A model generated the notes under the pieces. The model was not told where the DNA came from and did no database searches. It worked only from the letters and a program-made list of their open reading frames with translations. From Alphaproteobacteria bacterium (lineage in GTDB: Bacteria > Pseudomonadota > Alphaproteobacteria > JAGOMX01): DNA of 64,000 nucleotides. The DNA is taken from the NCBI GenBank assembly GCA_041738135.1, contig JBGSQK010000020.1, forward strand, positions 18,082 through 82,081, given 5' to 3'. The stretch's first letter is position 1; every line of letters begins with the position of its first letter. The position numbers were made by a program, and so were the translations under genes. This document shows, in pieces, positions 1 through 64,000 of this stretch.

Positions 1-197
1 CTTTAATACTACTGGATTTGGTCACATCCAGCTGGATAATCTTGGCTCCCTCGCCTTCCAAATCCTTCATTAACTCCACGCGCCTAGCACAGCTATAAAC
101 TGTAAAACCTTGCTTTAAGAACTCCCTAACCGTAGCTCTTCCAATTCCCGAAGAACCGCCAGTTACTATTACTACTTTATTTTTATTATCAGACATG
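1..197 (-). CDS. Short-chain dehydrogenase/reductase (SDR) family oxidoreductase, N-terminal part; the gene continues beyond the window start
   Basis: Reverse-complement translation from the ATG at 197 gives MSDNKNKVVIVTGGSSGIGRATVREF..., the TGxxxGIG Rossmann motif of classical SDRs. The ORF runs off the window edge. Confidence 0.6.
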
Positions 198-325
198 ATG
201 CCCTCACTGTTTTACATACAGTTTACACTATAAGTCTAATCGAACAATAGAGATTGATGTGGGGTGTTAAAGATCGATTTGAAATGAACACGGGGCCTGC
301 CAGCTGAAGCTCGTAGAGCAAAAGC

Positions 326-415
326 TGGCGGAGGGGATGGGATTCGAACCCACGATACAATTTCTTGTATACACACTTTCCAGGCGTGCGCCTTCAACCG
401 CTCGGCCACCCCTCC
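326..415 (-). tRNA. tRNA-Ser (anticodon GGA), long variable arm, CCA encoded
   Basis: The minus-strand sequence GGAGGGGTGGCCGAGCGG...CCTGGAAAGTG...GGGTTCGAATCCCATCCCCTCCGCCA folds as a cloverleaf: 7-bp acceptor stem, GGA in the anticodon loop, a long class-II variable arm and a TTCGAAT T-loop. Confidence 0.9.
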
Positions 416-737
416 ACTTTTGAGATAAGAACCTCAAGCTCATTCAAGTACCAAATCCCGCAGCCTTCCGCAATGATTTTTTTTGACGTTTTCCACAGAA
501 ATGGTATAAAATATACTTGTGGCTAAAAATAAAGTGCTTTCGGGGCTTTAAATTGCTACATCAGCTCGACTTTTTGGTGGGCTTAACAAAACTCCTCAGC
601 TAGTGCGTTAGCTACGTGTGAAAGTCGAGCACCGGAGCGGAGCGTACATTTTAGTACGTGAGCACCGGAGCACAGACTTTCGCGCGTAGATGACGTGCTA
701 GATGAGGAGTTAACATATTGCTTAACTGTGAAAGGAT

Positions 738-1202
738 ATGACCATGACCACATACGATTTATCACCCCTCATCCGGACAACCGTCGGATTTGACCATTTG
801 ATGCGCATGATGGACTCCGCCATGCGAGCAGACAGCGCTTCTGAAACATACCCTCCGTACAACATCGAAAAGCTAGGCGAAGACACTTACCGCATTGTTG
901 TAGCCGTTGCTGGTTTTTCAGAAGACGAGATTACCATTACAGTTCAAGACAATACCCTGGTCATCGCAGGAAAAGCGGCTCGTGATAAAAACAAGGTTGA
1001 ATATCTCTACCGTGGCATTGCCGGACGGGCATTCGAAAAACATTTCCAGCTGGCTGATTTCATCAAGACCGGCACGGCCTTCATGGAAAACGGGTTACTC
1101 AAGATCGAACTGATCCGAGAAATTCCTGAAGCTATGAAGCCTAGAACAATCCAAATTCAAAGCAAAGAAAAGCAGACAAAACTTATCGAACAACAAAAGT
1201 GA
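738..1202 (+). CDS. Small heat-shock protein, Hsp20/alpha-crystallin family (IbpA-like)
   Basis: The 154-aa ORF has an alpha-crystallin domain (PPYNIEKLGEDTYRIVVAVAGFSEDEITITVQDNTLVIAGK...YLYRGIAGRAFEKHFQLAD...NGLLKIEL), typical of bacterial IbpA/HspA. Confidence 0.85.
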   Translation: MTMTTYDLSPLIRTTVGFDHLMRMMDSAMRADSASETYPPYNIEKLGEDTYRIVVAVAGFSEDEITITVQDNTLVIAGKAARDKNKVEYLYRGIAGRAFEKHFQLADFIKTGTAFMENGLLKIELIREIPEAMKPRTIQIQSKEKQTKLIEQQK

Positions 1203-1227
1203 TTTCTGTATCCATTCACCAAAAGTT

Positions 1228-1393
1228 CGTCATCCAGAGCGCGCCTCCGCCCCTTGCGGAGGAAGCGAAGGATCCAGCATATATGTGCGAGCTCTTGCGA
1301 GCTCCGTGTTAAATACAATCGAGTTCGCATTCGCTCACACACTTATGCTGGATCCCACGCAGCAACGCTTCGCTTATGCTGCTCTGGATGACG
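1228..1393. repeat. MITE-like palindromic element, family A (CCGTCATCCAGAGCGCGCC...GGCGCGCTCTGGATGACG), copy 1
   Basis: An imperfect palindrome of about 165 bp with long terminal inverted repeats. Related copies lie at 28906, 36286 and 40036. It sits between the convergent Hsp20 gene and a hypothetical gene. Confidence 0.8.
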
Positions 1394-1414
1394 TGATTTA
1401 ATCAAGTTAAGCTG

Positions 1415-2155
1415 CTACAGCTTCAATTCCGCTGTCAGCTCCTTTCTTGCTGTGAGCAAAACCATTAGTGATTTGCTGAAAAAATCAACCTCACTTGGAA
1501 CGTCGCATGTGAACTGAATTAACCTGATCAAAAGCTGAAAATATGAGGAATATAAACCCATTTTTTCTTCGTCCAGAAAACACTCAGGAGATTCATTCAC
1601 CACACTATACAAGCCAATGGAGTAACCGGAGACACACATGGGCAAAATACTGCCTGACTTTAGTTTTACACCTTTAGCGCCATTTAGCCTTAAGGAAATA
1701 ACACTAAGGTCCGCCCTTGATAGATCATAATTTCTCGATGAAGAGCATAATGCTAGTTCATCAGTCATTAGCAACAGAATTTTCTCACACGAAACCAAGG
1801 CTACTTCATCGGGTAAATATTTACCCATACCCAAATGATTGCCCACACGATCACCTATCTTGACACCAAAATGAGCCAGATCTGCCCGCAGATTTGTCAA
1901 AAAAGGTCGCAACCAATATTCATCTTTCCCGGCATCCGTCCAAAAGAAATAGGTTTGAGCAGGTTTGCTTGGAAGACTAGAAAGTTCAGCCTGCCACTCA
2001 CCCAATAGAACTTGGTATTCACCTATATGTTTATCACTATGTAAGCAGTTTTGTTGTGAAATAAGGGTTTTAAGTTTTAACTCATCAGAAGATGAAAAAC
2101 TTGGTGTGACAGTGAATAATGAGAACAGGAATAATATATATCGCATGCGATTCAT
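1415..2155 (-). CDS. Hypothetical secreted protein (N-terminal signal peptide)
   Basis: The 246-aa ORF has a hydrophobic N-terminus (MNRMRYILFLFSLFTVTPSFSSS). I recognise no conserved motif. Confidence 0.45.
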   Translation of the reverse strand: MNRMRYILFLFSLFTVTPSFSSSDELKLKTLISQQNCLHSDKHIGEYQVLLGEWQAELSSLPSKPAQTYFFWTDAGKDEYWLRPFLTNLRADLAHFGVKIGDRVGNHLGMGKYLPDEVALVSCEKILLLMTDELALCSSSRNYDLSRADLSVISLRLNGAKGVKLKSGSILPMCVSGYSIGLYSVVNESPECFLDEEKMGLYSSYFQLLIRLIQFTCDVPSEVDFFSKSLMVLLTARKELTAELKL

Positions 2156-2462
2156 ACCTATTTTTTCTTAATTCTACAAAGAAAACTTATGACATGATAG
2201 TCGGTTTTTTGATGACAATAAATCTTATCTATCAGAGCATTTCTAAGTGTATGTAAAGAAACAATAATTATGTTTGAAAGCTTGCATCTACCGTGAAAAA
2301 GCCAAGTTTTTGGCCGTTTAATTAAAAACCTTTTTATTACGTCTTTTGAATAATTTGGATATTTTCTGTATTTATGGCGTTGACGTCAGTGTTTTAGTTA
2401 AGTAGACTTAGAATTGTAACAGTTGACTACCTAAAACATCTTATAAAAGAAAGGACACTATC

Positions 2463-2738
2463 GTGAACAAGAATGATCTGATTACTTACGTAGCAAACGA
2501 GACTGGTTTAAAAAAGAGCCAAGCATGTTGTGCAGTTGATTGCTGTTTCGAAGCAATTTCTCGCTCATTGAGCCGTCAAGAAGACGTACGTCTTGTTGGC
2601 TTCGGTACTTTCACAGTTTCTAACCGTAAAGCAACTGAAGGCCGCAACCCACGCACAGGCGAAAAAATCCGCATTCCTGCGACTCGTCTGCCAAAGTTTA
2701 AGGCTGGTAAAGCTTTGAAAGAATGTGTTGCTGCGTAA
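2463..2738 (+). CDS. hup: DNA-binding protein HU (HU/IHF family), GTG start
   Basis: The 91-aa ORF reads ...LITYVANETGL...VRLVGFGTFTVSNRKATEGRNPRTGEKIRIPATRLPKFKAGKALKE, the canonical HU beta-arm (GFGxF, RNPxTGE). An SD-like AAAGGA lies upstream. Confidence 0.85.
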   Translation: MNKNDLITYVANETGLKKSQACCAVDCCFEAISRSLSRQEDVRLVGFGTFTVSNRKATEGRNPRTGEKIRIPATRLPKFKAGKALKECVAA

Positions 2739-2761
2739 AGCATCTTCACTTTAAGATTTAT

Positions 2762-2797
2762 AGAGCCGGTGGAAGTGTTTTCACTGGCTCTTTTTAT
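2762..2797 (+). terminator. Rho-independent terminator after the HU gene
   Basis: AGAGCCGGTG-N10-CACTGGCTCT forms a hairpin with one G-U pair, followed by TTTTTA. Confidence 0.6.
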
Positions 2798-2904
2798 GCG
2801 TCCTCGCCGCTAAAACAAATTTTCCTTATGATTCATACAAAAACATCTTGCACTATGGCGCTCGGATGAGTATGTTAGTCCTCATACTTACCTTAAGGAA
2901 TTTG

Positions 2905-2980
2905 GGGTGATTAGCTCAGCTGGGAGAGCACCTCGTTTACACCGAGGGGGTCGGCGGTTCGATCCCGTCATCACCCACCA
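2905..2980 (+). tRNA. tRNA-Val (anticodon TAC), CCA encoded
   Basis: GGGTGATTAGCTCAGCTGGGAGAGCACCTCGTTTACACCGAGGGGGTCGGCGGTTCGATCCCGTCATCACCCACCA has acceptor stem GGGTGAT/ATCACCC and anticodon loop TTTACAC. Confidence 0.9.
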
Positions 2981-3043
2981 CTTAATTCCTTACTTGACAT
3001 CCCATAGCCCTCGGGTTAAGGATGTACAATCTTATTCCCCATA

Positions 3044-3120
<77 letters not shown>

Positions 3121-3202
3121 TTTTTAGCAAATATTCATAATTTCGTAAGAAATTTACTCCATACTGAAAATAGGACAACATCCTATTTGATCTGGAGGTC
3201 AC

Positions 3203-4138
3203 ATGAGCGTTTTCAAACAACTTATCGTATGTGCAACTCTATTGGCCGCATTGGCGTACCATGCTAACGCTGAACAAGACAAATCTATACCAGCAGTAAA
3301 CGGTAAAATAAGTAGCAAGCACATCAACGCGGTCGGTGCCGTGTTTACTATCGAGAACGCATCGGCTTCTATTGGCACAGGAACTTATATTGGCGACAAC
3401 AGAATCTTAACAGCAGGCCACCTTTTTAAGGCTATACTGCCGAAAAGCGTTCCCCAAAAGACAGGGCCTGTGAGGATTGATATTTCCCATAAGCGCGTTT
3501 TTTGGTCTAACGAAAACATATTAGATTTATCTATCCCGCCGGATGTGCTTTATCGCGCAAAATATTTAACTGTGGATGCCAGCTTTATCAATGCGTTTAA
3601 CTCAAACCTGGTGGACCCGGACAAGGATGATGTGAAAGCAGACATTGCAATATTGACTCTTGAAGCACCAGTAAAAGATCTTACAGGTGTTTCAGTGCCT
3701 GAAGTAAGGTCTGAGCTGCCTAAAGAAGGACTCTTGGTCGGCTACGGAAAGCGAAGCAAACCAAATCATGAAAAACAATCCATGGTTCAAACACTTCACG
3801 GCCTGATGGACATGGGTGACTGGGGCATTATGATGTCCAATCTTGTAGCTGACATTCAAGCCAGCGTTAATGGAGAAACTCCAGAGCCCAAAAAAGAATT
3901 TGAGCTTTTACTTGGAAAAGAGAACTTAGATCATAAGGACATGCAGATCATACGCGCAGCCCAAGGCGACAGCGGTGGCCCATTGCTTGCAGTTGGTAAA
4001 GACGACAAAATACACATTATCGGGATCATGAGCGCAAACTCAAAAGCCTTCAATGCGTTTGCATCGCTTGTGGTTAAAACACCCAGCGGATACTTCCGCA
4101 ATCCTAATTTGGATGCGCTGCTGCGGGCGTCTAGATAG
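3203..4138 (+). CDS. Secreted trypsin-like serine protease (S1 family)
   Basis: The signal peptide is MSVFKQLIVCATLLAALAYHANA. A catalytic triad is recognisable: His (LTAGHLF), Asp (DIAILTL) and Ser (GDSGGPL). Confidence 0.75.
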   Translation: MSVFKQLIVCATLLAALAYHANAEQDKSIPAVNGKISSKHINAVGAVFTIENASASIGTGTYIGDNRILTAGHLFKAILPKSVPQKTGPVRIDISHKRVFWSNENILDLSIPPDVLYRAKYLTVDASFINAFNSNLVDPDKDDVKADIAILTLEAPVKDLTGVSVPEVRSELPKEGLLVGYGKRSKPNHEKQSMVQTLHGLMDMGDWGIMMSNLVADIQASVNGETPEPKKEFELLLGKENLDHKDMQIIRAAQGDSGGPLLAVGKDDKIHIIGIMSANSKAFNAFASLVVKTPSGYFRNPNLDALLRASR

Positions 4139-4141
4139 CCT

Positions 4142-4235
4142 TTAACCTCTCCCCAAGCGGAAGTAGGTTCAGAGCGAAGCGTAGGGGTGAGAGGGCGGCT
4201 GCGATTAAGTTAAGGGCAGTGGGGTAAGGGGTCTT
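4142..4235. repeat. MITE-like palindromic element, family C (TTAACCTCTCCCC...GAGCGAAGCG(G/T)AGGGGTGAG...), degenerate copy
   Basis: It shares TTAACCTCTCCCC...AGAGCGAAGCGTAGGGGTGAGAGGG with copies at 14448, 17121 and 25477. Confidence 0.6.
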
Positions 4236-4451
4236 ACAAGCCGGATGCATTTAATCGGGGAGGCAGAGTGGTGGTGTAGTATTAGCAATTTTTCCAATTG
4301 CCATAAGCCAACTCTCTCTCCAACACCAACAATACCGTTTCTGAGTCACAACGGTTTCAATCAGACAGACCATCTCACCATTTTTTCTTACAAATACTCA
4401 CAGCAATCAGCCGGCCACACCACTCAAAGAATTACCCCATACAAGCCCAAT

Positions 4452-4480
4452 AAAAAAGGGGCCCAACAATGTTGGACCCC
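4452..4480 (-). terminator. Rho-independent terminator ending the liv operon (livK)
   Basis: The minus strand reads GGGGTCCAACATTGTTGGGCCCC followed by TTTTTTA, a GC-rich hairpin plus U-tract immediately after the livK stop. Confidence 0.75.
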
Positions 4481-4507
4481 TTGCTTCTTATAGTAACTAA
4501 ATCAAAC

Positions 4508-5764
4508 TTATTGCAGCTTTATAGGCGCAGGCTTGTTTGCATCGATTTGCTGATATAGTTGGCCATCAAACTGTGCCAAAAATATCTTTTTGTACCAGTT
4601 GTAATCATTTGGCGTTATCTGAGTAATCGAACCGGGCAAACTTAAAGGCAGATCAAACTTAATATTTTGAGCTTGCTTCAAGAAATTCTCCCTGGTTAAA
4701 TTTTCACCACATTTTTGTAAAACTTGTATAGTGGTATTTGCCCAACCCCAAAAGGCTATGAAGAAGACGTCATTGATTTTCTCATTGGGCATATACTTCC
4801 TCATGAAATCCTTGTATTCAATCATTGCTGGATCATTGTCCCAACGAGGATCAGCTGGATCTTTAGCGAAGGTGGTTGAAACAATACCTTTTGCTGCTTC
4901 TAGACCTGTGAAGTCAAAAGTTGCCTCACGGGATGACGAAGAGATATTGATAATATGCAGATCCAACTTCCAACCACTGGACCTAGCCTCTTGTATAGAC
5001 TGAATTTGCTGAGGAATACCCAAGATAGACACCAATACATTTGCGCCTGACTCTTTAAGAGCCAACATTTGCGCAGAAATAGTCGCATCTGTTGGGTAAG
5101 CCATCTGTTGACCCACAAGCATTTTTTCTTTACCTGCCGCTTTTAATTTAGCTTTAAGAGCTCTTAAGTATGGTTGACCACTTTCATCAGTTGAGCCCAT
5201 GTATGCAATTTTAGCGTCAGGATAGTTTTTTAGAATAAAATCCACATACATACCCATTTCGACAGTATTGTCGTTCTGGCCCTGGAATGAGTAAGGATAC
5301 TGGCCAGGATTGTTAAATAGAGGCGACCCTGAGCTAATCATCCATGAAGGAATTTTTTTCTTATTCAAATATGACCGAACCGACAAGGCCTGCGCTGCTC
5401 CGATTTGATGGGCCATCATAAACACTTGTTCTTCTTCAATAAGCTTACGAGTTTGACTCACTGTATAAGAAGTATTAAAGGCGTCATCCAGAGTTATAAG
5501 AGTAATTTTGCGGCCATTGACGCCGCCTTTCTCATTAAAATATTGATAGGTAGCATTCAGCATCTTATTATACTTAACAAAGATGCCACCAAACACAGAA
5601 AGTGGCGCGGTAGAACCTATTTTAATCTCCGTATCCGTCACGCCAGGATCATACTTTTTTCCTGTGCTAGCAGGCGCTGCTGCTTTATCCTGGGCTTGCG
5701 CATCATAGGATGAACCTATCATGCAAACAGCGGCCAAAAGCAGTAATAATTTATTCTTTTTCAT
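4508..5764 (-). CDS. livK: Branched-chain amino acid ABC transporter, periplasmic substrate-binding protein (LivJ/LivK family)
   Basis: The 418-aa ORF has a signal peptide (MKKNKLLLLLAAVCMIGSSYDAQA) and type-I periplasmic binding fold motifs (IKIGSTAPLSV, GVNGRKITLI). It lies next to the livHMGF genes. Confidence 0.8.
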   Translation of the reverse strand: MKKNKLLLLLAAVCMIGSSYDAQAQDKAAAPASTGKKYDPGVTDTEIKIGSTAPLSVFGGIFVKYNKMLNATYQYFNEKGGVNGRKITLITLDDAFNTSYTVSQTRKLIEEEQVFMMAHQIGAAQALSVRSYLNKKKIPSWMISSGSPLFNNPGQYPYSFQGQNDNTVEMGMYVDFILKNYPDAKIAYMGSTDESGQPYLRALKAKLKAAGKEKMLVGQQMAYPTDATISAQMLALKESGANVLVSILGIPQQIQSIQEARSSGWKLDLHIINISSSSREATFDFTGLEAAKGIVSTTFAKDPADPRWDNDPAMIEYKDFMRKYMPNEKINDVFFIAFWGWANTTIQVLQKCGENLTRENFLKQAQNIKFDLPLSLPGSITQITPNDYNWYKKIFLAQFDGQLYQQIDANKPAPIKLQ

Positions 5765-6011
5765 TTTTTTTCACTCTCCTGTTTAGTGGTCTTATGTTCA
5801 GATTATATCTCTGAATTATTAATTTTAGGTTAGATTACTGATCTATTTATCTTTTTGGATAAATATGATTGTAAATTTCCTATTTCATCTACTGACATGA
5901 TATAAACTTATTAATCTAAAGTCTAGCAGCAATAGTTACTCTGATACGTATTTTACAACTTATTTGTGCCTAAGATTCAAATACAAATTAATGTAAAATA
6001 ATATCAGCATG

Positions 6012-7058
6012 TTATTGCGTGCCCCCTGCTTGTACATCCTTTTTCACTCTACTCCTAAACCAGGAATAAACGCCTTTTAAGATTCCATCAAATCCTGCTG
6101 GCGATATGATAATGATGAGTATGATAAGAAAGCCACCTACAAGTGCAGGCGCGGCCGTCGAAAAAAGTATCAACCATTTATTCATGTACACCAGGTAAAT
6201 AGCAGCGTAAATCGGACCCAACCTAGAAGCTATACCACCCACCAAGATCGCCGTAAGCAAGTATATGGATTGATAGAATGAAAATGAGCCAGGAGAAATA
6301 AAGTGAACCACCAGAGGAAGTAAACTACCCCCAACTGTTGCATACATTACGCTAATGGCAAATACTTGGACTTTGTTTTTAGCCACATCGATACCCATGG
6401 TGGAAGCGGCAATAGGGTTATCACGAACGGCAATGGTCGCTTTTCCGAACGTACCTTTAATCAGATTGAAAGCTATATAAAACATAAAAATGGCTATAAG
6501 ACTTGTAATTAAATACAACCATTGGTCATCGTTTAATTGCACCCACTGAAAGGCACCCATGTCATCAAACCCTAAATATCCGGCCCATGCTGGAATGGTT
6601 ACGTATTCAACATTGAGCCCATTCTGACCGCCCGTATATTCTTCCAATGCTATTATGATGCCAGGCACAACTATGGCCAAGGCAAACGTAACCAAAGCTA
6701 AAAAGGGGCCTTCCAACTTAATTCCGGGCCTAGCAATAACGTATCCCACTACCAGTCCAACGAGGGCAGCTGCTGGTATCATTAAACCATAGTACTCACC
6801 AAAATACGGTAAAGAAACGGCTCCAAAATAGGCGCCAAGCGCATAAAAAGCACCGTGACCCAAGGAAATCTGTCCACTGTAACCAGTAACCAAGTTCAAT
6901 CCCATCAAAACAATGGCATAAATAATCACGGCTGAAAATTCAGCTGTTCTGTATGGACTTGCTGCAAACAGAGGGACCAGCACAAATAGTAGACAAGCAA
7001 CAGTAAACAAAGTCGTCTGCCAAGTGTTGCTCGGATTCATGATGTCTTTTTTCAACAT
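6012..7058 (-). CDS. livM: Branched-chain amino acid ABC transporter permease LivM
   Basis: A 348-aa polytopic membrane protein, second permease of the cluster, positioned between livH and livK. Confidence 0.75.
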   Translation of the reverse strand: MLKKDIMNPSNTWQTTLFTVACLLFVLVPLFAASPYRTAEFSAVIIYAIVLMGLNLVTGYSGQISLGHGAFYALGAYFGAVSLPYFGEYYGLMIPAAALVGLVVGYVIARPGIKLEGPFLALVTFALAIVVPGIIIALEEYTGGQNGLNVEYVTIPAWAGYLGFDDMGAFQWVQLNDDQWLYLITSLIAIFMFYIAFNLIKGTFGKATIAVRDNPIAASTMGIDVAKNKVQVFAISVMYATVGGSLLPLVVHFISPGSFSFYQSIYLLTAILVGGIASRLGPIYAAIYLVYMNKWLILFSTAAPALVGGFLIILIIIISPAGFDGILKGVYSWFRSRVKKDVQAGGTQ

Positions 7059-7067
7059 AAGTTCCCC

Positions 7068-7949
7068 CTACATTCGCGATATGGTTTTGCGGGAAAACAA
7101 ACCGCCGGGTTTAAATATCAGCACCACAACAATGACCGAAAAAGTCAGCAGCATTTCTAGACTGCGATCCAGCCAGCCAAAGTAAAAGAACACCATGGTG
7201 TTCATGATGGATATGCTTATAGCGCCAAAGACCGCGCCGAAAGGACTGTATATACCGCCCAATAAACAGCCTGCAAAAGCATAAATTAATATGCCTGACA
7301 TCATGTTGTAGTTAAGAGAAACGATAGGTGCCACCAACATGCCAGCAACCGCTGCTATTACAGCCGCCACACCCCAATTGATCATAAGCATGCGCGAGGA
7401 GTTAATGCCCATGAGGGAACAGGATACTGGATTTTGTGCCAGTGCCCGCAAGGCCAAACCTAGTTTGGTATAGCGGTAGAAATAAGTAAATCCAGCGATG
7501 AGGCCAGAAATTACAACGAGCACAAACAACTGGTTATTAGAAAGATAATCATTATCGAACAAATGATCTGCTTTAGGAAATGGGTATGGAAAATAGTGTA
7601 CGCCGCCACCATAAAGGATTCCTGAAAGGCCATTAATACCCAAGAAAAGACCAATTAACACGAGAAGCTGACTGGAGGCGCCCGCATGCTCAACTGGCTT
7701 ATAAAAGAGTCTGTGCAGCAACAGGCCCCAACAAAATGCAAAGACCAGGGTCATAGGTACCGCAAGTAATGCAGGTACGCCGCTCACGATTAAAAATGAA
7801 CCGAACAATGTGGAAAATGTAGCCGATTCACCTTGCGAGAAATTGGGCAGCCTCATGGTTTGCATGAGAATCACAATAGACAACGACAGGCTGGCGTATA
7901 TGGCGCCATTGGTAAGACCAAGAAAGAAGAATTCTAAGAACCTATGCAT
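7068..7949 (-). CDS. livH: Branched-chain amino acid ABC transporter permease LivH
   Basis: A 293-aa polytopic membrane protein following livF on the same strand with a 13-bp gap. Confidence 0.75.
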   Translation of the reverse strand: MHRFLEFFFLGLTNGAIYASLSLSIVILMQTMRLPNFSQGESATFSTLFGSFLIVSGVPALLAVPMTLVFAFCWGLLLHRLFYKPVEHAGASSQLLVLIGLFLGINGLSGILYGGGVHYFPYPFPKADHLFDNDYLSNNQLFVLVVISGLIAGFTYFYRYTKLGLALRALAQNPVSCSLMGINSSRMLMINWGVAAVIAAVAGMLVAPIVSLNYNMMSGILIYAFAGCLLGGIYSPFGAVFGAISISIMNTMVFFYFGWLDRSLEMLLTFSVIVVVLIFKPGGLFSRKTISRM

Positions 7950-7962
7950 GCGATAACCTCTC

Positions 7963-8685
7963 TCATGTAATACCTAAATAGGCTTTTTGGATGGATTTAT
8001 CGTTTTTAAATACATCCGGCGTTCCAGATAAAACAACTCTGCCTGTTTCAATCAGATAAACATAATCAGCAATGCCTAAGGCCAAAGAAACGTTTTGTTC
8101 GATCAGTAGAACACTTATTTTTGCCTCATCGCATATTCTACGAACCGAGGAAAATATGGCTTTGATCAACAACGGCGCCAGACCCAATGACGGCTCATCC
8201 ATCAACAACAGTTTGGGTTTTTGCATTATGGTGCGGGCTATGGCAAGCATTTGTTGCTCACCGCCGGATAGGGTGCCGGCCTGTTGATAAAGCCGCTCTT
8301 TCAGAATGGGGAAATAGGTATACACCAAGTCTAGGTCGTCCTTAATAGCTACTTTGTCTTTCCTCAGGTACGAGCCCATTAAGAGGTTCTCAGCAACTGA
8401 AAGCTCCTGGAACGTCCCCCTCATTTCGGGTACATAAGCGACACCACTTCTGATGATGTCGTGGGTTTCCATTTTTGATATGTCTTGGCCTTGGAAAATG
8501 ACCTGGCCTTTTTTTTCATAGAGACCAATAATTCCATTTAATATGGATGTTTTACCTGCACCATTGGCGCCCAGTATGCTGCATACCTGGCCTTCTTCCA
8601 CCTTAAAGTTCACGTCAAATACCACTTGGTTGTAAGCAAAGAATACATCTAAATGGCGGGCTTCAAAAAATGTCATATCAATCAC
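7963..8685 (-). CDS. livF: Branched-chain amino acid ABC transporter ATP-binding protein LivF
   Basis: It has Walker A (GANGAGKTS), the ABC signature (LSGGEQQ) and Walker B (LLLMDEPSLGLAP). It overlaps livG by 8 bp. Confidence 0.85.
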   Translation of the reverse strand: MIDMTFFEARHLDVFFAYNQVVFDVNFKVEEGQVCSILGANGAGKTSILNGIIGLYEKKGQVIFQGQDISKMETHDIIRSGVAYVPEMRGTFQELSVAENLLMGSYLRKDKVAIKDDLDLVYTYFPILKERLYQQAGTLSGGEQQMLAIARTIMQKPKLLLMDEPSLGLAPLLIKAIFSSVRRICDEAKISVLLIEQNVSLALGIADYVYLIETGRVVLSGTPDVFKNDKSIQKAYLGIT

Positions 8686-9475
8686 TGGCTCCCAAATAAA
8701 CTTTGATCACTTCAGGATGTTCTTGCACATGCTTTGCTGTACCATGCGCTATGAGCTGACCCGAATTCAGAGCAATCACATAATCAGAAACTTCCATGAG
8801 TAATTTCATGTGGTGTTCAATGAGTAATATGGAGATCTTGTATCTGTCCCTTAGGTCCAAGATCATTTCCTTCAATCCTTCAATATCCCCATGACTTAAA
8901 CCACCAGCGGGCTCGTCTAAGAGCAACAGTCTAGGGCGGCACATCAATGCGCGCGCCATATCCATACGTTTAATGGTGACAAACTGCAGTGATTTAATGG
9001 GTGAATGCGCAATATCAGCCAGGCCAAAATCATCCAGTATTTCCATAGCACGCTCACGAAGCAGTTTGTTATCCGCGCGCGCGCTGGGCAGAGATAAAGC
9101 ATTGGCAATAGTTCCGGCCTTCGCTAGCGAGTGCCCACCCACCATAACATTCTCCAATACGGTCATGGAATGGTATGGAGCCAAATGCTGAAACGTGCGA
9201 CTAATTCCCAAACCCACAATCTTGTGTGGTGGATGTTGTAAAATGTTTTGACCTTTAAATAATATTTCACCTTCTGCAGGCTCCACCAGACGACTAAAAC
9301 AATTGAATAAAGTCGTTTTACCTGATCCGTTAGGACCAATGAGCCCTAAGATCTGTTCCTCATGCATTGCGAAGCTTACATTATTCAAAGCAACAATGCC
9401 CGAAAAACGAACAACTAAGTTGTTAATTGTTAAAAGGTTATTTGCTACATCGTCCATATGATCTGTTCTTTGCAT
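8678..9475 (-). CDS. livG: Branched-chain amino acid ABC transporter ATP-binding protein LivG
   Basis: It has Walker A (GPNGSGKTT) and the LivG-type N-terminus LTINNLVVRFSGIVALNNVSF. The true start may be the internal Met (MDDVANN). Confidence 0.85.
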   Translation of the reverse strand: MQRTDHMDDVANNLLTINNLVVRFSGIVALNNVSFAMHEEQILGLIGPNGSGKTTLFNCFSRLVEPAEGEILFKGQNILQHPPHKIVGLGISRTFQHLAPYHSMTVLENVMVGGHSLAKAGTIANALSLPSARADNKLLRERAMEILDDFGLADIAHSPIKSLQFVTIKRMDMARALMCRPRLLLLDEPAGGLSHGDIEGLKEMILDLRDRYKISILLIEHHMKLLMEVSDYVIALNSGQLIAHGTAKHVQEHPEVIKVYLGASD

Positions 9476-9507
9476 ACATGTTTCATTTCATTGTACCATA
9501 AAGAAGA

Positions 9508-9523
9508 ACGGTATTAATACCGT
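9508..9523. promoter_or_regulatory. Perfect 16-bp palindrome ACGGTATTAATACCGT in the liv operon promoter region (candidate operator)
   Basis: A perfect dyad 33-48 bp upstream of the livG start codon on the transcribed strand. Confidence 0.4.
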
Positions 9524-9655
9524 CCATGTTTAAATATATTACACATTGATTAATTTATAGTTAATTATTTGATGTAATACGCGAATTTTTTGCGATTTTC
9601 CAGACCCCAATATACGTCATGGAGAGTTGTTGTAGTGGAAACAAAATGACAAAAC

Positions 9656-9774
9656 CCCCGTCATTGCGAGCCCTCTTGGGGCGTGGCAATCTACTGAGGT
9701 TTGTCCGCTCGCTAAAGGTTGCTAAAACGAAAAAAGTAGATTGCCACGCCCCAAGAGGGGCTCGCAATGACGGG
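9656..9774. repeat. MITE-like palindromic element, family B (CCCCGTCATTGCGAGCCCCTCTTGGGGCGTGGCAATCTAC...GTAGATTGCCACGCCCCAAGAGGGGCTCGCAATGACGGG), copy 1
   Basis: About 119 bp with roughly 40-bp terminal inverted repeats. Copies lie at 9879, 10365 and 38797. Confidence 0.85.
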
Positions 9775-9878
9775 TGTGGGGTCGTCTTTATTAAAATTTA
9801 CCGCATTTTAGGTGTCGAGTTGCTTCTGTTGCTTCTAATGACGAAGGATTGTTTTAGGGTCACCAAAATGCCCAACCT

Positions 9879-9995
9879 CCGTCATTGCGAGCCCCTCTTG
9901 GGGCGTGGCAAACTACTTTCTTCGCTTCAGACTTATGCAAAACGGCAACACCAAAGTAGATTGCCACGCCCCAAGAGGGGCTCGCAATGACGGGG
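9879..9995. repeat. MITE-like palindromic element, family B, copy 2
   Basis: It has the same termini as copy 1 and sits 105 bp from it. Confidence 0.85.
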
Positions 9996-10004
9996 ATGGA
10001 GAAT

Positions 10005-10289
10005 CTATATAATATCCCTATATAAATCACGCCATTGTGGATTCATTTTTTCTATCAGATCAACCTTCTTTTTTCTTGAGCCGCCCTTGATTTGCTTTTC
10101 ACGGGCGATTGCCTCATCCATCGATGCATAAAACTCATAGTAAACTAAATGGGAACAATGATATTGACTGGAAAAACACTTCTTCGTAGGATTTTTGTGT
10201 TGATAAGTTCTGTGAACCAAATAAGCCGTAACCCCAGTATAAACTACTCCATCTTTTCTGCTGGCCATTATGTAAGTTGCTGGTTGCAT
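10005..10289 (-). CDS. GIY-YIG nuclease superfamily small protein (UPF0213/YhbQ-like)
   Basis: The 94-aa ORF reads YIMASRKDGVVYTGVTAYLVHRTYQHK...EFYASMDEAIAREKQIKGGSRKKKVDLIEKMNPQWRDLY, the typical GIY-Y(T)G, conserved R and E arrangement. Confidence 0.75.
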   Translation of the reverse strand: MQPATYIMASRKDGVVYTGVTAYLVHRTYQHKNPTKKCFSSQYHCSHLVYYEFYASMDEAIAREKQIKGGSRKKKVDLIEKMNPQWRDLYRDII

Positions 10290-10364
10290 ATAGTTTTCCC
10301 CCCCTATTTTTGGAGAAACATATCAAATTTGGACATTGATGTGAATAAATAAATCAGCCACCAC

Positions 10365-10486
10365 CCCCGCCATTGCGAGCCCCGCTTGGGGCGTGGCAAT
10401 CTATTTTCTTCGCAGCAATTTACTAATCAATAACGGCGGCACCACAGTAGATTGCCGCACCCCAAGAAGGGCTCGCAATGACGGGG
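10365..10486. repeat. MITE-like palindromic element, family B, copy 3 (slightly diverged termini)
   Basis: CCCCCGCCATTGCGAGCCCCGCTTGGGGCGTGGCAATCTA...GTAGATTGCCGCACCCCAAGAAGGGCTCGCAATGACGGGG. Confidence 0.8.
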
Positions 10487-10582
10487 ATGGGGAAATTTCA
10501 CTCCACCTACAAACAACAAAAAAAGCCCCCTGCCGGGGTGGGACCCTTTGGCAGGAGGCTTCTTGTTAGACTTTAGTTCGGT

Positions 10583-12361
10583 TTAGAACCTGACTGTCAA
10601 ACCTGAGTACACGATTTGTACTGGCTTGAACTTGTCGTTTTGTCCTCTACCTTTTCTTTTTAGCGACATGTTGTCGTAACGCAGATAGAGCCAAGAACCA
10701 GCGGCATCAACATCCTGTTGGATACCAACACCCCAGTTAGTACCAACTAGGTGGGTAGGACCACCGGTGGTGACACCAAAAGTACCTGAACCTGTCGCCG
10801 GAAGGTTAGTCAGCGGATCCAAGGCCATAGCTGTCCATTGACCATAGTTGGTAATAAAGTGGGTATTTCCTACACCGAAGAATTTATCGGTATAACCCAA
10901 CTTACCTGCCAAGACCTGTCCGTCTTTTTGTTTGGTTCCAGGATTTCTACCCGATCCAGGAACACCTGGTGTTGGGCTATTAGTGAAATCGAGAATATTT
11001 TGAGGAAGGTTATTGACCAGACGCCACTTTCTCTTTACCCAAGTGAATTGAGTGTTGATACCTGTACCGATTTTACCGGACATACTGAACGGCAGCAAGA
11101 TACCAAACGCCGCATTCATAGTATCAAACTTAGGGCCTCTGTAATTGAAAGGGTTATATTGATACGTGGCCAATAGCTCAGGCAAAACACCGGCTGGAAG
11201 AGGAGGCGCAATGTTCACAGGAGCTGGAAGCAGTGGAGCAAATGGGTTAGCACCCGCCGCTTGACCATTAAACTGTTGACTGTTTGCAAAAAGTATGGGG
11301 AAGTTTTGAGCAACAGTATAGCCCTCACCTGGTTCTTGTGTATGGTTACGTGACCAGCTGGCACCCATAGAGATAATAGTCTTAGTGTTTGCCCAAGGAA
11401 TACGGAACAAATTAGTCCATTTATAGGCCACATCAAAAAGATCACCAATATGCTGGTAACCGTGTGCCACTGCCAAACTCATGCCGTTAAACCAAGATTC
11501 CTGATCCACAATTACAGGCGTTGTATACATTATACGATCAGCCTGTGATGTAAGATTTGTACCATCACCCGGATTAAAAATCGTGGCGCCCGGAACAAGC
11601 GTTGACCCGCCATATGGATTGGTTGCAACGGGGTTATTGAAACGTTGTGGTACAAATACCGACCCAATTCGCGAGTTGGGAGAAATAGGGTTGTAGTTTG
11701 CTGCAGGATTTGGACGAGGAGCATTCTTATACCTAAACGCCATACCGCCCATAGTTGTAAACGGATGCAGCATAGTGAAGGTAAAAGACAAGTCCGTACC
11801 GAAAATGATACCAGAACCAGCCATGGCGCCGCGACCTAAGTTAATTCTACCCCATTTAAAGCTATCGATTGTAACTTCGCTGCGGGTTAAGAATATATTC
11901 CTAACAGCTTCAGCCTGACTTTGTGAGCGGTGTATATCTGTAAGTGCACCACCTGCAATCGGACCAACCGTTCCGTTAGAGCCATAGGAAACACCCAAGA
12001 ACGCACCGAATGTCAGACCAGGAGCCACGCGGCCCTTACCATCAAACTGGATGAAAGACGTCAAGTTGGCAGGAGTTGTGTAGGAGGTGTTGGAATGAAA
12101 TCCGTTATCCGCCCATTGTACGGCCCTGTTTGCCCAACCGGATAGTCTCATTTCATAGATTTCAAACGCTTTAACCGCATGATCTTCTAAGAACTTAACT
12201 TTTCCGTCTAATGTATCGATACGCGATGCGTTATCGTCGCAACAAGGCGGAACCCCGCTTGGTGCTGGACCAGCATTCGCAAGCACTGGGCTGTAACTAG
12301 CAGCCGCCAGCGCTAGCAAGCTAGCCGTTAGAGTTATTTTAAGTGGCCTCATCTGTCTCAT
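10583..12361 (-). CDS. Outer-membrane beta-barrel (porin-like) protein, paralog 1
   Basis: The 592-aa ORF has a signal peptide (…ASLLALAAASYSPVLANA), an N-terminal coiled-coil segment, many Gly/aromatic-rich amphipathic segments and a C-terminal ...IVYSGLTVRF ending in Phe, the OMP signature. It shares many collinear blocks with 12881..14296. Confidence 0.6.
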   Translation of the reverse strand: MRQMRPLKITLTASLLALAAASYSPVLANAGPAPSGVPPCCDDNASRIDTLDGKVKFLEDHAVKAFEIYEMRLSGWANRAVQWADNGFHSNTSYTTPANLTSFIQFDGKGRVAPGLTFGAFLGVSYGSNGTVGPIAGGALTDIHRSQSQAEAVRNIFLTRSEVTIDSFKWGRINLGRGAMAGSGIIFGTDLSFTFTMLHPFTTMGGMAFRYKNAPRPNPAANYNPISPNSRIGSVFVPQRFNNPVATNPYGGSTLVPGATIFNPGDGTNLTSQADRIMYTTPVIVDQESWFNGMSLAVAHGYQHIGDLFDVAYKWTNLFRIPWANTKTIISMGASWSRNHTQEPGEGYTVAQNFPILFANSQQFNGQAAGANPFAPLLPAPVNIAPPLPAGVLPELLATYQYNPFNYRGPKFDTMNAAFGILLPFSMSGKIGTGINTQFTWVKRKWRLVNNLPQNILDFTNSPTPGVPGSGRNPGTKQKDGQVLAGKLGYTDKFFGVGNTHFITNYGQWTAMALDPLTNLPATGSGTFGVTTGGPTHLVGTNWGVGIQQDVDAAGSWLYLRYDNMSLKRKGRGQNDKFKPVQIVYSGLTVRF

Positions 12362-12727
12362 TATTTTTTCCTTTACTTTTTTGACCGATAAATAATTTTC
12401 CTATATACATTAGCCCACATCAATAGATTTTTAACTATTTGTTAGGAAATTTGAAATCTGTGGCCTATTTACAACCATTACTTCAGTATTCACTAACTTT
12501 TCAATGGGTTAGGCAAATAGTTAACTTAGTCTTAACAACGGCTATTACGATGATTTTAACAGGCCTTTTAATTTGTGCGAGCGTTTTATTAATTACTATT
12601 TGGTAAATTGCGCAAAATTACTTGTCGCATCATTTTGTTTTCACGGGATAAGTTTGGCAAATTTTTTGTTTTATGGGAAAATGGGGGATGTGGGGAGAAT
12701 TTACGGAAACATGGGAAATATTAAAAC

Positions 12728-12865
12728 CACCGTCATGGAGAGGAGCGCTAGCGACGTGCCATCCAGTAAATGAAGTGCCGCTTGCGGCTCCGAAACTATA
12801 CAGAGCCGCAAGCGGCACATTTTGCGCTGGATGGCACGCCCTAAAGGGCTCTCCATGACGGGGGC
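12728..12865. repeat. MITE-like palindromic element, family D (ACCGTCATGGAGAGGAGCGC...GGCTCTCCATGACGGGGG), single copy
   Basis: An imperfect palindrome of about 138 bp with an internal hairpin CCGCTTGCGGCTC...GAGCCGCAAGCGG. Its outer termini CCGTCAT...ATGACGG match those of families A and B. Confidence 0.7.
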
Positions 12866-12880
12866 GAGGGAGAGCTCCCC

Positions 12881-14296
12881 CTACAACTTAACCATCAACC
12901 CAGAATAAACAATATTCACAGGCTTAAACCGGTCAGCCGTCCCCTTACGCTTCAGCCTGTAGTTATCATATCGCAAGTAAACTGCCGTACCAGCCGCCTC
13001 AATGTTTTGCACCACACCTGTACCCCAGTTTGTACCAACCATGGTAATGGGCCGACCTGTGCCTGTGCTACCTGGAATGAGCGGTGAGGCATTAGTCCAG
13101 AAATCAATATCCATAGCCCTCCACTGGCCGTAACTGGCAACCCAAGCCGTTTTACCCGCTGCGAAATACTGGTCCAAATAACCAATCTTGCCTTGCAAAG
13201 CACGACCATTGGCTTGATTGGCCATCTTCCACTTACGACTAGCGCCAGAGAAATGAAAGTTAAAACCAGTTCCTTCTTTTCCTGAGAAACTAAACGGCGT
13301 CAACACACCAATAGCGCCCGTAAACGTGTCAAACTTTGGGCCTTTAAATAGGTTTGAGTTACTACTAACCAAAGGGTTGGGATTGCCTAAAACTGCTGCA
13401 TTCTGCATAAAGTTAAAGCCTTGGATATAATCTTGGGTATGATTCCGCGCCCAACTGGTTTGCGCAACGATTGTATACTTAGCCAAAATCGCGGCAAACT
13501 TTAAAGCCACATCAAACAAATCGCCCACATTTTGATAAGAATGGGATGTGCTGAGGTTAAAGCCATAATAGTTAGGGCTGTCGTAACGAATTCGATCATT
13601 CCTACCGTAAATGCTGCCACCATCCCCATGCTCGAAAACCAAAGCACCTGGCTTTAATGTCGCATCTGGACTATTTGGGTTCTCGTTATAAGGCCTGCCG
13701 TTGCGAGCATTTCTAAAGCTAATGCCGCCCATAGATGAATATGGGTGCAAGAAGTAATAGGTACCGGAAAGATCCGTATAATAAACCACACCGGCGGATG
13801 CCATAAGACCCCTACCTAGCGATAGCTTACCGAAGTGTTTGCTGTCTGCGGTTACTTCCGATTCCCGGATAATAATATTCCTCATGGCAAGAGAGTTGGA
13901 CTGAGAACGATGCACATCCACAAACGTGTTACCGCCTGTGTTGCCTGTGGTACCGTTAGAAGCATAATCCATTTGGATTTTCGCACCCATAGTAAAATCA
14001 GGAGCCACGTCCACTGTACCCAACACTTGCACGTTGGAGGTGACGTTGTCTGGTGATACCGTGGATACGTTGGAATGAAATCCATTGTCTGCCCATTGTA
14101 GGGCACGGTTAACCCAGCCCGACAAGGTTATCTTGATAGAATCAGACGTCACCGCATGATCTTCCAGCTTCTTAACCCGCGTTTCCAAGTCAGGCTTACA
14201 AGCCTCATCGGTTTTTTCTTCCGCATGAAGTGTGTTTTGCATCCCCGCCGTCAGAACGAGAGCACTCAGTGTTAGTAAGTTTTTATTTTCAAACAT
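12881..14296 (-). CDS. Outer-membrane beta-barrel (porin-like) protein, paralog 2
   Basis: The 471-aa ORF has a signal peptide. Blocks conserved with paralog 1 include LEDHAV, SGW(A/V)NRA(V/L)QWADNGFHSN, VHRSQS, GDLFDVA, GPKFDT, GQW(T/R)AMD and GTNWG. The C-terminus is ...IVYSGLMVKL. Confidence 0.6.
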   Translation of the reverse strand: MFENKNLLTLSALVLTAGMQNTLHAEEKTDEACKPDLETRVKKLEDHAVTSDSIKITLSGWVNRALQWADNGFHSNVSTVSPDNVTSNVQVLGTVDVAPDFTMGAKIQMDYASNGTTGNTGGNTFVDVHRSQSNSLAMRNIIIRESEVTADSKHFGKLSLGRGLMASAGVVYYTDLSGTYYFLHPYSSMGGISFRNARNGRPYNENPNSPDATLKPGALVFEHGDGGSIYGRNDRIRYDSPNYYGFNLSTSHSYQNVGDLFDVALKFAAILAKYTIVAQTSWARNHTQDYIQGFNFMQNAAVLGNPNPLVSSNSNLFKGPKFDTFTGAIGVLTPFSFSGKEGTGFNFHFSGASRKWKMANQANGRALQGKIGYLDQYFAAGKTAWVASYGQWRAMDIDFWTNASPLIPGSTGTGRPITMVGTNWGTGVVQNIEAAGTAVYLRYDNYRLKRKGTADRFKPVNIVYSGLMVKL

Positions 14297-14431
14297 TTTT
14301 ATCCTCTATTTTATTAAAAAGATACATAACACCCCTTGAGACAAAATACTATACCAAAAGATGAAGAAGTTGATGTTTTTTATGGATTATTTTGTTCAGA
14401 AAAATTTGGAAACTGTAACGCTTAATTATTA

Positions 14432-14617
14432 TGGGGCTTTGCCCCACTTAACCTCTCCCCTTGTGGGAGAGGTCCGGAGCGAAGCGGAGGGGTGAGGGGC
14501 ACAAAAAAGCAATGTTTATCCCCCTCACCCGGCCTTCGGCCGACCTCTCCCACGGGGGGAGAGGTGAAGTCTCATGTTATTTTCTCAAATATCTTGGGGT
14601 TTGGGGCAAAGCCCCAA
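14432..14617. repeat. MITE-like palindromic element, family C, full-length copy flanked by a GGGGCTTTGCCCC/GGGGCAAAGCCCC hairpin pair
   Basis: TTAACCTCTCCCCTTGTGGGAGAGGTCCGGAGCGAAGCGGAGGGGTGAGGG...CCCTCACCCGGCC...CCTCTCCCACGGGGGGAGAGGTGAAG, with small GC hairpins at both flanks. Confidence 0.7.
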
Positions 14618-14622
14618 AAAAA

Positions 14623-17049
14623 CTACCCCGCCTTATTAGCGAGCTCCTTCGGATCAAAATCATCCACATGAACCACATCCATCATAGCGTTATAAGCCGA
14701 TGTCATTTGCTTTTCTTCCGCCGCGGTGATAATGCCATCTTTTTTAGCCGCCTTGATACAATCAGGGAAATCATAACCAAAAATGACCTTGTCACGCTGC
14801 GCCTTTAAGATACGTGTTTCAATTTCAAGACACGCCTCAAGCTGTTTAACCGTATCATTCAACTTGTAGAAAATATTATCCCCCTCAGGTGAAAGATAAA
14901 TACCCTTAGCAAGGCGCATGCGTACATCATCCGATGACAGCAAAGACTCCGCTACCTGATGACGCAATTTATCGTCCGGTTCGCGATAGGTCCTGCCCAG
15001 CGGAAAGACGATGATGCGCATCAGTATTGCCATCAAACGATTGGGGAAGTTTTGTATAACACCGTCCAAAGCTTTTTGCGCTTCAAACAGCAGGTACTGA
15101 TTGCTCCAATCCACAATTGGCAACATGTTAGTGGGCTGTCCTTCATCCTGAAAACGCTTTAGAACGGCGGATTGCAGATAGATCATGCTCAGCGCATCAC
15201 CCAATCTTGCAGAAATGGACTCTTTAAACTTGAGCTTGCCACCCATCAAAATCATAGAAACATCAGCCACGAAAGCAAAGGCAGCAGCAATACGGGTTGC
15301 TTTTTGGAAATAACGTTTTGTGATATGAACTTGCGCCGGTATGGATGCAAAAATACCATCGGTTATGCCCAGCACAAAAGATCTCACGGCATTACTGATG
15401 GTAAAGCCGATGTGACTCATGATGAGGGGTTCAAACTCTTGAATGTTTTTACTACGCAAAGCCAGCATTTCTTTCAATAAGTACGGATGACAACGAACAC
15501 CGCCCTGACCGAATATAATCATGTTACGCGTCAAAATATTGGCGCCCTCAACGGTGATAGCAATGGGCGAGCCTTCCCAAGCTCTCCCCACATAATTGCG
15601 GGGGCCCATCATAACGCCCTTGCCGGCATGCACATCCATGGCATTCATCACCACACGACGACTCATTTCTGTGGCATGATATTTGGAGATAGCAGATGGC
15701 ACAGCAGGCTTCTCACCACGATCGATGGCCGCCAGGGTAAACAAACGAACAGCATCTGAGATGTAAGTCAATCCAGCATTCTCAGCCAGTTTTTCTTGCA
15801 CGCCTTCAAAATTACCAATGGGAATACGGAAGGCTCTGCGGATCTTTGCATAAAGCGCCGTGGCATGGTTCATAGCTTTAGCGCTGGCCACACCCCCTGT
15901 AGGTAATGAAATAGCCCGACCAACCGCAAGACACTCCATGAGCATCCTCCAGCCTTTACCTGCCATAGCAGGACCACCTATGATCCAATCAAGTGGAATG
16001 AAAACATCCTTACCCGAAATAGGTCCATTAGCAAACGCCTGGTGCAACAGAAAATGTCGTCGACCAATTTTTACGCCCTTGGTATCGTGAGGCAGCAGAG
16101 CACAAGTAATACCATACTCATCCACGTCGCCCATTAAATGATCCGGGTCGTAAAGCTTGAACGCTAATCCCACCAAAGTAGCAATAGGCGCTAAGGTGAT
16201 ATATCGCTTTTCGAAATTAAGTCTGATACCAATGATTTCCTTGCCTTCAAACATACCTTTTTCCACAATGCCGCGATCCACCATGCTGCTGGCATCAGAT
16301 CCTGCAAGAGGAGCCGTCAAGGCAAAACAAGGAATATCTAGACCTTTAGCCAAACGGGGCAGATAATGCTTCTTTTGCTCTTCCGTTCCATATTTTCTCA
16401 GCAATTCCGCAGGTCCCAATGAGTTAGGCACCGACACAGTCATGCAAACGTCCATCTGGCGACTGCCTAATTTAAGTAAAACTTCAGAATGGGCAAAATC
16501 ACTAAACTCAAGACCACCGTATTGTTTCGGGATGCCAAACCCCAAAAATCCATTGCCACGTATGTAATCCAAAAGCTTCTTGGGAATCCCAAACTCTTCG
16601 TGGTTAACCTCCCAAGGATCTGTCATAGCGGCCAGCTCTTCCACTTTGGTATCCAGAAATTCCTGCTCCTCCTTAGAAAGAGTCGCCGGTGCTTTGGACA
16701 ACATATCAGTCCAATTGGGATTGCCGCTGAACAGTTCCCCATCCCAGTTGACCGAACCAGTCTGTAAAGCCTCTTCCTCCGTATCCGTCAATGTGGGGAG
16801 CATCTTATTGGCATATTCATAAAGGGGTTTAATGAGATATGTCATTCGCAAGTCAGGCATGTTAAGAAGCACAAGAACACCGGCAACGATCAGCCAAATG
16901 ATTAGAATGCTTAAAGAACTCAACCCACCGAAAACCGTGAGCAGAATAACATAAGCTACAATAGCACCCGTTATAATCGTTAATGACAAACGATTATATG
17001 CAAGATAACCCAACATGATGATTAGTGCGAAAAAGAATATGGTTCCCAT
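14623..17049 (-). CDS. fadE: Acyl-CoA dehydrogenase FadE (large, membrane-anchored form)
   Basis: The 808-aa ORF has two N-terminal transmembrane helices, then an acyl-CoA dehydrogenase fold with a long C-terminal extension. Length and architecture match E. coli FadE (814 aa). Confidence 0.8.
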   Translation of the reverse strand: MGTIFFFALIIMLGYLAYNRLSLTIITGAIVAYVILLTVFGGLSSLSILIIWLIVAGVLVLLNMPDLRMTYLIKPLYEYANKMLPTLTDTEEEALQTGSVNWDGELFSGNPNWTDMLSKAPATLSKEEQEFLDTKVEELAAMTDPWEVNHEEFGIPKKLLDYIRGNGFLGFGIPKQYGGLEFSDFAHSEVLLKLGSRQMDVCMTVSVPNSLGPAELLRKYGTEEQKKHYLPRLAKGLDIPCFALTAPLAGSDASSMVDRGIVEKGMFEGKEIIGIRLNFEKRYITLAPIATLVGLAFKLYDPDHLMGDVDEYGITCALLPHDTKGVKIGRRHFLLHQAFANGPISGKDVFIPLDWIIGGPAMAGKGWRMLMECLAVGRAISLPTGGVASAKAMNHATALYAKIRRAFRIPIGNFEGVQEKLAENAGLTYISDAVRLFTLAAIDRGEKPAVPSAISKYHATEMSRRVVMNAMDVHAGKGVMMGPRNYVGRAWEGSPIAITVEGANILTRNMIIFGQGGVRCHPYLLKEMLALRSKNIQEFEPLIMSHIGFTISNAVRSFVLGITDGIFASIPAQVHITKRYFQKATRIAAAFAFVADVSMILMGGKLKFKESISARLGDALSMIYLQSAVLKRFQDEGQPTNMLPIVDWSNQYLLFEAQKALDGVIQNFPNRLMAILMRIIVFPLGRTYREPDDKLRHQVAESLLSSDDVRMRLAKGIYLSPEGDNIFYKLNDTVKQLEACLEIETRILKAQRDKVIFGYDFPDCIKAAKKDGIITAAEEKQMTSAYNAMMDVVHVDDFDPKELANKAG

Positions 17050-17120
17050 AATTGCCCCTCTTTATTTTTGTTTATTATAGCATTGATGTGAGGGGGGCAC
17101 TATAGGCATTAAGGTGCCAT

Positions 17121-17175
17121 TTAACCTCTCCCCTTGTGGGAGAGGTCCGGAGCGAAGCGTAGGGGTGAAGGGACT
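17121..17175. repeat. Family C element, half copy
   Basis: TTAACCTCTCCCCTTGTGGGAGAGGTCCGGAGCGAAGCGTAGGGGTGAAGGG is identical to the left arm of the copy at 14448. Confidence 0.65.
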
Positions 17176-17263
17176 AACAAGCCGCTAGCTGCATCTTACA
17201 CAGGGTAAAAGGTGAATTTAAACATCCCTAACGGAGGCTTTGAAATGGTCACTATTATTTGGC

Positions 17264-18337
17264 TTAGAGTGATAGACGTTTCTTTATCTCGGCCAACACC
17301 CGCGGGAATTCGTCCAATGCAGGGTAGGACCAAGATTCGAGCTTGTCGCCCATAGGCCTGGTGTAACCGGCTTTTTCGAACAAGCCATGAAACCTGCGGG
17401 AAATGGCGGCGCCACCTGGCAGGTGATACGTATAAACAGGCTTACCGGTAAAGCAGGCTTCAGACGTCATCGAGACTGAATCAGATGTGACCACAATAAA
17501 GTCGGCAAGACCCAAATAGCCAAAATAGGGATTATGGGATTTGGAATCCCATACCACAGCAGGCAAATTTTTAAATGCCTCAACTAGTTCGTCCCGGTTT
17601 TCCAACTCGGTTCGACGAGAAGGAAGGATCGCAATACCTACACCGTACGCCTCGACCCAATGCTGTAACTTCTTTTTTAAATCCTGAACTACCTTAGGTG
17701 TAAGACTGTATCTTTTGTTGGTACCACCAATAAGAACCGTGACCAGTGGCCGCGGCAAATGCGCCAGCGTACCTTTAACTTTTTCTGCCTTTGATTGCAG
17801 GCGCTCTTTGGTCACACGATGCAACGCACCTTCAGTTTGAATAACATTGGGGCCATCATATCGATCATGAATGGGAGCAATCACCAGGTCAAAATGTCGG
17901 GGAGACATCATGGGGCTTTGCAACTGGATGGTTTTGGTTTTGCCTCCTGAAAGTCGGCGAATTTCAGCAACAGGCGCCGCACTTGCTCTACCGGCTGCGA
18001 TCACCACATCGGGCCATGGGGCTTTAAGGAAATCACCATCCTGGTTGACTATACCTTTGATGGAATTAAACCACATCTGAGGAATGAGGTATTTCCAAGG
18101 AAACCTTGCGGAGATCTCATGCACAATAGGTTTCAAACCCAATGCCTCCGCAAGACCAATACATTGATTACCAGTGCCCACCTTACCTGCATCATAAATG
18201 ACCCAACAGCTTGGTTTGGCTTTACGTGACTTGCCCTTCGTATCTTCGCATATCACATCAGGCTCAAGTACTTTTAGAGGATCAAGCCCCACTTTCGTTG
18301 TGCGCACTCCCTGACGTGACTGGCGGGGTGTAATCAT
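17264..18337 (-). CDS. ELM1/DUF1022-family protein (mitochondrial-fission ELM1 homolog, predicted glycosyltransferase-like)
   Basis: CWVIYDAGKVGTGNQCIGLAEALGL matches the N-terminal signature of alphaproteobacterial DUF1022/ELM1 proteins. The annotated start may be about 45 codons too far upstream. Confidence 0.55.
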   Translation of the reverse strand: MITPRQSRQGVRTTKVGLDPLKVLEPDVICEDTKGKSRKAKPSCWVIYDAGKVGTGNQCIGLAEALGLKPIVHEISARFPWKYLIPQMWFNSIKGIVNQDGDFLKAPWPDVVIAAGRASAAPVAEIRRLSGGKTKTIQLQSPMMSPRHFDLVIAPIHDRYDGPNVIQTEGALHRVTKERLQSKAEKVKGTLAHLPRPLVTVLIGGTNKRYSLTPKVVQDLKKKLQHWVEAYGVGIAILPSRRTELENRDELVEAFKNLPAVVWDSKSHNPYFGYLGLADFIVVTSDSVSMTSEACFTGKPVYTYHLPGGAAISRRFHGLFEKAGYTRPMGDKLESWSYPALDEFPRVLAEIKKRLSL

Positions 18338-18339
18338 GC

Positions 18340-18819
18340 TTACTTGAATTCAACTTTGATGATTTCGTAGGCTTTTGACCCGTTTGGGGTCACCACCTCG
18401 ATCTCATCACCTTGGCTTTTACCAATCAGACCACGGGCCAGCGGCGCTGAGATAGACAGCAAACCGCTATCAATGTTGGATTCATCGTCGCCGACAATCT
18501 GGTAAACGGATTCCTTATCCGTATCCACATCCACCAAGGTCACCGTTGCACCAAAGACGATTCGATCGCCCTTATGCTTGGCTATATCTATGACTTCAAC
18601 GCGAGGGAGCTTGTTTTCAAGCTCGGCGATGCGGCCCTCAATGAACCCCTGACGCTCACGCGCCGTATGATATTCAGCATTTTCCGACAGATCGCCATGC
18701 AAGCGGGCCTCTGAAATAGCTTGAATAATACTCGGCCTTTCAACAACCTTAAGATGCTGAAGCTCTGTCTGTAAACGCTGATATCCCGCAGCTGTCATCG
18801 GTATTTTTTCTATGGCCAT
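18340..18819 (-). CDS. greA: Transcription elongation factor GreA
   Basis: [24 protein letters not shown]...[32 protein letters not shown] is collinear with E. coli GreA. The start is taken at the second ATG (MAIEKIPMT) rather than the longer ORF start at 18834. Confidence 0.85.
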
Positions 18820-18970
18820 AGTCCTGAAATCCATTCGTTGTACTGACTAAAATTAGTAAAATATGACCGCTCAATATAACATATGGTCAGGCGTGTACAA
18901 GAAAAAACTTTAAGAATTCAATTTAATCAGGCATTATCGTAAGGCTAAATTGTTAAAAGGGGCGCACATC

Positions 18971-21766
18971 ATGACAACGGATTATAAAGACTCAGTTTTT
19001 CTGCCTAAAACAGACTTTTCCATGCGGGCCAATCTTTCCCAAAAAGAGCCTGAGATTTTAAAGTCTTGGAATGATCGCAATCAATTTGCGCAGATGACAG
19101 AAATCCGTGAAGGTGCTCAGAAATTTATTCTGCACGATGGCCCCCCTTACGCCAACGGGCCAATTCACATTGGCACAGCCATGAATAAAATTTTGAAGGA
19201 CATTGTCAATCGTTCCTATCACCTGCTGGGACGTCAAATCGTTTACATTCCAGGCTGGGACTGTCATGGGCTTCCTATCGAAGCCAAGATTGAAGAAGAA
19301 TTCCGTAAGCAGAAAAAAACTCGCCATGATATTCCGGTCATTGAATTCCGCAAGGAATGCCGTGCCTATGCGCGTAAATGGATTGATGTGCAACGAGAGC
19401 AATTCAAACGCTTAGGTGTTTGGGCCGATTGGGATCATCCTTATATGACCATCGAGAAGAGCACCGAAGCCCAAATAGTCCGCGAGATGAGCAAATGTTT
19501 GCTCAATGGCTCCCTATACCGCGGCGAAAAGCCAGTTATGTGGTCCGTGGTCGAACAAACCGCATTGGCAGAAGCTGAAATCGAATACCATGACCATAAA
19601 TCTTCCTCAGTTTATGTGCGTTTTCCTATAGTTAAAGCAAGCTCTCCTGTATTTGAAGGTGCGGGAGCCGTTATCTGGACGACGACGCCGTGGACCCTAC
19701 CCGCCAATCGTGCCATCGCCTATGGGGATGAATTGGATTACGTTTTACTAGAAGTGGGAACTGTAGAAGAAAGCCTAGCCAAATCTGGCGACAAACTCAT
19801 TCTCGCCAAAGAACTGCAGGATGCGGTTTGCAAGCAACTGGGCATCACCGATTTCAAAATCGCCCACACATTCAAAGGATCCGAACTAGCCGGAACTATT
19901 TGCAAACACCCATTTGCAGACCAAGGTTATGACTTTGAAGTCCCCATGCTTCCAGGCGATCACGTCACCACCGAAGCAGGTACAGGCTTGGTTCATACAG
20001 CTCCAGCCCATGGTATCGAAGACTTTTATTTAGGTATGAAATATGGTCTAGAAGTGACAAAATTCGTACAAGGCGATGGCCTTTATTCTGATGACCTACC
20101 TTTGTTTGGCGGCCTCCATGTCTATAAAGCAGCAGGCCCCGTTATAGAAAAACTCATTGAAGTGAACGGCCTACTTTACCAAGGCGAAATACTGCACAGC
20201 TATCCCCATTCGTGGCGCTCAAAAGCCCCCTTGATCTATCGCACCACCCCACAATGGTTTCTATCCATGGAAAAAACCGGTTTGCGGGACAAAGCTTTAC
20301 AGGCCATTCGTGAAGTAAACTGGTTCCCAGAAAAAGGGCAACGTCGCATTGAATCTTTCGTGGAAGGAAGGCCAGACTGGTGCCTGTCCCGTCAAAGATC
20401 ATGGGGCGTTCCCATTGCTATCTTCATGCACAAGAAAACCCACGAACCATTAAGGGACGAAACAGTTCAAAACCGAATTGCTGATATTTTTGAGCAAGAA
20501 GGTGCAGACGTTTGGTTTGAAGGCGACAAAGCTCGCTTCTTAGGACCCGACCACAACCCTGACGACTACATACAAATCATGGATATTCTAGACGTGTGGT
20601 TTGACTCCGGTTGCAGCCATGCATTCGTTCTTGAAGCTCGCAAGAGCGAAGGACTCACCTGGCCAGCGGATCTTTACTTAGAAGGCTCAGACCAACATCG
20701 TGGCTGGTTCCAAACCTCATTGCTAGAAGCCTGCGGCACCAGAGGCAAAGCTCCCTATAAAAATGTACTCACCCACGGCTATGTACTGGACGACAAGGGC
20801 CGTAAAATGTCCAAGTCCCTAGGCAACGTGATCGATCCAGTCGCCATCGCTGACGAGATGGGCGTTGAAATGCTCAGACTTTGGGTTGCCAGCTCAGACG
20901 TCTCCGAAGACATCCGCATTGCCAAGGAGCGCATGAGTTATCAGCAAGACACCTACAGGCGCTTGCGCAATACTTTAAGGTACCTGCTAGGCGGTCTCAA
21001 AGACTTCAATGAATCAGAAAAAATCGAAACCTCCGCCATGCCCCAGCTGGAACAATGGGTTTTGCATCGACTATATGAACTAGACCAAACCATGCGCGAA
21101 TGCATCACCAATTTTGACTTCCAGAACTGGTTTACGGAACTGCACAATTTCTGTTCCGTCGATTTGTCGTCATTCTACTTCGATATCCGCAAAGATGTTC
21201 TTTACTGCGATTCACCAGACGACCTGACACGCCGTTCCATGAGAACCGTTTTTGATCAGCTGTTCAACTGCCTGACCACATGGATGGCTCCCGTACTTTG
21301 CTTTACCACAGAAGAAGCGTGGAGATGCCGCTACGGGGATGAAAGTTCTGTTCATTTACAGACCTTCCCCACAATTCCCGAATCCTGGAAAAATGCAAAG
21401 CATGCATCCCTGTTTAACGAAGTACGCAAATACCGCCGCCTGATGACCGGCGCCTTAGAAGGCGCTCGCGCAGATGGCGTCATCGGATCAAGTTTACAAG
21501 CAGTCATTGATATCTATGACCCAACGGGAGCATTACCTCAAAACATAGACTGGTCAGAAGTAGCCATTACCTCAGGCGCAGCAATTCTAAACCAACCAGC
21601 CCCGGAAGGCGCATACGGCATCAGCGATAACGAGAAAATCGGCATCGTGGTTAAACTCGCCCCAGGCGAAAAATGCCAACGCTGCTGGAAAGTTCTGGAA
21701 GAAGTTCATAACAAAGACTTATGTAATCGCTGCGATGAAGTGGTATCGAAACAAACCGCAGCATAA
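18971..21766 (+). CDS. ileS: Isoleucine--tRNA ligase
   Basis: MTTDYKDSVFLPKTDFSMRANL, the HIGH motif (PPYANGPIHIGTAMNK), KMSKS and a C-terminal zinc finger (CQRCWKVLEEVHNKDLCNRCDEV). The start is taken at the Met aligning with the E. coli IleRS N-terminus. Confidence 0.9.
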   Translation: MTTDYKDSVFLPKTDFSMRANLSQKEPEILKSWNDRNQFAQMTEIREGAQKFILHDGPPYANGPIHIGTAMNKILKDIVNRSYHLLGRQIVYIPGWDCHGLPIEAKIEEEFRKQKKTRHDIPVIEFRKECRAYARKWIDVQREQFKRLGVWADWDHPYMTIEKSTEAQIVREMSKCLLNGSLYRGEKPVMWSVVEQTALAEAEIEYHDHKSSSVYVRFPIVKASSPVFEGAGAVIWTTTPWTLPANRAIAYGDELDYVLLEVGTVEESLAKSGDKLILAKELQDAVCKQLGITDFKIAHTFKGSELAGTICKHPFADQGYDFEVPMLPGDHVTTEAGTGLVHTAPAHGIEDFYLGMKYGLEVTKFVQGDGLYSDDLPLFGGLHVYKAAGPVIEKLIEVNGLLYQGEILHSYPHSWRSKAPLIYRTTPQWFLSMEKTGLRDKALQAIREVNWFPEKGQRRIESFVEGRPDWCLSRQRSWGVPIAIFMHKKTHEPLRDETVQNRIADIFEQEGADVWFEGDKARFLGPDHNPDDYIQIMDILDVWFDSGCSHAFVLEARKSEGLTWPADLYLEGSDQHRGWFQTSLLEACGTRGKAPYKNVLTHGYVLDDKGRKMSKSLGNVIDPVAIADEMGVEMLRLWVASSDVSEDIRIAKERMSYQQDTYRRLRNTLRYLLGGLKDFNESEKIETSAMPQLEQWVLHRLYELDQTMRECITNFDFQNWFTELHNFCSVDLSSFYFDIRKDVLYCDSPDDLTRRSMRTVFDQLFNCLTTWMAPVLCFTTEEAWRCRYGDESSVHLQTFPTIPESWKNAKHASLFNEVRKYRRLMTGALEGARADGVIGSSLQAVIDIYDPTGALPQNIDWSEVAITSGAAILNQPAPEGAYGISDNEKIGIVVKLAPGEKCQRCWKVLEEVHNKDLCNRCDEVVSKQTAA

Positions 21767-21817
21767 AAGGTTGTTTTTATGCATACCTCGCTCATTCTCA
21801 ACAAATGGGCGGGGTAA

Positions 21818-22816
21818 CTATCCCTTAATGACTTTGACATAATCCTTAACTACGAAGAATTCTGCAGGCATCCCGTGCACATCATCGCGCAAATTGCTTC
21901 CGATTTCAGGATAGCCTTCTCCTGTTTCAAAGCTCTGAAACTTCAATGGCCCAACCAACTTCCTAGCCCTTTCTGAGATTCTATCTTCCGTAAAATTGCT
22001 GTCATAAACCAAACTGCAAGGGTTATAGGTATATTCAATTCCATCACGTTTTTCCACAGGGGAGCAGCTGATGCCCCTCAAAAAAGAAAAGTGGTTTTTT
22101 TGGGGACCGATGTCAACTTTGTATGGCCTTGAATTTAGAATAAAACGACTTTCATCTGTACCAGCGTCGATTAGCTCCTGGGTCTCTTTACGGGTGACCT
22201 CAGAGAGGGCAAAAACACTACAGCTGGCTAAATTAACACCCGGAAGGTAAATAGCGCCCTCTGGCTTAAGGAGTCTAACAATACGAATCATCCTAATTGT
22301 ATCCCATTCAGCAAATTTAAGCACAGACCAATCAAAATAGATCTTGCTTACAGGGCCATTAAATTTAACTTTGCCTGTATCTTGAGGAAGGAGCAGCGCT
22401 ATCAAATGATTCCAATCATCCATCTTGTTAAAGTCAGCATAAAAAATAGGGGAACGTTCATTGGCTGATCTAAAATCGACCCTTTCATCATTGGTGAAAA
22501 ATATTCGGACGGGTGCTTTAAAGGGGTACTGACCTACGCCATTCTCACGCGCTTCCCTTTCCCTGTCTTGATCGATCAATCTTTTCATATGGTTTTCATA
22601 AGGACCGGCACCAAGGACGATATGTAACTCTCGCCCTTCTTGTAGGGCAAACTGAGGTGCCCGCTCCAAGTAAACCTTGAGGTTTCTGTCCGCATTAAAC
22701 TGCTTGCTCAGCTCTACACTCCGAGCACTTTCTTGCTCATTATAAAAAGCTGTAGCGGAGGCAGCACTATTAAAGCCTAGGGCTAATAAGGAAATCGCAA
22801 AAATTTTCTTCAACAT
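21818..22816 (-). CDS. Hypothetical secreted protein with weak Rossmann/methyltransferase-like motifs
   Basis: The 332-aa ORF has a signal peptide (MLKKIFAISLLALGFNSAASA). Possible motif I-like (HIVLGAGPYE) and motif III-like (LLKPEGAIY) segments are seen. There is no confident family assignment. Confidence 0.45.
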   Translation of the reverse strand: MLKKIFAISLLALGFNSAASATAFYNEQESARSVELSKQFNADRNLKVYLERAPQFALQEGRELHIVLGAGPYENHMKRLIDQDREREARENGVGQYPFKAPVRIFFTNDERVDFRSANERSPIFYADFNKMDDWNHLIALLLPQDTGKVKFNGPVSKIYFDWSVLKFAEWDTIRMIRIVRLLKPEGAIYLPGVNLASCSVFALSEVTRKETQELIDAGTDESRFILNSRPYKVDIGPQKNHFSFLRGISCSPVEKRDGIEYTYNPCSLVYDSNFTEDRISERARKLVGPLKFQSFETGEGYPEIGSNLRDDVHGMPAEFFVVKDYVKVIKG

Positions 22817-23043
22817 ATTTTACTCCAATAAATATTCATCAGCCTATCTAAAATATGGGGCCAATTCGTAATGGCCTATATATATGATATATATGACTAG
22901 ATTTTAATCTGTCAAGTAATCTCGATTATTTTGATACATGGGGACTGCTACGTTAGTAAATGGTTCAGGGGCTTCCGGGACACTAAAAATCTGCAAACGC
23001 ACATAGCTTTCAAGTTTTTCATACCAGAAGGCGCATACGGCTC

Positions 23044-23185
23044 CATCGATAACGAGTATAGGCATCGTAGTAAAGCTCGCCCCAGGCGAAAAATGCCAAC
23101 GCTGCAGGAAAGTCTTAGAAGAAGTGCATAACAAGGACCTGTGCAATCGTTGCGACGACGTGATGGCAAACGAACCGCTGCCTAA
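23044..23185 (+). pseudogene. Displaced, frameshifted remnant of the ileS 3' end
   Basis: The fragment is about 85% identical at DNA level to ileS 21602..21766 (GAAGGCGCATACGGC...GCCCCAGGCGAAAAATGCCAACGCTGC...CATAACAA...), but an indel breaks the frame. It lies 1.28 kb downstream of the intact ileS stop. Confidence 0.8.
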
Positions 23186-23258
23186 AGATTTTTTTATCAC
23201 TTGCAACCTCGCTCTATCGCAAGATTAGAGCGAGGAAGCAAACAGAACGCATTCAAGG

Positions 23259-24146
23259 TTAGCGCTTCTTTTGAAGGTCTTTTTTAAGGCCTTCAATTGC
23301 GGATTTTATATTAACTTGGCCCAGTCTATAGATTTTATCCTGACAGCCATCGTCAAAGGTTTCCACATCTTCAAAAGGAAGACTTATTATAAAGTCAGCC
23401 CCTTTAAGAGCCAACTTTGAATGGTGCAAATAACTAATTTCCAGAGATCTTTTAGCAACACCAAACAAATGGTTGGGAGCTTTCTTACCGAGTTTACCGG
23501 ATAGATCAACGGCAATGACGTATTTAGCTCCTAACTGTCGAGCCGTCTCAACAGGACAAGGGCTAGCCACACCGCCATCCACGTAATACTGACCATTAAT
23601 ATTAACAGGCTGAAAGACGCCTGGATAAGCAGCAGATGCCATCACAGCATCGGTTATAGATCCTTGGCCAAAAGCTGTGGGGTCGCCAAATTCAAGATTA
23701 GTCGCCACCGCAACAAAAGGTATTTTCATTTCTTCTATATTTTTTGATTTCAAATGCTTATTTAGAAAATTCTCGAGAGCCACACCACGGGAGAGTCCGA
23801 ACGTAATGTTTCCAAAAGCGAAATCGAGCAAATCGCTACGAGTTTGTTTTAACAAGTCCTCCTTAAGACTTTCTAAATTGACCCCATCAGCATAAAAAGC
23901 ACCAATTATAGCTCCAGCGCTACATCCAACGATTAAATCAGGCTTAATTCCTGCAGCCTCTAATTCTTCCAAGATAGCAAGGTGAGCAATTCCTTTTACT
24001 CCACCGCCTCCAAGAACCAAGGCCGTATTAATGTTCTTGTAAGCTGGCAGCTTCGGATGGCTACACTTTTCATAATGTGAAAAATTCAAGCTGTAACAGC
24101 CCGATAAAAAGATAGGCAACAAAAGTGCAGTTAACTTAAGCCTCAT
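23259..24146 (-). CDS. Patatin-like phospholipase, predicted lipoprotein
   Basis: It has the oxyanion GGGxxG (GGGGVKG), the GxSxG nucleophile (GCSAG), a catalytic DGG (YVDGGV) and a lipobox LSGC in the signal peptide (MRLKLTALLLPIFLSGCYS). The start is taken at MRLK. Confidence 0.8.
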   Translation of the reverse strand: MRLKLTALLLPIFLSGCYSLNFSHYEKCSHPKLPAYKNINTALVLGGGGVKGIAHLAILEELEAAGIKPDLIVGCSAGAIIGAFYADGVNLESLKEDLLKQTRSDLLDFAFGNITFGLSRGVALENFLNKHLKSKNIEEMKIPFVAVATNLEFGDPTAFGQGSITDAVMASAAYPGVFQPVNINGQYYVDGGVASPCPVETARQLGAKYVIAVDLSGKLGKKAPNHLFGVAKRSLEISYLHHSKLALKGADFIISLPFEDVETFDDGCQDKIYRLGQVNIKSAIEGLKKDLQKKR

Positions 24147-24362
24147 CAAGCCTTCCAAATCAAATTGTATGTACATATATGTTTATTCTATATTTCACTA
24201 AAGACAATCTCACAACGGCATTACAAAATGGGATATAACTCGAAATTTCTATGTCAGTCAAGAATATTTCGGAATAAGCATCCGCTGATCTAATTGACTG
24301 CAACTTTTATCTGTTGTATCAGTTATTTTTGACAGACAATTCAAACTGTAAGACAAAGAATT

Positions 24363-25415
24363 ATGAACACAAATTTTACCTTATTTCTTCCAAAACAGAT
24401 GCCTAGCGAATGGCAGGAAATTCCCAAGTCACAATCATATCGAGAAGAACTGCCGCCATATAACATGCAAGACCCATCCACGCGAACCGCCTGGTCCAAT
24501 TGGAGTGGGATTCATAACTCCAGTTACAAAACGGATTTTATGCATCGATCAGGATCCATCATCCGCTGTAAACAGTATCTATACGATTTAGGCCCCTTGT
24601 CGGCGAGCGACCATGCGGCGCTTTATGACCATTTTCATTGGAGATTAGGCCACCGCATATCTGGTGATCGTATTTATTGGCATGGATACGATTACGCCGT
24701 AAAACCTGCCTTGACGTTTCAGGATTCGGGCACCAACATTGAACTACGGGTGGTTCAAGGCGAAGTGTCGACCGAGGAGCTCATTACATTAGCCGAGCAT
24801 CTGCAGCCGGAAAATGATCTGCTAAATAACACGCCTTTTGCTGAAAAAAGTTACTGGTCTCGTTATCCACGCTACGATCTAAATCTCTATATACCAGATT
24901 CCCAATACAAAATCCCTTCCAGCCTATGGAAACTCCGCTGGCCCTTATGGCAAGCAGAGCATCGTTGGGAATTGTTTGAAAAAGACTTGGTTTCAGACGT
25001 GATGAATCGCATATTGCAGGAACTAAGACAATTTGGATTTGAGTCCGACAGCATATGCACCTTTGGTGAACAGCTGGAAGTTCAACTATTTCTTAAGCAC
25101 AAACAGCATCCAAATATCCATGGCTGGCTCCGTCGCTTGAACTCAAAATCAAGCCCTCTCAAACAACCCAGGCCCGATCGCTTGCCTGAAATGGATTCCT
25201 TTAGTGGATTTACAGGATTCGGGATCAACGTACTGGAGTCATCCAAATTCGAGACACCCATTTACATAGCAAGCGTGAGCAAAGAAATTGGCCCGTTTGA
25301 CATCATTTGGTGGGACAAAGGTCATATGTATCTTGTTCAGATAGTAGCTTCAACGGAATTTGATTTGAAAAAAGTTCTTCTGCTGGCTGAAAGGATAGAA
25401 GGCAATCTTGAGTAA
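24363..25415 (+). CDS. Hypothetical protein (350 aa), no recognisable motif
   Basis: A long ORF in an accessory-looking cluster, Trp/His-rich, with no signal peptide. Confidence 0.45.
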   Translation: MNTNFTLFLPKQMPSEWQEIPKSQSYREELPPYNMQDPSTRTAWSNWSGIHNSSYKTDFMHRSGSIIRCKQYLYDLGPLSASDHAALYDHFHWRLGHRISGDRIYWHGYDYAVKPALTFQDSGTNIELRVVQGEVSTEELITLAEHLQPENDLLNNTPFAEKSYWSRYPRYDLNLYIPDSQYKIPSSLWKLRWPLWQAEHRWELFEKDLVSDVMNRILQELRQFGFESDSICTFGEQLEVQLFLKHKQHPNIHGWLRRLNSKSSPLKQPRPDRLPEMDSFSGFTGFGINVLESSKFETPIYIASVSKEIGPFDIIWWDKGHMYLVQIVASTEFDLKKVLLLAERIEGNLE

Positions 25416-25476
25416 TCTCAAGATGGCCTCTTAGCATTAATTTTGAGCATATTTCAAAACTCAAACGGATGTTAAA

Positions 25477-25610
25477 ATTCACCTCTCCCCTCTGTGGGAG
25501 AGGTCGGCCGCAGGCCGGGTGAGGGGGTCCTGCAGCAGTCTGGGAGCGGCTTGTAAGCACCCTCACCCCTCCGCTTCGCTCCGGACCTCTCCCACAAGGG
25601 GAGAGGCGAA
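25477..25610. repeat. MITE-like palindromic element, family C, copy 4
   Basis: TTCACCTCTCCCCTCTGTGGGAGAGGTCGGCC...GGTGAGGGGG...CCCTCACCCCTCCGCTTCGCTCCGGACCTCTCCCACAAGGGGAGAGGCGAA, sitting between convergent genes. Confidence 0.7.
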
Positions 25611-25629
25611 AAGCGGTTTCGAAAAGCCT

Positions 25630-26556
25630 TCAATTATCTAATCTAAGCGTCGTTCTCAACGCACCCATTATCTCATCCTGGCTGTCATACCTAGGTATGG
25701 TAATGTAGTCAACACCCCATAGGCAGTCTAAAACCGTCTTGATAATTGGACGCTTTGTGCCCATGATTTCTTTTATAGTCAATGCTTTGAGAGCTGGGTC
25801 ATGAGGCTTTTCAAGCAAGTCCAAGACCGCAACCAGTTCTCTGGCAGGCGTATGATTTGCTCTTTTTGCAGCATGTAACTGATTGTATGCCATTAAAGGA
25901 TTTACCACATCCACACCCAAAAATCTGAATGTATTGAGATACTCAACCCGGGCCATTGGATTTCTAATTTTATCAGTACACTTGAAAAAGTCAGCAACGT
26001 CTCCTTCTGCAAAATATGAGTCAAAAGCCGCTGCAAAGTCCAAAGCATGTGGTTGCAAAAGACTCATTTCTATACCGCCATAAAATTTGCCATGTAGCCA
26101 AGTACCGGCGCAATCCAAAGCAAATTGAGCTGCCCCTTCCTCTAGCTGTTTTGCATGATATAACATGTTCGGGAAATCAAATGATTCACCAAATGACATC
26201 AACATTTCTGTATAGAGCCATTGCAATGATTCTCCGGAAGTTTCGGCATTGTACGCAAGCTTCCTTAAAGCAAATAATGATCCTTCTCTAGCTTGGTATA
26301 TAAGATCATTTCTTTCCTCTAATTGTCTTTTACTTTCTTCTAATTGCTCTTCTCGTTGTCTCAAAAATGATTCGAATGATTCAATTGCGGCTTTTCCATC
26401 TGCTAAAAAATATTTAGCTACTGCACTATGGATGGGAGCAGTAAATTTAATTTTTACACTATCTGGTTGTTCAATATCACTTGCCATACATGTGCTGGAA
26501 AATGCTACGGATGAGACTAAAGCTAGAATTGTCAGTGACTTGCGTTTAAATTGCAT
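25630..26556 (-). CDS. Hypothetical secreted protein (308 aa)
   Basis: It has a signal peptide (MQFKRKSLTILALVSSVAFSSTCMA) and a charged coiled-coil segment (REEQLEESKRQLEERNDL). No family is recognised. Confidence 0.45.
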   Translation of the reverse strand: MQFKRKSLTILALVSSVAFSSTCMASDIEQPDSVKIKFTAPIHSAVAKYFLADGKAAIESFESFLRQREEQLEESKRQLEERNDLIYQAREGSLFALRKLAYNAETSGESLQWLYTEMLMSFGESFDFPNMLYHAKQLEEGAAQFALDCAGTWLHGKFYGGIEMSLLQPHALDFAAAFDSYFAEGDVADFFKCTDKIRNPMARVEYLNTFRFLGVDVVNPLMAYNQLHAAKRANHTPARELVAVLDLLEKPHDPALKALTIKEIMGTKRPIIKTVLDCLWGVDYITIPRYDSQDEIMGALRTTLRLDN

Positions 26557-26614
26557 TGAGATTCTCCCTGTTAGTTGGTCTGTTTGTTATAAACGATAAA
26601 GGTTAGTTTTTTAT

Positions 26615-27775
26615 TTATGCCGCCGTTCTCCAAGAATTTACATATTCTTCTAATTCTACCCCCATAGCCAATGAACCAACTTCTAATGCGTCTCGTGTGT
26701 CAATCATAACAGCCACTTCATCCGTTTCGGTTTTCAGGCCCGCATGGGATGCCAGATAAGCTTTAGGATGTGGTCCATGGGTAAATCCTGAGGGATGAAA
26801 TGTCACCATCCCCGGATGTATGTTATCCCGACTGAAGAAATTTCCTTTGTGATAGAACAAGACCTCATCATAATCGTCGTTGTTATGATAGAAAGGCACC
26901 TTAAGGGCACCCGGATCGCTCTCAAGAGGACGCGGACAAAATGTACAGACCACAAATCGATTGGTTACAAATGTGGTATGAGCGGAAGGCGGCAAATGAT
27001 ACCGGTGACTCATCACGGGGCGAATATCCCGCCAATTGATTCGCACTGGCATTAAATTTCCGTGCCAACCTACCGTATCCAGAGGATTAAACGGATAGGT
27101 TATGGTTGTGTACTGATCACGTCTTTTGACGATGACTTGCCATTGTTTCACATCAGATTGTTGTGCTAAGAATTCTTCGTCAATGACAGGTGCGTCCAAC
27201 TTAGCAGGATCAAATATGGCATGCCCGCCCAACATACCTTTGTCAGGCATTTTGTAGCTGTCCGAGGTAGCTTCAATCAATAAGGCTGAGATCGGTTCCT
27301 TCACATCGAGCCGCCACATGGTGCCGCGGGGCAGGACCACATAGTCCCCATCCCGGATAAAAAGATGGCCATAATCACAATAAAGATCCGCAGACCCTTC
27401 ATGCACAAATATAAGCTCATCACCGTCACCATTGCGCACCAATTGCTTCATAGATGAAGCGGTTTGCCAATAACGCATTTTAACATGTGAGTTATGCAGG
27501 AAGGTCGTCGCTTTCCAAGGACTTTCGCTAGAAACCTGAATTTTGTTGAGATCCAGTGCACGTGGTTTTAACGGCCCATCCCAATCAATCCAACCCGTAG
27601 GAGGATGCTTATGATGCATATGCGTTGCAGGTCCAAAAAACCCCTCGCGCCCTAATTCACGCTCATAGGTGTCTTGAGGAAAATCAGCATGAGCCTGCCG
27701 AGACGCCTGGCCTTCAATTCGTGAGAGAGAGATCCACTGTTTCATTTTTTTTATTCTCTTTTGTATTTGTAACAT
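26615..27775 (-). CDS. hmgA: Homogentisate 1,2-dioxygenase-like cupin dioxygenase
   Basis: RNGDGDELIFVHEGSADLYCDYGHLFIRDGDYVVLPRGTMWR and the C-terminal HPSGFTHGP resemble the HGD active-site regions. The start may be the internal MKQW. Confidence 0.6.
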   Translation of the reverse strand: MLQIQKRIKKMKQWISLSRIEGQASRQAHADFPQDTYERELGREGFFGPATHMHHKHPPTGWIDWDGPLKPRALDLNKIQVSSESPWKATTFLHNSHVKMRYWQTASSMKQLVRNGDGDELIFVHEGSADLYCDYGHLFIRDGDYVVLPRGTMWRLDVKEPISALLIEATSDSYKMPDKGMLGGHAIFDPAKLDAPVIDEEFLAQQSDVKQWQVIVKRRDQYTTITYPFNPLDTVGWHGNLMPVRINWRDIRPVMSHRYHLPPSAHTTFVTNRFVVCTFCPRPLESDPGALKVPFYHNNDDYDEVLFYHKGNFFSRDNIHPGMVTFHPSGFTHGPHPKAYLASHAGLKTETDEVAVMIDTRDALEVGSLAMGVELEEYVNSWRTAA

Positions 27776-27868
27776 GTTTAAGGGCAGTTTACTAGGCAGC
27801 TTGTTTATTTCATAGATTTTTATTGCGTTTTGAGGTATCTCTAAGCTGTATAATGCTTAGGATATGAA

Positions 27869-28891
27869 ATGACACAACCCATACACATGACAGACGTTGC
27901 CATAATTGGTGCCGGCCCCGTTGGCCTTTTTTCCATCTTTGAGTGCGGTATGCTGCGCCTGAAATGTCATGTTATTGACGCCCTTGATATGATCGGCGGC
28001 CAATGTGCAGCCTTGTATCCGGAAAAACCCATTTACGACATCCCAGCCCATCCGAGCATTTTGGCTCTGGATTTGGTAGAGAAACTCGGTGAACAAGCAA
28101 AACCCTTTGAACCCGTTTACCATTTCGGTCAGCGCGTTGAGGAAATTTCCAAACAAGATTCCGGTCGCTTCGTTATTAAAACATCGGCAGGCATTGAAAT
28201 CAATACGGGCGCAATTATCATAGCTGCAGGCGTAGGTGCCTTTGGACCGAACCGCCCGCCCCTTGAGGGCATAGAAGCGTATGAAGGATCATCCATATTT
28301 TATTTTGTTAAAAGCCGTGAAGAATTTCGGGGCAAAAGAATCGTCATCGGCGGCGGTGGAGATTCAGCGGTTGACTGGGCCCTGTCCTTAAGCGAAGTGG
28401 CAGAGCATGTAACCCTTGTACACAGGCGGGCCAAGTTCAGAGCAGCCCCCGAAAGCCTAGCAAGGCTCGAGTTCTTGGCAGCGGAAGGAAAAATAGACCT
28501 AGCAGTCCCCTACCAACTTTCAGGCCTCGAGGGTGAAAATGGTCAATTAACATCCGTAATTATAGAGGACTTAGATGGCCACAAGAAAACCGTCAAAGCC
28601 GATTGTTTGCTGCCGTTTTATGGTCTAGCCATGAACTTAGGACCCATTGCCAATTGGGGTTTAAGCTTGGATCGCAACCACATCACCGTCGACCAATCAA
28701 CCAGCCAAACGTCAGAAACCGGCATCTACGCCATCGGCGATATAGCCCATTACCCCAACAAGCTAAAGCTGATCCTAACAGGCTTTGCCGAAGCAGCCCA
28801 AGCAGCCCACTCCATCAGAGCTCTCCTACACCCTGATGAAGTGGTTCATTTCGAATACTCCACCACTAAAGGCGTACCGGGTCAGGGTTGA
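27869..28891 (+). CDS. Ferredoxin--NADP+ reductase, thioredoxin-reductase-like type (two Rossmann motifs)
   Basis: The FAD-binding motif is VAIIGAGPVGLF, the NAD(P) motif is IVIGGGGDSAVDWAL and GIYAIGDIA is present. There is no CxxC redox centre, consistent with TrxR-like FNR. Confidence 0.7.
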   Translation: MTQPIHMTDVAIIGAGPVGLFSIFECGMLRLKCHVIDALDMIGGQCAALYPEKPIYDIPAHPSILALDLVEKLGEQAKPFEPVYHFGQRVEEISKQDSGRFVIKTSAGIEINTGAIIIAAGVGAFGPNRPPLEGIEAYEGSSIFYFVKSREEFRGKRIVIGGGGDSAVDWALSLSEVAEHVTLVHRRAKFRAAPESLARLEFLAAEGKIDLAVPYQLSGLEGENGQLTSVIIEDLDGHKKTVKADCLLPFYGLAMNLGPIANWGLSLDRNHITVDQSTSQTSETGIYAIGDIAHYPNKLKLILTGFAEAAQAAHSIRALLHPDEVVHFEYSTTKGVPGQG

Positions 28892-28905
28892 GTGAGCTAA
28901 TAAAG

Positions 28906-29070
28906 CCCCGTCATCCAGAGCGCGCCTCGGCAAAGCCGAGGAAGCGTGGGATCCAGAATATGAGCGTCGCGCAGCGACTCATTATAGCTATACGGAGCCG
29001 CTATCGCGGCACTCATTATCTGGATCCCACGCTTCCTCGGCTTTGCCGAGGCGCGCTCTGGATGACGGGG
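28906..29070. repeat. MITE-like palindromic element, family A (subtype 2), copy 2
   Basis: CCCCGTCATCCAGAGCGCGCCTCGGCAAAGCCGAGGAAGCGTGGGATCCAG...CTGGATCCCACGCTTCCTCGGCTTTGCCGAGGCGCGCTCTGGATGACGGGG, nearly identical to the copy at 40036. Confidence 0.85.
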
Positions 29071-29098
29071 TTATCAACTTCCAGAAACAACTAACTCC

Positions 29099-31507
29099 TC
29101 ACCCATGCGCCCGCATATTAGGCAGCTTAGGCTGCGGAATCTGTTGCAGATTCATCGGAATGATACAGGTAACTTTCGTTCCTGCTTTTTGCTTAGATGA
29201 CATCATAACTCTGCCGCCGTGCATTTCGATGAGGCTTTTCACCAAGGACAAGCCAAGACCGATACCATCATAGCGATCGATAGCTTCATCCGTTCTTTCG
29301 AATTTACGGAATATGCGTTTTTGATCTTTGCGCGATATGCCTGCACCTGTATCAGAAACCGTCAGATGTAAGTTCTGACCAATCCTGGCAGCTGAAAGGG
29401 CAATCTTGCCACCCGCTTGCGTAAACTTTATGGAGTTTTGAATCAGATTGATAAGTGCTTGCTTGAGCCTTCTTTCATCGGCAACAAAATCTCCAATATC
29501 CGGTGCGCATGTGACAGTTAGCGTAAGCTTTCTGTCTTGAATACGCTTTTCGGCGATGCTGGCCACGCTATTCAGCACAGACTTAGTATCCACTGGCTGC
29601 AAGTTCAAATTCATTTGTCCTGCTTCGATGGTAGCAAGGTCAATAATGTCGTTGACCAGTATCAACAATTGATTGGAGGAATCCAATATCCCCTTACAAT
29701 AGGTACTTTGCTGAGGATTTAAATTACCAAAATACTGGTCTGAAAGGATCTCGCCGAAGCCAATGATCGTATTGATAGGAGCTTTTAGATCGAACGAAAA
29801 GCTGTGTAAAAACTCAGACTTGATTCTATCTGCCACTTCCAGTGCTTGGTTTCGTTCTCGCAATGCGCGCTCGGCACGGTAGCTATCTGAAACATCTGTG
29901 TAACTGATTAAATGAGCCCCGTCCGGCAAAGGCACATAAGTGAAATCTAAAATGGTGTCATCCTTACGGGTCAAACGACCATTTTTGGGAATGCGATCTG
30001 TGATATTTTCAATAATCTTTTGTTTGTAGGTCTCCCAACTATCACCTGAGTCAAAAAATCCCCGGATTTGTTCTATGATATCCGATATATGCCTTCCCGG
30101 CTCAAGAAATTCCGATGAAAGCTTCCACAGCCGAGCAAAAGCAGGATTGACGAGTTTTAGACGATTATCGCTAGCAAACACCGCTACGCCTTCGAACAAA
30201 TGATCCAGCGTTTCCTTCTGGACTGCTAGCTGCGTATTGGCTTGGCGTTGAATAATTAGGCTGTCGGTTACATCTTCAAACACGAATAGCAACCCGCCAC
30301 CCGGATGAGGGGCAACCACAGTACGGATGGTCCGTTCATCAGGCAAATGGAGCAACTCTTGTATAGGATTCAGCAAAGATTTGAACATCTGATGCGTACG
30401 TTGCTTAAAAGCTGGAAAGTCCGCATGTTCAGTTAACAACCTGCGCTTATGTAAATTATCCAATATGTCCGTCATAAGAGGATGTGTATGCAACCAGGTT
30501 TCATCCATATCAAACATGCGAGCATAAGCATGATTGAAAAAGGCTAGTCTTTTTTCCGTGTCATAGATGACAACAGCAGATGCAATGTTTTCCAGAATTT
30601 CCTTATGACCTGACATATGTCGATGAACTTCTTTTTGCAACTTTTCAATCTGGGTATGGTCAACCGCATAACCAACGTAACCTTTAACCTCGGAAACAGG
30701 CAGTTCGTGATATTCCAACAGATGTCGAGCGCCATCTATGACTGTATGTTCGCTCAAGCTCTTACGTCCTGCCTGATCAGTCACTAATGTTCCAGACCAT
30801 AAGTTCTGATCACGCTTAAGAGCTAGCTGAGGTGAGGTTTCTAAGATTTCTGCATAATTCTGATTACAATAGGTGAGTTGACCGTCATCTCCCCGAAGCC
30901 ATACGGGCATGGGGAGGGAGTTTAATACCGTATTCAGAACCTTATTTGAAAGAGCTCGGGTTGACATTTCCGTAGGGGATAAAGTTTCTCTGAACCACAA
31001 CACATAGGAAGTATGGGGCGGATCGCTTACTTCTCTTGCCAAAAATATGCAGCTACTTTTATCCTTTTTCATGGTGAGTTTGATATCAAAAGACGCCCCC
31101 TTGTCTTTAAGGTGAACCATTTTTTCCCGCATGAGTTCTACGTCAGAAGCCAGAAAACAACCAGAAAATTCTTTAAAATGAATTTCATAACGCTCATGCA
31201 AGCCAAGATAATCAGCCAGTCTTGGATCCAGAATCATAAAATCCTGATCAGGAGTCCAAATAAGCCACTTTGCAGGGCAAAAATCCAGTAGGGTTTTATA
31301 AAAGTTATGTTGCGTGCTGCGACTTAAAAGTACTTTCTCATTTTCTAGCAACTGATTATTCTTCCGAATAATCATCATGACAAGGTATGAAATTATGGAG
31401 AGCGATAAAAGAGTCAGAAAAAAGAACAAAAAGCTCCAGTCGAACAAATTATCAAAGATGTTCGTTTTAAGCATAGAAAAGAATGTTTTTATCAGCCCGT
31501 TTTCCAC
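29099..31507 (-). CDS. Membrane-anchored multi-PAS sensor histidine kinase (no receiver domain)
   Basis: It has an N-terminal TM helix, several PAS-like segments, a HisKA H-box (HSFSFDLKAPINTIIGFGE) and HATPase_c N/G1/G2 boxes (NLIQNSIKFT, DTGAGIS, GIGLGLS). Confidence 0.8.
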   Translation of the reverse strand: MENGLIKTFFSMLKTNIFDNLFDWSFLFFFLTLLSLSIISYLVMMIIRKNNQLLENEKVLLSRSTQHNFYKTLLDFCPAKWLIWTPDQDFMILDPRLADYLGLHERYEIHFKEFSGCFLASDVELMREKMVHLKDKGASFDIKLTMKKDKSSCIFLAREVSDPPHTSYVLWFRETLSPTEMSTRALSNKVLNTVLNSLPMPVWLRGDDGQLTYCNQNYAEILETSPQLALKRDQNLWSGTLVTDQAGRKSLSEHTVIDGARHLLEYHELPVSEVKGYVGYAVDHTQIEKLQKEVHRHMSGHKEILENIASAVVIYDTEKRLAFFNHAYARMFDMDETWLHTHPLMTDILDNLHKRRLLTEHADFPAFKQRTHQMFKSLLNPIQELLHLPDERTIRTVVAPHPGGGLLFVFEDVTDSLIIQRQANTQLAVQKETLDHLFEGVAVFASDNRLKLVNPAFARLWKLSSEFLEPGRHISDIIEQIRGFFDSGDSWETYKQKIIENITDRIPKNGRLTRKDDTILDFTYVPLPDGAHLISYTDVSDSYRAERALRERNQALEVADRIKSEFLHSFSFDLKAPINTIIGFGEILSDQYFGNLNPQQSTYCKGILDSSNQLLILVNDIIDLATIEAGQMNLNLQPVDTKSVLNSVASIAEKRIQDRKLTLTVTCAPDIGDFVADERRLKQALINLIQNSIKFTQAGGKIALSAARIGQNLHLTVSDTGAGISRKDQKRIFRKFERTDEAIDRYDGIGLGLSLVKSLIEMHGGRVMMSSKQKAGTKVTCIIPMNLQQIPQPKLPNMRAHG

Positions 31508-31610
31508 AGTTTCTTTTTCTTGGCCTTCGCACAGTTTAAAACAGAAAGCACCCTTGCGAAGGAATAAAGTGCCCTTAAGTTATATCAGACTTTTTCTATA
31601 ACGGAAATTT

Positions 31611-32600
31611 TCAATTTTCAAGTATAATTGTTTTACCCTCTTCATAGGTAATTTCGATAGCATCTTGTTCGATGATCCTACTCATATATTTGAGTAATTT
31701 AGCCGCCTTGTCGGATTTTCTTGTTTTACCTATTTTAAGTTCGAAATTTGAAGGATATTCATAATCCGCAAAACCATCAGGTAAAGAAATGTCTGAAATT
31801 AGGATTGTTAAATGAGGATACTTAGTAGCAAATCTTGCAGCAAGACCAACTAGTAGCACATTGTTACAATCTGGCCCCGGAGTTAGATCAATTTTACAAT
31901 CTGATACGTTCCGCGATACCATGACACCTAAAAGATCGACAACTTGCTGTGCATTTAGATTGTGCCCTTTACAAAGTAGAATGTTGAGATTTTTAAAACT
32001 GTCGACATTTAAATTTAAGTAATTGATTAAACCAGGCAACACAATTGGGTTGCATCCAGAAAAATTCATACCCTTCACATCAAATTCCTTATTAATATAG
32101 GTAAGGGCCGTCTCACATGTTTCTTCTGAGTCAACAAGTTGTAAAATGTCTCCTGGCTTTAACATAGAGTTTTTTCCCAAGTAATCCAGGAACTTGTTCG
32201 TTTTCACGGCTTCATGGCTATCCGTATCCAGACTGATGTTTAAAGGCGCTCGCAAAAATTGTTTTGGCGGAGTCACTCCTGTATCTTGCGTACTTTCATC
32301 CCTGTCAGGTGCGGCACCAATATATACTTGATCAGGTGTCTGCGCAGGATCAGATAAGTCTGGCCACCAAGTTAGTTGAAATCCAGCCACCTCATCTGCA
32401 ACACTGCTAAACGCAGATGAAATTCTTTCTTGAAAATAGCTGAAGAAAGGCAGCGTAGCGCAATCTGGATTAAGTTCGCGAAGATCAATAACCGGCCCCA
32501 TATTTCTCGGCGGCGCCATGTAATGGTTGAATTCTTGGTCTGACGCCCATAAGGGCGAGCTGTTTAACATGAGCATGATTGTATATACGAGTCTTTTCAT
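31611..32600 (-). CDS. Hypothetical secreted protein (329 aa), Leu/Asn-rich
   Basis: It has a signal peptide (MKRLVYTIMLMLNSSPLWA). A segment looks leucine-rich-repeat-like (LNLNVDSFKNLNILLCKGHNLNAQ). Confidence 0.45.
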   Translation of the reverse strand: MKRLVYTIMLMLNSSPLWASDQEFNHYMAPPRNMGPVIDLRELNPDCATLPFFSYFQERISSAFSSVADEVAGFQLTWWPDLSDPAQTPDQVYIGAAPDRDESTQDTGVTPPKQFLRAPLNISLDTDSHEAVKTNKFLDYLGKNSMLKPGDILQLVDSEETCETALTYINKEFDVKGMNFSGCNPIVLPGLINYLNLNVDSFKNLNILLCKGHNLNAQQVVDLLGVMVSRNVSDCKIDLTPGPDCNNVLLVGLAARFATKYPHLTILISDISLPDGFADYEYPSNFELKIGKTRKSDKAAKLLKYMSRIIEQDAIEITYEEGKTIILEN

Positions 32601-32661
32601 CTTATATCTCCATATTTTGTATGTGTAGCTAACAAACTGAAATACTAAGACTTACAAAAGA

Positions 32662-33876
32662 TCAATCCACGCTTAAGCAAGCGGCAAGCTGTTCTACCGC
32701 CCAATCAATTTCTTCTTTTGTTATCACTAATGGTGGCGCCAATCTGATGGTTGTTTCGTGGGTTTCCTTCGTCAGAACTCCTTTTTCAAGCATTTTTTCC
32801 GCAACTTGGCGGCCGGTAACAATGCGTGAATCCAGTTCTATTCCTATCCACAAGCCTTTACCTCGAACTTCTTTAATTGCATGACTTCGGATTTTGTTTA
32901 TGCTCTCAATCATATAAGAACCTAACTCATGGCTCTTATCCACTAGATTTTCAGTTTCTATCACCTTTAAAGCCTGCAGCCCGATCGCTGCCGCAAGGGG
33001 ATTGCCACCAAAAGTTGAACCGTGAGTTCCTGGCTCAAATAGCTGCATTATGTCTTTGCGAGCAAGAAAAGCAGAAACAGCCATAATACCCCCACCCAGC
33101 GCTTTACCCAGTATGAGCCCATCAGGCTTGGCATCCTCATGCTGAAAAGCAAACATTTTCCCCGTCCGACCCAGTCCGCTTTGCACTTCATCCAAGATAA
33201 ATAAGACATTATTCTGTTGGCATACAGACTTAACCTGGCGTAGATACCCCTCAGGCGGAACTATAATACCAGCTTCACCTTGAATAGGCTCTATAATCAC
33301 AGCGCAAGTATTGGGCGTGATGGCATTGGCTATAGCATCTACGTTTCCAAATGGAACGCTGACAAAACCAGGAGCAAAAGGACCGAAATTATGTTTACTC
33401 TCCACATCGCTAGAAAAACCAACCACAGTGGTGCTGCGTCCATGAAAATTATTATCAGCTACGATGATTTCTGCTTTATAACGGTCAATGCCTTTGACCA
33501 AATAGCCCCATTGCCTTGATGCTTTGATAGCTGTTTCCACAGCCTCCACGCCTGTGTTCATAGGAGCAGCCATGTCCATGCCAGACACTTCGCATAATTT
33601 GAGCAGAAATGGCGCCAACCTATCATTATAGTAAGCCCTTGAAGGCACGCACAGACGTTGAGCTTGCTCAAACATGGCTTGCAACATCTTTGGATGCCCA
33701 TGCCCCAAGCTTACCGCAGAATAGGCGGACATCATGTCCAAATACCTTTTACCCAGAATGTCCCAAACCCAAGATCCTCTGCCATGTGATAATACAACTG
33801 GTAAAGGATGGTAGTAGCGAGCTGTAACTTTTAGTTCTTCCTCGATCAAATAGTTTCTTTCCACTGACATAACCAT
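32662..33876 (-). CDS. rocD: Ornithine aminotransferase (class-III PLP aminotransferase)
   Basis: YHPLPVVLSHGRGSWVWDILGKRYLDMMSAYSAVSLGHGHP, the PLP lysine region (DEVQSGLGRTGKMFAF) and GKALGGG are present. It lies adjacent to an arginase gene. Confidence 0.75.
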   Translation of the reverse strand: MVMSVERNYLIEEELKVTARYYHPLPVVLSHGRGSWVWDILGKRYLDMMSAYSAVSLGHGHPKMLQAMFEQAQRLCVPSRAYYNDRLAPFLLKLCEVSGMDMAAPMNTGVEAVETAIKASRQWGYLVKGIDRYKAEIIVADNNFHGRSTTVVGFSSDVESKHNFGPFAPGFVSVPFGNVDAIANAITPNTCAVIIEPIQGEAGIIVPPEGYLRQVKSVCQQNNVLFILDEVQSGLGRTGKMFAFQHEDAKPDGLILGKALGGGIMAVSAFLARKDIMQLFEPGTHGSTFGGNPLAAAIGLQALKVIETENLVDKSHELGSYMIESINKIRSHAIKEVRGKGLWIGIELDSRIVTGRQVAEKMLEKGVLTKETHETTIRLAPPLVITKEEIDWAVEQLAACLSVD

Positions 33877-34785
33877 TTACCCCTCCCTACTGAGTAATTC
33901 TCGTAAGATTTTGTGTATAAGATGAGCGGTTTTCATTTGTTGATCCAAATGAGGATTATACTCCGTTATCTCCAAAGCTTTGAATTTAGGGTTATCTCGC
34001 AACAAATGCAGACTTGGAAGCACATCCTCAGTCAAGAGACCGCCTTCTGCGGGACTGCCAACACCTGGCGCCACCGACGGGTCAAAGCCATCTAAATCCA
34101 GACTTAAGCCAAACCCTTTGGTGCCCGTGCTAACAATATGGATTGCTTCCTTAAGAACCGCTTCAAATCCCTTTTTCCTAACGTCTTGCGCATAAAAAAC
34201 TTTTACGCCTAGCTCTGTTAACAGATTTTTCTCACCTTCTTCAAAACTGCGAACACCTATTAGCACTACATGCTCTGGCTTTACTTTTGCATTGGGGTTT
34301 CCCAGCTGCGTCAATTCAGGAAGCCCATGCCCCAACAAACTTGCCACAGGCATGCCGTGATAAGCAAAGGAAGGGCTGGTGGTGGGGGTATGGGCATCCA
34401 TATGAGCATCAAACCAGATAAGCCCGAATTCACCAACCGCATCCATAGACGTGGTAACAGCGCTCCAAGTGCCAACCGCAATGGAATGATCGCCACCGAT
34501 GACACATGGGAAATTGCCTTGATGAACTGTTTTTGTAACCGCACTTAAAATATTCTGACACATGTCGCTCACATAAGGGATACAGTGAGCCGGATGAATA
34601 TCATTGTCATTGGCAAAACGCAGGAATGGGTAGAGAATTTCTTGCCAATCCACAGAAAAATTCTCTTGCTGCAACTTCTCAACAAGGCCAAAATGCTTCA
34701 TGGCATCGGGCCCATGTTCAGTGGTCCGCTTTTGAGCCCCCCATCCTGTGGCGGCGCCTATGAGAGAAGTGTGTTTTATTGACAT
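33877..34785 (-). CDS. rocF: Arginase (ureohydrolase family)
   Basis: The Mn-binding motifs are GGDHSIAVG, DAHMDAHTP and SLDLDGFDP. The start is taken at MSIKHTSLIG (ATG at 34785). The 50-codon N-terminal extension in the ORF track would overlap phrB and is judged artefactual. Confidence 0.75.
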   Translation of the reverse strand: MSIKHTSLIGAATGWGAQKRTTEHGPDAMKHFGLVEKLQQENFSVDWQEILYPFLRFANDNDIHPAHCIPYVSDMCQNILSAVTKTVHQGNFPCVIGGDHSIAVGTWSAVTTSMDAVGEFGLIWFDAHMDAHTPTTSPSFAYHGMPVASLLGHGLPELTQLGNPNAKVKPEHVVLIGVRSFEEGEKNLLTELGVKVFYAQDVRKKGFEAVLKEAIHIVSTGTKGFGLSLDLDGFDPSVAPGVGSPAEGGLLTEDVLPSLHLLRDNPKFKALEITEYNPHLDQQMKTAHLIHKILRELLSREG

Positions 34786-34840
34786 ACTATTAATTTTAAC
34801 TAAAAAAAGGCCACTTGGCAAATGATTGGGAAACAATTCA

Positions 34841-36265
34841 ATGATTAAAGCGACAATCGTTTGGTTTAACAAGGATCTTAGATTAAAAGATAACTTGGCA
34901 TTGATAGAGGCCATAGCGTCCGGCAACCAAATCATCCCTCTATTTATTTTAGATCACAGATTAAAGGCTATGGGAGGAGCTCAGAAATGGTGGCTTCATC
35001 ACAGCTTAGTTGAGTTAAGCGAGAGTCTTATCCAACGAGGATCCAGCCTAATTCTTCGAAATGGAACACCTGAAGCTATCATATCTGACATTGCACGAAC
35101 TATCCAAATTGATCAAATACATTGGAATCAATGTTACACACCGGACGTCATCTCTCGTGACCAGAAGTTTATTCAATTTTGCGATCAGCTTGGCATCCAA
35201 ACGAATGTTCACAAAGGCAATCTATTGTTTGATCCTTCTGATATTAGTACATTAAAAGGTGAGCATTATTCTGTTTACACACCCTTTTGGAATGCTATAC
35301 AAAAATTGCAAGTCGAACCAAATAAACCTTCACCCGCCACGTTACCGCCCTGTCCAGAAATGGTATCCGATAATTTGAGTGACTGGAAACTATTACCCCA
35401 AGCAAATGGTTGGTCTGAAAATTTTAAAGATTGGTGGCGCGCTGGAGAAACCGCAGCGCAGGAAAGGCTAGATTTGTTTTTAGATGAATCTATAGATACC
35501 TATCATAAAGGGAGAGATCTTCCAGGAATAGACGGAACCTCTTGTCTTTCTCCTTATCTGCATTTTGGTGAAATCAGTGTGCGAGATGTGTGGCACAAAG
35601 TCTCACTAAAACGAGAACTAACCGGTTTGTCCGATGGCTGCACAACCTTTCTGAAGGAACTGGTTTGGCGAGAATTTTGCGCCTACCTGCTGTTTCATAA
35701 TCCTAGAATATTAAATCAAAATTTCCGCAAAGAATTTGATAGCTTCCCTTGGGTCCAAGATTCGAATCATTTGCAAGCTTGGCAGAAAGGCAAAACCGGC
35801 TATCCCATTATTGATGCGGGCATGCGACAACTTTGGGCCACCGGCTGGATGCACAATCGAGTACGCATGATCGTGGCTTCCTTCTTGACCAAAAACTTAC
35901 TGATCCATTGGAGACAAGGGGAAGAATGGTTTTGGGATACACTATTGGATGCAGATCAAGCCAGCAATTCTGCCAATTGGCAATGGGTGGCCGGTAGTGG
36001 CGCAGACGCTGCGCCTTATTTTAGGATCTTTAACCCAATTCTTCAAAGCGAGAAATTTGATGCAAAAGGAGACTATATCCGACGGTGGGTGCCAGAACTG
36101 AGTCATCTTTCAGACAAACATATCCACGCGCCTTTTTCTCAAGATCCGATGGTTCTGAAGCAAGGGGGGGTGACTTTGGGTCAAACGTACCCTTTCCCCA
36201 TAGTGGATTTAAGTGTAACCCGAGCAAGGGCCCTTGCGGCATACAAAACGTTAAAGGACGTATAA
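34841..36265 (+). CDS. phrB: Deoxyribodipyrimidine photolyase (CPD photolyase/cryptochrome family)
   Basis: IVWFNKDLRLKDNLAL at the N-terminus and the FAD-binding region (WREF..., GWMHNRVRMIVASFL, NWQWVAGSGADAAPYFRIFNP) are present. Confidence 0.85.
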   Translation: MIKATIVWFNKDLRLKDNLALIEAIASGNQIIPLFILDHRLKAMGGAQKWWLHHSLVELSESLIQRGSSLILRNGTPEAIISDIARTIQIDQIHWNQCYTPDVISRDQKFIQFCDQLGIQTNVHKGNLLFDPSDISTLKGEHYSVYTPFWNAIQKLQVEPNKPSPATLPPCPEMVSDNLSDWKLLPQANGWSENFKDWWRAGETAAQERLDLFLDESIDTYHKGRDLPGIDGTSCLSPYLHFGEISVRDVWHKVSLKRELTGLSDGCTTFLKELVWREFCAYLLFHNPRILNQNFRKEFDSFPWVQDSNHLQAWQKGKTGYPIIDAGMRQLWATGWMHNRVRMIVASFLTKNLLIHWRQGEEWFWDTLLDADQASNSANWQWVAGSGADAAPYFRIFNPILQSEKFDAKGDYIRRWVPELSHLSDKHIHAPFSQDPMVLKQGGVTLGQTYPFPIVDLSVTRARALAAYKTLKDV

Positions 36266-36285
36266 ACGTAAGAAGCCCCGTCATC

Positions 36286-36443
36286 CAGAGCGCGCCTCCG
36301 CATAGCGGAGGAAGCGAAGGATCCAGCGTATGTGCGCGAGCGAATGCGAGCTCCGTATTAAAGTATGATCGAGTTCGCATACGCTCACACTTTTATGCTG
36401 GATCCCACGCAGCAACGCTACGCTTATGCTGCTCTGGATGACG
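36286..36443. repeat. MITE-like palindromic element, family A (subtype 1), copy 3
   Basis: CCCCGTCATCCAGAGCGCGCCTCCGCATAGCGGAGGAAGCGAAGGATCCAGC...GCTGGATCCCACGCAGCAACGCTACGCTTATGCTGCTCTGGATGACG, closest to the copy at 1228. Confidence 0.85.
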
Positions 36444-36465
36444 AGGCTTTACTGGGGTGATTACT

Positions 36466-37233
36466 TTAAACCAAAAATTGTTCTTGGATGATCCGTTCCT
36501 TAAGATCCTGTTCCTTATCGAACAACAGAAACAGCGATATGGAAGGATCTTCTTGAACCTCAACCCACTCCACATCACGAACTTCGGTAAAGTCTGCAAC
36601 TGCGCTGACGGGTCTTTTATCGGGGCAAAGGATTTCAAACTTAACTTTCGCGTTATAAGGCAGCAAGGCCCCTCTCCAACGTCGTGGCCTGAAGGAACTG
36701 ATAGGAGTCAGGGCTAACAAATTAGTACCTATGGGAATAATAGGACCATGGGCCGATAAGTTATAGGCCGTACTTCCAGCTGCCGTAGACACAAGAACGC
36801 CATCACAAACCAGCTCTTCCATTCGCATAACATCATCCACATAAATTTTAATTTTCGCTGCTTGTCGCGTCTCACGCAGCAAAGAAACTTCATTGATAGC
36901 GCTTGCCTGCACTTCTTTTCCATTGATTTGTTTTGCACGCATTATTAAGGGATGCAACTCAATCTTTTCACTATCCTTCAACCGCTCCATCAAACATTCG
37001 ACGCTAAAGGAATTCATCAAGAAACCAACGGTTCCACAATTCATGCCAAACACTGGAATCTGCTTATGGATATTACGGTGTAAAGTTTCCAACATAAATC
37101 CATCACCACCGAGCGCCACAATCAGATCAGCCTCTAATTCATCCACATGCACATAGGATTTCATTAACTCTTTTAAAGCTTTTTGTGCGACCTCAGAATG
37201 ATCAGCCACAAATGCTATTTTATCTAAGTTCAT
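36466..37233 (-). CDS. nadK: NAD+ kinase
   Basis: It has the GGDG motif ([18 protein letters not shown]), the NE/D motif (NEVSL) and a conserved C-terminal Gly-rich region ([16 protein letters not shown]). Confidence 0.85.
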
Positions 37234-37234
37234 T

Positions 37235-38104
37235 CTATTTTTCCCTTAGCAAGCATGATTTTAGAGTGAAGGCGATACCTTCCATCATTTCGTAGTAGGG
37301 ACCATCTAGGGACACTGGATCATCTACACCCATGGGATCCAACACATCCACATGCAAATTGAGTTGCTCCGCAAGACTTTTCACGATTTTCTCACCATGG
37401 TCTGGCTCGCCAAATATACAACGTACGCTTCTTTCCTTGGCAACTTTTTCTATTAGCACCCTCTGGGAAGCGCGCACTGAATGCTCCGCGTCTTTAACTA
37501 CAGGTACACTCCTTTGCAAGCCGAATGCCTTCTCAAAATATTGAAATGCATCATGATACACAAAGTAAGGCTTGTCCTTACAAGAAGCCAAGTCTTGAAC
37601 CAACTTATTATCCAATTGATCTAATTTAATTTGAATCTGAGAGGCGTTGCTCTCGTAGACACCCGCATGAGAGGGGTCCATACCGCTAAGCATAGTGGCT
37701 ACATGTTTAACGATAACTTTAGCATTTTTCGGATCCAACCATATATGCGGGTCGATTTTACCGGTCTCTAACTCAAGCTTCTGGAGATCACTCAAATCTA
37801 GTAAAGTCAGCACCCGACCATTGGTAGCGAGCTTAGTGACCGGCTCTTGCAAGACCGTCTCCATTGCTGGTCCAACCCATATAAATAAATCAGCACCGCT
37901 GATAGCTTCAGCTTTTGAAGGTGTAAGCGAAAAATGATGACCTGATTCATGACCCGAAAGCAACAACGTGGGTTGCCCTACACCTTTCATAACGCCTGAT
38001 ACAAGAGCATGAATAGGATTGATACTTACTACAACCTTAGGTACGGCAGAATTGGCCGTACAAGACATAAAAACAAGTAGGGTGAAAAAAATTCGACTGG
38101 TCAT
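37235..38104 (-). CDS. znuA: Metal (Zn/Mn) ABC transporter substrate-binding protein, ZnuA/TroA family
   Basis: It has a signal peptide. Conserved metal-ligand histidines are present ([16 protein letters not shown]) together with [13 protein letters not shown]. Confidence 0.75.
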
Positions 38105-38181
38105 GAGATTTTATATCCTCGCCGCTAACGCATTTTTAAACTTCTCCATATATTCTATATAGGAAACCAAAGCTGGAGGCA

Positions 38182-38691
38182 ATGATGACTGAAGACTGCT
38201 TAACAAATAAAACGAAAATATCACAGATAAACCTTGGAATTAAAAAAGAAGAGGTTTCGCATGTGGTTCAAATGCTTTCAACTATTTTATCGAGCACCTA
38301 TGTACTATACATGAAAACCCAAGGATTCCATTGGAATGTGGTGGGACCAAACTTTTATAGTCTGCATAAGCTCAGTGAAGAACATTACGAGGAAATGGCC
38401 GAAGCCATTGACACCATCGCCGAACGCATTAGAGCCCTAGGTCATATTGCGCCTGCAAATTACAGTTGGTATGAAAAACTGTCCATCATTAAGACAACTA
38501 CGGAACTCAAAGACACCAAGTCCCAATTAATTGATCTCTTATCAGATCACGAAGCATTAGCTAGTCTTCTGAAAGAAGGTTTTGATCTGGCGGAACAAGC
38601 CAAAGATCATGCTACAGGTGATTTATTTGTAGAACGCATGCGCTCACATGAAAAAACCGCCTGGATGCTAAGATCAGTTCTTGGCGACTAA
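38182..38691 (+). CDS. dps: Dps (DNA protection during starvation) ferritin-like protein
   Basis: YVLYMKTQGFHWNVVGPNFYSLHKLSEEHYEEMAEAIDTIAERI carries the ferroxidase-site H/D/E pattern of Dps. Confidence 0.8.
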   Translation: MMTEDCLTNKTKISQINLGIKKEEVSHVVQMLSTILSSTYVLYMKTQGFHWNVVGPNFYSLHKLSEEHYEEMAEAIDTIAERIRALGHIAPANYSWYEKLSIIKTTTELKDTKSQLIDLLSDHEALASLLKEGFDLAEQAKDHATGDLFVERMRSHEKTAWMLRSVLGD

Positions 38692-38796
38692 GGTTTCTTA
38701 ATATTAATAAGACAACAATACAGTTCACGCGCCACCGTCATTGCGGGTAACTCAACCCCCCAAAAGGGGTAAATTTAAATCAATGACAAACCTACT

Positions 38797-38916
38797 CCCG
38801 TCATTGCGAGCCCCTCTTGGGGCGCGGCAATCTACTGTGACGTAACCGTTTAACATCAGTCTGCGGTAGAGAAGAAAGTAGATTGCCACGCCCCAAGAGG
38901 GGCTCGCAATGACGGG
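38797..38916. repeat. MITE-like palindromic element, family B, copy 4
   Basis: CCCGTCATTGCGAGCCCCTCTTGGGGCGCGGCAATCTACTG...AGTAGATTGCCACGCCCCAAGAGGGGCTCGCAATGACGGG. Confidence 0.85.
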
Positions 38917-39098
38917 AATGGGGACATTTGTTAGCCCTACAAAAATCTTCGTCACTAGAAGTAAATCAATACCCGCGAAATGTGGGAATAGGTGCAAACT
39001 GTTTCTTTGCCTAGTAATAGCTATAAAGTACTGGACATTTTCTCTATAAGTTATTAAAATAGTAATTAAGATACATTATTTATGTAGAGAAAGATAAA

Positions 39099-40004
39099 AT
39101 GGCTAAACCAGTATTTATACCCAATGACATAAACTGGGAACTACTCAAACGCTTTAATGTGTGCGCGAATAGCTTTGGTTTTAATGAAGCTGCAAAAAAA
39201 ATAGGCACCAGCCCGTCAGCTCTACTCGGTCAGATTGAAGTACTTGAAAAGCAGATAGGCTTTAACTTATTTGAACGGGTAAACAGAAATAGGTCCAAAA
39301 CCTTAACACCCGAAGGCCAGATGCTGAAGGAAGCAACTCAACAGATATTTCTGTTTTTAAGCACCCCCATGAATGAGCAGAAAAAATTAAGCAAATCTCA
39401 AGCTCGCATTTTAAGGGTGATAACCACAGAAGGGCTGGCCAAAACAATTCTGGTTAAACCCATTAACCAATATTTAGAAGATCACCCTGATATTCAATTA
39501 CAACTGATCACCAAATCCACAGCAGATTTAATCGAGCCTGGCGAGGTGGTGATTCGTTCAAATTTTGTGGAGCAAAAGCACGTACGAAGGGAATATCTGC
39601 TCAATTACAAAATGAAATTGTATGCAAGCAAAACCTACATTAATAAATTCGGCAGGCCTGCATCTCCACTGGATCTTTCAAATCACAAGGTACTCATATT
39701 CAACAGTTTGGGCGCAAAGGATTCATCATTTCTCTGGAAGCCTGACCTCAATATTTACCTTACTCCCACGGTAGTATCCGATTCCTTCGATTTTCTTTTG
39801 AAGCAATGCTACGAAGGACAAGGTATTTTTGAGTTAGCAGACCTATATCTGGAAAAAGATGAATTGGTAGACTTGTTTCCCGATATGTCCGGGGAACAGT
39901 TTGATCTTTATCTGTCCTATAACAAGAAAAGTACTTACGAAGATCTTATTCCTGATTTCGTTAAATTTCTTAAGAAATCCATCGGCGATAAAGCCAAGGA
40001 ATAA
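39099..40004 (+). CDS. LysR-family transcriptional regulator
   Basis: An N-terminal wHTH (FNEAAKKIGTSPSALLGQIEVLEKQIGFNLFER) is followed by a roughly 200-aa substrate-binding domain. Confidence 0.75.
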   Translation: MAKPVFIPNDINWELLKRFNVCANSFGFNEAAKKIGTSPSALLGQIEVLEKQIGFNLFERVNRNRSKTLTPEGQMLKEATQQIFLFLSTPMNEQKKLSKSQARILRVITTEGLAKTILVKPINQYLEDHPDIQLQLITKSTADLIEPGEVVIRSNFVEQKHVRREYLLNYKMKLYASKTYINKFGRPASPLDLSNHKVLIFNSLGAKDSSFLWKPDLNIYLTPTVVSDSFDFLLKQCYEGQGIFELADLYLEKDELVDLFPDMSGEQFDLYLSYNKKSTYEDLIPDFVKFLKKSIGDKAKE

Positions 40005-40035
40005 TGTGATTTCTTTAATAACAAAATGCCCACAT

Positions 40036-40200
40036 CCGTCATCCAGAGCGCAGCTCCGCGTATGCGGAGTAAGCGTGGGATCCAGCAAATAAGTGTTGCG
40101 CAGCAACTCTCTATAGCTATATAGAAGCCGCTTACGCGGCACTCATTCGCTGGATCCCACGCTTCCTCGGCCTTGCCGAGGCGCGCTCTGGATGACGGGG
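40036..40200. repeat. MITE-like palindromic element, family A (subtype 2), copy 4
   Basis: CCGTCATCCAGAGCGCAGCTCCGCGTATGCGGAGTAAGCGTGGGATCCAGC...GCTGGATCCCACGCTTCCTCGGCCTTGCCGAGGCGCGCTCTGGATGACGGGG. Confidence 0.85.
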
Positions 40201-40211
40201 TTGTATTTCCC

Positions 40212-40808
40212 TCACGAAATCCTAAGGATACTCTCCGAAGATCGCCTACGATGTATAAAAGCCTCATAAGTTTGAGCATTCATAGGCACTATACCGAGTA
40301 CATAGGGCCGACTATCGTTAAAAGGAGAAGCAATCTGGGCCTGTTTCTCAAAAGGCCACAACCCCATGTTTAAAATATCCTTATGCCCTTCAGTCGGCAG
40401 AACTGTAATAAATGCTTTAATTTTCTGAGCAATACTAATGGTCTTTAAAGAATCATACATATTCTGATAAAAATCCTGGCGAATCAGGTTAAACATTTTT
40501 TCTGATTCTTCTTTTGCAGTCTCACCAGGCAGATGAAAAAAAATACGACTCATTTCCCAGATTTTTTGATTGGACTTAAATTGCAAACGCTTCAGCAAAT
40601 CTGAGGTCAATACAGGCTGATCAATAGGAATCAAACGGGCCCCACCAATAACACCAAACTTCTTATGACTGTAAATAAGATAATGCGTTTGATCATGATC
40701 AAATTCATCACGCGCCGACTTTCCATGCTCTAGCTCAATCAACGAAAACATTTGCTTCATTTCCTTACTATACTCGGCCCTTTTCTTAGGGGGAATCAGG
40801 TTAAACAT
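40212..40808 (-). CDS. LuxI-fold acyltransferase (acyl-homoserine-lactone synthase-like; autoinducer synthase family)
   Basis: Collinear matches to LuxI catalytic blocks are DEFDHDQTHYLIYSHKKFGVIGGARLIP (compare LuxI ..DEYD....YIY......VSGCWRLLP) and KIWEMSRIFF (compare ..VELSRFAV). The N-terminal R/W block is only partly conserved. The start is taken at MFNLIPP. Confidence 0.5.
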   Translation of the reverse strand: MFNLIPPKKRAEYSKEMKQMFSLIELEHGKSARDEFDHDQTHYLIYSHKKFGVIGGARLIPIDQPVLTSDLLKRLQFKSNQKIWEMSRIFFHLPGETAKEESEKMFNLIRQDFYQNMYDSLKTISIAQKIKAFITVLPTEGHKDILNMGLWPFEKQAQIASPFNDSRPYVLGIVPMNAQTYEAFIHRRRSSESILRIS

Positions 40809-40996
40809 TACATTAACTCCTAAATAATTATTACCATCTCTTGACACATAGGGTCTTTTTTCAAGATTTCAATAGCTTTGAATAAAAAGAAGTGGGGAAC
40901 TAATGACCTTCATGCAAAGTTATTGGTTAATCTGCACCCTATAAAGCCTAGTCCACCTAAGTATGTAAGTATTTAGTTGCAAAAGTGGTGAAAGGT

Positions 40997-41179
40997 TCAT
41001 TCATGCAGTTCTTGAGTGAGGGCGTTCAAAAAACTCTTCACCACTTTTGCTACTAAATACTCACTTATTCTTAGCTCTGCACAAAGCTTGTCTATCAGTT
41101 TGTATAAGGAATATTTATTTTGAAAATCCAATAAAAAGACCATATTTGTTTTTTTCCAAACTTTTTTGCTCTCAGTCAC
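40997..41179 (-). pseudogene. Truncated HU/IHF-family gene fragment (N-terminal helices only)
   Basis: NKYSLYKLIDKLCAELRISEYLVAKVVKSFLNALTQEL matches the HU/IHF N-terminal helix-turn-helix. A stop follows where the beta-arm (GFGxF) should begin, and the truncation point coincides with an inverted duplication of the same coding segment. Confidence 0.35.
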
Positions 41180-41272
41180 TCATCTTCAGATCCTTCTCCC
41201 ACAAGGCTTTCAAGACAAGATATTATTTATTTAATTTTTTTTGACACTATATGAAAATAATTATAATTTTTT

Positions 41273-41301
41273 CTTGACAAATCATACTTTTATAGCTATA
41301 T
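41273..41301 (+). promoter_or_regulatory. Sigma-70-like promoter (TTGACA-17-TATATT)
   Basis: A near-consensus -35 (41273-41278) and -10 (41296-41301) with 17-bp spacing lie in an AT-rich region. A second TTGACA is at 41241. Confidence 0.45.
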
Positions 41302-41304
41302 TAT

Positions 41305-41630
41305 GCTTAAGGGTAAGAGATGGAACTCTTCCCCTCGTGTACACAAAAACGAAAGGCATCCGGCGTTTGGGCCCCCGCGTAACCCAAACAAGTCTGGAAA
41401 TGAGCGGCGCGGTGAGCAAGTAAGGGATATGGTATGTAAAGTGCCATATCTACCGTACGGTTAATGCAAAAAGGTGACGAGGAAGGTATCCCTATAAGCC
41501 AAAAACAACCTAAAAAATCCAAACGGTGGAAGCCGGATGATGACTGAGACGACATTCAGAGATCAAAAGGCTTCCACCACCTTATAAAGGAAGATCGGGC
41601 AAAGTAGCCCAATCAAGTGAGTAAAGGAGT
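41305..41630 (+). ncRNA. Candidate structured ncRNA or long 5' leader (unassigned family)
   Basis: This is a roughly 330-nt ORF-poor transcript region downstream of the promoter, with several stable hairpins. Examples are GGTGGAAGCC-N34-GGCTTCCACC at 41525-41578 and GATATGG-N11-CCATATC. It ends at the SD (AAGGAG) of a 77-codon ORF. Confidence 0.3.
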
Positions 41631-41634
41631 ATGA

Positions 41635-41868
41635 ATGATACTAGATGATAAACGTTATAAGATAGAGAAAGTTATTAATAGATTTGAGCGGATTTCTCGA
41701 AGATCTGAATTGAAACAAGATTACGCCTCGTCAATTAAGGCGGGGAAAGTAGCCTTGGACTATTTTGTTGATCAAAAAAAAGAAACGCCTGAAGAAGAAA
41801 CCATATGGGACAAAGATAAGTTGATCAGTCTACTGGATTACCTCGAGAAACAGCTCGAACAACCGTAA
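41635..41868 (+). CDS. Hypothetical small protein (77 aa)
   Basis: It has an ATG with a consensus SD (AAAGGAG) 7 nt upstream. The product is charged/helical with no recognised family. Confidence 0.45.
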   Translation: MILDDKRYKIEKVINRFERISRRSELKQDYASSIKAGKVALDYFVDQKKETPEEETIWDKDKLISLLDYLEKQLEQP

Positions 41869-42033
41869 ACGCAAGCCATTTATTGCAACTGAAAACCATC
41901 ATTATCAACAATGATGCAGCACATGCACGCCCTTTAAACAGAGTGTGTGCCAAATTTTCAGCACCAAGATCCAATTTTAAACAACGAAAAATGTTTACCT
42001 GAGGCTTGCTTTCAGTTAGATTCTCTCTTACGC

Positions 42034-42110
42034 GCGTCCTTAGCTCAGTTGGATAGAGCACCGGCCTTCTAAGCCGGGTGTCGCAGGTTCGAATCCTGCA
42101 GGACGCGCCA
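42034..42110 (+). tRNA. tRNA-Arg (anticodon TCT), CCA encoded
   Basis: GCGTCCTTAGCTCAGTTGGATAGAGCACCGGCCTTCTAAGCCGGGTGTCGCAGGTTCGAATCCTGCAGGACGCGCCA has anticodon loop CTTCTAA. Confidence 0.9.
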
Positions 42111-42120
42111 TTTTCTTATG

Positions 42121-43002
42121 CTATGACGTTTCCAAAGTAAGTTTCAGACTATTTCTAGCAGAACCCCGCGGCAGAGCTTTTTGCTGCTCTTCATGATAGG
42201 CCCAACCTGTCAGATAAATAATTTCAAAGGTAGCGGAGATACGTTTGTCCGCAAGACCGTGGTTCTCCACATAAATCTTCTCCACTAAGTTAAAAAACCT
42301 CCTCGAGGACATAAACTTATGACGGTCACACATCACGTTTGTGAGCCCCATCAAACGCATGTCTTGCATTAAAACAGATAGATTGGGGTACTCAACCCTA
42401 ATAACATCACGATCCGCAACCGGTAATTTGAAATCAGCTCTTACCAACAATTGGGACGCTGAATATAAATCGACCATAGGCGCTACACGGGGCGAAGCCC
42501 CTCCGTAAAGCTGCATTTCCGCCTGCAAAAATGATGCCTTGAGTTCCTTTAAAGTATCACCACCTAAAAACGCCCCAATAAATAAACCATCCGGTTTTAA
42601 TATATTGCGAATTTGAATAAGTATGCCGGGAAGATCGTTGACCCAATGGAGATTCAGGTTTGATAAAACTAAATCTTTGCTCTCCGATTTACATAAATGC
42701 GAAGCACTAGAATCAAGGCTCAAAATAGTTTCATCAGAAAAATGTCCTAGATTATTGATCCCCTGATCACCATGGCCCAAAGATTGAATTTGATGTATGA
42801 AGTCAAAACCACAAGCGCCCATGGTTAAAACATGGGGAAACTGACGTTTAACAAATGCAAGTCTATCTATAATGCTGGAGTTGGTATGCTGGGCAAGGAA
42901 ATCTGACTTCTCACAATAGCGTTTTAAACGAGCTATACGCAACCCGTTATCAAACAGATTAGGCGATGATGTCGGGGAAGAGGAAATTTTCAAGCTGGAC
43001 AA
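42121..43002 (-). CDS. Class-I SAM-dependent methyltransferase, NDUFAF5/BioC-like
   Basis: FDNGLRIARLKRY...FLAQHTNSSIIDRLAFVKRQFPHVL, motif I (VLTMGACGF) and a downstream LKPDGLFIGAFLGGDTL resemble alphaproteobacterial NDUFAF5 homologs. It has a TTG start and a 44-bp overlap with the upstream DUF465 gene, so the start is uncertain. Confidence 0.6.
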   Translation of the reverse strand: MSSLKISSSPTSSPNLFDNGLRIARLKRYCEKSDFLAQHTNSSIIDRLAFVKRQFPHVLTMGACGFDFIHQIQSLGHGDQGINNLGHFSDETILSLDSSASHLCKSESKDLVLSNLNLHWVNDLPGILIQIRNILKPDGLFIGAFLGGDTLKELKASFLQAEMQLYGGASPRVAPMVDLYSASQLLVRADFKLPVADRDVIRVEYPNLSVLMQDMRLMGLTNVMCDRHKFMSSRRFFNLVEKIYVENHGLADKRISATFEIIYLTGWAYHEEQQKALPRGSARNSLKLTLETS

Positions 43003-43165
43003 TTTGATCTTTCAAAACGAGCTTCTTACGTTTGAGTGTTTGTAATGTCATGTGATCCACAACGGTTTCCTTCATGAGAAGGCTTAGCCGCTCATCTAAA
43101 TCTCGGTGTTCCTCTCGCAATCTTTGCAGTTGATTCAAAAGGTCTAGTTTATCGTTCATGATCAT
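42959..43165 (-). CDS. DUF465 (YdcH-like) small protein
   Basis: The 68-aa ORF reads LQRLREEHRDLDERLSLLMKETVVDHMTLQTLKRKKLVLKDQIVQLEN, matching the DUF465 pattern (...HRxLD..I.......D...L..LK+.KL.LKD.I..L). Confidence 0.65.
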   Translation of the reverse strand: MIMNDKLDLLNQLQRLREEHRDLDERLSLLMKETVVDHMTLQTLKRKKLVLKDQIVQLENFLFPDIIA

Positions 43166-43295
43166 ATGCTACCATTAACAGTTTACAGCCTAAATACAAC
43201 ATCATAATCTACTATAAATACATAAAGGTCAATTTATTAATCACACTTAAGACTTAAATGTTTATTTTTTACGATGGAAATCAACTGCAAAGCCC

Positions 43296-45089
43296 TTATC
43301 CCGTTAATGAATATTGATTCTGATCTATAGCCACATCGTCGATCACAAATTGTAGTTTTTCAACTCCCATCCACGTATCCAGTTTGATGCTACCAGCCAG
43401 ATGGACAGGGAAACCTCGATGATTAATGAGAGCTTGCCCCATATGCGTATTCACAGCTCTGAATGCGATGGCGTTAATTTTGGCATAGTCTAGTTGACCA
43501 GCCATAATTCGGATATGTTCACCTGCAAAGATATCCAATTTCAGTATTCTCAGGTTGGTTAGGGCAAATTTTGGTGTGGGATTCCCTGAACCAAACGGTG
43601 CTAACGCATCAATCTTGTGAACCAATTGGGGCGTTATAGCGTTAAGATTCAAGACCCCATCTAGCTCCAAAACAGGCACATTATCTTCAGACATAAACTG
43701 GGATGCGCGTTGATTTAGAAATGCTTGCAACTCCGGAATTTTAGATTCTTCCACAGTGAAGCCAGCCGCCATGGCATGCCCACCGCCTGCCATCAAAATA
43801 CCACTTTGTTTTGCTGCTTGAATCATGGAGCCCAGGTCAACGCCGGCAATAGATCTGGCTGACCCTTTGCCTATGCCTTCTTGCGAAAGACTGATAACAC
43901 AAGCCGGGCGATTGTATTTTTCTTTAAGACGGCCCGCAACGATACCGATAACGCCCGCGTGCCATTCTCGATCGGCCACCACAATAATAGAGGAAAGCTG
44001 GGTTTGCGCTTGCCTAAATGCGGCATTCAGCACTTCTTGCTCAATCTCTTTACGCACCCGATTATACTCGTCAAGCCTTAAGGCTATCTCTTCCGCTTGA
44101 ATAGAATTTTCGGTTCTCAAAAGCAAAGAGCCAAGCCCCGCCTCCCCCACTCGCCCACCAGCATTAATGCGAGGACCCAATACGAATCCCAAATGATAAG
44201 TGCTGGGAAGTGAATCAATTTTAGTAATATTACTTAAAGTCTTTAGCCCCAGGTTATTGCGCGCTGCCAATACCTTCAAACCCTGCTTCACAAATGTGCG
44301 ATTGAGTCCACGCAAAGGCATCACATCACAAACCGTCCCTAGGGCCACCAAATCCAGCAAGTTTTTAAGGTTTGGTTCTTGTATAAATTCAAAAAATCCC
44401 GATTGACGAAGATGACGATTTAACGCCACGGCTAACAAGAATGACATCCCCACAGCAGCCAAGCTTTGCAAAGGATTAGTTGGCTCGTCTAGCCTATTAG
44501 GGTTAACTATGGCAAAAGCTTGTGGTAGCTTGGGCTCCGCCACATGGTGATCGATGACAATGACATCCAAACCAATTTCCGCCGCACGAGCGAGGGGCTC
44601 AAATGATGTGGTGCCACAATCCACAGTTATAACCAAATCCGTGCCCTCTTGGCGTAACATCTCAAAAGCTGCATTATTAGGTCCATAACCTTCATCGATA
44701 CGATCTGGGATGTATACGCGGACAGGAAGCCCCAATTGGCTAAAATAGCGAAACAAGAGCGCTGACGAGGTTGCACCATCCACATCATAATCGCCAAATA
44801 TAACGATTTTTTGCTTTTCAGCCACAGCCAAAGCTATACGCCCCACCGCTTTTTCCATATCCTTGAGCATATAAGGATCAGGTAGGGTTTCTTTTAATGT
44901 GGGGTTTAAAAATTGTAACGCTTCATCCGGCTGAAAACCACGCGCTGCCAGCATTTGGGCTACGATTGGCGGAAGCGTCAATCTTTGGGATAGTAAAAGC
45001 GCATCTTTTTCGCTATAGGGTCGCAAAGCCCATTTCTTCCCCGACTCAGAAGATTGGACATTAAATGGACCTTTGTCGTCATTTGTCAT
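43296..45089 (-). CDS. recJ: Single-stranded-DNA-specific exonuclease RecJ
   Basis: DHH motifs (IVIFGDYDVDGATS, VIVIDHH) and DHHA1 (GGGHAMAAG) are present. It is 597 aa. Confidence 0.9.
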   Translation of the reverse strand: MTNDDKGPFNVQSSESGKKWALRPYSEKDALLLSQRLTLPPIVAQMLAARGFQPDEALQFLNPTLKETLPDPYMLKDMEKAVGRIALAVAEKQKIVIFGDYDVDGATSSALLFRYFSQLGLPVRVYIPDRIDEGYGPNNAAFEMLRQEGTDLVITVDCGTTSFEPLARAAEIGLDVIVIDHHVAEPKLPQAFAIVNPNRLDEPTNPLQSLAAVGMSFLLAVALNRHLRQSGFFEFIQEPNLKNLLDLVALGTVCDVMPLRGLNRTFVKQGLKVLAARNNLGLKTLSNITKIDSLPSTYHLGFVLGPRINAGGRVGEAGLGSLLLRTENSIQAEEIALRLDEYNRVRKEIEQEVLNAAFRQAQTQLSSIIVVADREWHAGVIGIVAGRLKEKYNRPACVISLSQEGIGKGSARSIAGVDLGSMIQAAKQSGILMAGGGHAMAAGFTVEESKIPELQAFLNQRASQFMSEDNVPVLELDGVLNLNAITPQLVHKIDALAPFGSGNPTPKFALTNLRILKLDIFAGEHIRIMAGQLDYAKINAIAFRAVNTHMGQALINHRGFPVHLAGSIKLDTWMGVEKLQFVIDDVAIDQNQYSLTG

Positions 45090-46060
45090 TGTGTGATTCG
45101 ACCGATTCTCAGGAATTTCTCTTGTCTTTGTTTTCGCAGCTGCTCACCACTCAAATTTGCCATAGATTTGAGAGCTTGTTCAATAGAATCACCAATAGCA
45201 GTTATAGTTTTAGCTGCATTGCGATGCGCGCCCCCAACAGGTTCTTCAATTATCTTGTCAACAATATGCAGCTTAATGAGGTCCTGCGCAGTAAGCTGCA
45301 AGGCCTCCGCAGCAAGCTCGCGCTTTTCGCTCGTGCGCCATAAAATAGAGGCGCAGCCTTCCGGTGAAATAACTGAATAAATGGAATGCTCGAGGATATT
45401 AACATAATTGGCCACAGCCAGCGCAATTGCACCACCGGATCCCCCCTCACCTGTTATAGTGGCAACCACCGGGATCTGTAAATCGGCCATGGTTTCAATA
45501 CAAGCCGCAATGGCTTCGGCCTGGCCACGCTCTTCCGCATCAATGCCCGGGTGTGCGCCTGCCGTATCTACTAAAGTGATCAATGGAATTTGGAATTTTT
45601 CAGCCAGAAGCATTAGCCTTTTGGCTTTACGATAGCCCTCAGGTCTCGCCATACCGAAATTGTGGCGTATGCGTGATTCCGTATCACGACCTTTCTGATG
45701 ACCCATAATCATAACGGTTTGCCCGCGGAAACGACCAATACCTGCAATAATGGCTTGATCCTCTGCAAAGTTGCGATCGCCGCTCAGCTCAACAAAATCA
45801 TCAACCAAGCCCGTGAGATACTCCTTAAAGCTAGGGCGTTCCACATGCCGTGCCACCAGTACCTTTTGCCATGGTGTAAGTTTGGAATAGGTTGCTTCAA
45901 GTTGCTTTTCTATCTTCAGCTTTAAATCACTGATCTCAGCAGAATTATTTGGATTGCCAGCAAGAGGCATATGCAAAAGCTCGTCGAGCCTGCTTTCCAT
46001 CACATGAATTGCTTTTTCAAATTCTAAAGGTGTAACCATATTGATTCCTTGAATACTCAC
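45086..46060 (-). CDS. accA: Acetyl-CoA carboxylase carboxyltransferase subunit alpha
   Basis: ARHVERPSFKEYLTGLVDDFVELSGDR...IIAGIGRFRGQTVMIMGHQKGRDT...FGMARPEGYRKAKRLM is collinear with AccA. Confidence 0.9.
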   Translation of the reverse strand: MSIQGINMVTPLEFEKAIHVMESRLDELLHMPLAGNPNNSAEISDLKLKIEKQLEATYSKLTPWQKVLVARHVERPSFKEYLTGLVDDFVELSGDRNFAEDQAIIAGIGRFRGQTVMIMGHQKGRDTESRIRHNFGMARPEGYRKAKRLMLLAEKFQIPLITLVDTAGAHPGIDAEERGQAEAIAACIETMADLQIPVVATITGEGGSGGAIALAVANYVNILEHSIYSVISPEGCASILWRTSEKRELAAEALQLTAQDLIKLHIVDKIIEEPVGGAHRNAAKTITAIGDSIEQALKSMANLSGEQLRKQRQEKFLRIGRITQ

Positions 46061-46977
46061 ATACTATGTTGTGCCAATTTTGCGAGCGGATGGCAAGCAT
46101 TAACCACTTCTGTCAGACGATCGGTTGCCACATGGGTATATATTTCAGTAGTAGAAATGTCTTCATGACCTAGTAATTTCTGCACACTTACAAGATCTGC
46201 ACCATTATTTAATAGGTGTGTAGCAAAAGCATGTCGCAGAACGTGAGGCGAAACCTTGTAAGGCTCAATCCCGGCATCCATAGCCAGTTCCTTCAACAGT
46301 TGTCCAATACGTTGACGGGTTAGATAGCCCGTGTTACTTGGCGAAGGAAAAAGGTATAAAGATTCCTTTTGGCCAAGAAACCCTGCACGTATACCCATAT
46401 ATTTAACGATGATTGCAGAAGCTATTTCAGGAAGAGGCAGAACGCGCTCTTTGCGCCCCTTCCCTTTAACGAGAATAAGGGGGATACCGCTTTCTGTGGT
46501 CATGAATGAACTTAAAGGCAGAGAAACCAGCTCCGAAACGCGCATACCTGTTGCATATAGCAGCTCCAGAAGCGTTGCCAACCGTATACCTTCCGGGCCC
46601 GATTTTTGATGCGCCGCGGTCAGTAGCAATGTAACCTCTTGTTCCGTCAGGATTTTGGGCAACGCATTGCTGAGCTTGGGACTGGAAATATCATTGACTG
46701 GATTATCCATAATATGGCGTTCACTAAAAAGGAACGAAAAAAACTGTTTTAAACTTGAAAGTTGGCGAGCAATGGTCCTGGTGGAATAATGCTTTTCAGA
46801 CAGATGTTTAAGATATGCTTGCAGATCCTCAAGGGCCAACTCGCTGACCGCTTTACCTTTTAAAAAGCTAATGAAGCACAAGCAGTCACGACGGTAGGAT
46901 TCTACCGTGTGACCGGACGCATTCTTTTCTGCAATGAGCATTTCGCAGAATTGTTCAACAAAAATCTCATTCTTCAT
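46057..46977 (-). CDS. xerD: Tyrosine recombinase XerD
   Basis: The N-terminal SAM-like domain is MLIAEKNASGHTVESYRRDCLCF. Catalytic R..H.LRH..AT.L...G....V...LGH......YTH is present with the tyrosine in EIYTHV. Confidence 0.85.
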   Translation of the reverse strand: MKNEIFVEQFCEMLIAEKNASGHTVESYRRDCLCFISFLKGKAVSELALEDLQAYLKHLSEKHYSTRTIARQLSSLKQFFSFLFSERHIMDNPVNDISSPKLSNALPKILTEQEVTLLLTAAHQKSGPEGIRLATLLELLYATGMRVSELVSLPLSSFMTTESGIPLILVKGKGRKERVLPLPEIASAIIVKYMGIRAGFLGQKESLYLFPSPSNTGYLTRQRIGQLLKELAMDAGIEPYKVSPHVLRHAFATHLLNNGADLVSVQKLLGHEDISTTEIYTHVATDRLTEVVNACHPLAKLAQHSM

Positions 46978-47158
46978 GCTTTTTTTCAGCTTTCGGGAAA
47001 AAGCGACTGTTTGAAAAAGTTACCTTTACCTCGCCCGAAGGTGCTGGTATACCCCATGTAGCAAGTGATGCTATAGCCAATATGAGGCTTAGAGCTAGCA
47101 CGAGCCAAAGAACTTTAATTGCGATTGACATGTTTTCCTCTTTGAGTTGCGAAACCAT
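46967..47158 (-). CDS. Small hypothetical membrane protein (63 aa)
   Basis: It has a single predicted TM helix (IAIKVLWLVLALSLILAIASLATW) and overlaps the xerD start by 11 bp. It may not be a real gene. Confidence 0.25.
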   Translation of the reverse strand: MVSQLKEENMSIAIKVLWLVLALSLILAIASLATWGIPAPSGEVKVTFSNSRFFPKAEKKHEE

Positions 47159-47219
47159 CGTAGTAGATTAATCTATATACGCAAGAAGAACAACATGGGA
47201 TTCACGAAAAGCTAATGAA

Positions 47220-47804
47220 TTGAAGATGAAAGAATTATTTGAGGTTGCATTACCTAAGACAGTAGTCTTAATTGGAATGATGGGGGTTGGTAAAACCAGC
47301 ATCGGGCGTCGCTTGGCTAAAAAGCTGGGTGTGGAGTTTATTGATTCTGACCACGAGGTTGAAATTGCAGCCAAATGTTCGGTGTCTGATATTTTCGAAA
47401 TCTATGGTGAAGACGCTTTTAGAGATGTGGAAAGAAGGGTGATTTCGCGCTTGCTTAGCGACAAGCCCCATATTCTTGCCACAGGTGGCGGTGCTTTTAC
47501 GGATGAAGAATCCATAAAAGTTATCCAGGAAAATGGTATATCCGTTTGGCTCAAAGCAGAGGCGGAAACACTCCTGCCGAGACTAGAAAGAAGAGATCAC
47601 CGCCCTCAATTCCATCAGGGTGACATTGCTCAAGAATTGACCGAGCTTCTGGATAAATACACACCTTTTTACGAACGCGCTGTTATTCAAGTGGATTGTA
47701 CAGGCAGCTCGCCGGAGGCGACCACCGATAAAATCTTGCTTGAGCTCAATCGCTTTTTATCAAAATTGCAAATGAAGAGCGGGCAGAAAATTAACCATGT
47801 CTAA
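47220..47804 (+). CDS. aroK: Shikimate kinase
   Basis: Walker A (VVLIGMMGVGKTSIGRRLAKKLG), DSD, and the shikimate-binding and LID regions are present. Confidence 0.85.
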   Translation: MKMKELFEVALPKTVVLIGMMGVGKTSIGRRLAKKLGVEFIDSDHEVEIAAKCSVSDIFEIYGEDAFRDVERRVISRLLSDKPHILATGGGAFTDEESIKVIQENGISVWLKAEAETLLPRLERRDHRPQFHQGDIAQELTELLDKYTPFYERAVIQVDCTGSSPEATTDKILLELNRFLSKLQMKSGQKINHV

Positions 47805-48561
47805 AGCAGCTTGTCTTAAGTGGTTAAATTCCATTGGTGATGATATTTTAATAGCCTCTTGTCCCAGCGATCTGGTAGCGGAACCTGTACAAACTATTAA
47901 GCGTAAAAGACCAGTGGCTGTCCATTCAATGTCCGCTTCCAGTATTCAAATATCGTCTTCTGTGCGTGAACTTGTAAAACAAGTAAACTCCTTGGCTGAA
48001 CTCAGGCAGTTAATGGAAAAATTCGATGGCTGCGAGTTGAAAAAAACCGCGAACAAGATGGTTTTTGGCGATGGTAACCCAGAATCAAAAATCATGCTCA
48101 TAGGAGAAGCTCCTGGCGCAGATGAGGATAAGATAGGTCTGCCTTTTGTGGGGGCCAGTGGTAAATTGCTCGATCAGATGCTTTCGTGCATCGGCCTTAC
48201 TCGTGCCAATTATTATATCACTAACATCATACCTTGGCGTCCACCAGGCAACCGGGATCCAACAGCTGAAGAACGGGAAATATGTTTGCCATTTGTTGAA
48301 CGGCGCATTGAGCTCATAAGGCCCAAAGTGATCGTCATGGTGGGTGGTGTCGCAGCGAAATCCTTACTGAATATTGCGACTGGAATCACTGGGATTAGGG
48401 GGCAATGGCAGCCCTACAAGACACCTGCTATGAGTCATGCCATAGATGCATTTGCTATTTATCATCCATCATATTTACTGCGATCGCCTGGGCAAAAGAG
48501 GATTGCTTGGAAGGATTTGTTGGTTTTAAAGCAGAAGCTAAATGAACTGGGCTTGCTTTAA
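47797..48561 (+). CDS. Uracil-DNA glycosylase, family 4 type
   Basis: GDGNPESKIMLIGEAPGADEDKIGLPFVGASGKLLDQML carries the GEAPG(xxE) motif with conserved F/G. It overlaps the aroK stop by 8 bp. Confidence 0.8.
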   Translation: MSKAACLKWLNSIGDDILIASCPSDLVAEPVQTIKRKRPVAVHSMSASSIQISSSVRELVKQVNSLAELRQLMEKFDGCELKKTANKMVFGDGNPESKIMLIGEAPGADEDKIGLPFVGASGKLLDQMLSCIGLTRANYYITNIIPWRPPGNRDPTAEEREICLPFVERRIELIRPKVIVMVGGVAAKSLLNIATGITGIRGQWQPYKTPAMSHAIDAFAIYHPSYLLRSPGQKRIAWKDLLVLKQKLNELGLL

Positions 48562-48563
48562 GA

Positions 48564-49589
48564 TTATGATTCTAAGAGTTTCTTCATCATTAATGTTTGT
48601 CTGTGCCATTGTTTTATAGGGATAGCTGGAATACCTCCTACTTTTTGCCCAGATTCTATATTTTTTGCAATCCCAGATTTTCCGGCTATAAATACATTGC
48701 TTCCTATTTTCAAATGATCAGCAACACCCGCTTGCCCGCCGATAAACACGTTGTCACCTATAACTGTATTCCCTGCAATGCCTACTTGGCTGACAAGGGT
48801 ACATCGTCTGCCGATCGCAACTCCGTGACCGATAGATACGTTGCTATAGATGCTTGTAAAATCTCCAATGACTGTGTCGCCAATGCTGCCCCTATCTATA
48901 ACAGTATTGGCTCCTACGTCAACGTTCTGACCCACAAATACACGACCAACTTGCGGTAAGGAAAAAGTGCCAGTTTTATCAGAATAGGATTCTAACGTGG
49001 ATTGACCTAGTTTGACACCCGTCGCAAGAGTTACCTTATCACTGATCAGGCAATGACTTAAATGGCAGTGCGCTCCGATACTACAGTATTGTCCAATTTG
49101 GACACCTTGCTCAATAATGCTATGGGGATGAATTTCTGTATTATCTTTGATAATAACATCTCGACCAATGATAACATAAGGAGCTATATGCACATTCTGG
49201 CCAATTTTGGCAGTTGGATGAATGCGGGCAGTCGGATCCTGATATTGAGGAAGTGTCTGTTTAGGATAGAATGCAGACAAAATTGTGGCATAATCCCTGA
49301 AGGGCGTGTCGGTAGGAATGCAGATAGTGTTTTGAGGAATACTCTTCATGAGGCCCTTGGGAATAATGCATATACCAGCCTTGGTATTACTAAGGAGCTC
49401 CTTATGCCGTGCCACATGAATCACTGCTATATGCTCTTGGGTTGCGAGCTCTATTTTTACTACATCCGTATATTTTTTTAAGGGATCATAGTTTGTAGGT
49501 AAAATGGACGGCACTTCCGAGCCTATGAGTTTGCATAGCTCCTCTAAAGTGAAAGGTCCTAAACGTTTATAAAATCTCGAATCTGCCAT
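48564..49589 (-). CDS. lpxD: UDP-3-O-(3-hydroxyacyl)glucosamine N-acyltransferase
   Basis: An N-terminal LpxD domain (MADSRFYKRLGPFTLEEL) is followed by a long left-handed beta-helix of hexapeptide repeats and a C-terminal helix. Confidence 0.85.
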   Translation of the reverse strand: MADSRFYKRLGPFTLEELCKLIGSEVPSILPTNYDPLKKYTDVVKIELATQEHIAVIHVARHKELLSNTKAGICIIPKGLMKSIPQNTICIPTDTPFRDYATILSAFYPKQTLPQYQDPTARIHPTAKIGQNVHIAPYVIIGRDVIIKDNTEIHPHSIIEQGVQIGQYCSIGAHCHLSHCLISDKVTLATGVKLGQSTLESYSDKTGTFSLPQVGRVFVGQNVDVGANTVIDRGSIGDTVIGDFTSIYSNVSIGHGVAIGRRCTLVSQVGIAGNTVIGDNVFIGGQAGVADHLKIGSNVFIAGKSGIAKNIESGQKVGGIPAIPIKQWHRQTLMMKKLLES

Positions 49590-49599
49590 TTCTTATACC

Positions 49600-52542
49600 T
49601 TAGACCGGGTCATGTACGATGACTTGGACAATTGCTTCAACTTGAACAATTGCTCCATTGTCGTGGCTTATGTAAGTATGATAATCGCCGGCTTGAGATC
49701 CTGCAGGGGGTGGTGCTGCAGCATCATTTAATTCCCAGTTTCCAGTACTCAAATTGACAATGTCGCTAGAATCGCCATGGAATATGATCGTATTATTGGT
49801 TGCTCCAATATTCAGTACATCAGATGCAGTGATAGAAACTGTATTTGCCAAGCCGTTGCTCATATCAATAGTTTCTATATTATTAATATTGGAAAATGTG
49901 ATCAGGCCGCTATCGTTCATCTGCAGGGTATCCATACCAGAGCCACCATCTATCAAAACATCCGTTGCATCGTAAACTATAGTGTCACTTCCTGAACCTG
50001 CACGAATAGTGTCGGCACCTGCCCCCCCATCAATGAAGTCATTGCCGCCGAGGCCATTGTCCGCACCTCCTGCATCACCATATATGGTGTCGTTTCCTGC
50101 ACCACCATAAATGGTATCATTGCCGCCATGTGCAGAACCTGCTAGATTTCCAGCCGTATCGCCATATATAGTGTCATTACCTGCATCACCATAAATAGTA
50201 TCGTTTCCTCCTTGAGAATTACCAGACATATTGCCTGCGGCATCGCCATAGATGATATCAGCTCCAGATCCGCCATGTATGTTGTCGTTGCCACCAACAG
50301 TGTTGTCAGCCATCGTGCCACCAGCATCTCCATAAATATTATCAGCAGCTGCACCACCATAAATCGTATCGTGACCGCCCAAAGCCGAACTGGACAAATT
50401 ACCACCCACATCACCGTATAGATTATTACCGGCTTTACCTCCAGCTCCGTCACCACCATGGATAATATCTGACCCCATTGTACCATTTGATATATTTCCA
50501 GAGGCGTCGCCATATACTATATCTGTGCCGGCTAAAGTATAAAAAGCTTGGTTTGTCGTGTTTCCTGTCATTGTATCGTTGCCGGATGTGCCAGTAGCTA
50601 CATCAAGGGTCTGCATGTTAAAGGTGTTCGAGACTTTTGCTCCCGAAGAATCGGTTGCAGTGACAGTTATATTAGCAGAGCTTGAATCTGAATATCCCGG
50701 CATTCCTGAAATAACACCTGTTTGAGAATCAATGGTGGCCCATGATGGTGCCCCGCTCATGGTATAAGTGAGAGAAGCACCCGCATCAACATCTGAGAAA
50801 AATGAAGAGACGTTATAGTTTACAGCCTGACCTTCTTCGCCAACAAATGCGGCAATCTGAGATACCGTTGGCGCGTCATTGGTATTGTTAACTGTGAGCT
50901 GGAAAGTATCTTGTACGGTTGAACCATGTGAGTCAGTAGCGACTACGGTGATGTTGGCAACTCCCACGTCGCCGTTGGCAGGCGTACCTGAAATGACGCC
51001 TGTGTTGGCATCAATGGTAACCCAAGCTGGAGTAACATTGGCCAAAGAATAGGTCAACGAATCGCCCACGTCTACATCCGCAAATTGCCCTGAGACATTG
51101 TAGTTCAATGCTGCATCTTCATTTACGGAAGTATCAGCAATGGGCGTGACCGTTGGGGCGTCATTGGTATTGTTCACTGTGATCTGGAAGGTATCTGTCA
51201 CAGTTGAGCCATGTGAGTCTGTGGCGATTATTGTTATGTTGGCAGATCCCACATCGCCGTTGCCTGGAGTTCCTGTAATCACGCCTGTGTTAGCATCAAT
51301 GGTGACCCAAGCTGGAGCACCATTAGCCAGGGAAAAGGTTAAATGATCGCCCGCGTCTATATCCGTAAAGTGTCCTGCCACATTGTAATGCAATGCTGCA
51401 TCCTCATTTATGGAAGTGTCGTTTATAGGGATTGCCGTCGGGGCATGCTCTACAGCATTTACGCCTATACTTAGGGAGCTCGAAATGCTTTGTCCTTGGC
51501 TATCTGTAGCTATTATAGTTAAATGCAAAATCCCTATATCACCGTGCCCCGGAGAACCAGTAAGAACACCGGTGGTTGCGTTCATACTTACCCAGGATGG
51601 CAGTGGGCTGCCGTCTTGAAGGATAGCGCTAAAGGTCAGATGATCACCTGTGTCTATATCACTAAAATAGCTATTTAAGTTCACGTTCAGGCCAGCTCCC
51701 TCATTAACGAATGTATCTGAGATAGCGATTACGGTTGGTGTATGGTTAGTATTAACTGGTGTGTCAATGAGCGTTTCTAAGTTTAACTGTGATTGTGAAG
51801 GGATTGCTACTTTTGTGGCAGTGATATGAAGACTAGAAATCCCCGATGGTTCACTGAAGGTGAATGTTGGTGTAATTGTTGTTTGGGCAACATCAAGCGA
51901 TTCATCATCCGTTTCAGTTAATAAGGCAGGATCTCCTGTTGTATGGTATTTACTTAGTACGGCGTTAAAGTCTTGTGATGTTTGCGTAGCAGCAGAATCC
52001 TGATTGCCCTCTGCATCAGCTGGATCCGTATGCGCATGGTTGGTTTCTTCAGATTGATTGTCATCACCTTCTTGGGTCTTTGCTTGTTCCGTATTACTCC
52101 TTATATCTGAAAATGCTAGCAAAGAAAGATTACTTACTGTTAGCTGAGAAATTGTGCTGTCCGCATTTATGACTGGATTGAGATTGTTTGCAGGGCCATT
52201 ACCCATATCTCGCAAATTGCCATTTGAAGAATTGAAATTAAAACGAGCAATATCTAAAATGTGGCTTTGAATATGAGTCGTACTTAATAGCATAATAGCG
52301 GCAAGGGCAGAGTCAGCTGAAATGGAGACATTGTTTTCATTTATAGCTATTGAGATTAGATCGGAAGAATTGTTTTGTGTGATCAGGTTTGAGTTATGTT
52401 CTTTTGAAGAATGATTATTTAATGTTGAACCATCATAGCTCATTGAGGTATTTAAAGAGACTATGGCAAATGACGAACTATTTCCATTATTATTTTGTTG
52501 CTTGCTCATAAATCTACCTGACTCAAGTTTCCTCGACTTCAT
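49600..52542 (-). CDS. Large exoprotein: Ser/Asn-rich N-terminus, four cadherin-like/Ig-like ~100-aa repeats, C-terminal RTX (GGxGxD) calcium-binding repeats
   Basis: Four tandem domains follow the pattern (D/H)APTV.PI.DT.VNEDAAL.YNV.G.F.D.D.GD.LT.SLAN..P.WVTIDANTGVI.GTP.NGDVG.ANIT..ATDSHGSTV. Then come at least 12 nonapeptide repeats (GGNDTIYGDAGNDTIYGD...). This architecture is typical of type-I-secreted adhesins. Confidence 0.75.
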   Translation of the reverse strand: MKSRKLESGRFMSKQQNNNGNSSSFAIVSLNTSMSYDGSTLNNHSSKEHNSNLITQNNSSDLISIAINENNVSISADSALAAIMLLSTTHIQSHILDIARFNFNSSNGNLRDMGNGPANNLNPVINADSTISQLTVSNLSLLAFSDIRSNTEQAKTQEGDDNQSEETNHAHTDPADAEGNQDSAATQTSQDFNAVLSKYHTTGDPALLTETDDESLDVAQTTITPTFTFSEPSGISSLHITATKVAIPSQSQLNLETLIDTPVNTNHTPTVIAISDTFVNEGAGLNVNLNSYFSDIDTGDHLTFSAILQDGSPLPSWVSMNATTGVLTGSPGHGDIGILHLTIIATDSQGQSISSSLSIGVNAVEHAPTAIPINDTSINEDAALHYNVAGHFTDIDAGDHLTFSLANGAPAWVTIDANTGVITGTPGNGDVGSANITIIATDSHGSTVTDTFQITVNNTNDAPTVTPIADTSVNEDAALNYNVSGQFADVDVGDSLTYSLANVTPAWVTIDANTGVISGTPANGDVGVANITVVATDSHGSTVQDTFQLTVNNTNDAPTVSQIAAFVGEEGQAVNYNVSSFFSDVDAGASLTYTMSGAPSWATIDSQTGVISGMPGYSDSSSANITVTATDSSGAKVSNTFNMQTLDVATGTSGNDTMTGNTTNQAFYTLAGTDIVYGDASGNISNGTMGSDIIHGGDGAGGKAGNNLYGDVGGNLSSSALGGHDTIYGGAAADNIYGDAGGTMADNTVGGNDNIHGGSGADIIYGDAAGNMSGNSQGGNDTIYGDAGNDTIYGDTAGNLAGSAHGGNDTIYGGAGNDTIYGDAGGADNGLGGNDFIDGGAGADTIRAGSGSDTIVYDATDVLIDGGSGMDTLQMNDSGLITFSNINNIETIDMSNGLANTVSITASDVLNIGATNNTIIFHGDSSDIVNLSTGNWELNDAAAPPPAGSQAGDYHTYISHDNGAIVQVEAIVQVIVHDPV

Positions 52543-52591
52543 TAGATCATGATAGTGTTGACAAAAAGTTAAAGCTTCCTGATTTATGAAT

Positions 52592-53980
52592 TTACAACAA
52601 TAGGAATGTGGCCAGTCCTAAAAATATGGAGTAACCGAGAACATCCGTTGTGGTGGTAAGCAAGGGTCCTGCGCTGATAGCCGGATCCATACCTAGTCTT
52701 CGCACCATGATTGGGACAAAAGTTCCCGCAAAACCTGCCCACATCATATTGCAAATCAATGCAATTCCTAAAACGATGCCAATGTATAAGTCGCCCAGCC
52801 AAACAGCGGCCACCGATCCAAGAATGAAGGCGAACAAAGCGCTCGTATTCATAGCCACTAGAATTTCCTTCGCTATGGATTTACGTGTATTGTTGCTATC
52901 TAGCTCCTTGGTTGCAAGGGCACGAACCGTAACCGTTATAGTTTGCATACCTGCATTACCGCCCATGGCCGCAACGATAACCATAAGAAAGGACAAAGCT
53001 ACTTTTTCCTCAATAGAATTTTGGAACTGCGAGATCACGCTTGAGGCAATGAGGGTGTTTATCAGGGTTACAAAAAGCCATCTAGACCTATGGTATGCCG
53101 TCTGAAATACGGGCGCGTGAAAGTCTGATTCAGACACACCAGCCAAGTGCATAATGTCGGCTTCCACTTCTTCTTCAATCACGTCAACGATGTCGTCCAC
53201 CGTGATCATACCTACGATTCGGCCATTGGGGCTAACCACAGGCGCTGAGACCAGTGCATAGTGCTGGAATATCCTGGCAACCTCTTCTTGCTCCATGGAT
53301 ACGGGAATGGATTTGATTTGCGTATCCATGACTTCGGCTATAGGACTATTCGTTGGAAACCTTAACAACGTGTCCAGCGATACAACGCCAATGGGATGGT
53401 GCTTTGGGTCCACCACGTACACATCATAAAAGGATTCGGGTAGCTCTTGAGATTCTCTTATGAAATCGATCACTTCCTGGATTGTCCAGAAGGTGGGCAC
53501 ACATACGATTTCTCGTTGCATTAAACGGCCGGCACTGGATTCAGGGAAGGTTAAAACTTCTTCGAGCATTGCGCGATTCTTCGCGGGAATTGCTCGCAAA
53601 ATTGCTCGCTGTTCTTGTCTGTCCAGATCCTCAAGCAGATGGATAGCATCGTCCGAGTCAAGCCCCGCTAAGGCAGCGGCAACGGCTCCTGGTCCTACCA
53701 ACCTTAACACTTGTTCTTTAACTTGGTCTTCAAGATGTGCTAATACGTCAGGATCAATTTGCGTCTTTATGCTGTCGACAAATTTTTCTCTGATATCATA
53801 ATCTAGGTTAGCAATAAGATCTGCTACGTCAGCCGCATGCAACGGCCCCGTGATTTCCTGAACACGTTCGATGTCGCCTTCTTCCAAAGCAATACGAATG
53901 TGTTCCACAAGTTCATTGGACACACCATAGGTGGGAGAAGTGTTATCCAGATCTAGCTTTTCTTGCTCATCCATTGTCAT
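52592..53980 (-). CDS. mgtE: Magnesium transporter MgtE
   Basis: An N-terminal MgtE-N domain, tandem CBS domains and a C-terminal five-TM channel domain with Mg-site Asp are present. Confidence 0.85.
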   Translation of the reverse strand: MTMDEQEKLDLDNTSPTYGVSNELVEHIRIALEEGDIERVQEITGPLHAADVADLIANLDYDIREKFVDSIKTQIDPDVLAHLEDQVKEQVLRLVGPGAVAAALAGLDSDDAIHLLEDLDRQEQRAILRAIPAKNRAMLEEVLTFPESSAGRLMQREIVCVPTFWTIQEVIDFIRESQELPESFYDVYVVDPKHHPIGVVSLDTLLRFPTNSPIAEVMDTQIKSIPVSMEQEEVARIFQHYALVSAPVVSPNGRIVGMITVDDIVDVIEEEVEADIMHLAGVSESDFHAPVFQTAYHRSRWLFVTLINTLIASSVISQFQNSIEEKVALSFLMVIVAAMGGNAGMQTITVTVRALATKELDSNNTRKSIAKEILVAMNTSALFAFILGSVAAVWLGDLYIGIVLGIALICNMMWAGFAGTFVPIMVRRLGMDPAISAGPLLTTTTDVLGYSIFLGLATFLLL

Positions 53981-53989
53981 AGCAAATCC

Positions 53990-56305
53990 TTAAGCCAAAG
54001 CACTGTTATCAAGCAAAACATCCGTTTGCTTTATTTGAGCATCAACCACAGCCATGGCTGTCATATTCACAATCCGTCTAACGGTCGCGGATGGCGTCAG
54101 TATATGCGCTGGATGATCGAGTCCCAGCATAATGGGTCCGATAGACTGTCCTTCTGCAATTGATTTCACCAGGTTAAAAGCAATATTTGCTGAGTCCATA
54201 TTGGGCATGACCAGCAAATTGGCTCGGCCCGTTAAAACGGAGTTTGGAAAGATCTTTTCTCTGATGATGGGATCGATAGCCGTATCTCCATGCATCTCCC
54301 CATCCACTTCAAGTTCTGGGGCCAGCTGCCTGATTATTCTTAAGGCTTCTTGCATCTTAAGAGCTGTTTCAGAGTCATTGGAACCAAAGTTAGAATGGGA
54401 CAACAAGGCAACTTTTGGAATTATATTGAATTGACGTATTTGCTCCGCTGCCAAGATAGTATTTTCTGCAATTTGCTCGGCTGTAGGATTACTGTTAACA
54501 TATGCATCGCAGAAGAAAAGTGTACCCATATGGGTAACTAGAGCTGATAGTGATGAGGTAATACTCACACCATCTTGCATACCTAAGATTGGCTTTATAT
54601 TTTTCAAATGGTTCTGAAACAAACCAATGGGCCCCGCTAGCATAGCATCCGCCTCTTTTCGATGAACCATTAATGCTGCGATAACACTAGTATTGGTGCG
54701 CACCACTGTTTTTGCGGCATCGGGCGTTACCCCTTTGCGTTCTAACAGGTTTAAGTAACATTGGGTATAAGCTTTGTATCGCGGATCGTCTTGAGGATCT
54801 ACCAGTATAAAATCCCTGTCCATCTTCAATCGCAGACCTAACTTACTTATGCGGTTGTTGATCACGTCTTTTCTGCCGATAAGAACTGGTTCGGCAAGCT
54901 TTTCATCTACAACCACTTGTACCGCGCGCAAGACTCTTTCGTCTTCAGCTTCAGCATAAGCTACGCGTTTAGGACTTGCCATGGCGCGGTTGAAGATTGG
55001 CTTCATCACCAAACCTGAACGAAAGACGAATTCGGATAGTTTCTGCCTATAGGCTACAAAATCTGTAATAGGTCTTGTGGCAACGCCCGTGTCCATAGCT
55101 GCTTTTGCAACGGCTGGCGGGATTTCAATGATAAGGCGCGGATCAAATGGTTTCGGGATAATGTAGTCAGGCCCAAATTGTAATTCTTGTCCGCCGTAGG
55201 CGACCGCCACGATATCAGAAGGTTCCGCTTGAGCAAGATCAGAGATAGCCTTTACGCAAGCCAACATCATTTCCATATTGATGCTGGTTGCGCCCACATC
55301 CAAAGCACCGCGGAAAATATAAGGGAAGCACAGTACATTGTTCACCTGGTTTGGATAATCCGAGCGGCCTGTAGCTATGATTGCATCCGGCCTTGCTTCT
55401 TTTGCTATGCGAGGATCAATTTCTGGATCTGGATTGGCAAGAGCTAAAATTATTGGATTTTCTGCCATTTTCTTGACCGATTCAGCTGTCATTACATTAC
55501 CGGCTGAAACGCCTAAAAACAAATCGGCACCCTCAATGGCATCATCTAATGTGCGACATTTTGTTTTAGTTTGGTATTTAGCTTTGAAAGCATCGATTTC
55601 GCCTTCACGGCCTTCATAAATCACGCCCTTTAAATCAACCATGATGATATTGCTTTTTTTCAGGCCCAAGGCAACAAGCAAATCAAGGCATGCAATAGCT
55701 GCAGCGCCGGCGCCAGAACATACAAGACGGACTTGCGTGATGTCTTTTTTAACAAGCTTCAAGCCATTGAGCATGGCTGCTGCAGTAATAATGGCTGTGC
55801 CATGCTGGTCATCGTGAAATACTGGAATTTTGAGTCGTTCTTTTAATTTTTCTTCCACATAAAAACACTCAGGCGCCTTGATATCTTCCAGGTTCATAGC
55901 GCCAAAGGTGGGCTCTAAACTGGCGATGATATCGACCAGCTTATCGGGATCATTTTCATTGATTTCAATGTCAAAAACATCAATATTGGCAAATTTTTTA
56001 AATAGGACTGCTTTGCCTTCCATGACAGGCTTGGAAGCCAACGGACCAATAGCGCCCAATCCCAATACGGCTGTGCCGTTGGTTATAACGCCTACTAAAT
56101 TGGCTCTGGATGTAAGACTGGCAACTTGCATCTCATCTTTTACGATTTCTTCGCAAGCAGCAGCAACCCCTGGTGAGTATGCCAAGGCCAGATCTCGCTG
56201 ATTCGCAAGTGGTTTGGTCGCTATGACTTCCAGTTTTCCTGGCGTGGGAAAACGATGATAGTCTAGCGCGCTCTGATAAATTTTACTGACCATGCCACAA
56301 TCCAT
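53990..56305 (-). CDS. maeB: NADP-dependent malic enzyme (malic enzyme + PTA-like C-terminal domain)
   Basis: [12 protein letters not shown]...[10 protein letters not shown] is the malic enzyme N-terminal signature. The 771-aa size and a phosphotransacetylase-like C-terminal half match MaeB. Confidence 0.85.
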
Positions 56306-56473
56306 TTTCTATTGTGTGCCAATTATAGCACGTTGTGTGTCAAGCTAAATCAAAATTGTTAAAGTAGGGGCAAAAACAATTTTACTTTCTTCGCACAGAC
56401 TATTTACAAAATTGCTAGAAACAGCCATAACATGACAAGGCTGCTCATGAAGATGTCCTTGAGAACTTATCAT

Positions 56474-56613
56474 TCTCCCGTGTCTTCCCGGCCTTGAGCC
56501 GGTATACAGTTTAACTAAGCTTTGCGCAGCAACTTCAGTATAGAACATATGGAGTCGCTATCGCTCCAATTATGGCGCTGGATCCCGGCTCTAGGCAGGT
56601 AAGACACGGGAGA
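56474..56613. repeat. Palindromic element E with 13-bp perfect terminal inverted repeat (TCTCCCGTGTCTT...AAGACACGGGAGA)
   Basis: Its internal core (GAGTCGCTATCGC...GCGCTGGATCCCGGC) resembles the family A core (GAGCCGCTATCGCGGCACTCATTATCTGGATCCCACGC). It lies in the divergent maeB/gpt intergenic region. Confidence 0.5.
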
Positions 56614-56689
56614 ACGTAGAGTTTTTGAATATAAATGATATTTCATGAGGTGCCCCTGCATAACATTCAAAACCACGGGAGTCTGTGAG

Positions 56690-57175
56690 ATGCCGAATAA
56701 TTTAACCCTCAGCTGGAAACAGTTTGAAGAAGATACCGATCAACTCACGCAAAAATTACTTGCATTGGATCAGAAGTGGACTGCCATTGTGGCCATCGCC
56801 AGAGGCGGTCTGGTGCCTGCAGCCATCGTTTCAAACAGGCTCGACATTCATTGGGTCGACACCATTTGTATGAGTAGCTATGACGATGAAACATTTCAGC
56901 AACATCACATGGAAGTTTTAAAAGAATTCAAAAGCGAGAGTCAAAATATCTTAGTGATCGATGACTTAGTAGATTCTGGCAACACTTTTAAGCTCGTGCG
57001 TGAAATGCTACCTAACGCTCACTTTGCCTGCGTTTATGCAAAACCCGCTGGCATCCCAGCAACAGACACGTATTTCCGTGAAGTTGCAGGTGACACCTGG
57101 CTCGTCTTCCCATGGGAAGAACAGATTGAAGATCAATCATCCGTGGATTTAAGCGCAGCCAAGAACGCGCTTTGA
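56690..57175 (+). CDS. gpt: Xanthine-guanine phosphoribosyltransferase
   Basis: [17 protein letters not shown]...[34 protein letters not shown]...[35 protein letters not shown] is collinear with E. coli Gpt. The start is taken at MPNNLT. Confidence 0.8.
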
Positions 57176-58938
57176 GGGATTTCCACGTTACCGATGTTCC
57201 TCATGCGTTTTTTACCTTTTTTCTGCTTGTCTAGCAGCTTCCTTTTGCGGGAGACGTCTCCGCCATAGCATTTGGCGAGCACGTCTTTGCGCATGGCGGA
57301 GACGGTTTCGCGGGCTACGATTTTTCCGCCGATGGCGGCTTGGATGGCTATTTTAAATAGTTGTCTTGGGATTAGGTCTTTAAGTTTTGCGCATAGGATA
57401 CGACCGCGTTTTTCTGCTTGGGCGCGATTGACGATGATGGAGAGTGCGTCAACGGGCTCCGCATTGACCAAGATTGAAAGTTTAACCAATTCGCCTTCAC
57501 GGTATTCATCCACATGGTAGTCAAAGCTAGCATAGCCGCGACTGATGGATTTCAGGCGGTCATAGAAATCAAATACGATTTCGTTGAGTGGTAGTTTGTA
57601 TACAACCATGGCCCTACTGCCCACATAAGTGAGATCCACTTGCTCGCCACGTCGTTCCGTGCAGAGATTTAAAATGGGCCCTAGGTATTCGTCTGGTACC
57701 ATGATGGTGGCTCGTATCCATGGCTCTTCGATGTGATCGATGCGCACTACGTCAGGCATATCGGCTGGATTATGCAGCTCCAATAAATCGCCGTTGGTCA
57801 GATGAATTTTGTACACAACGCTTGGGGCTGTGGTAATCAAATCTAGGTCAAATTCGCGTTCTAGGCGTTCTTGAATGATTTCCAAGTGCAGCAAACCTAA
57901 AAAACCGCAACGGAAGCCAAAGCCTAAGGCGGCTGAGGTTTCGGGTTCGTAATGGAAGCTGGCATCATTTAGATGTAAGCGTTCGAGACTTTGTCTTAAG
58001 TGTTCAAATTCACCGGCATCGATAGGGAACAAACCACAGAACACAACCGGGACGCTTGGCTTGAAGCCGGCAAGGGCTTCGGTTGCGGGATTGCGATCAT
58101 CGGTGATGGTATCACCCACGTTACAATCGGCCACGTATTTAATGCTGGCGGTGATAAAGCCCACTTCGCCAGGGCCTAATTCATCGATGATTTCGCGCTT
58201 CGGTGTGAACACACCCACTTGCTCGATTTGGTAGCTAGCACCGGTGGACATCATGCGGATTTTCATGCCTTTGCGCATAATTCCGTCCTTAATTCGCACT
58301 AGAATGATAACGCCCAGATAAGCATCGTACCAGCTGTCAATCAGCAGTGCTTTTAATGTGGCATCTTCGACGCCTTGCGGCGGAGGAAGCAATGTGACGA
58401 TGGCTTCCAGCACATCTTCGATACCAATACCTGTTTTGGCGGAGATCATCAGAGCCTGGCTGGCATCAAGGCCGATCACATCTTCAATCTGTTGCTTGAT
58501 CCGATCAGGTTCCGCGGCGGGAAGATCGATCTTATTCAACACGGGGATAATTTCGTGATTGTTATCCAATGCCAGATACACGTTGGCAAGGGTTTGTGCT
58601 TCCACGCCTTGGCTGGCATCCACCACTAGCAAGGATCCTTCACATGCTGCTAAAGACCGGCTTACCTCGTAGGTAAAGTCCACGTGGCCAGGGGTGTCCA
58701 TCAGGTTTAGCTGATAGGTTTGCCCGTCATGCGCTTTGTAATTGAGGCGAACGGTTTGCGCCTTGATGGTAATACCGCGCTCACGCTCAATATCCATGGT
58801 ATCGAGCATCTGCGTTTGCAGTTCACGTTTTTCTATGGCACCACATTTCTCTATCAAGCGGTCGGCCAGCGTTGATTTTCCGTGATCGATATGAGCAATA
58901 ATCGAGAAATTTCTTATGCGCTCTAAAGGCATTGTCAT
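57133..58938 (-). CDS. lepA: Elongation factor 4 (LepA)
   Basis: [21 protein letters not shown] forms the G domain, followed by EF-G-like domains and the LepA-specific C-terminal domain. Confidence 0.9.
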
Positions 58939-61340
58939 GAGCGTAATTCACCACCAGTTGATATTCGAACTTGTTCAATAATCTTATTCGAAAGGGTTGT
59001 TAACATGTCGTCAGTTAGTGTGCCCTCTTTGGGTTCAATACGAACGGAAAGGGCTAATGATTTTTTACCCGCTTCGATGGTTTTTCCTTCGAAGACATCA
59101 AAAAGGCGTACCTCAGAAATCAGGATTTTGTCAGCTCTTTTTACAGCTGATAAAACATCCTGTGCAGGAGTTTCTTTGTTTACAAGAAACGCGAAATCCC
59201 GTTCAACCGCTTGATACGGCGATAGCTCTAGCTGTCCTTTGTTATTCTTAGGTATCGGCAGATCTTGCACGTACACCTCAAAACCAACTATTTTTGGATC
59301 GATGTTCATATCCGCAAGAATCTTTGGATGAAGCTCACCAAAGGCCGCCAGTTTGTTTTTAGGACCTTGCATGAAATAACCAGAACGACCCGGATGAAAA
59401 TACGCAGGACCTGGTGCAGCAACAGTCAAATTATCAACGGCTATGCCACAAGCTTGTAAAGTGGTTATTGCATCGGATTTGGCATCGAATAGATCCACAT
59501 CTCGAGGCTGTGCTGCCCAGTTGCGAGGACCGGTTTTGCCTGAGCGAACACCGGCAGCCACCAGCTTTTCACCATCTTTCGTAATATCCGAAAACTGTTT
59601 GCCAACCTCAAAGAGATTAACATTATGCAGCCCACGATCATGGTTTCTCTGCACCGCGTTGATCAAGTTAGGAAGCAAAGACGGCCTCATATCAGACAAT
59701 TCACTGCTGATTGGGTTGACGATCTTTAAGGCAGGATTGCCGCCGCCGAACATTTTCGTGGTTTCTTCATCGAGGAATGAAAGACTCATAGCCTCGTTGA
59801 GGCCTCTAGCGCACAAAGCCCTGCGAATCTGCCAGCCCCATTTTTGTCTGGCGCGAGCGCCTGGAGTGCTTTCAAAAGACTCTATGGTTGAGGCTGAAGG
59901 CAGTTCAGTGGTGGGAATATGATCATAGCCGTATATACGAATGACTTCTTCGATCAAGTCTGCTTCCAAAGTAATGTCATGCCGCCATGTGGGCGATGTG
60001 ATTTGCCATTGCTCACCGTCGCCTTTGATGATCATGCCAAGCGATTCTAGTATCTGCCTACATTTATCACTGGGCACATCCACGCCAATGAGATCTTTAA
60101 CGCGTTTTGGTCTGAAAGTCACAGTTGGCATTACCCTTGGAGGAAGGCCCACTGTAATCATTTCACTGGCTTCACCACCACAATGATCCAGGATAAACTG
60201 CGTCGCAATTTTTTGCGCCACAGGGATCATGTCTGCATCAACACCGCGCTCAAAACGATGGCGGGCATCGGTTAGGATGTTTAATTTACGGCCTGTTAGG
60301 GTAATGTTGATAGCATCAAATACTGCGCATTCCATGAACACATTTTGCGTCGTTTCTGTGCAACCGGAATCCATGCTACCGATAATGCCGCCGATAGCAT
60401 GGGCTGTGGTTTTGTCTGCAACAACGGTGATGCTTTCATCTAATTCATATTCTTCAGCATTAAGGGCAAGAACCTTTTCACCCTTCTTGGCTTGTCGAAT
60501 CAGCAGATCGCCATCCAGTTTGTCCGCATCAAATACGTGCATGGGACGACCAATGCCTTGAGACATATAATTTGTAATGTCAACCAAGGCTGAAATGGGG
60601 CGCAAGCCTACCGCACGGAGGCGCTTTTGCATCCATTCTGGGCTAGGGCTGTTTTTGAAGCCTTTGATATAAACACCCGTGAATAGCGTGCATACATTCT
60701 TTGATTCATCGGCAATAACAATGGTTTTAGGACTTTTAAAATTGGTCTTAATTTCCGGTACTTTTATCGGCTTTAAAGTCCCAATGCCTGTGGCCGCGAG
60801 ATCCCTTGCAAGACCATAGGCCCCAAGGCAATCGCCTCTGTTTGGTGTAATCTCCACATCAAGAATGGGATCATTAAGCTCAGCATACTTTGCATAAACC
60901 GCGCCCACAGGCGCATCACTAGGCAAATCCAATATACCTTTTTCCACGCCTGGTTCAGCAAGGCCAAGTTCTTCTGCAGAGCAAAGCATTCCTTGACTTT
61001 CTACACCTCTGATAGTGCCTAATTTGATTTTCATACCGTTGGTAGGTATGACAGAGTTGATGGGCGCAAGGACGGTTTTCATGTCGGTGCGAGCATTGAC
61101 ACCCGCACAAACTATTTGAAGAATTTCGGAACCAGTATCAACTTTACAAACCTTCAATCTATCTGCTTCAGGGTGTTTTTCAGCAGATATTACATGGACG
61201 ATTTTAAACTCTTCCATTCCCTTACTGCGATCGATAACATCATCGACCACCAAACCGAGCATGCTTAGCTGCTCGATGATGGCTTCATTAGAAGCCTTCG
61301 TGTCTAAATATTCCTTAATCCATGATAAAGTAATTTTCAT
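58935..61340 (-). CDS. pheT: Phenylalanine--tRNA ligase beta subunit
   Basis: An 801-aa ORF with an N-terminal tRNA-binding domain plus B3/B4 and B5 domains, immediately downstream of pheS. Confidence 0.85.
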
Positions 61341-61344
61341 GAGT

Positions 61345-62412
61345 CTAACCTTCTTGTGTGGTTAAGGCTTGAGTAAAGGGGAAACCGTGATGTTTCATCC
61401 AACGGGTATCGGAATCGTAAAACGACCGCAGGTCAGGTATACCGTATTTAAGCATGGCAGGACGTTCAATTCCCATGCCCCATGCAAAGCCCTGGTATTC
61501 ATCTGGATCTATGCCGCAGTTCTTAAGAACCTGGGGATGGACCATGCCGCAGCCCAAGATCTCCAGCCAGTCATCATTGCCGCCAATGGTCATTTTATCC
61601 TTGGTGCGTGTGCAACCAATATCCATTTCAGCACCAGGTTCAGTAAAAGGAAAGAAACCCGGTCTGAATCGAGCAGAGAGGTTTTTCACTTCAAAGAATC
61701 GTTCGCAAAATTCAACCAAACAGCCTTTCAAGTGGCCCATGTTGATGTTTTTATCGATGAGCAACCCTTCAATCTGATGGAAGTTGGGGGTATGTGTCGC
61801 ATCGGATTCATTACGATAAGTCCTGCCCGGCGCAATGATGCGTATGGGCGGCTTTGTGGTTTCCATGGTACGAATTTGGATGGGCGACGTTTGGGTGCGA
61901 AGCAGCATCTGCGTTCCATCGGGTGCCGGTGGCAGATAAAATGTATCTGCTTCTTGCCGGGATGGATGGGTCGGCGGAATGTTCAATGCTGTGAAGTTGT
62001 AATAGTCGTTTTCAATATCCGTACCATCCGCAACCGTAAAGCCCATGTCGCGGAAAATGGCGATGATTTCATAGAGAGCTTGCGTAAAAGGATGGATGCG
62101 CCCTTCGCTGATTTCACGAATGGGGAGACTTACGTCCACAGACTCGGTCTTCAATCGTTGGTTGATTTCCTCGTTTTCCAGCAACTGCTTACGCTCCTCT
62201 AGAGCTGTCACGATAGCTGTTCTGAGATCGTTATATTCTTGACCCTTAACACGGCGTTCTTCAGGATCCAAACTTCCCAAGGATTTCATTAGAACCGAAA
62301 TGCGGCCCTGCTTACCAAGTTCAGCCACACGCAATTCTTCCAATGACCTTAGATCTTGCGAGCTTTCCAGATTACTGAGAATCTCTTTCCTCAGCCCAAC
62401 CAAATTATCCAT
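61345..62412 (-). CDS. pheS: Phenylalanine--tRNA ligase alpha subunit
   Basis: Class-II aaRS motifs are present (FRPGFFPFTEPGAEMDI; GCGMVHPQVL; GFAWGMGIERPAM). Confidence 0.9.
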   Translation of the reverse strand: MDNLVGLRKEILSNLESSQDLRSLEELRVAELGKQGRISVLMKSLGSLDPEERRVKGQEYNDLRTAIVTALEERKQLLENEEINQRLKTESVDVSLPIREISEGRIHPFTQALYEIIAIFRDMGFTVADGTDIENDYYNFTALNIPPTHPSRQEADTFYLPPAPDGTQMLLRTQTSPIQIRTMETTKPPIRIIAPGRTYRNESDATHTPNFHQIEGLLIDKNINMGHLKGCLVEFCERFFEVKNLSARFRPGFFPFTEPGAEMDIGCTRTKDKMTIGGNDDWLEILGCGMVHPQVLKNCGIDPDEYQGFAWGMGIERPAMLKYGIPDLRSFYDSDTRWMKHHGFPFTQALTTQEG

Positions 62413-62485
62413 AGTTTCAAACTTTTTCTGTCAATGATATTTAACCCACTGAGACAGTTCTAGCAAAGAAAGGCAAAGGTTTCCA

Positions 62486-63574
62486 CTAGAATTCGTTTTT
62501 AAGTGAGAAAACGCCAACAACTTCCGCATGCTTGGACCAAAGGAATTGATCGACTGGGATGACGGTAGATATATGATATCCGCCTTGAATAAGAATCTTG
62601 GCGTCCCTGGCAAAGGTGATTGGATCGCACGAGACCATGACTACCACTGGAAGCTTTGACTGGGCGAGATTGCGTGATTGCCTTATAGCACCTGCTCTTG
62701 GAGGATTTATGACAGCAAAGTCATAACGGTCAAGCTCTTTAGGACATAAAGGATTTTCAAAGAGATTTCGCATTGCTGTGTTAATGGGTTTGTTATGTTT
62801 ATTTTTGGCTTTGTCTAAGGCGGATAAAGATTGAGAATCCAGTTCAAAAGCATCCACCTTAACATGTGCTGACAAAGGCAACGTGAATGTTCCCCGGCCA
62901 CAGAACAGGTCCACGGCACGTTTGACGCCCTGAGGCAGGGCTTTTAATACGAAGCCTGTCAGGATTTCATCGGATAGCTTGCTGGCTTGCATGAATCCTG
63001 CGCCATCACATTCAACGGGCACATTCCCATAGGTAATAAAGGGGGTGCGAAAAGTAATCACCGGCTCCATGTCATCCTTGCTTTTTAAGCTAACGCGAGC
63101 TAAATCGTGGGTCCGCGCCAATTCCACCAAGCATTCTGTTTGTTCAAAGGTTAGCGATTTCAGTCCTTCAAGAACCAGGTCTATGCCTGCATCACTATGA
63201 ACGATGAACAAATCCACTGTCTGCTTATGCTTCAAAATTTGCTTCAGGCATTGACGCAAAGGATTGAATAGCGCTTCAATTTCGGGAACAACTAGAGGGC
63301 AACAGCTGATATCCACAATGTTATGGCTTTTGCTTTCGTAATATCCTAAAAGACCCCTCCCCTGCACTAATTCTGCCTTTAAATTGCAACGCCGGCGATG
63401 ATGAGCAGGTATTAAAATGGGATCAGCCACGTGAATATCGCCAAGGCCAGCTTGTTCTAGCGCATCAACAACCAAAGCTTTTTTAAATTCGGCATAAGCT
63501 ACTGGCGCAAGGTGTTGCAGCATACAGCCACCACAAACTTCAAAGTGCGGACATAAGGGGCCTTCGAAAGGCAT
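62486..63574 (-). CDS. 23S rRNA (uracil-C5)-methyltransferase, RlmD/TrmA family
   Basis: It has the Fe-S cluster Cys motif (CPHFEVCGGCMLQHL), a SAM-binding fold (VDLFCGRGTFTLPL) and the catalytic region (FAVINPPRAG). Confidence 0.75.
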   Translation of the reverse strand: MPFEGPLCPHFEVCGGCMLQHLAPVAYAEFKKALVVDALEQAGLGDIHVADPILIPAHHRRRCNLKAELVQGRGLLGYYESKSHNIVDISCCPLVVPEIEALFNPLRQCLKQILKHKQTVDLFIVHSDAGIDLVLEGLKSLTFEQTECLVELARTHDLARVSLKSKDDMEPVITFRTPFITYGNVPVECDGAGFMQASKLSDEILTGFVLKALPQGVKRAVDLFCGRGTFTLPLSAHVKVDAFELDSQSLSALDKAKNKHNKPINTAMRNLFENPLCPKELDRYDFAVINPPRAGAIRQSRNLAQSKLPVVVMVSCDPITFARDAKILIQGGYHISTVIPVDQFLWSKHAEVVGVFSLKNEF

Positions 63575-63673
63575 GTTATTACTAATCTAAAACCATCCAA
63601 TTATTTGATTTTTTGCAAATGCAGATTTGGCGCACTATATCAAAAATCTAAATGACTGTGTACTCTTTTTAAT

Positions 63674-64000
63674 TTAAATATAGGGCTTTGAAACATAAGG
63701 CATCAATTCCCCGGCTTTCAATTTGGTTAAGTCTTTAGCGACCTCATGGGCCACCTTAGACAATACATTGTGACTCAAGTATTTACGTAATTCACCCAGA
63801 GTTTGCGGCGGAGCGACCAGCACAAGGCTGTCCATATCTGATAGACCATTATTCAAGTGGTTCGAAATTTTTCTAACAAAGTGTTCCTTCTCGTTTCGAT
63901 GGACGTCTGTGTGAGGAGCAAAAGAATGTGTGCCCGACATGACTTTTTTAATTCTACCAGGTTTTGCTGCACCCATGTCAAAATTATCTTTGGTTCCTCG
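63674..64000 (-). CDS. Hypothetical protein, C-terminal part (possibly host-attachment-protein-like family); the gene continues beyond the window end
   Basis: The ORF is open to the window edge. Its C-terminus is ...LVLVAPPQTLGELRKYLSHNVLSKVAHEVAKDLTKL. The family call is weak. Confidence 0.35.
   Translation of the reverse strand, partial: RGTKDNFDMGAAKPGRIKKVMSGTHSFAPHTDVHRNEKEHFVRKISNHLNNGLSDMDSLVLVAPPQTLGELRKYLSHNVLSKVAHEVAKDLTKLKAGELMPYVSKPYI

Follow-up and report, generated by a model that had tools for sequence, protein, structure and literature searches.

A lone GIY-YIG nuclease gene bracketed by predicted cognate hairpins upstream of livG: a probable Ssn-type module

Why do three copies of one palindromic repeat crowd around a lone small nuclease gene upstream of livG? 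The question was raised by an earlier note on the window, by which we mean the whole 64-kb stretch of DNA analyzed here. It placed three "family B" copies around a 94-aa GIY-YIG gene at 9656-10486 and proposed an insertion hotspot or a gene hitchhiking with the repeats. The coordinates hold, and Pfam GIY-YIG (PF01541) matches residues 4-75 of the ORF with E=6e-14. The proposed relation survives in part: gene and repeats do belong together, as they do in 80/80 homologs, but the better-supported link is that of a nuclease and its cognate recognition hairpins. We consider it highly probable that 9656-10486 is an Ssn-type module, a GIY-YIG nuclease gene bracketed by predicted cognate hairpins. The repeat cluster is a further example of a known gene-plus-repeat module, and we reject a chance pile-up.

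The nuclease gene and its palindromic neighbors

The gene, here called ssn, is the single GIY-YIG ORF of the window and occupies the gap between an outer-membrane-protein (OMP) gene and a livG-like gene, the first of a livG-F-H-M-binding-protein operon (Table 1). A Shine-Dalgarno-like GGGGGG run lies 8-13 nt 5' of its ATG. The promoter-like site upstream of ssn is a consensus match only, since the count of such sites in this region is not above that in shuffles. The OMP gene has its own canonical terminator, separate from B3 and preceding it. For livG we found a single promoter-like site (9517->9490), located between B1 and the gene and outside the repeats; 181 bp separate the end of B1 from the livG start. 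The suggestion that hairpin DNA lies inside the liv promoter is not supported.

Table 1. Coordinates of the features discussed, in window positions
Feature	Position	Strand	Description
livG-like gene	8678-9475	minus	ABC_tran + BCA_ABC_TP_C (Pfam)
B1	9656..9777	none	head-to-head dimer; arms 9659-9694 and 9736-9772
B2	9876..9996	none	head-to-head dimer; starts 13 nt past the ssn stop codon; spacer 39 nt
ssn-like gene	10005..10289	minus	94 aa, putative single-domain GIY-YIG nuclease; ATG start, TAA stop
Promoter-like site	10317..10345	minus	TTCACA-17-TGnTATGTT, between B3 and the ssn start codon
B3	10364..10486	none	head-to-head dimer upstream of ssn; spacer 42 nt
B4	38794..38920	none	family-B dimer; the only one in the window distant from ssn

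Pfam found no second domain in the 94-aa protein. Exact look-ups of its sequence returned no contig; the host is probably an uncultured alphaproteobacterium of low GC. Aligned with 31 homologs, the window protein retains each of the 26 columns that do not vary among them (26/26), which indicates that the gene is intact. The catalytic set that we checked (the tyrosines of the GIY and YIG motifs, an Arg, a His, an Asn and the Glu that binds metal) is represented by Y6, Y17, G19, R27, H31, E64 and N83, invariant in the window protein and all 31 homologs. An AF2 model (pLDDT 92) consists of one compact GIY-YIG fold.

Three ~120-bp palindromic elements, B1, B2 and B3, surround ssn, so that 3/4 of the family-B dimers in 64 kb fall within 830 bp around the gene. 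All four copies are intergenic head-to-head dimers with 39-42-nt spacers, and their arms (37-45 nt, 86-100% complementary) constitute terminal inverted repeats. Arms are 89-97% identical to one another, whereas spacers are 55-74% identical, compared to a shuffled baseline of 56%. The window holds 7 matches to the core 23-mer of the arm, CATTGCGAGCCCCNCTTGGGGCG, at <=3 mismatches (0.00 expected from 100 shuffles); the eighth family-B arm carries a 1-nt deletion, and a decayed single arm (CGTCATTGCGGG...) is found at 38739, 60 bp left of B4. Judged from the spacer, B1 is inverted relative to B2 and B3, which share one orientation and have spacers 74% identical. On the ssn coding strand, the arms lie at -194(+), -78(-), +13(+), +125(-), +233(+) and +346(-). 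In B2, the inner arm (9956-9992) is tagged on the minus strand, the outer one (9880-9916) on the plus strand; the outer arm of B3 (10447-10483) carries a minus-strand CGTC tag 194 nt before the ssn ATG, and its inner arm (10367-10404) the variant tag CGCC. A second, independent assembly from this organism shows the B1 junction as well, and its contig breaks inside B1.

Each 37-nt arm has an unpaired CGTC at its 5' end, then a stem of 5 bp (ATTGC/GCAAT), an internal loop (GAG/CGTG), an inner hairpin (CCCC-TCTT-GGGG) and finally a CTAC tail, also unpaired. The stem begins with ATT and comprises 5 bp + 4-5 bp, split by the internal loop and closed by the 4-nt loop TCTT. The tag is CGTC in 7/8 arms and CGCC in 1, the tail is CTAC or CTAT, and neither tag nor tail pairs in the MFE folds of the arms. 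Folded as ssDNA, the single arms of B2 reach -8.6 to -9.0 kcal/mol. Of the full dimers, B2 forms a long 45-bp hairpin of -53 kcal/mol (z=-13.7), and B3 reaches -40 kcal/mol (z=-8).

The description of family B as MITEs therefore needs revision. A shared palindromic element is indeed present; uniform MITE copies are not, since these are CGTC hairpin dimers with divergent spacers. Of the marks of a MITE, terminal inverted repeats are present, but no transposase gene adjoins the copies and we found no target-site duplication: none of the family-B copies has flanking direct repeats, and the flanks only extend the palindrome. A known structured-RNA family was rejected: Rfam returned only tRNAs at the gathering score, and on the palindromes only sub-threshold matches to microRNA precursor hairpins. 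The other repeat families in the window are also intergenic, and family-A dimers exactly occupy gaps between convergent genes.

Linkage of gene and hairpin among homologs

We analyzed the loci of the 80 closest metagenomic homologs (49-60% identical to the window protein, GC 31-68%). At least one GTCATTGCGAG arm (an 11-mer, <=1 mismatch) was found within 300 bp of the gene in 80/80 loci, and the density of arms was 6.35/kb near the gene compared to 0.37/kb in the farther flanks, a 17-fold difference. In 51/80 loci, arms with their tags pointing outward lie on both sides within 150 bp. The dimer-gene-dimer arrangement is recurrent, the window's '+- gene +-(+-)' layout being found again in 15/80 loci. 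A minimal layout with outward tags is seen in 16/80 loci, in which an arm is followed after ~20 nt by the gene and then by a second arm; one of these (L026) is wedged between pdhA and pdhB with gaps of 58 and 66 bp. In the window and in relatives, the only gene found between such repeat ends is the GIY-YIG nuclease gene. When we searched in reverse, from the repeat alone, a GIY-YIG gene lay within 8 kb in 1/22 genomic loci.

Protein subclade and hairpin stem covary. Proteins with REKQIK[GA]GSRKKK are accompanied by ATTGCGAG stems in 66/78 cases and by NTS-like stems in 0, whereas those with xW[RNQ]RAWK are accompanied by AT[TC]CC[CG]GC stems and in no case by ATTGCGAG stems. The window protein carries the REKQIKGGSRKKK signature, the mark of the ATTGCGAG-associated clade, and belongs to this subclade rather than to the KW(N/R)RAWK one.

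The OMP-livG gap itself shows a presence/absence polymorphism. In the closest relative found (L034, LivG 78% identical), an OMP homolog lies directly upstream of livG across a 288-bp gap, and neither a GIY-YIG gene nor CGTC repeats were found in that gap. The comparison of livG-upstream regions proposed in the earlier note thus uncovered a relative that keeps the OMP-livG order and lacks gene and repeats together, rather than conserved synteny of the gene where the repeats are missing. The intergenic DNA of this relative is too diverged from the window for insertion boundaries to be placed at base level, and two distant liv relatives (P0123, P0124) have other neighbors upstream and are hence uninformative on an empty site.

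Comparison with Ssn and other known systems

It has been reported that SsnA of Neisseria meningitidis, a 94-aa single-domain GIY-YIG protein (cd10448), acts on ssDNA alone, which it cleaves upstream of the hairpin CGTCATTCCCGCGMAVGCGGGAATCYRG, and that it leaves duplex DNA uncut and does not bind RNA (Chenal 2025, PMC11893778). Nuclease activity was demonstrated for four homologs (Nm, Ne, Nw and Wolbachia), all outside the subclade of the window protein; among Ssn homologs the motif is nearby in 71% and on both sides in 42%, and the authors likened this gene-repeat layout to an insertion sequence (PMC11893778). Membership is defined there by blastp to CAX49033.1 (E<1e-10, >=75% coverage) or by cd10448 as top CDD match (PMC11893778). 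Our assignment of the window protein to the Ssn family rests on NTS-bracketed homologs as a proxy: six homologs with exact NTS brackets (L168, L118, L191, L189, L204, L224) match it with E=1e-26 to 1e-30 at 41-49% identity and >=92% query coverage. The protein also has the size and composition of an Ssn (~90-150 aa, a single GIY-YIG domain).

The published SRM string, HGTCWYN(0-2)YYVSBRHN(0-5)WNVSBRGN(0-2)RNCYNB, is applied as a test for 5' and 3' flanks within 500 bp (PMC11893778). It had 0 matches in the whole 64-kb window and matched 1/80 homolog loci, although in a control our implementation did match canonical NTS. By this operational test the window gene is not SRM-flanked, and the string is too narrow for the present hairpin subtype. 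Oriented hairpins built like NTS, with a CGTC tag, a stem that opens with AT and a tail, nevertheless flank ssn on both sides. Like the Ssn/NTS system, the window thus has a 94-aa GIY-YIG gene bracketed by oriented hairpins whose 5' tag is CGTC, whose stem opens with AT and whose tail is rich in C, and its repeats also occur elsewhere in the genome, in intergenic positions and next to OMP genes. Unlike NTS, the window stem (ATTGC-GAG...GCAAT) contains an inserted inner hairpin, which brings the repeat to 37 nt rather than 28 nt, and the arms form long head-to-head dimers.

The arms, judged by their sequence, appear to be CGTC-tagged REPs, a superfamily that includes Neisseria dRS3 and Rickettsia RPE-4/RPE-6 (Di Nocera 2013, PMC3733652). 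Members have a terminal CGTC (or TGTC/CCTC) tag, an 8-9-bp stem starting from A-T pairs and a 4-5-nt loop; they are intergenic, mostly alphaproteobacterial and predominantly head-to-head dimers (PMC3733652). Family B shares the unpaired CGTC tag, the stem starting with AT, the 4-nt loop, a short unpaired tail, and the arrangement as intergenic head-to-head dimers downstream of ORFs. It differs in its bipartite stem (5 bp + 4-5 bp with an internal loop, instead of a continuous 8-9 bp) and in the enzyme gene that adjoins it, since no dedicated transposase or associated enzyme was found for CGTC REPs (Di Nocera 2013, PMC3733652).

RAYTs are REP-associated tyrosine transposases (Y1 HUH, IS200/IS605-like) that recognize GTAG-tagged REPs as ssDNA. 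The window resembles RAYT/REPIN systems in having a single-copy enzyme gene between hairpin repeats together with dispersed, gene-less inverted doublets. We rejected membership because the flanked gene encodes a GIY-YIG hydrolase rather than a Y1 HUH transposase and the tag is CGTC rather than GTAG. Homing endonucleases such as I-TevI and I-BmoI bind DNA through a separate domain, cleave dsDNA and reside in introns or phage intergenic sites. The window protein shares their GIY-YIG catalytic fold and a variable genomic location; unlike them, it is a catalytic domain alone, encoded between hairpin repeats on a bacterial chromosome. An intron or intein homing endonuclease was rejected, the gene being free-standing and single-domain and splitting no host gene.

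The gene had also been labeled "UPF0213-type". UPF0213/YhbQ/BH0048 are small GIY-YIG proteins of cd10456, related to Slx1, and are not known to be associated with repeats. They resemble the window protein in size (~100 aa) and in their single GIY-YIG domain, and BH0048 (1zg2) is its best structural match. In a PDB sequence search this match reached only E=0.04 (18 bits), far from the values of the NTS-bracketed homologs, and no NCBIfam profile matched the window protein; we therefore dropped the label.

How the module might work follows by analogy. The nuclease is predicted to bind the hairpin where DNA is single-stranded, as during replication or repair or when DNA enters by transformation or conjugation. 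It would hydrolyze the strand inside the conserved CCCCAYCC leader, a few nt to the 5' side of the CGTC tag, and spare both the complementary strand and duplex DNA. Binding of ssDNA, its cleavage and the cut position are all predicted from homology to SsnA of Neisseria and Wolbachia. The cellular role that we infer could be, for example, to restrict or modulate recombination of motif-bearing ssDNA. One point in the folding models counts against an Ssn-type module: the full-dimer hairpin of B2 would bury the tags, competing with the arm hairpins of about -9 kcal/mol.

Alternative readings and what the locus means

A possible, though less probable, reading is that arm-ssn-arm (or dimer-ssn-dimer) is an autonomous mobile element, that the 120-bp dimers without a gene derive from it and are non-autonomous, and that the cluster is the master copy. 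The nuclease would then spread dimers as RAYT transposases spread REPINs. We likewise entertain only tentatively that the ~400-bp arm-ssn-arm unit is the missing mobilizer of the CGTC-tagged REP superfamily, or that dimers are homing targets, in which case repair after cleavage would let ssn invade dimer spacers. The minimal arm-gene-arm loci with outward tags (16/80, among them L026 and L023) agree with mobility, as does the lack of the module in the OMP-livG gap of L034. In one pair of loci (L084 and L088) a ~420-bp unit is 92% identical in unrelated flanks, and homology runs up to the outer tag of the downstream arm and no further, which suggests that the unit itself may be mobile; this evidence is one pair, from different metagenomes. 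GIY-YIG enzymes, however, are hydrolytic and not known for strand transfer, no transposition chemistry is known for the hydrolase of this module, and we found no transposase or integrase in the genes neighboring ssn and the repeats. Nor is there a visible target-site duplication. The spacers of the four dimers are almost unrelated although their arms are 89-97% identical, which argues for old copies and for selection or conversion of arms over recent copy-paste, and identical copies of one protein (P0079) on 22 contigs all share one genomic context. The literature favors mobility on two counts, CGTC REPs having no dedicated transposase (Di Nocera 2013, PMC3733652) and the Ssn layout being insertion-sequence-like (Chenal 2025, PMC11893778). 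If this reading were true, the copy in the window, inserted between the OMP gene and liv, would be a master copy.

It is unlikely that the hairpins act mainly at the level of RNA or transcription, serving ssn, liv and the OMP gene as terminators, insulators or 3' structures that stabilize mRNA, with the nuclease link secondary. The position of B2 13 nt past the ssn stop codon would suit such a role, and so would that of B1: along the minus strand, a T-rich run (GGGGGTTTTGTCATTTTGTTT) comes after B1 and before the livG leader, and B1 may also end ssn read-through ahead of livG. The exact fit of family-A dimers into convergent-gene gaps points the same way, and CGTC and GTAG REPs mostly follow ORFs and are probably transcribed (Di Nocera 2013, PMC3733652). 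Left unexplained by an RNA role are the 11-mer that tracks one nuclease clade across GC 31-68% and the covariation of stem and protein. B3, moreover, lies upstream of ssn, past the separate OMP terminator; the palindromes match no Rfam family; and SsnA does not bind RNA (PMC11893778). An RNA-level role is compatible with the Ssn-module explanation.

Hardly credible is a chance pile-up, in which a permissive gap collected MITE-like repeats beside an unrelated housekeeping UPF0213/YhbQ-type gene: the intergenic setting common to the window's repeat families and the 1/22 yield of the reverse search would agree with it, but it is effectively refuted by the 80-locus linkage, in unrelated genomes and with 17-fold local enrichment, and by the covariation, and it also conflicts with the concentration of 3/4 dimers within 830 bp of the gene, the marginal UPF0213 match and the non-syntenic position of the gene in relatives.

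Taken together, these results explain the repeat cluster as the gene and recognition-site module of a nuclease family whose first description dates from 2025, at the probability stated at the outset. For annotation, "family B MITEs" become CGTC-REP/SRM dimers, and the ORF becomes Ssn-like in place of UPF0213. Because the published SRM string is blind to this subtype, surveys based on it undercount Ssn-repeat pairs. A near-invariant CGTCATTGCGAG...GCAATC motif accompanies one large Ssn subclade (REKQIKGGSRKKK) in genomes from 31% to 68% GC. The clean covariation of protein and stem makes the segment after the REK motif a candidate specificity determinant, which would be of use for developing Ssn as programmable ssDNA cutters.

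Dimeric hairpins and a GIY-YIG gene upstream of livG

The gap between livG and the neighboring outer-membrane-type protein (OMP) gene (9476-10582, 1107 bp) is bordered by two minus-strand genes and, just as an earlier note had described, holds three palindromic copies together with a small GIY-YIG gene. We found that each family-B element consists of two 37-nt units (arms) placed head-to-head around a 39-42-nt spacer, with the unit consensus CGTC-ATTGC-GAG-CCCC-TCTT-GGGG-CGTG-GCAAT-CTAC. The 23-mer arm core occurs seven times in the window and was absent from 100 shuffles. Between copies, arm identity is 89-97% and spacer identity 55-74%, where shuffled sequence gives 56%; spacer length is kept. 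Judged from this weak spacer similarity, the copies flanking the gene, B2 and B3, share one orientation and B1 and B4 are inverted. A leader of ~8 nt, CCCCAYCC, is conserved ahead of most tags, and no target-site duplication is visible around the family-B copies. On the coding strand of the GIY-YIG gene (ssn), a tag-forward arm at -194 and a tag-reverse arm at -78 precede the gene and arms at +13 (tag-forward), +125 (tag-reverse), +233 (tag-forward) and +346 (tag-reverse) follow it, giving one complete dimer upstream and two downstream.

Coordinates of genes and repeats in the window
Feature	Position	Strand	Remarks
LivG-like ABC ATPase gene	8678-9475	minus	first gene of livG-F-H-M-binding-protein operon
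B1	9656-9777		family-B palindromic element
B2	9876-9996		family-B palindromic element
ssn-like ORF, 94 aa	10005-10289	minus	between B3 and B2; Pfam GIY-YIG, E=6e-14
B3	10364-10486		family-B palindromic element
OMP-type gene, 592 aa	10583-12361	minus	porin-like C-terminal Phe; no match in Pfam search
Second porin-like OMP gene, 471 aa	12881-14296		paralog of the 592-aa protein, adjacent to it; no Pfam match
B4	38794-38920		fourth family-B palindromic element
Lone arm, decayed	38739-38790		CGTCATTGCGGGTAACTCAACCCCCCAAAAGGGG; 60 bp left of B4
Family A	1228-1393, 28909-29067, 36279-36443, 40037-40197		second CGTC-tagged head-to-head dimer family; arm CGTCATCCAGAGCGCGCCTCGGCAAAGCCGAGGAAGCGTGGGATCCAG
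Third palindromic family	4139-4194, 14444-14560, 17117-17172		no CGTC tag; CCTCTCCCCTTGTGGGAGAGG ... GGGGTGAGGGG / CCCCTCACCC
980-aa ORF	49600-52542	minus	internal tandem repeats at 50069-50377 and 50852-51421

In computed folds, a single unit as ssDNA forms a hairpin with an energy near -9 kcal/mol (the best-kept arms reach a z of about -2.7), in which the CGTC tag and CTAC tail are unpaired and a 5-bp ATTGC/GCAAT outer stem is followed by an internal loop, a 4-5-bp inner stem and a TCTT loop. Alternatively, the whole dimer can fold as a single long hairpin, with energies from -40 to -53 kcal/mol.

Comparison with the closest relative recovered (L034, LivG 78% identical) revealed an OMP homolog (38-47% identical) on the livG strand and immediately upstream of that gene. 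The 288-bp gap between them lacks both a GIY-YIG gene and CGTC repeats, and all it holds is an AT-rich leader and a terminator hairpin. Since the neighbors are conserved without the module, the module is a presence/absence polymorphism, which agrees with the non-conserved synteny predicted by the earlier note. More distant relatives have different neighbors and likewise lack the GIY-YIG gene. Intergenic DNA has diverged too far from L034 for exact module boundaries to be defined, and an independent assembly of the same organism has a contig break inside B1, as expected of a repeat.

The hairpins had also been proposed to lie inside the liv promoter, and this was not borne out. B1 ends 181 bp before the livG start, and the only promoter-like site on the livG strand between them is 9517->9490, which has an extended -10; another site, 10345->10317, falls in the interval from B3 to the ssn start, both being consensus matches of a kind no more frequent than in shuffles. 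The leader in module-free L034 is of similar length; together with the site between B1 and livG, this therefore places the repeats upstream of the probable liv promoter region. A T-rich run follows B1 on the minus strand, and B1 could insulate liv from ssn read-through.

Linkage of the gene to its repeats

The SsnA protein of N. meningitidis (94 aa, a single GIY-YIG domain, CDD family cd10448) binds the hairpin repeat NTS (CGTCATTCCCGCGMAVGCGGGAATCYRG) as ssDNA only and cuts immediately upstream, leaving dsDNA, RNA and the complementary strand uncut (Chenal et al. 2025, PMC11893778). Across phyla, 71% of ssnA genes have at least one flanking Ssn-related motif (SRM) and 42% have motifs on both sides, and each of four Ssn homologs cut its own motif (PMC11893778). 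The window arm resembles NTS in its CGTC tag, ATT-initiated stem and C-rich tail, but differs in stem sequence and in an inserted inner hairpin. The module adjoins a pair of OMP paralogs, which recalls the published clustering of NTS beside membrane-protein genes in Neisseria.

The window protein, the sole GIY-YIG ORF in the 64 kb searched, preserves all columns invariant in 31 homologs, including two tyrosines, R27, H31, E64 and N83. Its AlphaFold model (pLDDT 92) has a GIY-YIG fold, with BH0048, Slx1, the UvrC N-terminal domain and I-TevI as top PDB matches; by sequence, the UPF0213 protein BH0048 matches at just E=0.04. The best non-self match is only 64% identical, and in the loci of this homolog and the next the gene has a single arm on either side, the two being inverted: CGTCATTGCGAG...GCAATCC [gene] GGATTGC...CTCGCAATGACG.

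Among 80 metagenomic homologs (L037-L116; 49-60% identical, GC 31-68%), every one of the 80 carried one or more GTCATTGCGAG arms (≤1 mismatch) no more than 300 bp away. Arm density was 6.35 per kb near the gene versus 0.37 per kb in the remainder of these loci, with ~0.016 per kb expected by chance. Within 150 bp, a forward arm lay upstream in 57, a reverse arm downstream in 67, and both in 51. The commonest layouts were single tags-outward arms, at 16 loci, and full dimers on both sides, at 13; two further loci had an additional downstream dimer and so match the window layout exactly. Across the genome contigs L001-L022, the outer ATTGCGAG/GCAATCC part is conserved and the inner hairpin variable.

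To bridge to the characterised enzymes, we searched viral contigs for exact matches to the NTS pattern and found six GIY-YIG genes bracketed by it, whose proteins are 41-49% identical to the window protein (E=1e-26 to 1e-30, at least 92% coverage). Furthermore, the window protein carries the segment REKQIK[GA]GSRKKK, and the stems that accompany this segment were ATTGCGAG in 66 of 78 cases and never NTS-like; xW[RNQ]RAWK proteins were paired with AT[TC]CC[CG]GC stems and never with ATTGCGAG. This covariation is the pattern expected for co-evolving enzyme-site pairs. The association spotted in the earlier note is real and non-random, and the cluster probably combines a nuclease gene of Ssn type and the hairpins cognate to it. 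By homology, the protein would be an active nuclease in a similar role; it is expected to bind single-stranded DNA at the arm hairpin and to cut a few nucleotides 5' of CGTC. Since the ssDNA dimer would favor one long duplex hairpin, a form that the characterised enzyme would leave uncut, dimers may be poor substrates relative to single arms.

Other repeats

Family-A arms share the plan of family B (tag, outer stem, inner hairpin, tail), and every copy takes up almost the whole space separating two convergent ORFs. Because the window lacks a second GIY-YIG gene, a family-A cognate enzyme, if any, would be elsewhere or shared. The lone arm near B4 looks like a remnant of another family-B-like unit. 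One third-family copy lies directly downstream of the second OMP paralog. The 980-aa ORF, with a 285-bp repeat present twice (81% identity) and periodic units of 27/57/84 nt, looks like it encodes a repetitive surface or secreted protein.

The 23-mer arm core of this 44%-GC window was also found in at least 17 copies in a Rhodospirillales MAG of 65% GC (JAYVOF01), where the partner arms differ in the inner hairpin; in an alphaproteobacterial MAG of 44% GC (L005), a B-type arm is paired with a different arm as a heterodimer. The ssn gene has a GC content of 37.5% versus 44% for the window. It does not resemble a newly acquired gene from the high-GC genomes having the same arm sequence.

Mobility and other explanations

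The unit may itself be mobile, with dimers as non-autonomous derivatives or homing targets, a possible though doubtful reading that is partly compatible with an Ssn system. Minimal arm-gene-arm units do occur within operons: in the retrieved locus L026 (2942-3354) one lies between pdhA and pdhB (pyruvate dehydrogenase E1 alpha/beta), with gaps of 58 and 66 bp, a position that suggests insertion. In addition, two metagenomic loci (L084 1-620 and L088 2800-3420) share a ~420-bp arm-ssn-arm unit that is 92% identical between unrelated flanks, with the outer tag of the downstream arm as the exact limit of the homology, and the module is polymorphic at the window locus. However, the nuclease's hydrolytic chemistry, the lack of target duplications, the diverged spacers and the finding of an identical protein on 22 contigs in one genomic context all argue against mobility. 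The L084 copy has an in-frame TAA, which makes it a possible pseudogene; its upstream arm is tandemly duplicated, and downstream the tag end recurs as 18-nt tandem repeats.

That the hairpins serve chiefly as terminators or RNA 3' structures is improbable, though not exclusive of the Ssn reading, and would leave the clade-specific linkage unexplained. A chance insertion hotspot beside an unrelated housekeeping gene, the hotspot having been raised in the earlier note, is refuted by the arm linkage and local enrichment at 80 of 80 homologs and by the protein-stem covariation, and we consider it extremely unlikely.

The CGTC-tagged REP superfamily, found mainly in Alphaproteobacteria and mainly as head-to-head dimers with AT-initiated stems, 4-5-nt loops and short tails, was defined by Di Nocera et al. 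2013 (PMC3733652), who concluded that a dedicated transposase is "apparently" missing. That Ssn units are the mobilisers of CGTC REPs is possible but doubtful.

The gene-repeat relationship was already explained in 2025 (Chenal et al.). Modestly new here are the nearly invariant motif of this subclade, the recurring dimer-gene-dimer layout, a segment of the protein that is a candidate specificity determinant, and the failure of the published search string on the GTCATTGCGAG subtype. The degenerate SRM expression of Chenal 2025, which matches canonical NTS, had no match in the window and one among the 80 homolog loci; missing nearly all loci, it leaves this subtype outside the published operational definition. 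Surveys that use it will therefore undercount Ssn loci.

Follow-up and report, generated by a model that had tools for sequence, protein, structure and literature searches.

Organisation of the ileS locus

The window, the whole 64,000-nucleotide stretch of DNA analysed here, comes from an uncultured alphaproteobacterium and contains an intact isoleucyl-tRNA synthetase gene (ileS), the 3' end of which recurs, in damaged form, on the far side of a single gene for a putative exported protein. The features of the locus are as follows.

18971..21766, + strand: ileS (isoleucyl-tRNA synthetase), intact, 931 aa (Pfam tRNA-synt_1, Anticodon_1, zf-FPG_IleRS)
21602..21814, + strand: repeat copy 1, functional, the last 165 nt of ileS and 48 nt downstream with the terminator hairpin
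21605..21619, + strand: 15-nt block GAAGGCGCATACGGC, the same in both copies (also 23027-23041), at the extreme left edge of the repeat
21656..21685, + strand: longest identical run in the repeat, 30 nt, encoding LAPGEKCQRC (also 23076-23105)
21785..21815, + strand: hairpin hp1 (ACCUCGCUCAUUC...GAAUGGGCGGGGU), terminator
21786..22921, no strand: 1136-nt unit of hairpin, cargo gene and 105-nt upstream region, 87% shared with metagenome contig L082
21818..22816, - strand: cargo gene, the sole gene between the repeats; its 332-aa product has a signal peptide and a divergent core predicted to resemble class I methyltransferases
22922..23023, no strand: 102-nt spacer separating the cargo unit from the displaced ileS end, no similarity elsewhere in the window
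23024..23185, + strand: repeat copy 2, displaced ileS 3' end, a pseudogene fragment carrying W->R and two frameshifts
23201..23241, no strand: hairpin hp2 (CCTCGCTCTA-9 nt-TAGAGCGAGG; extended stem TTGCAA../..AAGCAA)
23259..24146, - strand: patatin-like phospholipase gene with lipobox (Pfam PF01734, 3e-38; NCBIfam RssA-like)

The upstream gene order porin-ACDH-ELM1-greA-ileS is conserved in relatives, and the closest ileS relatives (72-83% aa identical) have flagellar genes downstream; the 3' end of ileS is a synteny breakpoint within the clade. Hairpin hp1 folds on the + strand with -20 kcal/mol (z -4.1; - strand z -1.7) and, because its stem uses G-U pairs, is predicted to be stable only in ileS-sense RNA. 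Hairpin hp2 (-24 kcal/mol, z -6.7) is homologous to hp1 in position and left arm, and separates the displaced end from the convergent patatin gene. The hairpin was rejected as a dispersed REP-like site, being found only at the two ileS-end copies in the 64 kb, and an Rfam search of 21400-24400 returned nothing credible. Nothing resembling the spacer was found in the fetched loci or elsewhere in the window, and the ORFs crossing it gave no family match. Between 21.8 and 26.6 kb the GC content of the accessory genes is 0.40-0.45, compared with 0.48 for ileS, a contrast which does not decide on which of the two flanks the newcomer lies.

The repeated ileS 3' end

Local alignment of 21602-21801 with 23024-23222 gave a score of 194, compared with 18.7±2.7 (maximum 37) for 200 shuffles. 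The ungapped coding blocks were identical at 118 of 139 positions (85%), as the preliminary description had proposed for a frameshifted reappearance of the ileS end. The second copy, which had been placed at 23044-23185, starts at 23024, and the duplication, described as the last ~165 bp of ileS, does comprise that coding part and runs on for 48 nt beyond the stop codon, through the terminator hairpin. With relaxed scoring, 21602-21814 and 23024-23235 were 77% identical over 216 columns, the hairpins after the stop codon being included in both. The repeat is direct, with both copies in the same orientation and 1.42 kb apart. To the left of 23024 the similarity is lost abruptly in the alignment, and the junction 23023/23024 is non-homologous.

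The frame of copy 2 is broken twice, by the deletion of 2 nt after 23056 and by an indel with a net loss of one nucleotide around 23163-23168, and its CxxCW zinc-finger motif has a W->R change. An identical left-edge run of the size of GAAGGCGCATACGGC arises in 12% of codon-column shuffles and is not significant alone; the block is a weak candidate for the crossover core. A third ileS fragment, sought as a sign of tandem accretion, was not found anywhere in the 64-kb window.

The gene between the repeats

The 1209 nt between the repeats hold one gene only, the - strand ORF of a secreted protein that had been noted before. Judged by eye, its product starts with a typical Sec signal peptide (MLKKIFAISLLALGFNSAASA|TA); AF2 pLDDT is below 50 over the first 25 residues, and the fold is predicted to be methyltransferase-like. 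The protein was also compared with YmfD, the methyltransferase next to the e14 attL, and showed no similarity, and this relationship was rejected.

In metagenome contig L082 the 1136-nt unit sits between flanks which both differ from those of the window, and the cargo gene and hairpin are present there without any ileS-like segment. The L082 hairpin is weakened, matches hp1 of the window in 30 of 32 nt and is likewise linked to the cargo gene, the product of which is 83% identical (aa) to that of the window. Relatives of the cargo gene were found in ordinary chromosomal contexts (L082 and, adjoining a tRNA gene, L171), and the family was absent from the plasmid and phage collections. An ORF beside the unit in L082 (ORF83) was considered as the N-terminal domain of an integrase and rejected: it had no Pfam or PHROG match, its profile had no PDB sequence match, its homologues are fragments of 71-125 aa, it belongs to a dispersed repeat (96% shared with L087), and it starts 200 nt from the junction.

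Assembly support and search for relatives

The same arrangement with the same indels was present in the independent Logan assembly of SRR28170464 (L081), which differed from the window by 6 mismatches in 8442 nt, without gaps; all six lie in a REP element at 25544-25571. Exact sequence look-ups returned only the same organism. A protein scan of genome contigs for close ileS relatives gave at most 57% aa identity among the matches listed, and the second of the metagenome scans, queried with ileS residues 780-906, at most 54%. A degenerate DNA pattern for this ileS sub-clade had 0 matches in metagenome contigs and 0 in viral contigs, where no element with an ileS-like end came to light. One genome scan and two metagenome scans retrieved neither an empty nor an occupied ileS site from a close relative.

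Divergence of the two copies

The codons of the two copies differ mostly silently, in 15 of 20 cases (Sd 15 vs Nd 5; pS 0.52, pN 0.046, dN/dS 0.05, binomial p=3e-7), which excludes in-situ decay of a duplicate as the source of the pattern. The differences thus show that both ends, orthologous and functional, diverged under purifying selection in separate lineages, and one of the two ends is foreign. No available relative is as close to either copy as the copies are to each other (pS 0.65-0.95 for the relatives), and the silent divergence of the copies is higher than that between the cargo gene and its L082 homologue (pS 0.24). When sliding-window pS and pN against five relatives were used as a test for a mosaic ileS, silent sites were saturated along the whole gene (pS 0.6-0.95).

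Copy 2 is a pseudogene, and the earlier view of an old, decayed event is overstated: with a pN of 0.046 against the inter-copy pS of 0.52, the displaced copy has decayed little, and the insertion is therefore recent relative to the split of the two source lineages.

Origin of the junction

We read the junction as the fossil of an insertion that spared the ileS end. The likeliest route, to which we give a probability of roughly 45%, would be insertion by a tyrosine-type integrase with an attP mimicking the ileS 3' end, as for phage 21/e14 at icd; we infer the integrase from the anatomy of the junction only. Incoming foreign DNA would have carried its own last 165 nt of ileS and the ileS terminator, together with one exported methyltransferase-like gene and ~200 nt of upstream sequence, and its exchange with the chromosome would have taken place at the repeat's left edge (21602/23024). 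The ileS gene would now end in imported sequence that is still functional (copy 1, 21602-21814), and the original end with its own terminator would have been displaced 1422 nt downstream (copy 2, 23024-23235), where decay has begun. The integrase may later have been deleted from the element, or may have acted in trans. What remains would be an att-flanked single-gene remnant without integrase, comparable to a CIME, CIMEs being elements that have lost the integrase and are left as att-flanked remnants. A site-specific route is independent of sequence identity; a divergence of about 16% strongly reduces recombination by RecA-dependent routes. Tyrosine integrases are known to insert DNA at the 3' ends of protein-coding housekeeping genes (PMC4701971), and phage 21, e14 and NC-SV integrate at icd (PMC12803456). 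In an attP model the spacer would correspond to the P arm, in a recombination model to the far end of the donor DNA.

The order of intact gene end, cargo and displaced old end, recognised in the preliminary description, was confirmed at 21602-23235, and its overall reading is partly supported, by this geometry, by the foreign end and by the likeness of the junction to icd/e14/icdC. An integrase had been said to be absent nearby, and neither an integrase, excisionase or transposase nor a recognisable remnant of one was found by Pfam, NCBIfam and PHROG family matches between the repeats, in the spacer or among the ORFs called from 21.8 to 40 kb. Other points against an integrase route are the shortness of the 1209-nt segment with its single gene, the absence of the cargo family from the plasmid and phage collections, the lack of an ileS-like segment beside the gene and hairpin in L082, and the negative searches for ileS-like ends in viral contigs, for ileS as an att site in the literature and for an empty or occupied site in a close relative. 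The eroded cargo had alternatively been sought in the patatin cluster (to 26556), a reading that was dropped: the cluster lies outside the repeats, a geometry which does not fit, there is no third ileS fragment to its right, and two of its genes, hyp350 and hyp308 just right of patatin, have homologues 86-94% aa identical in the sister population (JGI). The patatin-like gene would instead have followed ileS directly before the insertion.

The main rival, which we consider unlikely though deserving serious weight, is homology-anchored illegitimate recombination without an integrase ('C-terminal displacement'), a mechanism defined as homology-facilitated illegitimate recombination in PMC3240628. 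Linear DNA from a related species, with the native order ileS-terminator-cargo, would have paired with the resident ileS somewhere upstream of 21602. An illegitimate joint would then have connected its non-homologous far end, the 102-nt spacer, to the resident gene at 165 nt from the stop codon; the same picture would result if a small circle had been taken up by a single RecA-mediated crossover. The expected orphan 3' fragment after a new end and cargo, with an abrupt junction upstream at 23024, is present, and like scars in T6SS and Rhs loci have been attributed to such a mechanism (PMC5361080). It also suits the lack of an integrase or remnant, a single insert gene of chromosomal type whose relatives are chromosomal (L082, L171) and in no case on plasmids or phages, and an ileS 3' end that is a synteny breakpoint in the clade. 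Hairpin hp1 is a terminator specific for the ileS sense and is also physically linked to the cargo gene in L082; therefore ileS, hp1 and cargo appear to have long been neighbours on the source chromosome. However, such events are less frequent than homologous recombination by orders of magnitude (PMC5361080) and would be further depressed by the anchor divergence of about 16%, and the model predicts neither an identical left-edge block nor so close a likeness to icd/e14. Under it, donor-type sequence would continue upstream of 21602 into the body of ileS, up to a homologous crossover, and the illegitimate joint would show microhomology; silent sites against all available relatives are saturated.

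The direction may also have been the reverse, which we regard as improbable. The order ileS-hp1-cargo would then be native, and the displaced fragment either the ragged left margin of a segment that came in (ileS fragment-hp2-patatin-..., from a related genome in which ileS directly abuts patatin, anchored by homology further right) or the remnant, after deletion, of a once complete second, foreign ileS. The hp1-cargo linkage in common with L082 (hairpin 30/32 nt) agrees with this, as does the patatin gene GC3 of 0.35, the second-lowest in the region. The 83% aa identity between the cargo protein and its L082 homologue is near the 86-94% of the neighbouring hypotheticals and is thus compatible with a vertically inherited cargo. 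Against this, landing of an ileS fragment 1.2 kb after ileS has no homology-driven reason unless it was guided by synteny, and the model therefore needs one illegitimate and one distant homologous junction. The presence of hyp350 and hyp308 in the sister population leaves little room for a foreign block, and the 64 kb hold no further ileS fragment.

Tandem duplication of the ileS end in place, with subsequent decay of the downstream copy, would account for a direct repeat in one orientation at 1.42 kb, but it is very improbable: neutral decay spreads substitutions evenly over the codon positions, contrary to the excess of silent changes (15/20, dN/dS 0.05, p=3e-7), and a silent divergence of 0.52 with just two small indels misfits long neutral decay. 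An assembly artefact joining two co-occurring relatives, conceivable in a MAG with a 30-nt identical run that a short-k assembler could bridge, is the least credible explanation, given a junction (23023/23024) without shared sequence on its left side, a truncated and frameshifted copy 2 that is impossible as the ileS of a living organism, and the identical structure in the second assembly (L081).

If the insertion spared the gene end as we propose, an essential aminoacyl-tRNA synthetase gene can be a landing site for acquired DNA, like icd in E. coli, and the scar gives a date and a direction to a horizontal acquisition in an uncultured alphaproteobacterium, the region downstream of ileS being completely remodelled there compared with relatives. 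A small family of exported methyltransferase-like proteins, so far without annotation, is also marked out as cargo that moves horizontally. There is a slim chance that the 1.4-kb unit is still mobilisable, as a miniature integrase-less element which a recombinase encoded elsewhere could recognise by the ileS 3' end or terminator, moving a single effector-like gene between uncultured alphaproteobacteria, with L082 as another landing site. In annotation, 23024-23185 and the 98-100-aa antisense ORF called over it should be labelled an ileS pseudogene fragment, not a gene.

Comparison with known systems

The insertion scar is of a known kind; ileS was not found reported as such a target, and a literature search found no paper naming it as an att site. 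A transposon or insertion sequence was rejected, as terminal inverted repeats were absent both from 21786/22921 and from the repeat borders, the ends of the cargo unit had no other repeats and there was no transposase. With an integron cassette the unit has in common a single gene, an imperfect palindrome at the 3' end and occurrence in two contexts (the window and L082). However, the ileS unit has no integron integrase (intI), attI or attC core motif and has its own upstream region, and its hairpin is the ileS terminator, confined to the two ileS-end copies in 64 kb rather than dispersed; this candidate was also rejected.

C-terminal displacement at Rhs, CDI and T6SS effector loci (PMC5361080) likewise supplies a new 3' end with downstream cargo and orphans the old end downstream, without an integrase. 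Those loci are polymorphic toxin genes in which the new end encodes a different toxin domain and an immunity gene, whereas at ileS, a housekeeping aminoacyl-tRNA synthetase gene, the old and new ends encode one and the same protein sequence, and a single event is visible rather than an array.

ICEs and IMEs are found in the 3' ends of fda, rplL, rpsI, rpmG, guaA and lysS, and their site-specific insertion keeps the target gene and leaves direct repeats (PMC4701971), as proposed here. The direct repeats there are of 12-54 bp, in contrast to 213 nt at ileS, the ileS insert contains no conjugation, mobilisation or recombination genes, and ileS is not among the targets in PMC4701971.

The E. coli K-12 icd/e14/icdC junction was measured here as a benchmark. 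The differences are that e14 has 15.2 kb with intE and xisE and the ileS insert 1.2 kb with one gene and no recombinase, that the ileS copies are 85% and the icd copies 93% identical, that the displaced ileS end is frameshifted while icdC is still in frame, and that the target here is the ileS of an uncultured alphaproteobacterium. The last 165 nt of icd borne by e14 were identical to icdC at 153 of 165 positions, with 11 of the 12 differences at codon position 3; the longest identical run was 29 nt, 11 nt at the left edge were identical, and the similarity ran through the terminator. In both systems, then, 165 nt are duplicated with mostly third-position differences, the terminator is included, the longest identical run is of ~30 nt and a left-edge block is present. 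In both, too, the end of a housekeeping gene with a terminator-like hairpin is supplied, the displaced 165-nt end lies across the insert, and the left boundary is sharp.

Repetition of the ileS 3' end

The last 165 nt of ileS, together with the following 48 nt, are present again 1.42 kb downstream. The features of the region are as follows.

18971-21766, + strand: ileS, intact by Pfam
21818-22816, - strand: the only gene between the two ileS copies, hereafter called the cargo gene, encoding 332 aa with a signal peptide judged by eye
22922-23023: spacer of 102 nt, beyond the 105-nt upstream region of the cargo gene
23259-26556: cluster of exported or unknown proteins, comprising a lipobox-bearing (LSGC) patatin-like phospholipase and two hypothetical proteins, one of 350 aa and one of 308 aa with a signal peptide

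Local alignment of 21602-21801 with 23024-23222 gave a score of 194, well above the background of shuffled sequences (18.7 ± 2.7), and with relaxed scoring the repeat extended over 21602-21814 (copy 1, the functional end) and 23024-23235 (copy 2, the displaced end). The ungapped coding blocks are identical at 118 of 139 positions. Copy 2 is an ileS pseudogene fragment: 2 nt are deleted after 23056, a further indel near 23163-23168 has a net effect of -1, and W is replaced by R in the zinc-finger motif CxxCW. The frameshifted reappearance of the ileS end reported in the preliminary description was borne out by the alignment and the two indels, but copy 2 begins at 23024 and not at 23044. An ORF of 98-100 aa antisense to the pseudogene fragment (22904-23206, - strand) was annotated as coding in the Logan assembly of SRR28170464 (contig L081, 2381-2677); no family supports it, and it is most likely an erroneous prediction.

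A strong hairpin lies after each ileS copy, with the left arm (ACCTCGCTC) common to both, and a repeat search placed the two post-stop hairpins in register. The first hairpin is an ileS terminator; since it depends on G-U pairs, good folding is confined to RNA in the ileS sense (z -4.1, compared with -1.7 on the opposite strand). No further occurrence of the hairpin motif and no third ileS fragment were found within the 64-kb window.

Divergence between the two ends

The ungapped blocks differ by 21 substitutions, of which 15 fall at codon position 3 and a further two, also silent, affect Leu codons. The Nei-Gojobori method, applied to 46 codons, gave Sd 15, Nd 5, pS 0.52, pN 0.046 and dN/dS 0.05, with a binomial p of 3e-7 against an even spread. 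All retrievable relatives are more distant from the two ends (pS 0.65-0.95) than these are from one another. Judged by the substitutions, the two were orthologous, selected gene ends from two lineages that were later united, so that one of them is foreign. Neutral decay of the displaced copy is bounded by the pN, and the event was therefore recent relative to the split of the source lineages; the proposed description as old and decayed makes it too old.

The cargo gene and its surroundings

The cargo protein belongs to no Pfam, NCBIfam or PHROG family and had only two matches among 5.8e9 clustered proteins. An exhaustive HMMER search yielded about 22 representatives of its family, none being found in plasmid and phage collections, and an AlphaFold model with the family alignment as input was confident (pLDDT 86.9). 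The sole close homologue (P0002, 83% aa identity) is encoded on a metagenome contig, L082, which matches the window only at 21786-22921 (87%, ungapped), corresponding to the hairpin, the gene and its upstream region; both flanks of this unit are unrelated to the window. The spacer had no match in a similarity search. Silent divergence of the cargo gene between the window and L082 (pS 0.24) is half of that between the ileS ends. The L082 hairpin is weaker (z -1.6), as expected if it had lost the role of terminating ileS.

A 48%-identical homologue (P0126) is followed in another contig (L171, 1425-1443) by a canonical terminator and then by the start of a tRNA gene; tRNA genes are another classical island-insertion neighbourhood. 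L082 (1906-2062) and another contig, L087 (3681-3837), also share a short dispersed element with a 71-125-aa ORF family (P0123-P0125) of unassigned function, which is 96% identical between them, whereas the cargo gene common to both organisms is only 87% identical. The L087 copy adjoins a hipBA module.

Most genes of the 23259-26556 cluster are lower in GC; GC3 is 0.32-0.35 in the 308-aa hypothetical and the patatin. To the right of the latter, both hypothetical genes have homologues of 86-94% identity on short JGI contigs, which means that there is a sister population, to which L082 is also assigned. A REP-like palindromic family (CCTCTCCCCTTGTGGGAGAGG ... GGGTGAGGGG) is intergenic at 14447-14569, 17120-17186 and 25478-25611, and is also found directly after ileS in a relative with 82% aa identity (L084, 3459-3549), at 92-94% nt identity, far above the 75% of the flanking genes.

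Synteny in relatives

The window comes from an uncultured alphaproteobacterium. Among the matches listed, the best genome representative for the C-terminal 399 aa of ileS had 57% aa identity; relatives at 72-83% are present in the protein database. Four relatives (L083, the P0005 contig, L168 and L169/L170) share the upstream order porin-ACDH-ELM1-greA-ileS and have fliE-flgC-flgB-csrA-...-fliP downstream of ileS, genes for which no homologue was found anywhere in the 64-kb window. Where L083, L168 and L169 keep this flagellar cluster, the window has, from 21767 on, exported or hypothetical proteins and then metabolic genes. L084 and L085 have still other sequences downstream, so that synteny within the clade breaks at the ileS 3' end. 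In L168 (1193-2683) the place of greA-ELM1 directly before ileS is taken by a hipA/HTH toxin-antitoxin pair; in at least one lineage, therefore, the upstream side is variable too.

Origin of the repeat

The robust part of the interpretation (about 0.85) is that a horizontal event set a foreign and a resident ileS end side by side, the junction lying 165 nt ahead of the stop codon, and left ileS intact. A site-specific integrase would have acted on an attP mimicking the ileS end; this route is tentatively favoured, at somewhat below even odds, because it is indifferent to the divergence of about 16%, because the anatomy equals that of a proven case, icd/e14, and because integration into housekeeping-gene ends is established (PMC4701971, PMC12803456). 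In agreement with the preliminary description, no integrase, and no excisionase or transposase domain, was found either in ORFs located between the two copies or among those called as far as 40 kb, nor were terminal inverted repeats found. An ORF of L082 at first taken as an integrase N-terminus was unsupported (no Pfam or PHROG match). Since a recombinase is absent, the locus cannot be classed as an integrative element today and is at most an att-flanked remnant. The gene-end-sparing insertion originally proposed is retained as far as the foreign end, the displaced old end and the icd/e14-like anatomy are concerned, but the lack of integrase traces counts against the integrase route.

The main rival, less likely, is recombination that needs no integrase, either an illegitimate event anchored by homology or a single crossover mediated by RecA. 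It suits both the cargo's chromosomal character and the old linkage of ileS, its hairpin and the cargo gene; a divergence of about 16%, however, would strongly depress RecA-dependent routes. In T6SS and Rhs loci, homology-anchored illegitimate recombination is the proposed origin of displaced 3' ends (PMC3240628, PMC5361080). The opposite reading, in which the newcomer is the displaced fragment together with the patatin, is distinctly less probable. Duplication of the ileS end in situ is very improbable, as in-place decay of a duplicate cannot explain the silent-biased pattern. An assembly artefact, the least credible explanation, is contradicted by the truncation and frameshifts of copy 2 and by L081, another assembly of this organism with identical structure, which has only six mismatches to the window, all inside a REP element distant from the ileS repeat.

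Comparison with icd/e14 of E. coli

Gene-end-sparing insertion scars are already known; no report of ileS as a target was found. In the E. coli K-12 annotation the left end of e14 lies 165 nt ahead of the icd stop codon, and at its right end is icdC, a pseudogene of 165 nt. The icd end and icdC are identical at 153 of 165 positions, with 11 of the 12 differences at codon position 3 and a longest identical run of 29 nt. Their left edge is marked by 11 identical nt, and the similarity extends beyond the stop codon to take in the terminator hairpin. The ileS scar is alike in its 165 nt, its silent-biased differences, its inclusion of the terminator, its longest run (30 nt) and its identical left-edge block of 15 nt, which taken alone is not significant, arising in 12% of codon shuffles.

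Follow-up and report, generated by a model that had tools for sequence, protein, structure and literature searches.

A four-gene stretch between ileS and an HmgA_N/cupin gene is probably a mosaic at a synteny breakpoint

The window, a 64,000-nucleotide stretch of alphaproteobacterial DNA that was analyzed as a whole, contains four open reading frames (ORFs) between ileS (18950/18971-21766, plus strand) and an HmgA_N/cupin gene (26615-27775, minus strand), all located where they were first described. These are a 332-amino-acid (aa) gene (21818-22816, minus strand), a patatin gene (23259-24146/24176, minus strand; 295/305 aa), a 350-aa gene (24363-25415, plus strand), and a 308-aa gene (25630-26556, minus strand). 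The dN/dS ratios of the testable genes, calculated against a close metagenomic relative, range from 0.12 to 0.30, with the highest value in the 332-aa gene. This is the mark of purifying selection and shows that the tested genes are real rather than chance ORFs. No housekeeping annotation applies to any of the four, in agreement with the first-pass annotation, and three of the proteins (all but the patatin) retrieve no match in Pfam, NCBIfam, PHROG, or PADLOC. The 332-aa and 308-aa proteins, both proposed earlier to be secreted, indeed begin with a signal-peptide-like sequence followed by an AxA-type cleavage site, as read from the sequence, and the patatin carries a lipobox. The palindromic repeat reported in the region is likewise present: this GC-rich, MITE-like element lies at 25478-25614, has further copies at 14452-14568, 17125-17186, and 4138-4191, and is matched by a repeat at the same position in the relative L093.

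The 332-aa gene is bracketed by two copies of the ileS 3' end, which bears out the earlier report of an ileS-fragment scar. Copy A (21602-21801, plus strand) takes in the final 165 nt of the functional ileS together with the 35 nt that follow, up to a closing CCTCGCTCATTCTCAA. Read in the ileS frame, it specifies the zinc-finger motif CQRCW...CNRCDEV of the C terminus. Copy B, the scar (23024-23222, plus strand), is a pseudogene fragment with a 2-nt deletion that is readable in two frames. The copies are 79% identical over 205 nt (E = 1e-44), and their 37 aligned codons differ by 11 synonymous and 2 nonsynonymous changes in addition to the frameshift. Because the differences fall mostly at synonymous sites, one copy came from another lineage, presumably by recombination, so that the two ileS 3' ends stem from different lineages. 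Between the scar and the patatin stop codon lies a hairpin (23207-23235) with a 10-bp stem, CCTCGCTCTA-9 nt-TAGAGCGAGG, which was missed by a consensus terminator scan because it has no T-run. The left arm of this hairpin is the sequence in which copy A, copy B, and the related unit of the metagenomic contig L092 all end, and the hairpin is probably the original shared terminator.

Contig L092 (JGI 3300050211), from a close relative, aligns with the window at 87% nucleotide identity over 1,136 nt without gaps, restricted to positions 21786-22921, and the L092 sequences on the two sides of this match show no relationship to the window. This delimits a single-gene unit of ∼1.1 kb (minus strand) that consists of the 332-aa gene with ∼105 bp upstream and ∼32 bp downstream, and the 332-aa gene is read as a recent import. 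No integrase or transposase was found within the unit, and the ORFs on either side of it in L092 matched nothing in Pfam or PHROG; for this reason the mechanism of insertion is one that we infer. In it, a ∼1.1- to 1.4-kb segment from a related lineage that held the 332-aa gene along with an ileS 3' end would have recombined into ileS, leaving the gene between one intact and one displaced 3' end. An integrase-mediated genomic island was considered; direct repeats of the target 3' end are present at both borders, but no integrase or recombinase gene was found in the single-gene unit or in its L092 flanks. The arrangement resembles islets of the tRNA/tmRNA-targeting type, or the products of homology-facilitated illegitimate recombination, in which an inserted gene is also bracketed by an intact and a displaced target 3' end. 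In the window, the two ileS copies diverged under purifying selection before meeting. The unit differs from these islets in consisting of one gene, in having a repeat of ∼200 nt, and in its lack of a detected integrase or transposase. It is a tidy case of one gene being imported along with a substitute 3' end for an essential gene.

The faint methyltransferase-like motifs noted earlier in the 332-aa protein find their counterpart at the level of the fold. A confident AlphaFold model has the seven-stranded Rossmann-like methyltransferase fold and resembles class-I S-adenosylmethionine (SAM) methyltransferases only. The family comprises about 22 sequence clusters, all metagenomic and some with long C-terminal extensions, and the hydrophobic N terminus is kept across it. 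Neither the protein nor 22 family members matched any Pfam or NCBIfam profile, of methyltransferases or otherwise, and the family profile retrieved no match among PDB sequences. Strand 1 is followed by G69-A-G-P, of which the family retains only G69. Almost no variation is seen at E74, N130, and D162, and the acidic residue of strand 2 is not conserved. Compared with class-I SAM methyltransferases such as TrmB (1yzh, 3dxx) and the aminoglycoside-resistance 16S rRNA methylases, motif I is reduced to one conserved glycine, G69. Unlike those enzymes, the family also has a conserved Sec signal peptide, which would direct it to a compartment not known to contain available SAM. On this evidence, the protein belongs to a rare family without annotation, is predicted to be exported through Sec, and has a divergent class-I methyltransferase fold. 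It is unlikely, with odds well below even, that this is an undescribed and horizontally mobile family of exported methyltransferase-fold proteins active outside the cytoplasm, either as a modifier in another cell or as a cofactor-independent envelope enzyme. If true, its members would be SAM-dependent modifiers inside a host or prey cell, or examples of the fold repurposed for a cofactor-independent reaction in the envelope. This family is the most novel element of the locus and prompts one to ask which function a methyltransferase fold could serve in the absence of SAM.

The patatin protein matches PF01734 with an E value of 3e-38 (132.4 bits versus a gathering cutoff of 27.7), in an alignment that spans residues 53 to 212 of the 305-aa form and profile positions 1 to 190 of 191. 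The preferred start is the ATG at 24146, with a GGAAGG Shine-Dalgarno sequence 5 nt upstream, and the patatin domain with its extension fills the mature 295-aa protein, in which no other Pfam domain was found. All of the motifs previously listed for this protein are present. In the numbering of the 295-aa form, the oxyanion loop GGGGVKG (residues 46 to 52) aligns with GGAARG of PlpD, the nucleophile Ser76 in GCSAG (residues 74 to 78) aligns with GTSMG, and the catalytic Asp190 in DGG (residues 190 to 192) aligns with the DGG of PlpD, so that the Ser/Asp dyad is intact. The N terminus, MRLKLTALLLPIFLSGC, contains a lipobox, L14-S15-G16-C17, recognized by eye. The homologues retrieved are 32 to 35% identical and are small lipobox proteins (for example, with FVQGC or LFSC) from assorted metagenomes; patatin lipoproteins of the same architecture occur in unrelated metagenomes of 43 to 61% GC. 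Judged by these features, the protein is a bona fide member of PF01734 within a widespread subfamily of ∼260- to 300-aa lipoprotein patatins. It would be exported through Sec by its signal peptide and then lipidated at Cys17, which would tether it to a membrane; because residue +2 is Tyr and not Asp, this would by default be the outer membrane. The dyad and the G46-G52 oxyanion loop are predicted to cleave fatty-acyl esters of phospholipids or lysophospholipids, presumably on the periplasmic side of the membrane or at the cell surface, with envelope lipid turnover or the scavenging of external lipid as the likely role.

The nearest solved relative is the patatin domain of PlpD from Pseudomonas aeruginosa (PDB 5fqu/5fya; type Vd secretion; E = 1.5e-29). 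Like PlpD, the window protein would be exported to the envelope, and the two share the aligned oxyanion loop, GxSxG serine, and DGG aspartate, but PlpD exports its patatin domain through a POTRA domain and a 16-stranded β-barrel, whereas the window protein has a lipobox anchor instead. It is not a type Vd autotransporter, as it ends at residue 295 and lacks both the POTRA domain and the C-terminal barrel. The best match among curated families is RssA/YchK of enterobacteria (NCBIfam NF007623; E = 1.7e-34), likewise a single-domain protein of ∼300 aa, from which the window patatin differs in bearing a lipobox. Orthology to this family was rejected, with a score of 119.4 bits against an equivalog cutoff of 272. 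The patatin domain is also shared with CapV, the cGAMP-activated phospholipase of CBASS (NF041079, E = 1.9e-10; PADLOC phospholipase effector models, E = 1e-14). CapV is cytoplasmic, whereas the window patatin carries an export signal, and assignment to CBASS was set aside at 40.5 bits against the NF041079 cutoff of 200. No CD-NTase cyclase gene lies beside the patatin gene, which is flanked by the 350-aa gene and, on the opposite side, by the ileS scar with the 332-aa gene.

The 350-aa protein is Trp/His rich as described, with 13 residues of each (3.7% each), has no signal peptide, and is assigned to the cytoplasm; it belongs to a small conserved family that has no annotation. In a large database, the only homologues of the 308-aa protein were 92 to 94% identical to it. 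Its C-terminal ∼220 aa are related (27% identity, E = 6e-24) to a 448-aa signal-peptide protein that occupies the same position in the contig L082 and shares the hydrophobic N terminus. The 308-aa gene encodes a lineage-specific protein, predicted to be exported, and has been kept beside the 350-aa gene. These two genes are syntenic with a ferredoxin-NADP reductase (FNR)/histidine-kinase block, both in a ∼92%-identical relative (L093, L094) and in the more distant L082. L093 is collinear with the window at 92% over 25456-28278. In L082, the order is 350-aa homologue, 448-aa homologue, FNR (85% aa identity), 802-aa kinase, 313-aa gene, aminotransferase, and arginase, which matches the window from 24363 to 34935. 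Contig L094 (85% nucleotide identity) aligns only from 24287 rightwards; upstream of that point it has 392 bp that lack both a counterpart in the window and a patatin gene. This places a synteny breakpoint at 24147-24286, within the intergenic region between the patatin and 350-aa genes. To the left of the breakpoint, the position of the stretch at ∼21786-24287, with the 332-aa and patatin genes, is conserved in no available relative, and in L099 (GreA, 91% aa identity; IleS, 80% aa identity) ileS is followed by a different convergent gene.

None of the relatives has the four genes together, and none has a patatin gene beside ileS or the 350-aa gene; these relatives are metagenomic contigs, several of 1.4 to 2.8 kb, and the absence of the patatin holds for those positions only. 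Combinations of these genes were equally absent among 80 distant ileS loci, nine 350-aa loci, the 332-aa loci, and five patatin loci. The accessory cluster proposed by the first-pass annotation therefore stands in part: the 332-aa and patatin genes are variable in position, and the 332-aa gene occurs elsewhere in L092, but the 350-aa and 308-aa genes are retained in syntenic position, and the four do not make up a single cluster. We consider the region to be a mosaic at a synteny breakpoint, made of four independent components and not of a functional cluster, with a probability of roughly 70%. The value of the locus then lies in three by-products, namely the import of an ileS 3' end, the exported methyltransferase-fold family, and the pairing of the 350-aa family with an oxygenase that is described below.

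An ordinary conserved neighborhood, in which all four are vertically inherited core genes of a little-sampled lineage and look like orphans through gaps in the databases, is improbable. The lineage is indeed poorly sampled (among the matches listed, IleS reaches at best 57% identity to species representatives), the GC contents of the four genes (40 to 45%) are near the window mean of 44%, and the synteny of the 350-aa and 308-aa genes is what such a history predicts. The left half of the stretch does not follow it: the 332-aa gene lies in other surroundings in L092 and, in the window, between xenologous ileS ends, and L094 and L099 have different sequences upstream of the 350-aa gene and downstream of ileS, respectively. 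The patatin gene itself is possibly a core gene that has been relocated.

The patatin had also been likened to ExoU of P. aeruginosa, VipD of Legionella, and Rickettsia Pat1/Pat2, with a hint at an intracellular bacterium, and this analogy was not supported. These proteins and Legionella VpdC have in common with the window protein the chemistry of a Ser-Asp dyad and, in the N-terminal part, the glycine-rich and GxSxG motifs. Injected patatin effectors of this kind (ExoU, VipD/VpdC, Pat1/Pat2) are 550 to 880 aa long, possess additional domains at the C terminus, and are injected through type III or type IV secretion systems (T3SS or T4SS). The window patatin is a single-domain Sec/lipobox protein with no C-terminal localization or activator-binding domain within its 295 aa. 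Its similarity to VipD (E = 6e-8) and ExoU (E = 8e-4) is far below that to PlpD and is confined to ∼70 N-terminal residues (approximately 41 to 109), plus a marginal stretch near the DGG motif. It is accordingly quite improbable that the patatin and the secreted unknowns were acquired together as a virulence islet by an intracellular bacterium and are directed at its host. Such an islet would accommodate the intact catalytic motifs, the export signals on three of the four products, the mobility of the 332-aa gene together with its dN/dS, and the weak partial matches to the NCBIfam VpdC model (45.6 bits versus a cutoff of 1,000). The closest curated family, YchK, has in addition been linked to virulence phenotypes in Klebsiella (10.1101/2024.05.28.596221). 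Against it, ExoU/VipD effectors do not leave the cell by the Sec/lipobox route, homologues in unrelated metagenomes have the same lipoprotein architecture, and the four genes are not coinherited, two of them being vertically conserved. No T3SS, T4SS, or T6SS gene was found among the flanking genes and ten further window genes scanned, and the window encodes photolyase, arginase, malic enzyme, fadE, and general metabolic genes, with no signs of an obligate intracellular lifestyle. The patatin is unexceptional within a widespread class of envelope-anchored lipases and so does not point to a new virulence mechanism.

It is very improbable that the patatin is an antibacterial or self-damaging phospholipase neutralized by the divergently transcribed 350-aa protein, with Mog1/PsbP-like β-sandwich domains resembling those of the T6SS lipase immunity proteins TplEi and Tli4, because the fold matches are weak and generic (PsbP, Mog1, DcrB, and LpqN score alike), the lipase is exported while the 350-aa protein has no signal peptide, patatin is found at 0 of 9 loci of the 350-aa family and a 350-aa homologue at 0 of 5 patatin loci, and a close relative lacks the adjacency. 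A Tle/Tli-like pair was rejected on two of these grounds, namely no co-occurrence in the fetched loci and an immunity candidate without a signal peptide.

The recurrent partner of the 350-aa family is of another kind. Elsewhere, the family is usually paired with a PF13640 2-oxoglutarate (2OG)-Fe(II) oxygenase that is prolyl-hydroxylase-like, and never with a patatin; in the window this partnership would have been broken by rearrangement. The 350-aa family may be a substrate or partner of the oxygenase, and the recurrence of this neighbor provides a testable hypothesis for two unannotated families.

The four open reading frames of the first-pass annotation coincide exactly with those in the ORF table: the 332-aa gene (21818-22816, minus strand), the patatin gene (23259-24146/24176, minus strand, 295/305 aa), the 350-aa gene (24363-25415, plus strand), and the 308-aa gene (25630-26556, minus strand). 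They are flanked on the left by ileS (18950/18971-21766, plus strand), with greA and an Elm1-like gene also on this side, and on the right by an HmgA_N/cupin gene (26615-27775, minus strand), a ferredoxin-NADP reductase-like gene (FNR; 27869-28891, plus strand), and a PAS histidine kinase of 802 aa. The GC content of the four genes is 40 to 45%, compared with 44% for the window and 46 to 50% for the flanking housekeeping genes. Alignment with a close metagenomic relative, where possible, gives dN/dS values of 0.30 (332-aa gene), 0.14 (350-aa gene), and 0.12 (308-aa gene), showing that these are real genes under selection. A promoter and terminator scan gave counts no higher than chance. The description of this region as an accessory-looking cluster was accurate as an observation but only half right as an interpretation. 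Two of the four genes, encoding the patatin and the 332-aa protein, do lie in a positionally variable stretch, as seen against the related loci L092, L094, and L099, and one of these two is demonstrably imported, whereas the 350-aa and 308-aa genes are vertically conserved. The four share no common history and, to judge from their context, no common function.

The close relatives compared are short metagenomic contigs. In L094 (85% nucleotide identity), the match to the window holds only from 24287 rightwards, and a further 392 bp upstream are unrelated and free of patatin. In the outgroup L099 (GreA 91% and IleS 80% amino acid identity), ileS is followed by a different convergent gene, and the Elm1-like gene is missing. 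These contexts show that the stretch from 21786 to 24287, composed of the 332-aa unit, the ileS scar, and the patatin gene, fills a synteny breakpoint, which is placed by these alignments between the greA-ileS block and the 350-aa/308-aa/FNR/kinase block. In no fetched locus do members of two of the three families (patatin, 332-aa, 350-aa) occur together. An IleS scan of species-representative genomes retrieved 80 loci, with at most 57% identity among the matches listed; these are too distant to inform, and none of the patatin, 332-aa, 350-aa, and 308-aa genes, nor even greA, occurs within 10 kb in the 80 listed loci. A second site of variation close to ileS is the place, between greA and fadE, of the Elm1-like gene (PF06258; 17264-18337, minus strand); this site abuts a MITE-like repeat copy at 17125-17186.

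Comparison with L092 marks the 332-aa gene as a recent import, demonstrably so. Only 21786-22921 is common to this locus and the window (87% nucleotide identity, ungapped), and both L092 flanks are unrelated; the metagenome of L092 also contains approximately 92%-identical copies of the neighboring window genes. In the window, a copy of the ileS 3' end lies on either side of the 332-aa unit. Copy A (21602-21801) supplies the end of the functional ileS, and copy B (23024-23222) is a frameshifted fragment, after which a hairpin with a 10-bp stem (23207-23235) lies just before the patatin stop codon. The left arm of this hairpin, CCTCGCTC(A/T)..., is an end sequence common to copy A, copy B, and the L092 unit. 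An alignment of 37 codons shows 11 synonymous and only 2 non-synonymous changes between the copies, along with a 2-nt deletion in copy B. Because the differences are mostly synonymous, the copies diverged while both were functional, which means that they diverged in different lineages and were then joined by recombination. This pattern is not that of a local duplication with later decay. One ileS 3' copy thus came from another lineage along with the 332-aa gene; the outgroup L099 is equally far from both (63.6% and 64.9%) and favors neither as the native one. The arrangement represents a xenologous event in which the end of an essential gene was either replaced or duplicated.

The mechanism may have been that of a decayed islet targeting 3' ends, or the unit may have entered by homology-facilitated illegitimate recombination. 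No integrase or transposase was found for the unit, and the 83-aa and 112-aa ORFs that flank it in L092 have no Pfam or PHROG match. A phage or plasmid origin was rejected, since the 332-aa gene has no tblastn match in phage or plasmid collections and its family profile has none in IMG/VR. An ORF overlapping the ileS scar, mostly on the opposite strand (22904-23206, minus strand, 98 to 100 aa), is a gene call in a public Logan assembly; it has no family match and is most likely spurious. The L092 ORF upstream of the 332-aa homologue resembles the C terminus of a repeat protein like the 980-aa product of 49600-52542 (minus strand), which carries He_PIG, bacterial Ig, cadherin-like, and RTX calcium-binding repeats and is probably a type-I-secreted adhesin.

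The 332-aa family is small. A word-indexed search of 5.8 billion proteins retrieved a single homologue (83% identity), and an exhaustive HMMER search of 1.84 billion cluster representatives retrieved 22, one of which is a low-complexity artefact; all are metagenomic and none is named. Nearly every complete member has a hydrophobic, signal-peptide-like N terminus in the alignment, and some have C-terminal extensions of 150 to 300 aa. The conserved segments are RELHIxLGAxPxExH, KAPIRIFF, DFN, DKIYFDxS, LLKxxGxLYxP, and YPxIGxxxR. The faint methyltransferase-like motifs first noticed in this protein hold up at the level of the predicted fold. Motif I is reduced to one conserved glycine in the family, and SAM binding is putative. 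The family profile found nothing significant among PDB sequences.

The patatin protein matches the whole PF01734 profile (E = 3e-38). Of the curated NCBIfam models, RssA/YchK scores highest (119 bits; equivalog cutoff, 272), and those for the VpdC effector, CBASS CapV, and an anti-phage lipase score far lower. The nearest solved structure is the patatin domain of Pseudomonas aeruginosa PlpD (E = 1.5e-29), with whose catalytic elements GGGGVKG, GCSAG, and DGG align, so that the Ser/Asp motifs are intact (G46-G52, Ser76, and Asp190 in the 295-aa form). A GGAAGG ribosome-binding site lies 5 nt before the ATG at 24146, and the N terminus of the 295-aa form, MRLKLTALLLPIFLSGC, contains a canonical lipobox, L14-S15-G16-C17 (export signals of all proteins were read by eye). 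A metagenome scan with this protein retrieved only five loci, at 32 to 35% identity and on contigs of 43 to 61% GC, with no close orthologue among them. All five homologues are small, single-domain proteins of about 260 to 300 aa from the predicted start with lipoboxes, and this is therefore a recurrent bacterial architecture, that of a predicted small patatin hydrolase with a lipid anchor that would tether it to the envelope.

The first-pass annotation had likened this protein to the effectors ExoU, VipD, and Rickettsia Pat1/2. VipD (6e-8) and ExoU (8e-4) do align, chiefly within the opening ~70 domain residues, but the protein lacks their extra C-terminal domain, its nearest solved relative is PlpD, and it has the lipobox architecture; it reads as an ordinary lipoprotein lipase of the envelope, not as an injected effector. 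Nor does anything in the window suggest an obligate intracellular organism, and photolyase, fadE, malic enzyme, and arginase genes are carried. A CBASS-like defense role was rejected, as the PADLOC matches are to generic phospholipase effector models and no CD-NTase or partner genes are nearby. Nor is the protein a type Vd autotransporter, as both the POTRA domain and the barrel of PlpD are missing. By analogy with its family, the envelope lipase would most likely leave the cytoplasm through Sec, receive its lipid at Cys17, and go to a membrane, the outer one being the default with Tyr at residue +2; its Ser76/Asp190 dyad would cleave the acyl esters of (lyso)phospholipids on the periplasmic side or at the cell surface. 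A study of Klebsiella ties the related YchK to host-interaction phenotypes (10.1101/2024.05.28.596221), and the Myxococcus outer-membrane proteome includes patatin-family proteins (PMC3222651); these findings show no role for the window patatin itself.

The 350-aa and 308-aa genes belong to the conserved side of the breakpoint. The related locus L082 (FNR 85% amino acid identity) has the order 350-aa homologue, 448-aa gene, FNR, 802-aa kinase, 313-aa gene, aminotransferase, and arginase, mirroring window 24363-34935. The 448-aa protein of L082, which has a signal peptide, shows 27% identity (E = 6e-24) with the last 220 aa of the 308-aa protein. A second relative, L093, is collinear with window 25456-28278 at 92%. 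Both genes are therefore vertically conserved in the lineage. Neither the 308-aa protein nor the 350-aa family profile found anything significant among PDB sequences.

GC-rich, palindromic MITE-like repeats with arms GGGAGAGG...CCTCTCCC occur at 25478-25614, 14452-14568, 17125-17186, and 4138-4191. L093 has the first of these copies, which separates the 350-aa gene from the 308-aa gene, in the same place. The dS of the 332-aa gene (0.29, against L092) and of the 308-aa gene (0.24, against L093) is about half that of the hmgA-like, FNR, and 350-aa genes (0.47 to 0.60), which is compatible with later exchange between lineages. The hmgA-like gene, for which L082 has no counterpart between its 448-aa gene and FNR, encodes 376 to 386 aa and scores 98.6 bits with TIGR01015 (cutoff, 510.75); it may be a cupin dioxygenase of other specificity and not a true homogentisate dioxygenase. 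Two further minus-strand ORFs have no Pfam match, 10583-12361 (592 aa) and 31611-32600 (329 aa), the latter syntenic with the unannotated 313-aa gene of L082.

The 350-aa protein is Trp/His-rich as first described (3.7% each) and has no family annotation and no signal peptide. Its 16 homologues (36 to 58% identity) share 27 invariant residues, which fall in YDxGPxSxxDH, YWxR, and PSxxWxxRWP, among others. In four of five independent contexts outside the lineage of the window, the homologue adjoins a PF13640 2OG-Fe(II) oxygenase of 241 to 250 aa. This gene is divergent in L082 (6878-7603), 5 bp upstream on the same strand in L104/L105 (5270-5995 in L104), and convergent in L086 (8984-9736, 4-bp overlap) and L102/L103 (7130-7882 in L102, 10-bp gap). 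No such gene occurs anywhere in the 64-kb window or in the homologue locus L085, and the adjacency has been lost in the lineage of the window. The oxygenases are mutually 41 to 44% identical across the three gene arrangements, and this repeated adjacency suggests that the 350-aa family and the prolyl-hydroxylase-like oxygenase form a functional pair of two unannotated families.

Follow-up and report, generated by a model that had tools for sequence, protein, structure and literature searches.

The palindromic elements of this alphaproteobacterial DNA are very probably head-to-head dimers of CGTC-tagged REPs, REPIN-like and non-autonomous. The assignment is a match by description to the CGTC-tagged REP superfamily, which is mainly alphaproteobacterial (Di Nocera, De Gregorio and Rocco, BMC Genomics 2013, PMC3733652). 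The window, the whole stretch of 64,000 nucleotides that was analysed, contains nine of these elements: four of family A, four of family B and one singleton D. All nine lie within 10 nt of the places given by a sequence-only reading, which had interpreted them as MITE-like families with a common terminal inverted repeat. A elements have about 165-170 nt, B elements about 120 nt and D 136 nt. A start with (C)CCGTCAT and an end with ATGACGG(G), claimed for all of them, is shared by nearly all; A1 deviates with degenerate ends (TTCGTCAT...ATGACGTG), A3 at the right end (ATGACGAGG) and B3 at the left end (CCCGCCAT). CCGTCAT occurs 22 times in the window, with 5.7 expected, and none of 100 shuffles reached this count. 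CGTCAT is followed by ATGACG at a distance of 60-190 nt in 12 pairs, against an expectation of 0.28 and a maximum of 3 in 300 shuffles.

Each element consists of two arms with the tags directed outward and a spacer between them. The arms follow the module CGTC-AT-NN(N)-(A)GAG-[variable GC hairpin]-(C)GTG-(N)NN-AT-CCAG/CTAC. Of the 18 arms in A, B and D, 16 match this module, and no other sequence of the window does; the chance expectation from shuffled windows is 0.06 matches. The parts are, in this order, an unpaired CGTC tag, a basal stem of 4-5 bp that opens with AT, a conserved internal loop of (A)GAG and (C)GTG, a GC-rich apical hairpin and a tail. In the window, the tail is CCA(G) in A and D and CTAC in B. 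Seventeen of the 18 arms start with CGTC. The exception is the left arm of B3 with CGCC, and the related element E has TGTC. The frame CGTC-AT...AT-tail is also kept in 17 of 18 arms; the left arm of B2 has A-A-C before the tail, not A-T-C. The arms are compound and bulged, 34-50 nt long, with an apical stem of 3-7 bp and a loop of 3-5 nt. In the alignment of the A arms, the AT/AT pairs and the basal stem ATCC/GGAT are invariant. The apical stem shows compensatory changes from C-G to G-C and from C-G to A-U. Pairing is present in 94% of the apical-stem cells, in comparison to 21-54% with slid partners.

The apical hairpin differs between the families and also between the two arms of one element, as in the heterodimers A1, A3, A4 and D. 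Where their arms differ, these elements fold into two separate local hairpins, so that the REP unit and not the arm-to-arm pairing is conserved. The distance between the arms across the inverted pairs is 12-115 nt, and the tags are located outside in 9/9 elements and in E. Predicted folding energies range from -70 to -155 kcal/mol (z -8 to -19). To the 'terminal inverted repeat' CCCGTCAT...ATGACGGG that the elements share, each outward arm contributes its tag and the first two stem bases. CCGTCAT is not the stand-alone transposase end for which it had been taken. A single recognition or processing feature, common to the elements, is a plausible reason for the shared end. The interiors had been described as unrelated; this applies to the apical hairpins and the central spacers, the sole differing parts among A, B and D, and not to the ordered arm module, which is common well beyond 8 nt. 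In family B, the copy-to-copy similarity runs about 8-15 nt beyond CCCGTCAT. The motif is therefore subterminal in this family.

A2 (28906-29070) consists of two identical CGTC REP arms of the A type in head-to-head orientation, at 28909-28956 and 29020-29067. The spacer of 63 nt contains two small stem-loops. Viewed as an inverted repeat, A2 has arms of 66 nt with 94% complementarity, and the fold has an MFE of -149.6 kcal/mol (z -18.9). The neighbours are convergent: the stop of a TrxB-like gene is 14 nt and the stop of a histidine kinase gene 28 nt away. A4 (40035-40199) belongs to the same subtype with 85% identity, but is a heterodimer with GCTCCGC..GCGGAGT in the left and CCTCGGC..GCCGAGG in the right arm. 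It lies between a LysR-type gene and a 211-aa ORF, again convergent. A1 (1226-1395) and A3 (36276-36446) are heterodimers of a second subtype with 89% identity to each other. The apical hairpins of A1 are CCTCCGC..GCGGAGG on the left and GCAGCA..TGCTGC on the right. A1 has the IbpA gene and a 246-aa ORF as convergent neighbours; those of A3 are the photolyase and NAD kinase genes, with stops 10 and 19 nt away. Across the subtypes, identity is 62-64%, with different cores and different right-arm hairpins. The division of family A into two subtypes, which had been seen in the sequence alone, was confirmed. A2 and A3 each contain an end of the Logan short-read contig L132.

B1 (9656-9775) opens a cluster of three elements with a porin-like gene upstream and the liv operon downstream. 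It is a head-to-head dimer of B arms (CGTC-ATTGC-GAG-CCCC-TCTT-GGGG-CGTG-GCAAT-CTAC) with a unique spacer. B2 (9878-9995) is a B-type dimer, and its spacer has a relative in B3 only (69%). B3 (10366-10486), with its CGCC left tag, is the most diverged copy of this dimer type. The B-type dimer B4 (38796-38917) has co-directional Dps/ferritin and LysR-type genes on either side. A degenerate solitary B-like arm is present at 38733-38775, just upstream of B4. The singleton D (12728-12863) has arms of the form CGTC-ATGG-AGAG-[hairpin]-CGTG-CCAT-CCAG and a spacer that is a perfect 17-bp hairpin. One porin-like gene paralog lies on each side of D. Two unannotated genes at 10583-12361 and 12881-14296, flanked by B3, D and C2, were considered as mobilising enzymes and rejected: they encode 39%-identical secreted paralogs with beta-barrel-type C-termini and are porin-like. 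E (56464-56623) is a related dimer with the TGTC variant tag that was absent from the earlier list of CCCGTCAT families. Its arms have a CCCGGC-CTTGA-GCCGGG stem-loop and an ATCCAG tail, and both are mutationally decayed in the window. The Logan contig L043 ends inside E.

The build of the elements is mosaic. B arms are 94% identical, B spacers 37%, which is the opposite of MITE copy-and-decay. The spacer module of two small stem-loops is found with one arm type in A2/A4 and with another in E (78% column identity of the spacers). One arm type is combined with different spacers in B1 and B4 versus B2/B3.

Each of the four A copies is located between the stop codons of convergent genes, with 10-30 nt to either stop. 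B1-B4 and D are placed between co-directional genes, and E is alone in its position between divergent genes. The statement that most elements sit between convergent gene ends is overstated, since it holds for the A copies only. The observation that no reading frame is interrupted was correct: no element disrupts a real gene, and overlapping ORFs (e.g., 9619-9990 and 36085-36441) are spurious. Canonical U-tracts are missing from the hairpins, and the window has no excess of terminator-like sites (18 vs 13.6 +/- 3.6). The alphaproteobacterial affiliation of the host is supported by atpF/atpF' and ELM1-like genes and by the best matches of LepA and photolyase. The density of elements had been taken as typical of a reduced genome of a host-associated bacterium, which is not supported. 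The gene content of the window represents ordinary alphaproteobacterial metabolism, and CGTC REPs were reported across alphaproteobacterial orders (PMC3733652). Many of the species listed there, in Sphingomonas, Bradyrhizobium and Caulobacter, are free-living.

Relatives provide insight into the turnover. A photolyase search of genome contigs had a best match with 51% identity and yielded no syntenic relatives. In syntenic relatives, the A2 site is empty in L133 (50-nt gap) and L136 (7-nt gap), the A3 site in L133 (24-nt gap) and L137 (2-nt gap) and the A4 site in L133 (3-nt gap). In L142, which is about 90% identical, the A4 site contains only CCGTCA-CAGCA-ATGACGG within B-type flanks; in the window, A4 has a left flank (CAAAATGCCCACATC) similar to that of B2. 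The contrast of A4 in the window with a tag-to-tag remnant in L142, both downstream of the LysR-type gene, is a hint of body exchange within a shell. The B4 site is empty as well: a block of about 313 nt including B4 is missing from L142, with a gap of 91 nt versus 407 nt, and the gap at the B4 site in L137 has 104 nt. At a different site, L142 carries a B dimer whose arms match the window arms exactly over 33 nt, in comparison to 88-93% identity of orthologous DNA. The inner ends of this copy are CCAC and TTAC, not CTAC, and the CGTC end is invariant. E has an ortholog with more canonical arms in L138 and is absent in L139. A base-exact empty-site junction was not obtained: L133, L136, L137 and L139 are too diverged, and L142 differs by larger, complex indels. 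The sequence comparison supports an interpretation of the elements as probable lineage-specific, recent gains, with turnover between genomes of about 90% identity; the relatives with 62-65% photolyase identity fit loss as well. About 25-30 distinct environmental contigs contain the A-type frame CGTCATCCAGAGC...GCGTGGGATCCAG, in which the apical hairpin takes many different forms, and the frame also occurs as single arms in many metagenomic contigs.

Target-site duplications at the copy borders had been suggested as a check. None of the 10 elements has adjacent direct repeats; instead, the flanks prolong the palindrome by 1-6 nt. The 64-kb window encodes no transposase family gene, including the IS110 family, and it contains no autonomous IS with the terminal inverted repeats of the elements. 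Eight RAYT/TIRYT sequences, rebuilt from Additional file 5 of PMC3733652, had no tblastn match in the window and 131 loci (1.45 Mb in all). A distant blastn search of the plasmid database with A2 and B4 gave no match. Rfam detected only tRNAs in the window at the gathering threshold, and at E<=1 only sub-threshold matches to eukaryotic miRNA precursors, that is, generic long hairpins. Canonical CGTC REPs (stem of 8-9 bp) were also searched for in the relatives and in 42 other loci of alphaproteobacteria, with chance-like matches only. The terminal 12-mers had only chance matches in unrelated papers in the literature. The TrxB-like, IbpA and Dps proteins had no exact counterpart on record, probably owing to start codons that were called differently.

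The dimers may spread as hairpin-forming single-stranded DNA that is handled in trans by an enzyme encoded elsewhere. A candidate would be an HUH/Y1 enzyme (RAYT-like) or one not yet described, and breaking and joining may take place at or beside the CGTC tag. Inserted dimers would be co-transcribed with the upstream gene. The very stable predicted hairpins in the 3' UTR could act as a barrier to 3' exonucleases or to read-through from one convergent gene into the other; this would account for the tolerance of dimers at those sites. It is conceivable, though rather unlikely, that the CGTC tags are the break-and-join points of a trans-acting recombinase on hairpin or single-stranded DNA and that whole bodies (arms and spacer) are excised or exchanged within a fixed outer 'shell'. 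If this is true, a complete genome could expose the mobilising enzyme of CGTC REPs, a question that has stood since 2013.

The earlier interpretation corresponds to classical MITEs: deletion derivatives of at least one DDE-type IS, with CCCGTCAT terminal inverted repeats as the binding site of one transposase, whose gene is located elsewhere or has been lost. Such elements would be short, non-coding, multi-copy and palindromic with common outer ends, as observed, and their absence at orthologous sites in relatives is in agreement. This origin is nevertheless highly improbable. The 10 elements examined lack target-site duplications, the shared motif runs on into a conserved stem-loop module and is not a simple inverted repeat, and some dimers have non-identical arms. 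The B interiors are unrelated in spite of nearly identical arms, single arms with the frame occur in metagenomes, and a transposase was found neither in the window nor in the 1.45 Mb of loci. What stands of the earlier view are non-coding, multi-copy elements, probably gained in a specific lineage, with family B at a different site in L142; the model of MITEs with inverted repeats and one transposase is not supported, with self-folding REP units and no duplications. A mobilisation as GTAG-type REPINs by a RAYT, at least for family B and akin to Coxiella QMITE2 or GTAG-3 REPs, is improbable as well. The inner end CTAC, present in seven of the eight window B arms, is GTAG on the other strand, so that B can be read as a GTAG-type REP (GTAG-ATTGC...GCAAT-GACGG). 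The doublet-hairpin architecture equals that of REPINs, and alphaproteobacteria, among them Bradyrhizobium, are reported to have matches to the GTAG REP of QMITE2 (Wachter et al. 2018, PMC5896051). Yet the variable inner ends of the L142 copy beside its invariant CGTC end show that the inner GTAG is not the conserved tag. A and D have CCAG at this position, the tags would sit inside the dimer in the rarer TT arrangement, the RAYT/TIRYT queries had no match in the window and 131 loci, and the direct repeats of QMITE2 are absent.

Selected functional hairpins, either bidirectional transcription barriers or stabilisers of mRNA 3' ends, could have been copied by recombination or gene conversion without a dedicated transposition. 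This is compatible with a REP nature of the elements; as an explanation in its own right, it has hardly any probability. The filling of convergent-stop gaps by all four A copies, the extreme folding energies, the compensatory changes in the apical stem and the conservation of arms far above the spacers and above orthologous DNA between species fit a function, and an A-type body in B-type flanks at the A4 site would fit gene conversion. However, U-tracts and an enrichment of terminator-like sites are missing, the same convergent gene pairs of relatives have gaps of 2-50 nt and no such hairpin, and E is located between divergent genes. The arrival at new, unrelated sites requires some insertion mechanism.

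With CGTC-tagged REP dimers as the best explanation, an apparent new MITE system is re-filed under a described, widespread repeat class, and the elements should be annotated as CGTC-type REP dimers, not as transposons. Three modest aspects are added to this class. The arms have a bulged design, in which the GAG/CGTG internal loop is conserved and the apical hairpin is free to vary, and this frame is also present in many environmental contigs. Genomes that are about 10% diverged provide direct evidence for gain, loss and replacement. Finally, the arms remain identical between species in spite of the divergence of the spacers and the surrounding DNA. CGTC REPs are without a known mobilising enzyme, for which a lineage with recent turnover would be a sensible starting point. 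The turnover concerns three related families, so that a complete genome of this lineage could expose the enzyme.

BIMEs of E. coli and RIMEs of rhizobia are mosaic intergenic elements of REP units and defined spacer motifs. The elements of the window resemble them in the mosaic build, with recombined spacer modules and arm types, and differ from BIMEs in the REP units, which are GTAG-type in BIMEs. REPINs are reportedly REP doublets that form hairpins and are mobilised by RAYTs (Bertels & Rainey 2011). They consist of GTAG-type REPs, and the genome carries a RAYT gene flanked by the same REPs. The similarity to REPINs comprises two inverted REP units with a short spacer that form one long hairpin, the doublet as the replicating unit, the intergenic location and the lack of target-site duplications. 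In contrast to REPINs, the conserved tag is CGTC, and a RAYT was not found in the window and 131 loci. A GTAG foot is present in the window B arms only; A and D have CTGG, and the B copy of L142 does not conserve GTAG. QMITE1 and QMITE2 of Coxiella burnetii (Wachter et al. 2018, PMC5896051) are palindromic repeats of 150-400 bp with a high degree of structure, located in 3' UTRs and between genes. QMITE2 has 150-190 bp, direct repeats of 7-11 nt and a GTAG REP core and is a target of IS1111 (PMC5896051). Structured palindromes built on a REP, and alphaproteobacterial relatives of QMITE2, are the common ground. Compared by description, the window elements differ in the absence of 7-11 nt direct repeats, of a conserved GTAG and of a visible role as IS1111 target in the window. 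QMITE1-encoded peptides with ...GNDG... back-translate to GGnAAYGAYGG, so that QMITE1 can encode the same ATGACGG end. An identity with Coxiella QMITE1/QMITE2, suggested by GC content and palindromes, was rejected: the window is alphaproteobacterial and lacks the QMITE2 direct repeats.

The closest agreement is with the CGTC REPs, whose families CGTC-1 to CGTC-4 include RPE-4 and RPE-6 of Rickettsia and dRS3 of Neisseria (PMC3733652). Published members have an unpaired terminal CGTC (TGTC and CCTC variants allowed), almost invariably complementary A and T at stem positions 1-2 and a short unpaired 3-nt tail with the consensus CCA. Head-to-head dimers predominate, heterodimers are common, and spacers have 20-100 bp, some with two stem-loops. 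They are intergenic between convergent or unidirectional ORFs, with less than 20 bp to both stops in the convergent case, and the superfamily is explicitly without an associated transposase (PMC3733652). The window elements share the unpaired CGTC or TGTC tag, the AT stem start, the outward tags, heterodimers, the spacer range including spacers with two stem-loops and the alphaproteobacterial host. They are likewise located near stop codons of convergent or co-directional genes, E excepted, and the window has no linked transposase. The CCA tail is shared by the window A and D arms, and the window B arms have CTA. The REP-encoded peptides VIPAKAGI, VIAGLDPAI and WIPWSNHGMT (Additional file 3, PMC3733652) back-translate to CGTC-AT...AT-CCA units. 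Unlike the published contiguous stem of 8-9 bp with a loop of 4-5 nt (Table 1, PMC3733652), the window arms combine a basal stem of 4-5 bp, an internal loop and an apical hairpin. With this compound, bulged geometry and their length, they deviate from CGTC-1 to CGTC-4 and are, set against the published description, at best an uncatalogued bulged variant of CGTC REPs. Bulged members may have escaped the survey according to its authors (PMC3733652).

Repeat finding and motif enrichment bore out the repeat families A, B and D of the sequence-only reading. The 165 nt of A2 (28906-29070) form a near-perfect palindrome, with 94% complementarity between its 66-nt arms. Further family A copies lie at 1226-1395 (A1), 36276-36446 (A3) and 40035-40199 (A4). 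Family B has copies at 9656-9775, 9878-9995, 10366-10486 and 38796-38917 (B1-B4), and D is a single 136-nt palindrome (12728-12863). The window holds 22 CCGTCAT motifs (5.7 expected), and CGTCAT is followed by ATGACG within 60-190 nt 12 times, versus 0.28 in shuffles. The proposed split of family A into two subtypes was also correct: identity is 89% for A1/A3 and 85% for A2/A4, versus 62-64% between subtypes. The CCGTCAT-type outer ends are general, but not universal; A1 deviates at both ends, A3 at the right and B3 at the left end. A separate repeat family without CGTC tag, probably family C of the same reading, occurs at 4139-4194, 14423-14625 and 17117-17172. Its units read CCTCTCCCC-TTGT-GGGAGAGG followed by GGAGCGAAGCG(G/T)AGGGGTGAGGGG. 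At 14444-14570 the repeat forms an inverted pair that lies inside another inverted repeat (TGGGGCAAAGCCCCA, 14423-14446 / 14602-14625), which overlaps the stop codon of an acyl-CoA dehydrogenase gene.

The 8 nt common to the ends of A, B and D are the outer edge of a longer module, the arm. From the outer end, its order is CG[TC]CAT - 1-5 nt - GAG - 6-45 nt - G[TC]G - 1-6 nt - ATC[CT]A[GC]. This fits 16/18 arms of A, B and D and matches nothing else in the window (0.06 matches in shuffled windows). The pattern was built from these same arms, and the count describes one pattern covering three families and nothing else rather than an independent significance test. Every arm folds by itself. CGTC stays unpaired, and the basal stem opens with AT (ATCC/GGAT in A, ATTGC/GCAAT in B, ATGG/CCAT in D). 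An unpaired internal loop, (A)GAG / (C)GTG, is followed by a GC-rich, family-specific apical hairpin; the tail is CCAG in A and D and CTAC in B. Across the eight aligned A arms, the basal stem is invariant, and compensatory changes (C-G to G-C, C-G to A-U) occur in the apical stem. Paired cells amount to 94%, versus 21-54% with partners slid. In A1, A3, A4 and D, the apical hairpin differs between the two arms of the same element, and these elements fold as two local hairpins flanking a long stem. What is structurally conserved is thus the individual arm, rather than the duplex between arms.

The central spacers are modular. Family B has an arm identity of 94% and a spacer identity of 37%, with the exception of the B2/B3 spacers (69%). 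The A2 and A4 spacers form two small stem-loops and recur, at 78% column identity, as the spacer of E (56464-56623). The arms of E are unlike those of A2 and A4, with a TGTC tag, a CCCGGC-CTTGA-GCCGGG stem-loop similar to CGTC-3 REPs and an ATCCAG tail. An orthologue occupies the same site in L138, a contig of the closest relative (about 2940-3135), with more canonical arms and a cleaner palindrome. Window E has point mutations in both arms and has thus decayed. The relative L139 is without E.

The window is ordinary chromosomal DNA from an uncultured alphaproteobacterium and encodes IleS, PheST, LepA, RecJ, FadE, malic enzyme, a liv transporter, an XerD-like and an ELM1-like protein; atpB-E-F'-F lie on the adjoining contig. 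The closest named relatives by LepA (~80% identity) are alphaproteobacterial MAGs, Telmatospirillum and 'Ca. Bealeia'. Each of the four A copies fills the gap between two convergent genes, with 10-30 nt to either stop codon. The genes on both sides of B1-B3, B4 and D are co-directional, and those beside E are divergent. Short-read Logan contigs of the same organism break off inside A2, A3 and E, which fits an assembly broken by repeats or palindromes.

The REP dimers B3, D and C2 separate two paralogous genes on the minus strand (10583-12361 and 12881-14296) for secreted proteins of 592 and 471 aa, 39% identical and without Pfam or NCBIfam match. Their C-termini (...SGLTVRF, ...SGLMVKL) indicate that they are probably lineage-specific outer-membrane beta-barrel porins. 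A region of ~140 nt at the end of ileS, ending 24 nt before the stop, is duplicated 1.4 kb downstream (21602-21742, 23024-23162, 85-88% identity). The copies bracket a 332-aa ORF on the minus strand (21818-22816) without Pfam match, and the arrangement looks like a small insertion with target duplication. The 980-aa product of 49600-52542 (minus strand) has weak matches of tandem-95-repeat and M36-peptidase-like type and is probably a surface protein rich in repeats. Within its gene lie a 285-nt tandem duplication (50852-51421, 81% identity) and repeats at 27, 57 or 84 nt spacing (50069-50377).

RNA folding energies of all elements range from -70 to -155 kcal/mol on either strand (z -8 to -19). 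The minus-strand fold is stabler by 1-10 kcal/mol in 10/10 elements (A1-A4, B1-B4, D, E). This bias agrees with the GC skew, which is steadily negative on the plus strand; the G-rich strand has more G-U wobble options. It does not match transcription direction; B4 lies between plus-strand genes. No element has a canonical U-tract at its 3' side, and the number of terminator-like sites in 28000-41500 is not raised (18 vs 13.6 +/- 3.6). The 3' intergenic sites and the extreme hairpin stability suggest co-transcription and a putative effect at the RNA level, as an exonuclease barrier or a read-through block.

Distant syntenic relatives (L133, L136 and L137; photolyase identity 62-65%) have short gaps at the element sites. 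LepA identity is about 97% for the organism of L133 and a contig from the sample of L137. The gap between the TrxB-like and kinase genes (A2) is 207 nt in the window and 50 and 7 nt in relatives, that between photolyase and NAD kinase (A3) 200 nt versus 24 and 2 nt, that between LysR and the next gene (A4) 207 versus 3 nt, and that between ferritin and LysR (B4) 407 versus 104 nt. Over 129 kb of relatives' loci, the arm pattern matched in the closest relative only, represented by two contigs of JGI sample 3300050211 (DNA 88-93% identical to the window). One of these, L142, lacks a ~313-nt block (window 38693-39007) with a solitary degenerate B-like arm (38733-38775), B4 and more. GTTTCTT brackets the block at 38693 and 39001. 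Since L142 has GTTTAGA at that place, the bracket is no clean target-site duplication. The block also holds a degenerate unit, ATACCCGC-GAAA-TGTGGGAAT (38969-38989), resembling the back-translation of the CGTC-1 peptide VIPAKAGI. L142 has a B dimer at a site that is empty in the window. Its arms equal window B arms over 33 nt, within DNA about 10% diverged. This dimer has the tails CCAC and TTAC; hence the inner 'GTAG' of family B is not conserved. An AT-rich inverted repeat upstream of a 211-aa ORF (40962-41067; 36-nt arms, 86% complementary, 34-nt loop) has no relation to the CGTC elements; it keeps its position in L142 (aligned block = window 40208-41534). Over short evolutionary times, elements have been gained, lost and replaced; none of the junctions resolved to the base.

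At the A4 site (window 40005-40211), L142 (1896-1988) has only CCGTCA-CAGCA-ATGACGG inside B-type outer flanks, with 19 nt identical to the right end of B1. The left flank of A4 in the window (CAAAATGCCCACATC) resembles that of B2 (CAAAATGCCCAACCTC). This comparison of a single site suggests the tags as the places where bodies are replaced or cut out, and hints at breakage and rejoining there. Palindrome-centre deletion with gene conversion would account for the site equally well. The sequence-only reading had proposed MITEs mobilised by one transposase recognising terminal inverted repeats. Non-autonomous elements with a common recognition feature remain, but the transposase model fails on target-site duplications, arm structure and conservation pattern. 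No element has a target-site duplication; the flanks instead prolong the palindrome by 1-6 nt. No transposase families were found within the 64-kb window. The arms are held constant while the spacers drift. The elements are not classical MITEs; they are REP-dimer repeats that turn over. They may spread in trans by an enzyme recognising the arm fold and acting at the CGTC tag or close to it. The closest model would be the processing of GTAG REPs on single-stranded DNA by HUH/Y1 RAYTs. Neither RAYT nor TIRYT was detectable in the window or 131 loci, none is linked to CGTC REPs as published (PMC3733652), and a search of the papers available returned no later one naming an enzyme for these repeats.

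One scan of JGI metagenomes with the A-type frame (CGTCATCCAGAGC-N15-45-GGATCCAG) yielded 88 stretches with 63 distinct sequences. About 25-30 of the latter clearly share the frame, ...GAGC[hairpin]GCGTGGGATCCAG, with many different self-complementary apical hairpins; 16 sequences had a folding z < -2.5. The remaining matches look like chance in GC-rich coding DNA. On these matches, the A-type frame is widespread and its apical hairpin free to vary.

In this uncultured alphaproteobacterium, the elements represent a variant within a known superfamily of repeats. CGTC REPs are palindromes in which CGTC, sometimes TGTC, stays unpaired at one end; the stem nearly always opens with complementary A and T at its first two positions, and the unpaired tails fit CCA (Di Nocera et al. 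2013, PMC3733652). They mostly form head-to-head dimers with tags outside, with spacers of 20-100 bp and two possible stem-loops; heterodimers are frequent and hosts are mainly alphaproteobacteria. They lie between convergent and unidirectional ORFs, convergent repeats <20 bp from both stops, and are associated with no transposase gene (PMC3733652). The window elements share the tag, AT stem start, tail, head-to-head dimers, spacers, heterodimers, host and sites, and no transposase gene accompanies them within the window. The frame is confirmed by the REP-encoded peptides VIPAKAGI, VIAGLDPAI and WIPWSNHGMT (Additional file 3, PMC3733652), which back-translate to CGTC-AT...AT-CCA units. In the published families, stems are contiguous (8-9 bp) and loops 4-5 nt long, but the window arms are compound and bulged; bulged members may have been missed by the search, as its authors state (PMC3733652). 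For both reasons, the elements are placed within the CGTC REP superfamily as an uncatalogued variant, outside CGTC-1 to CGTC-4 by the published stem and loop description.
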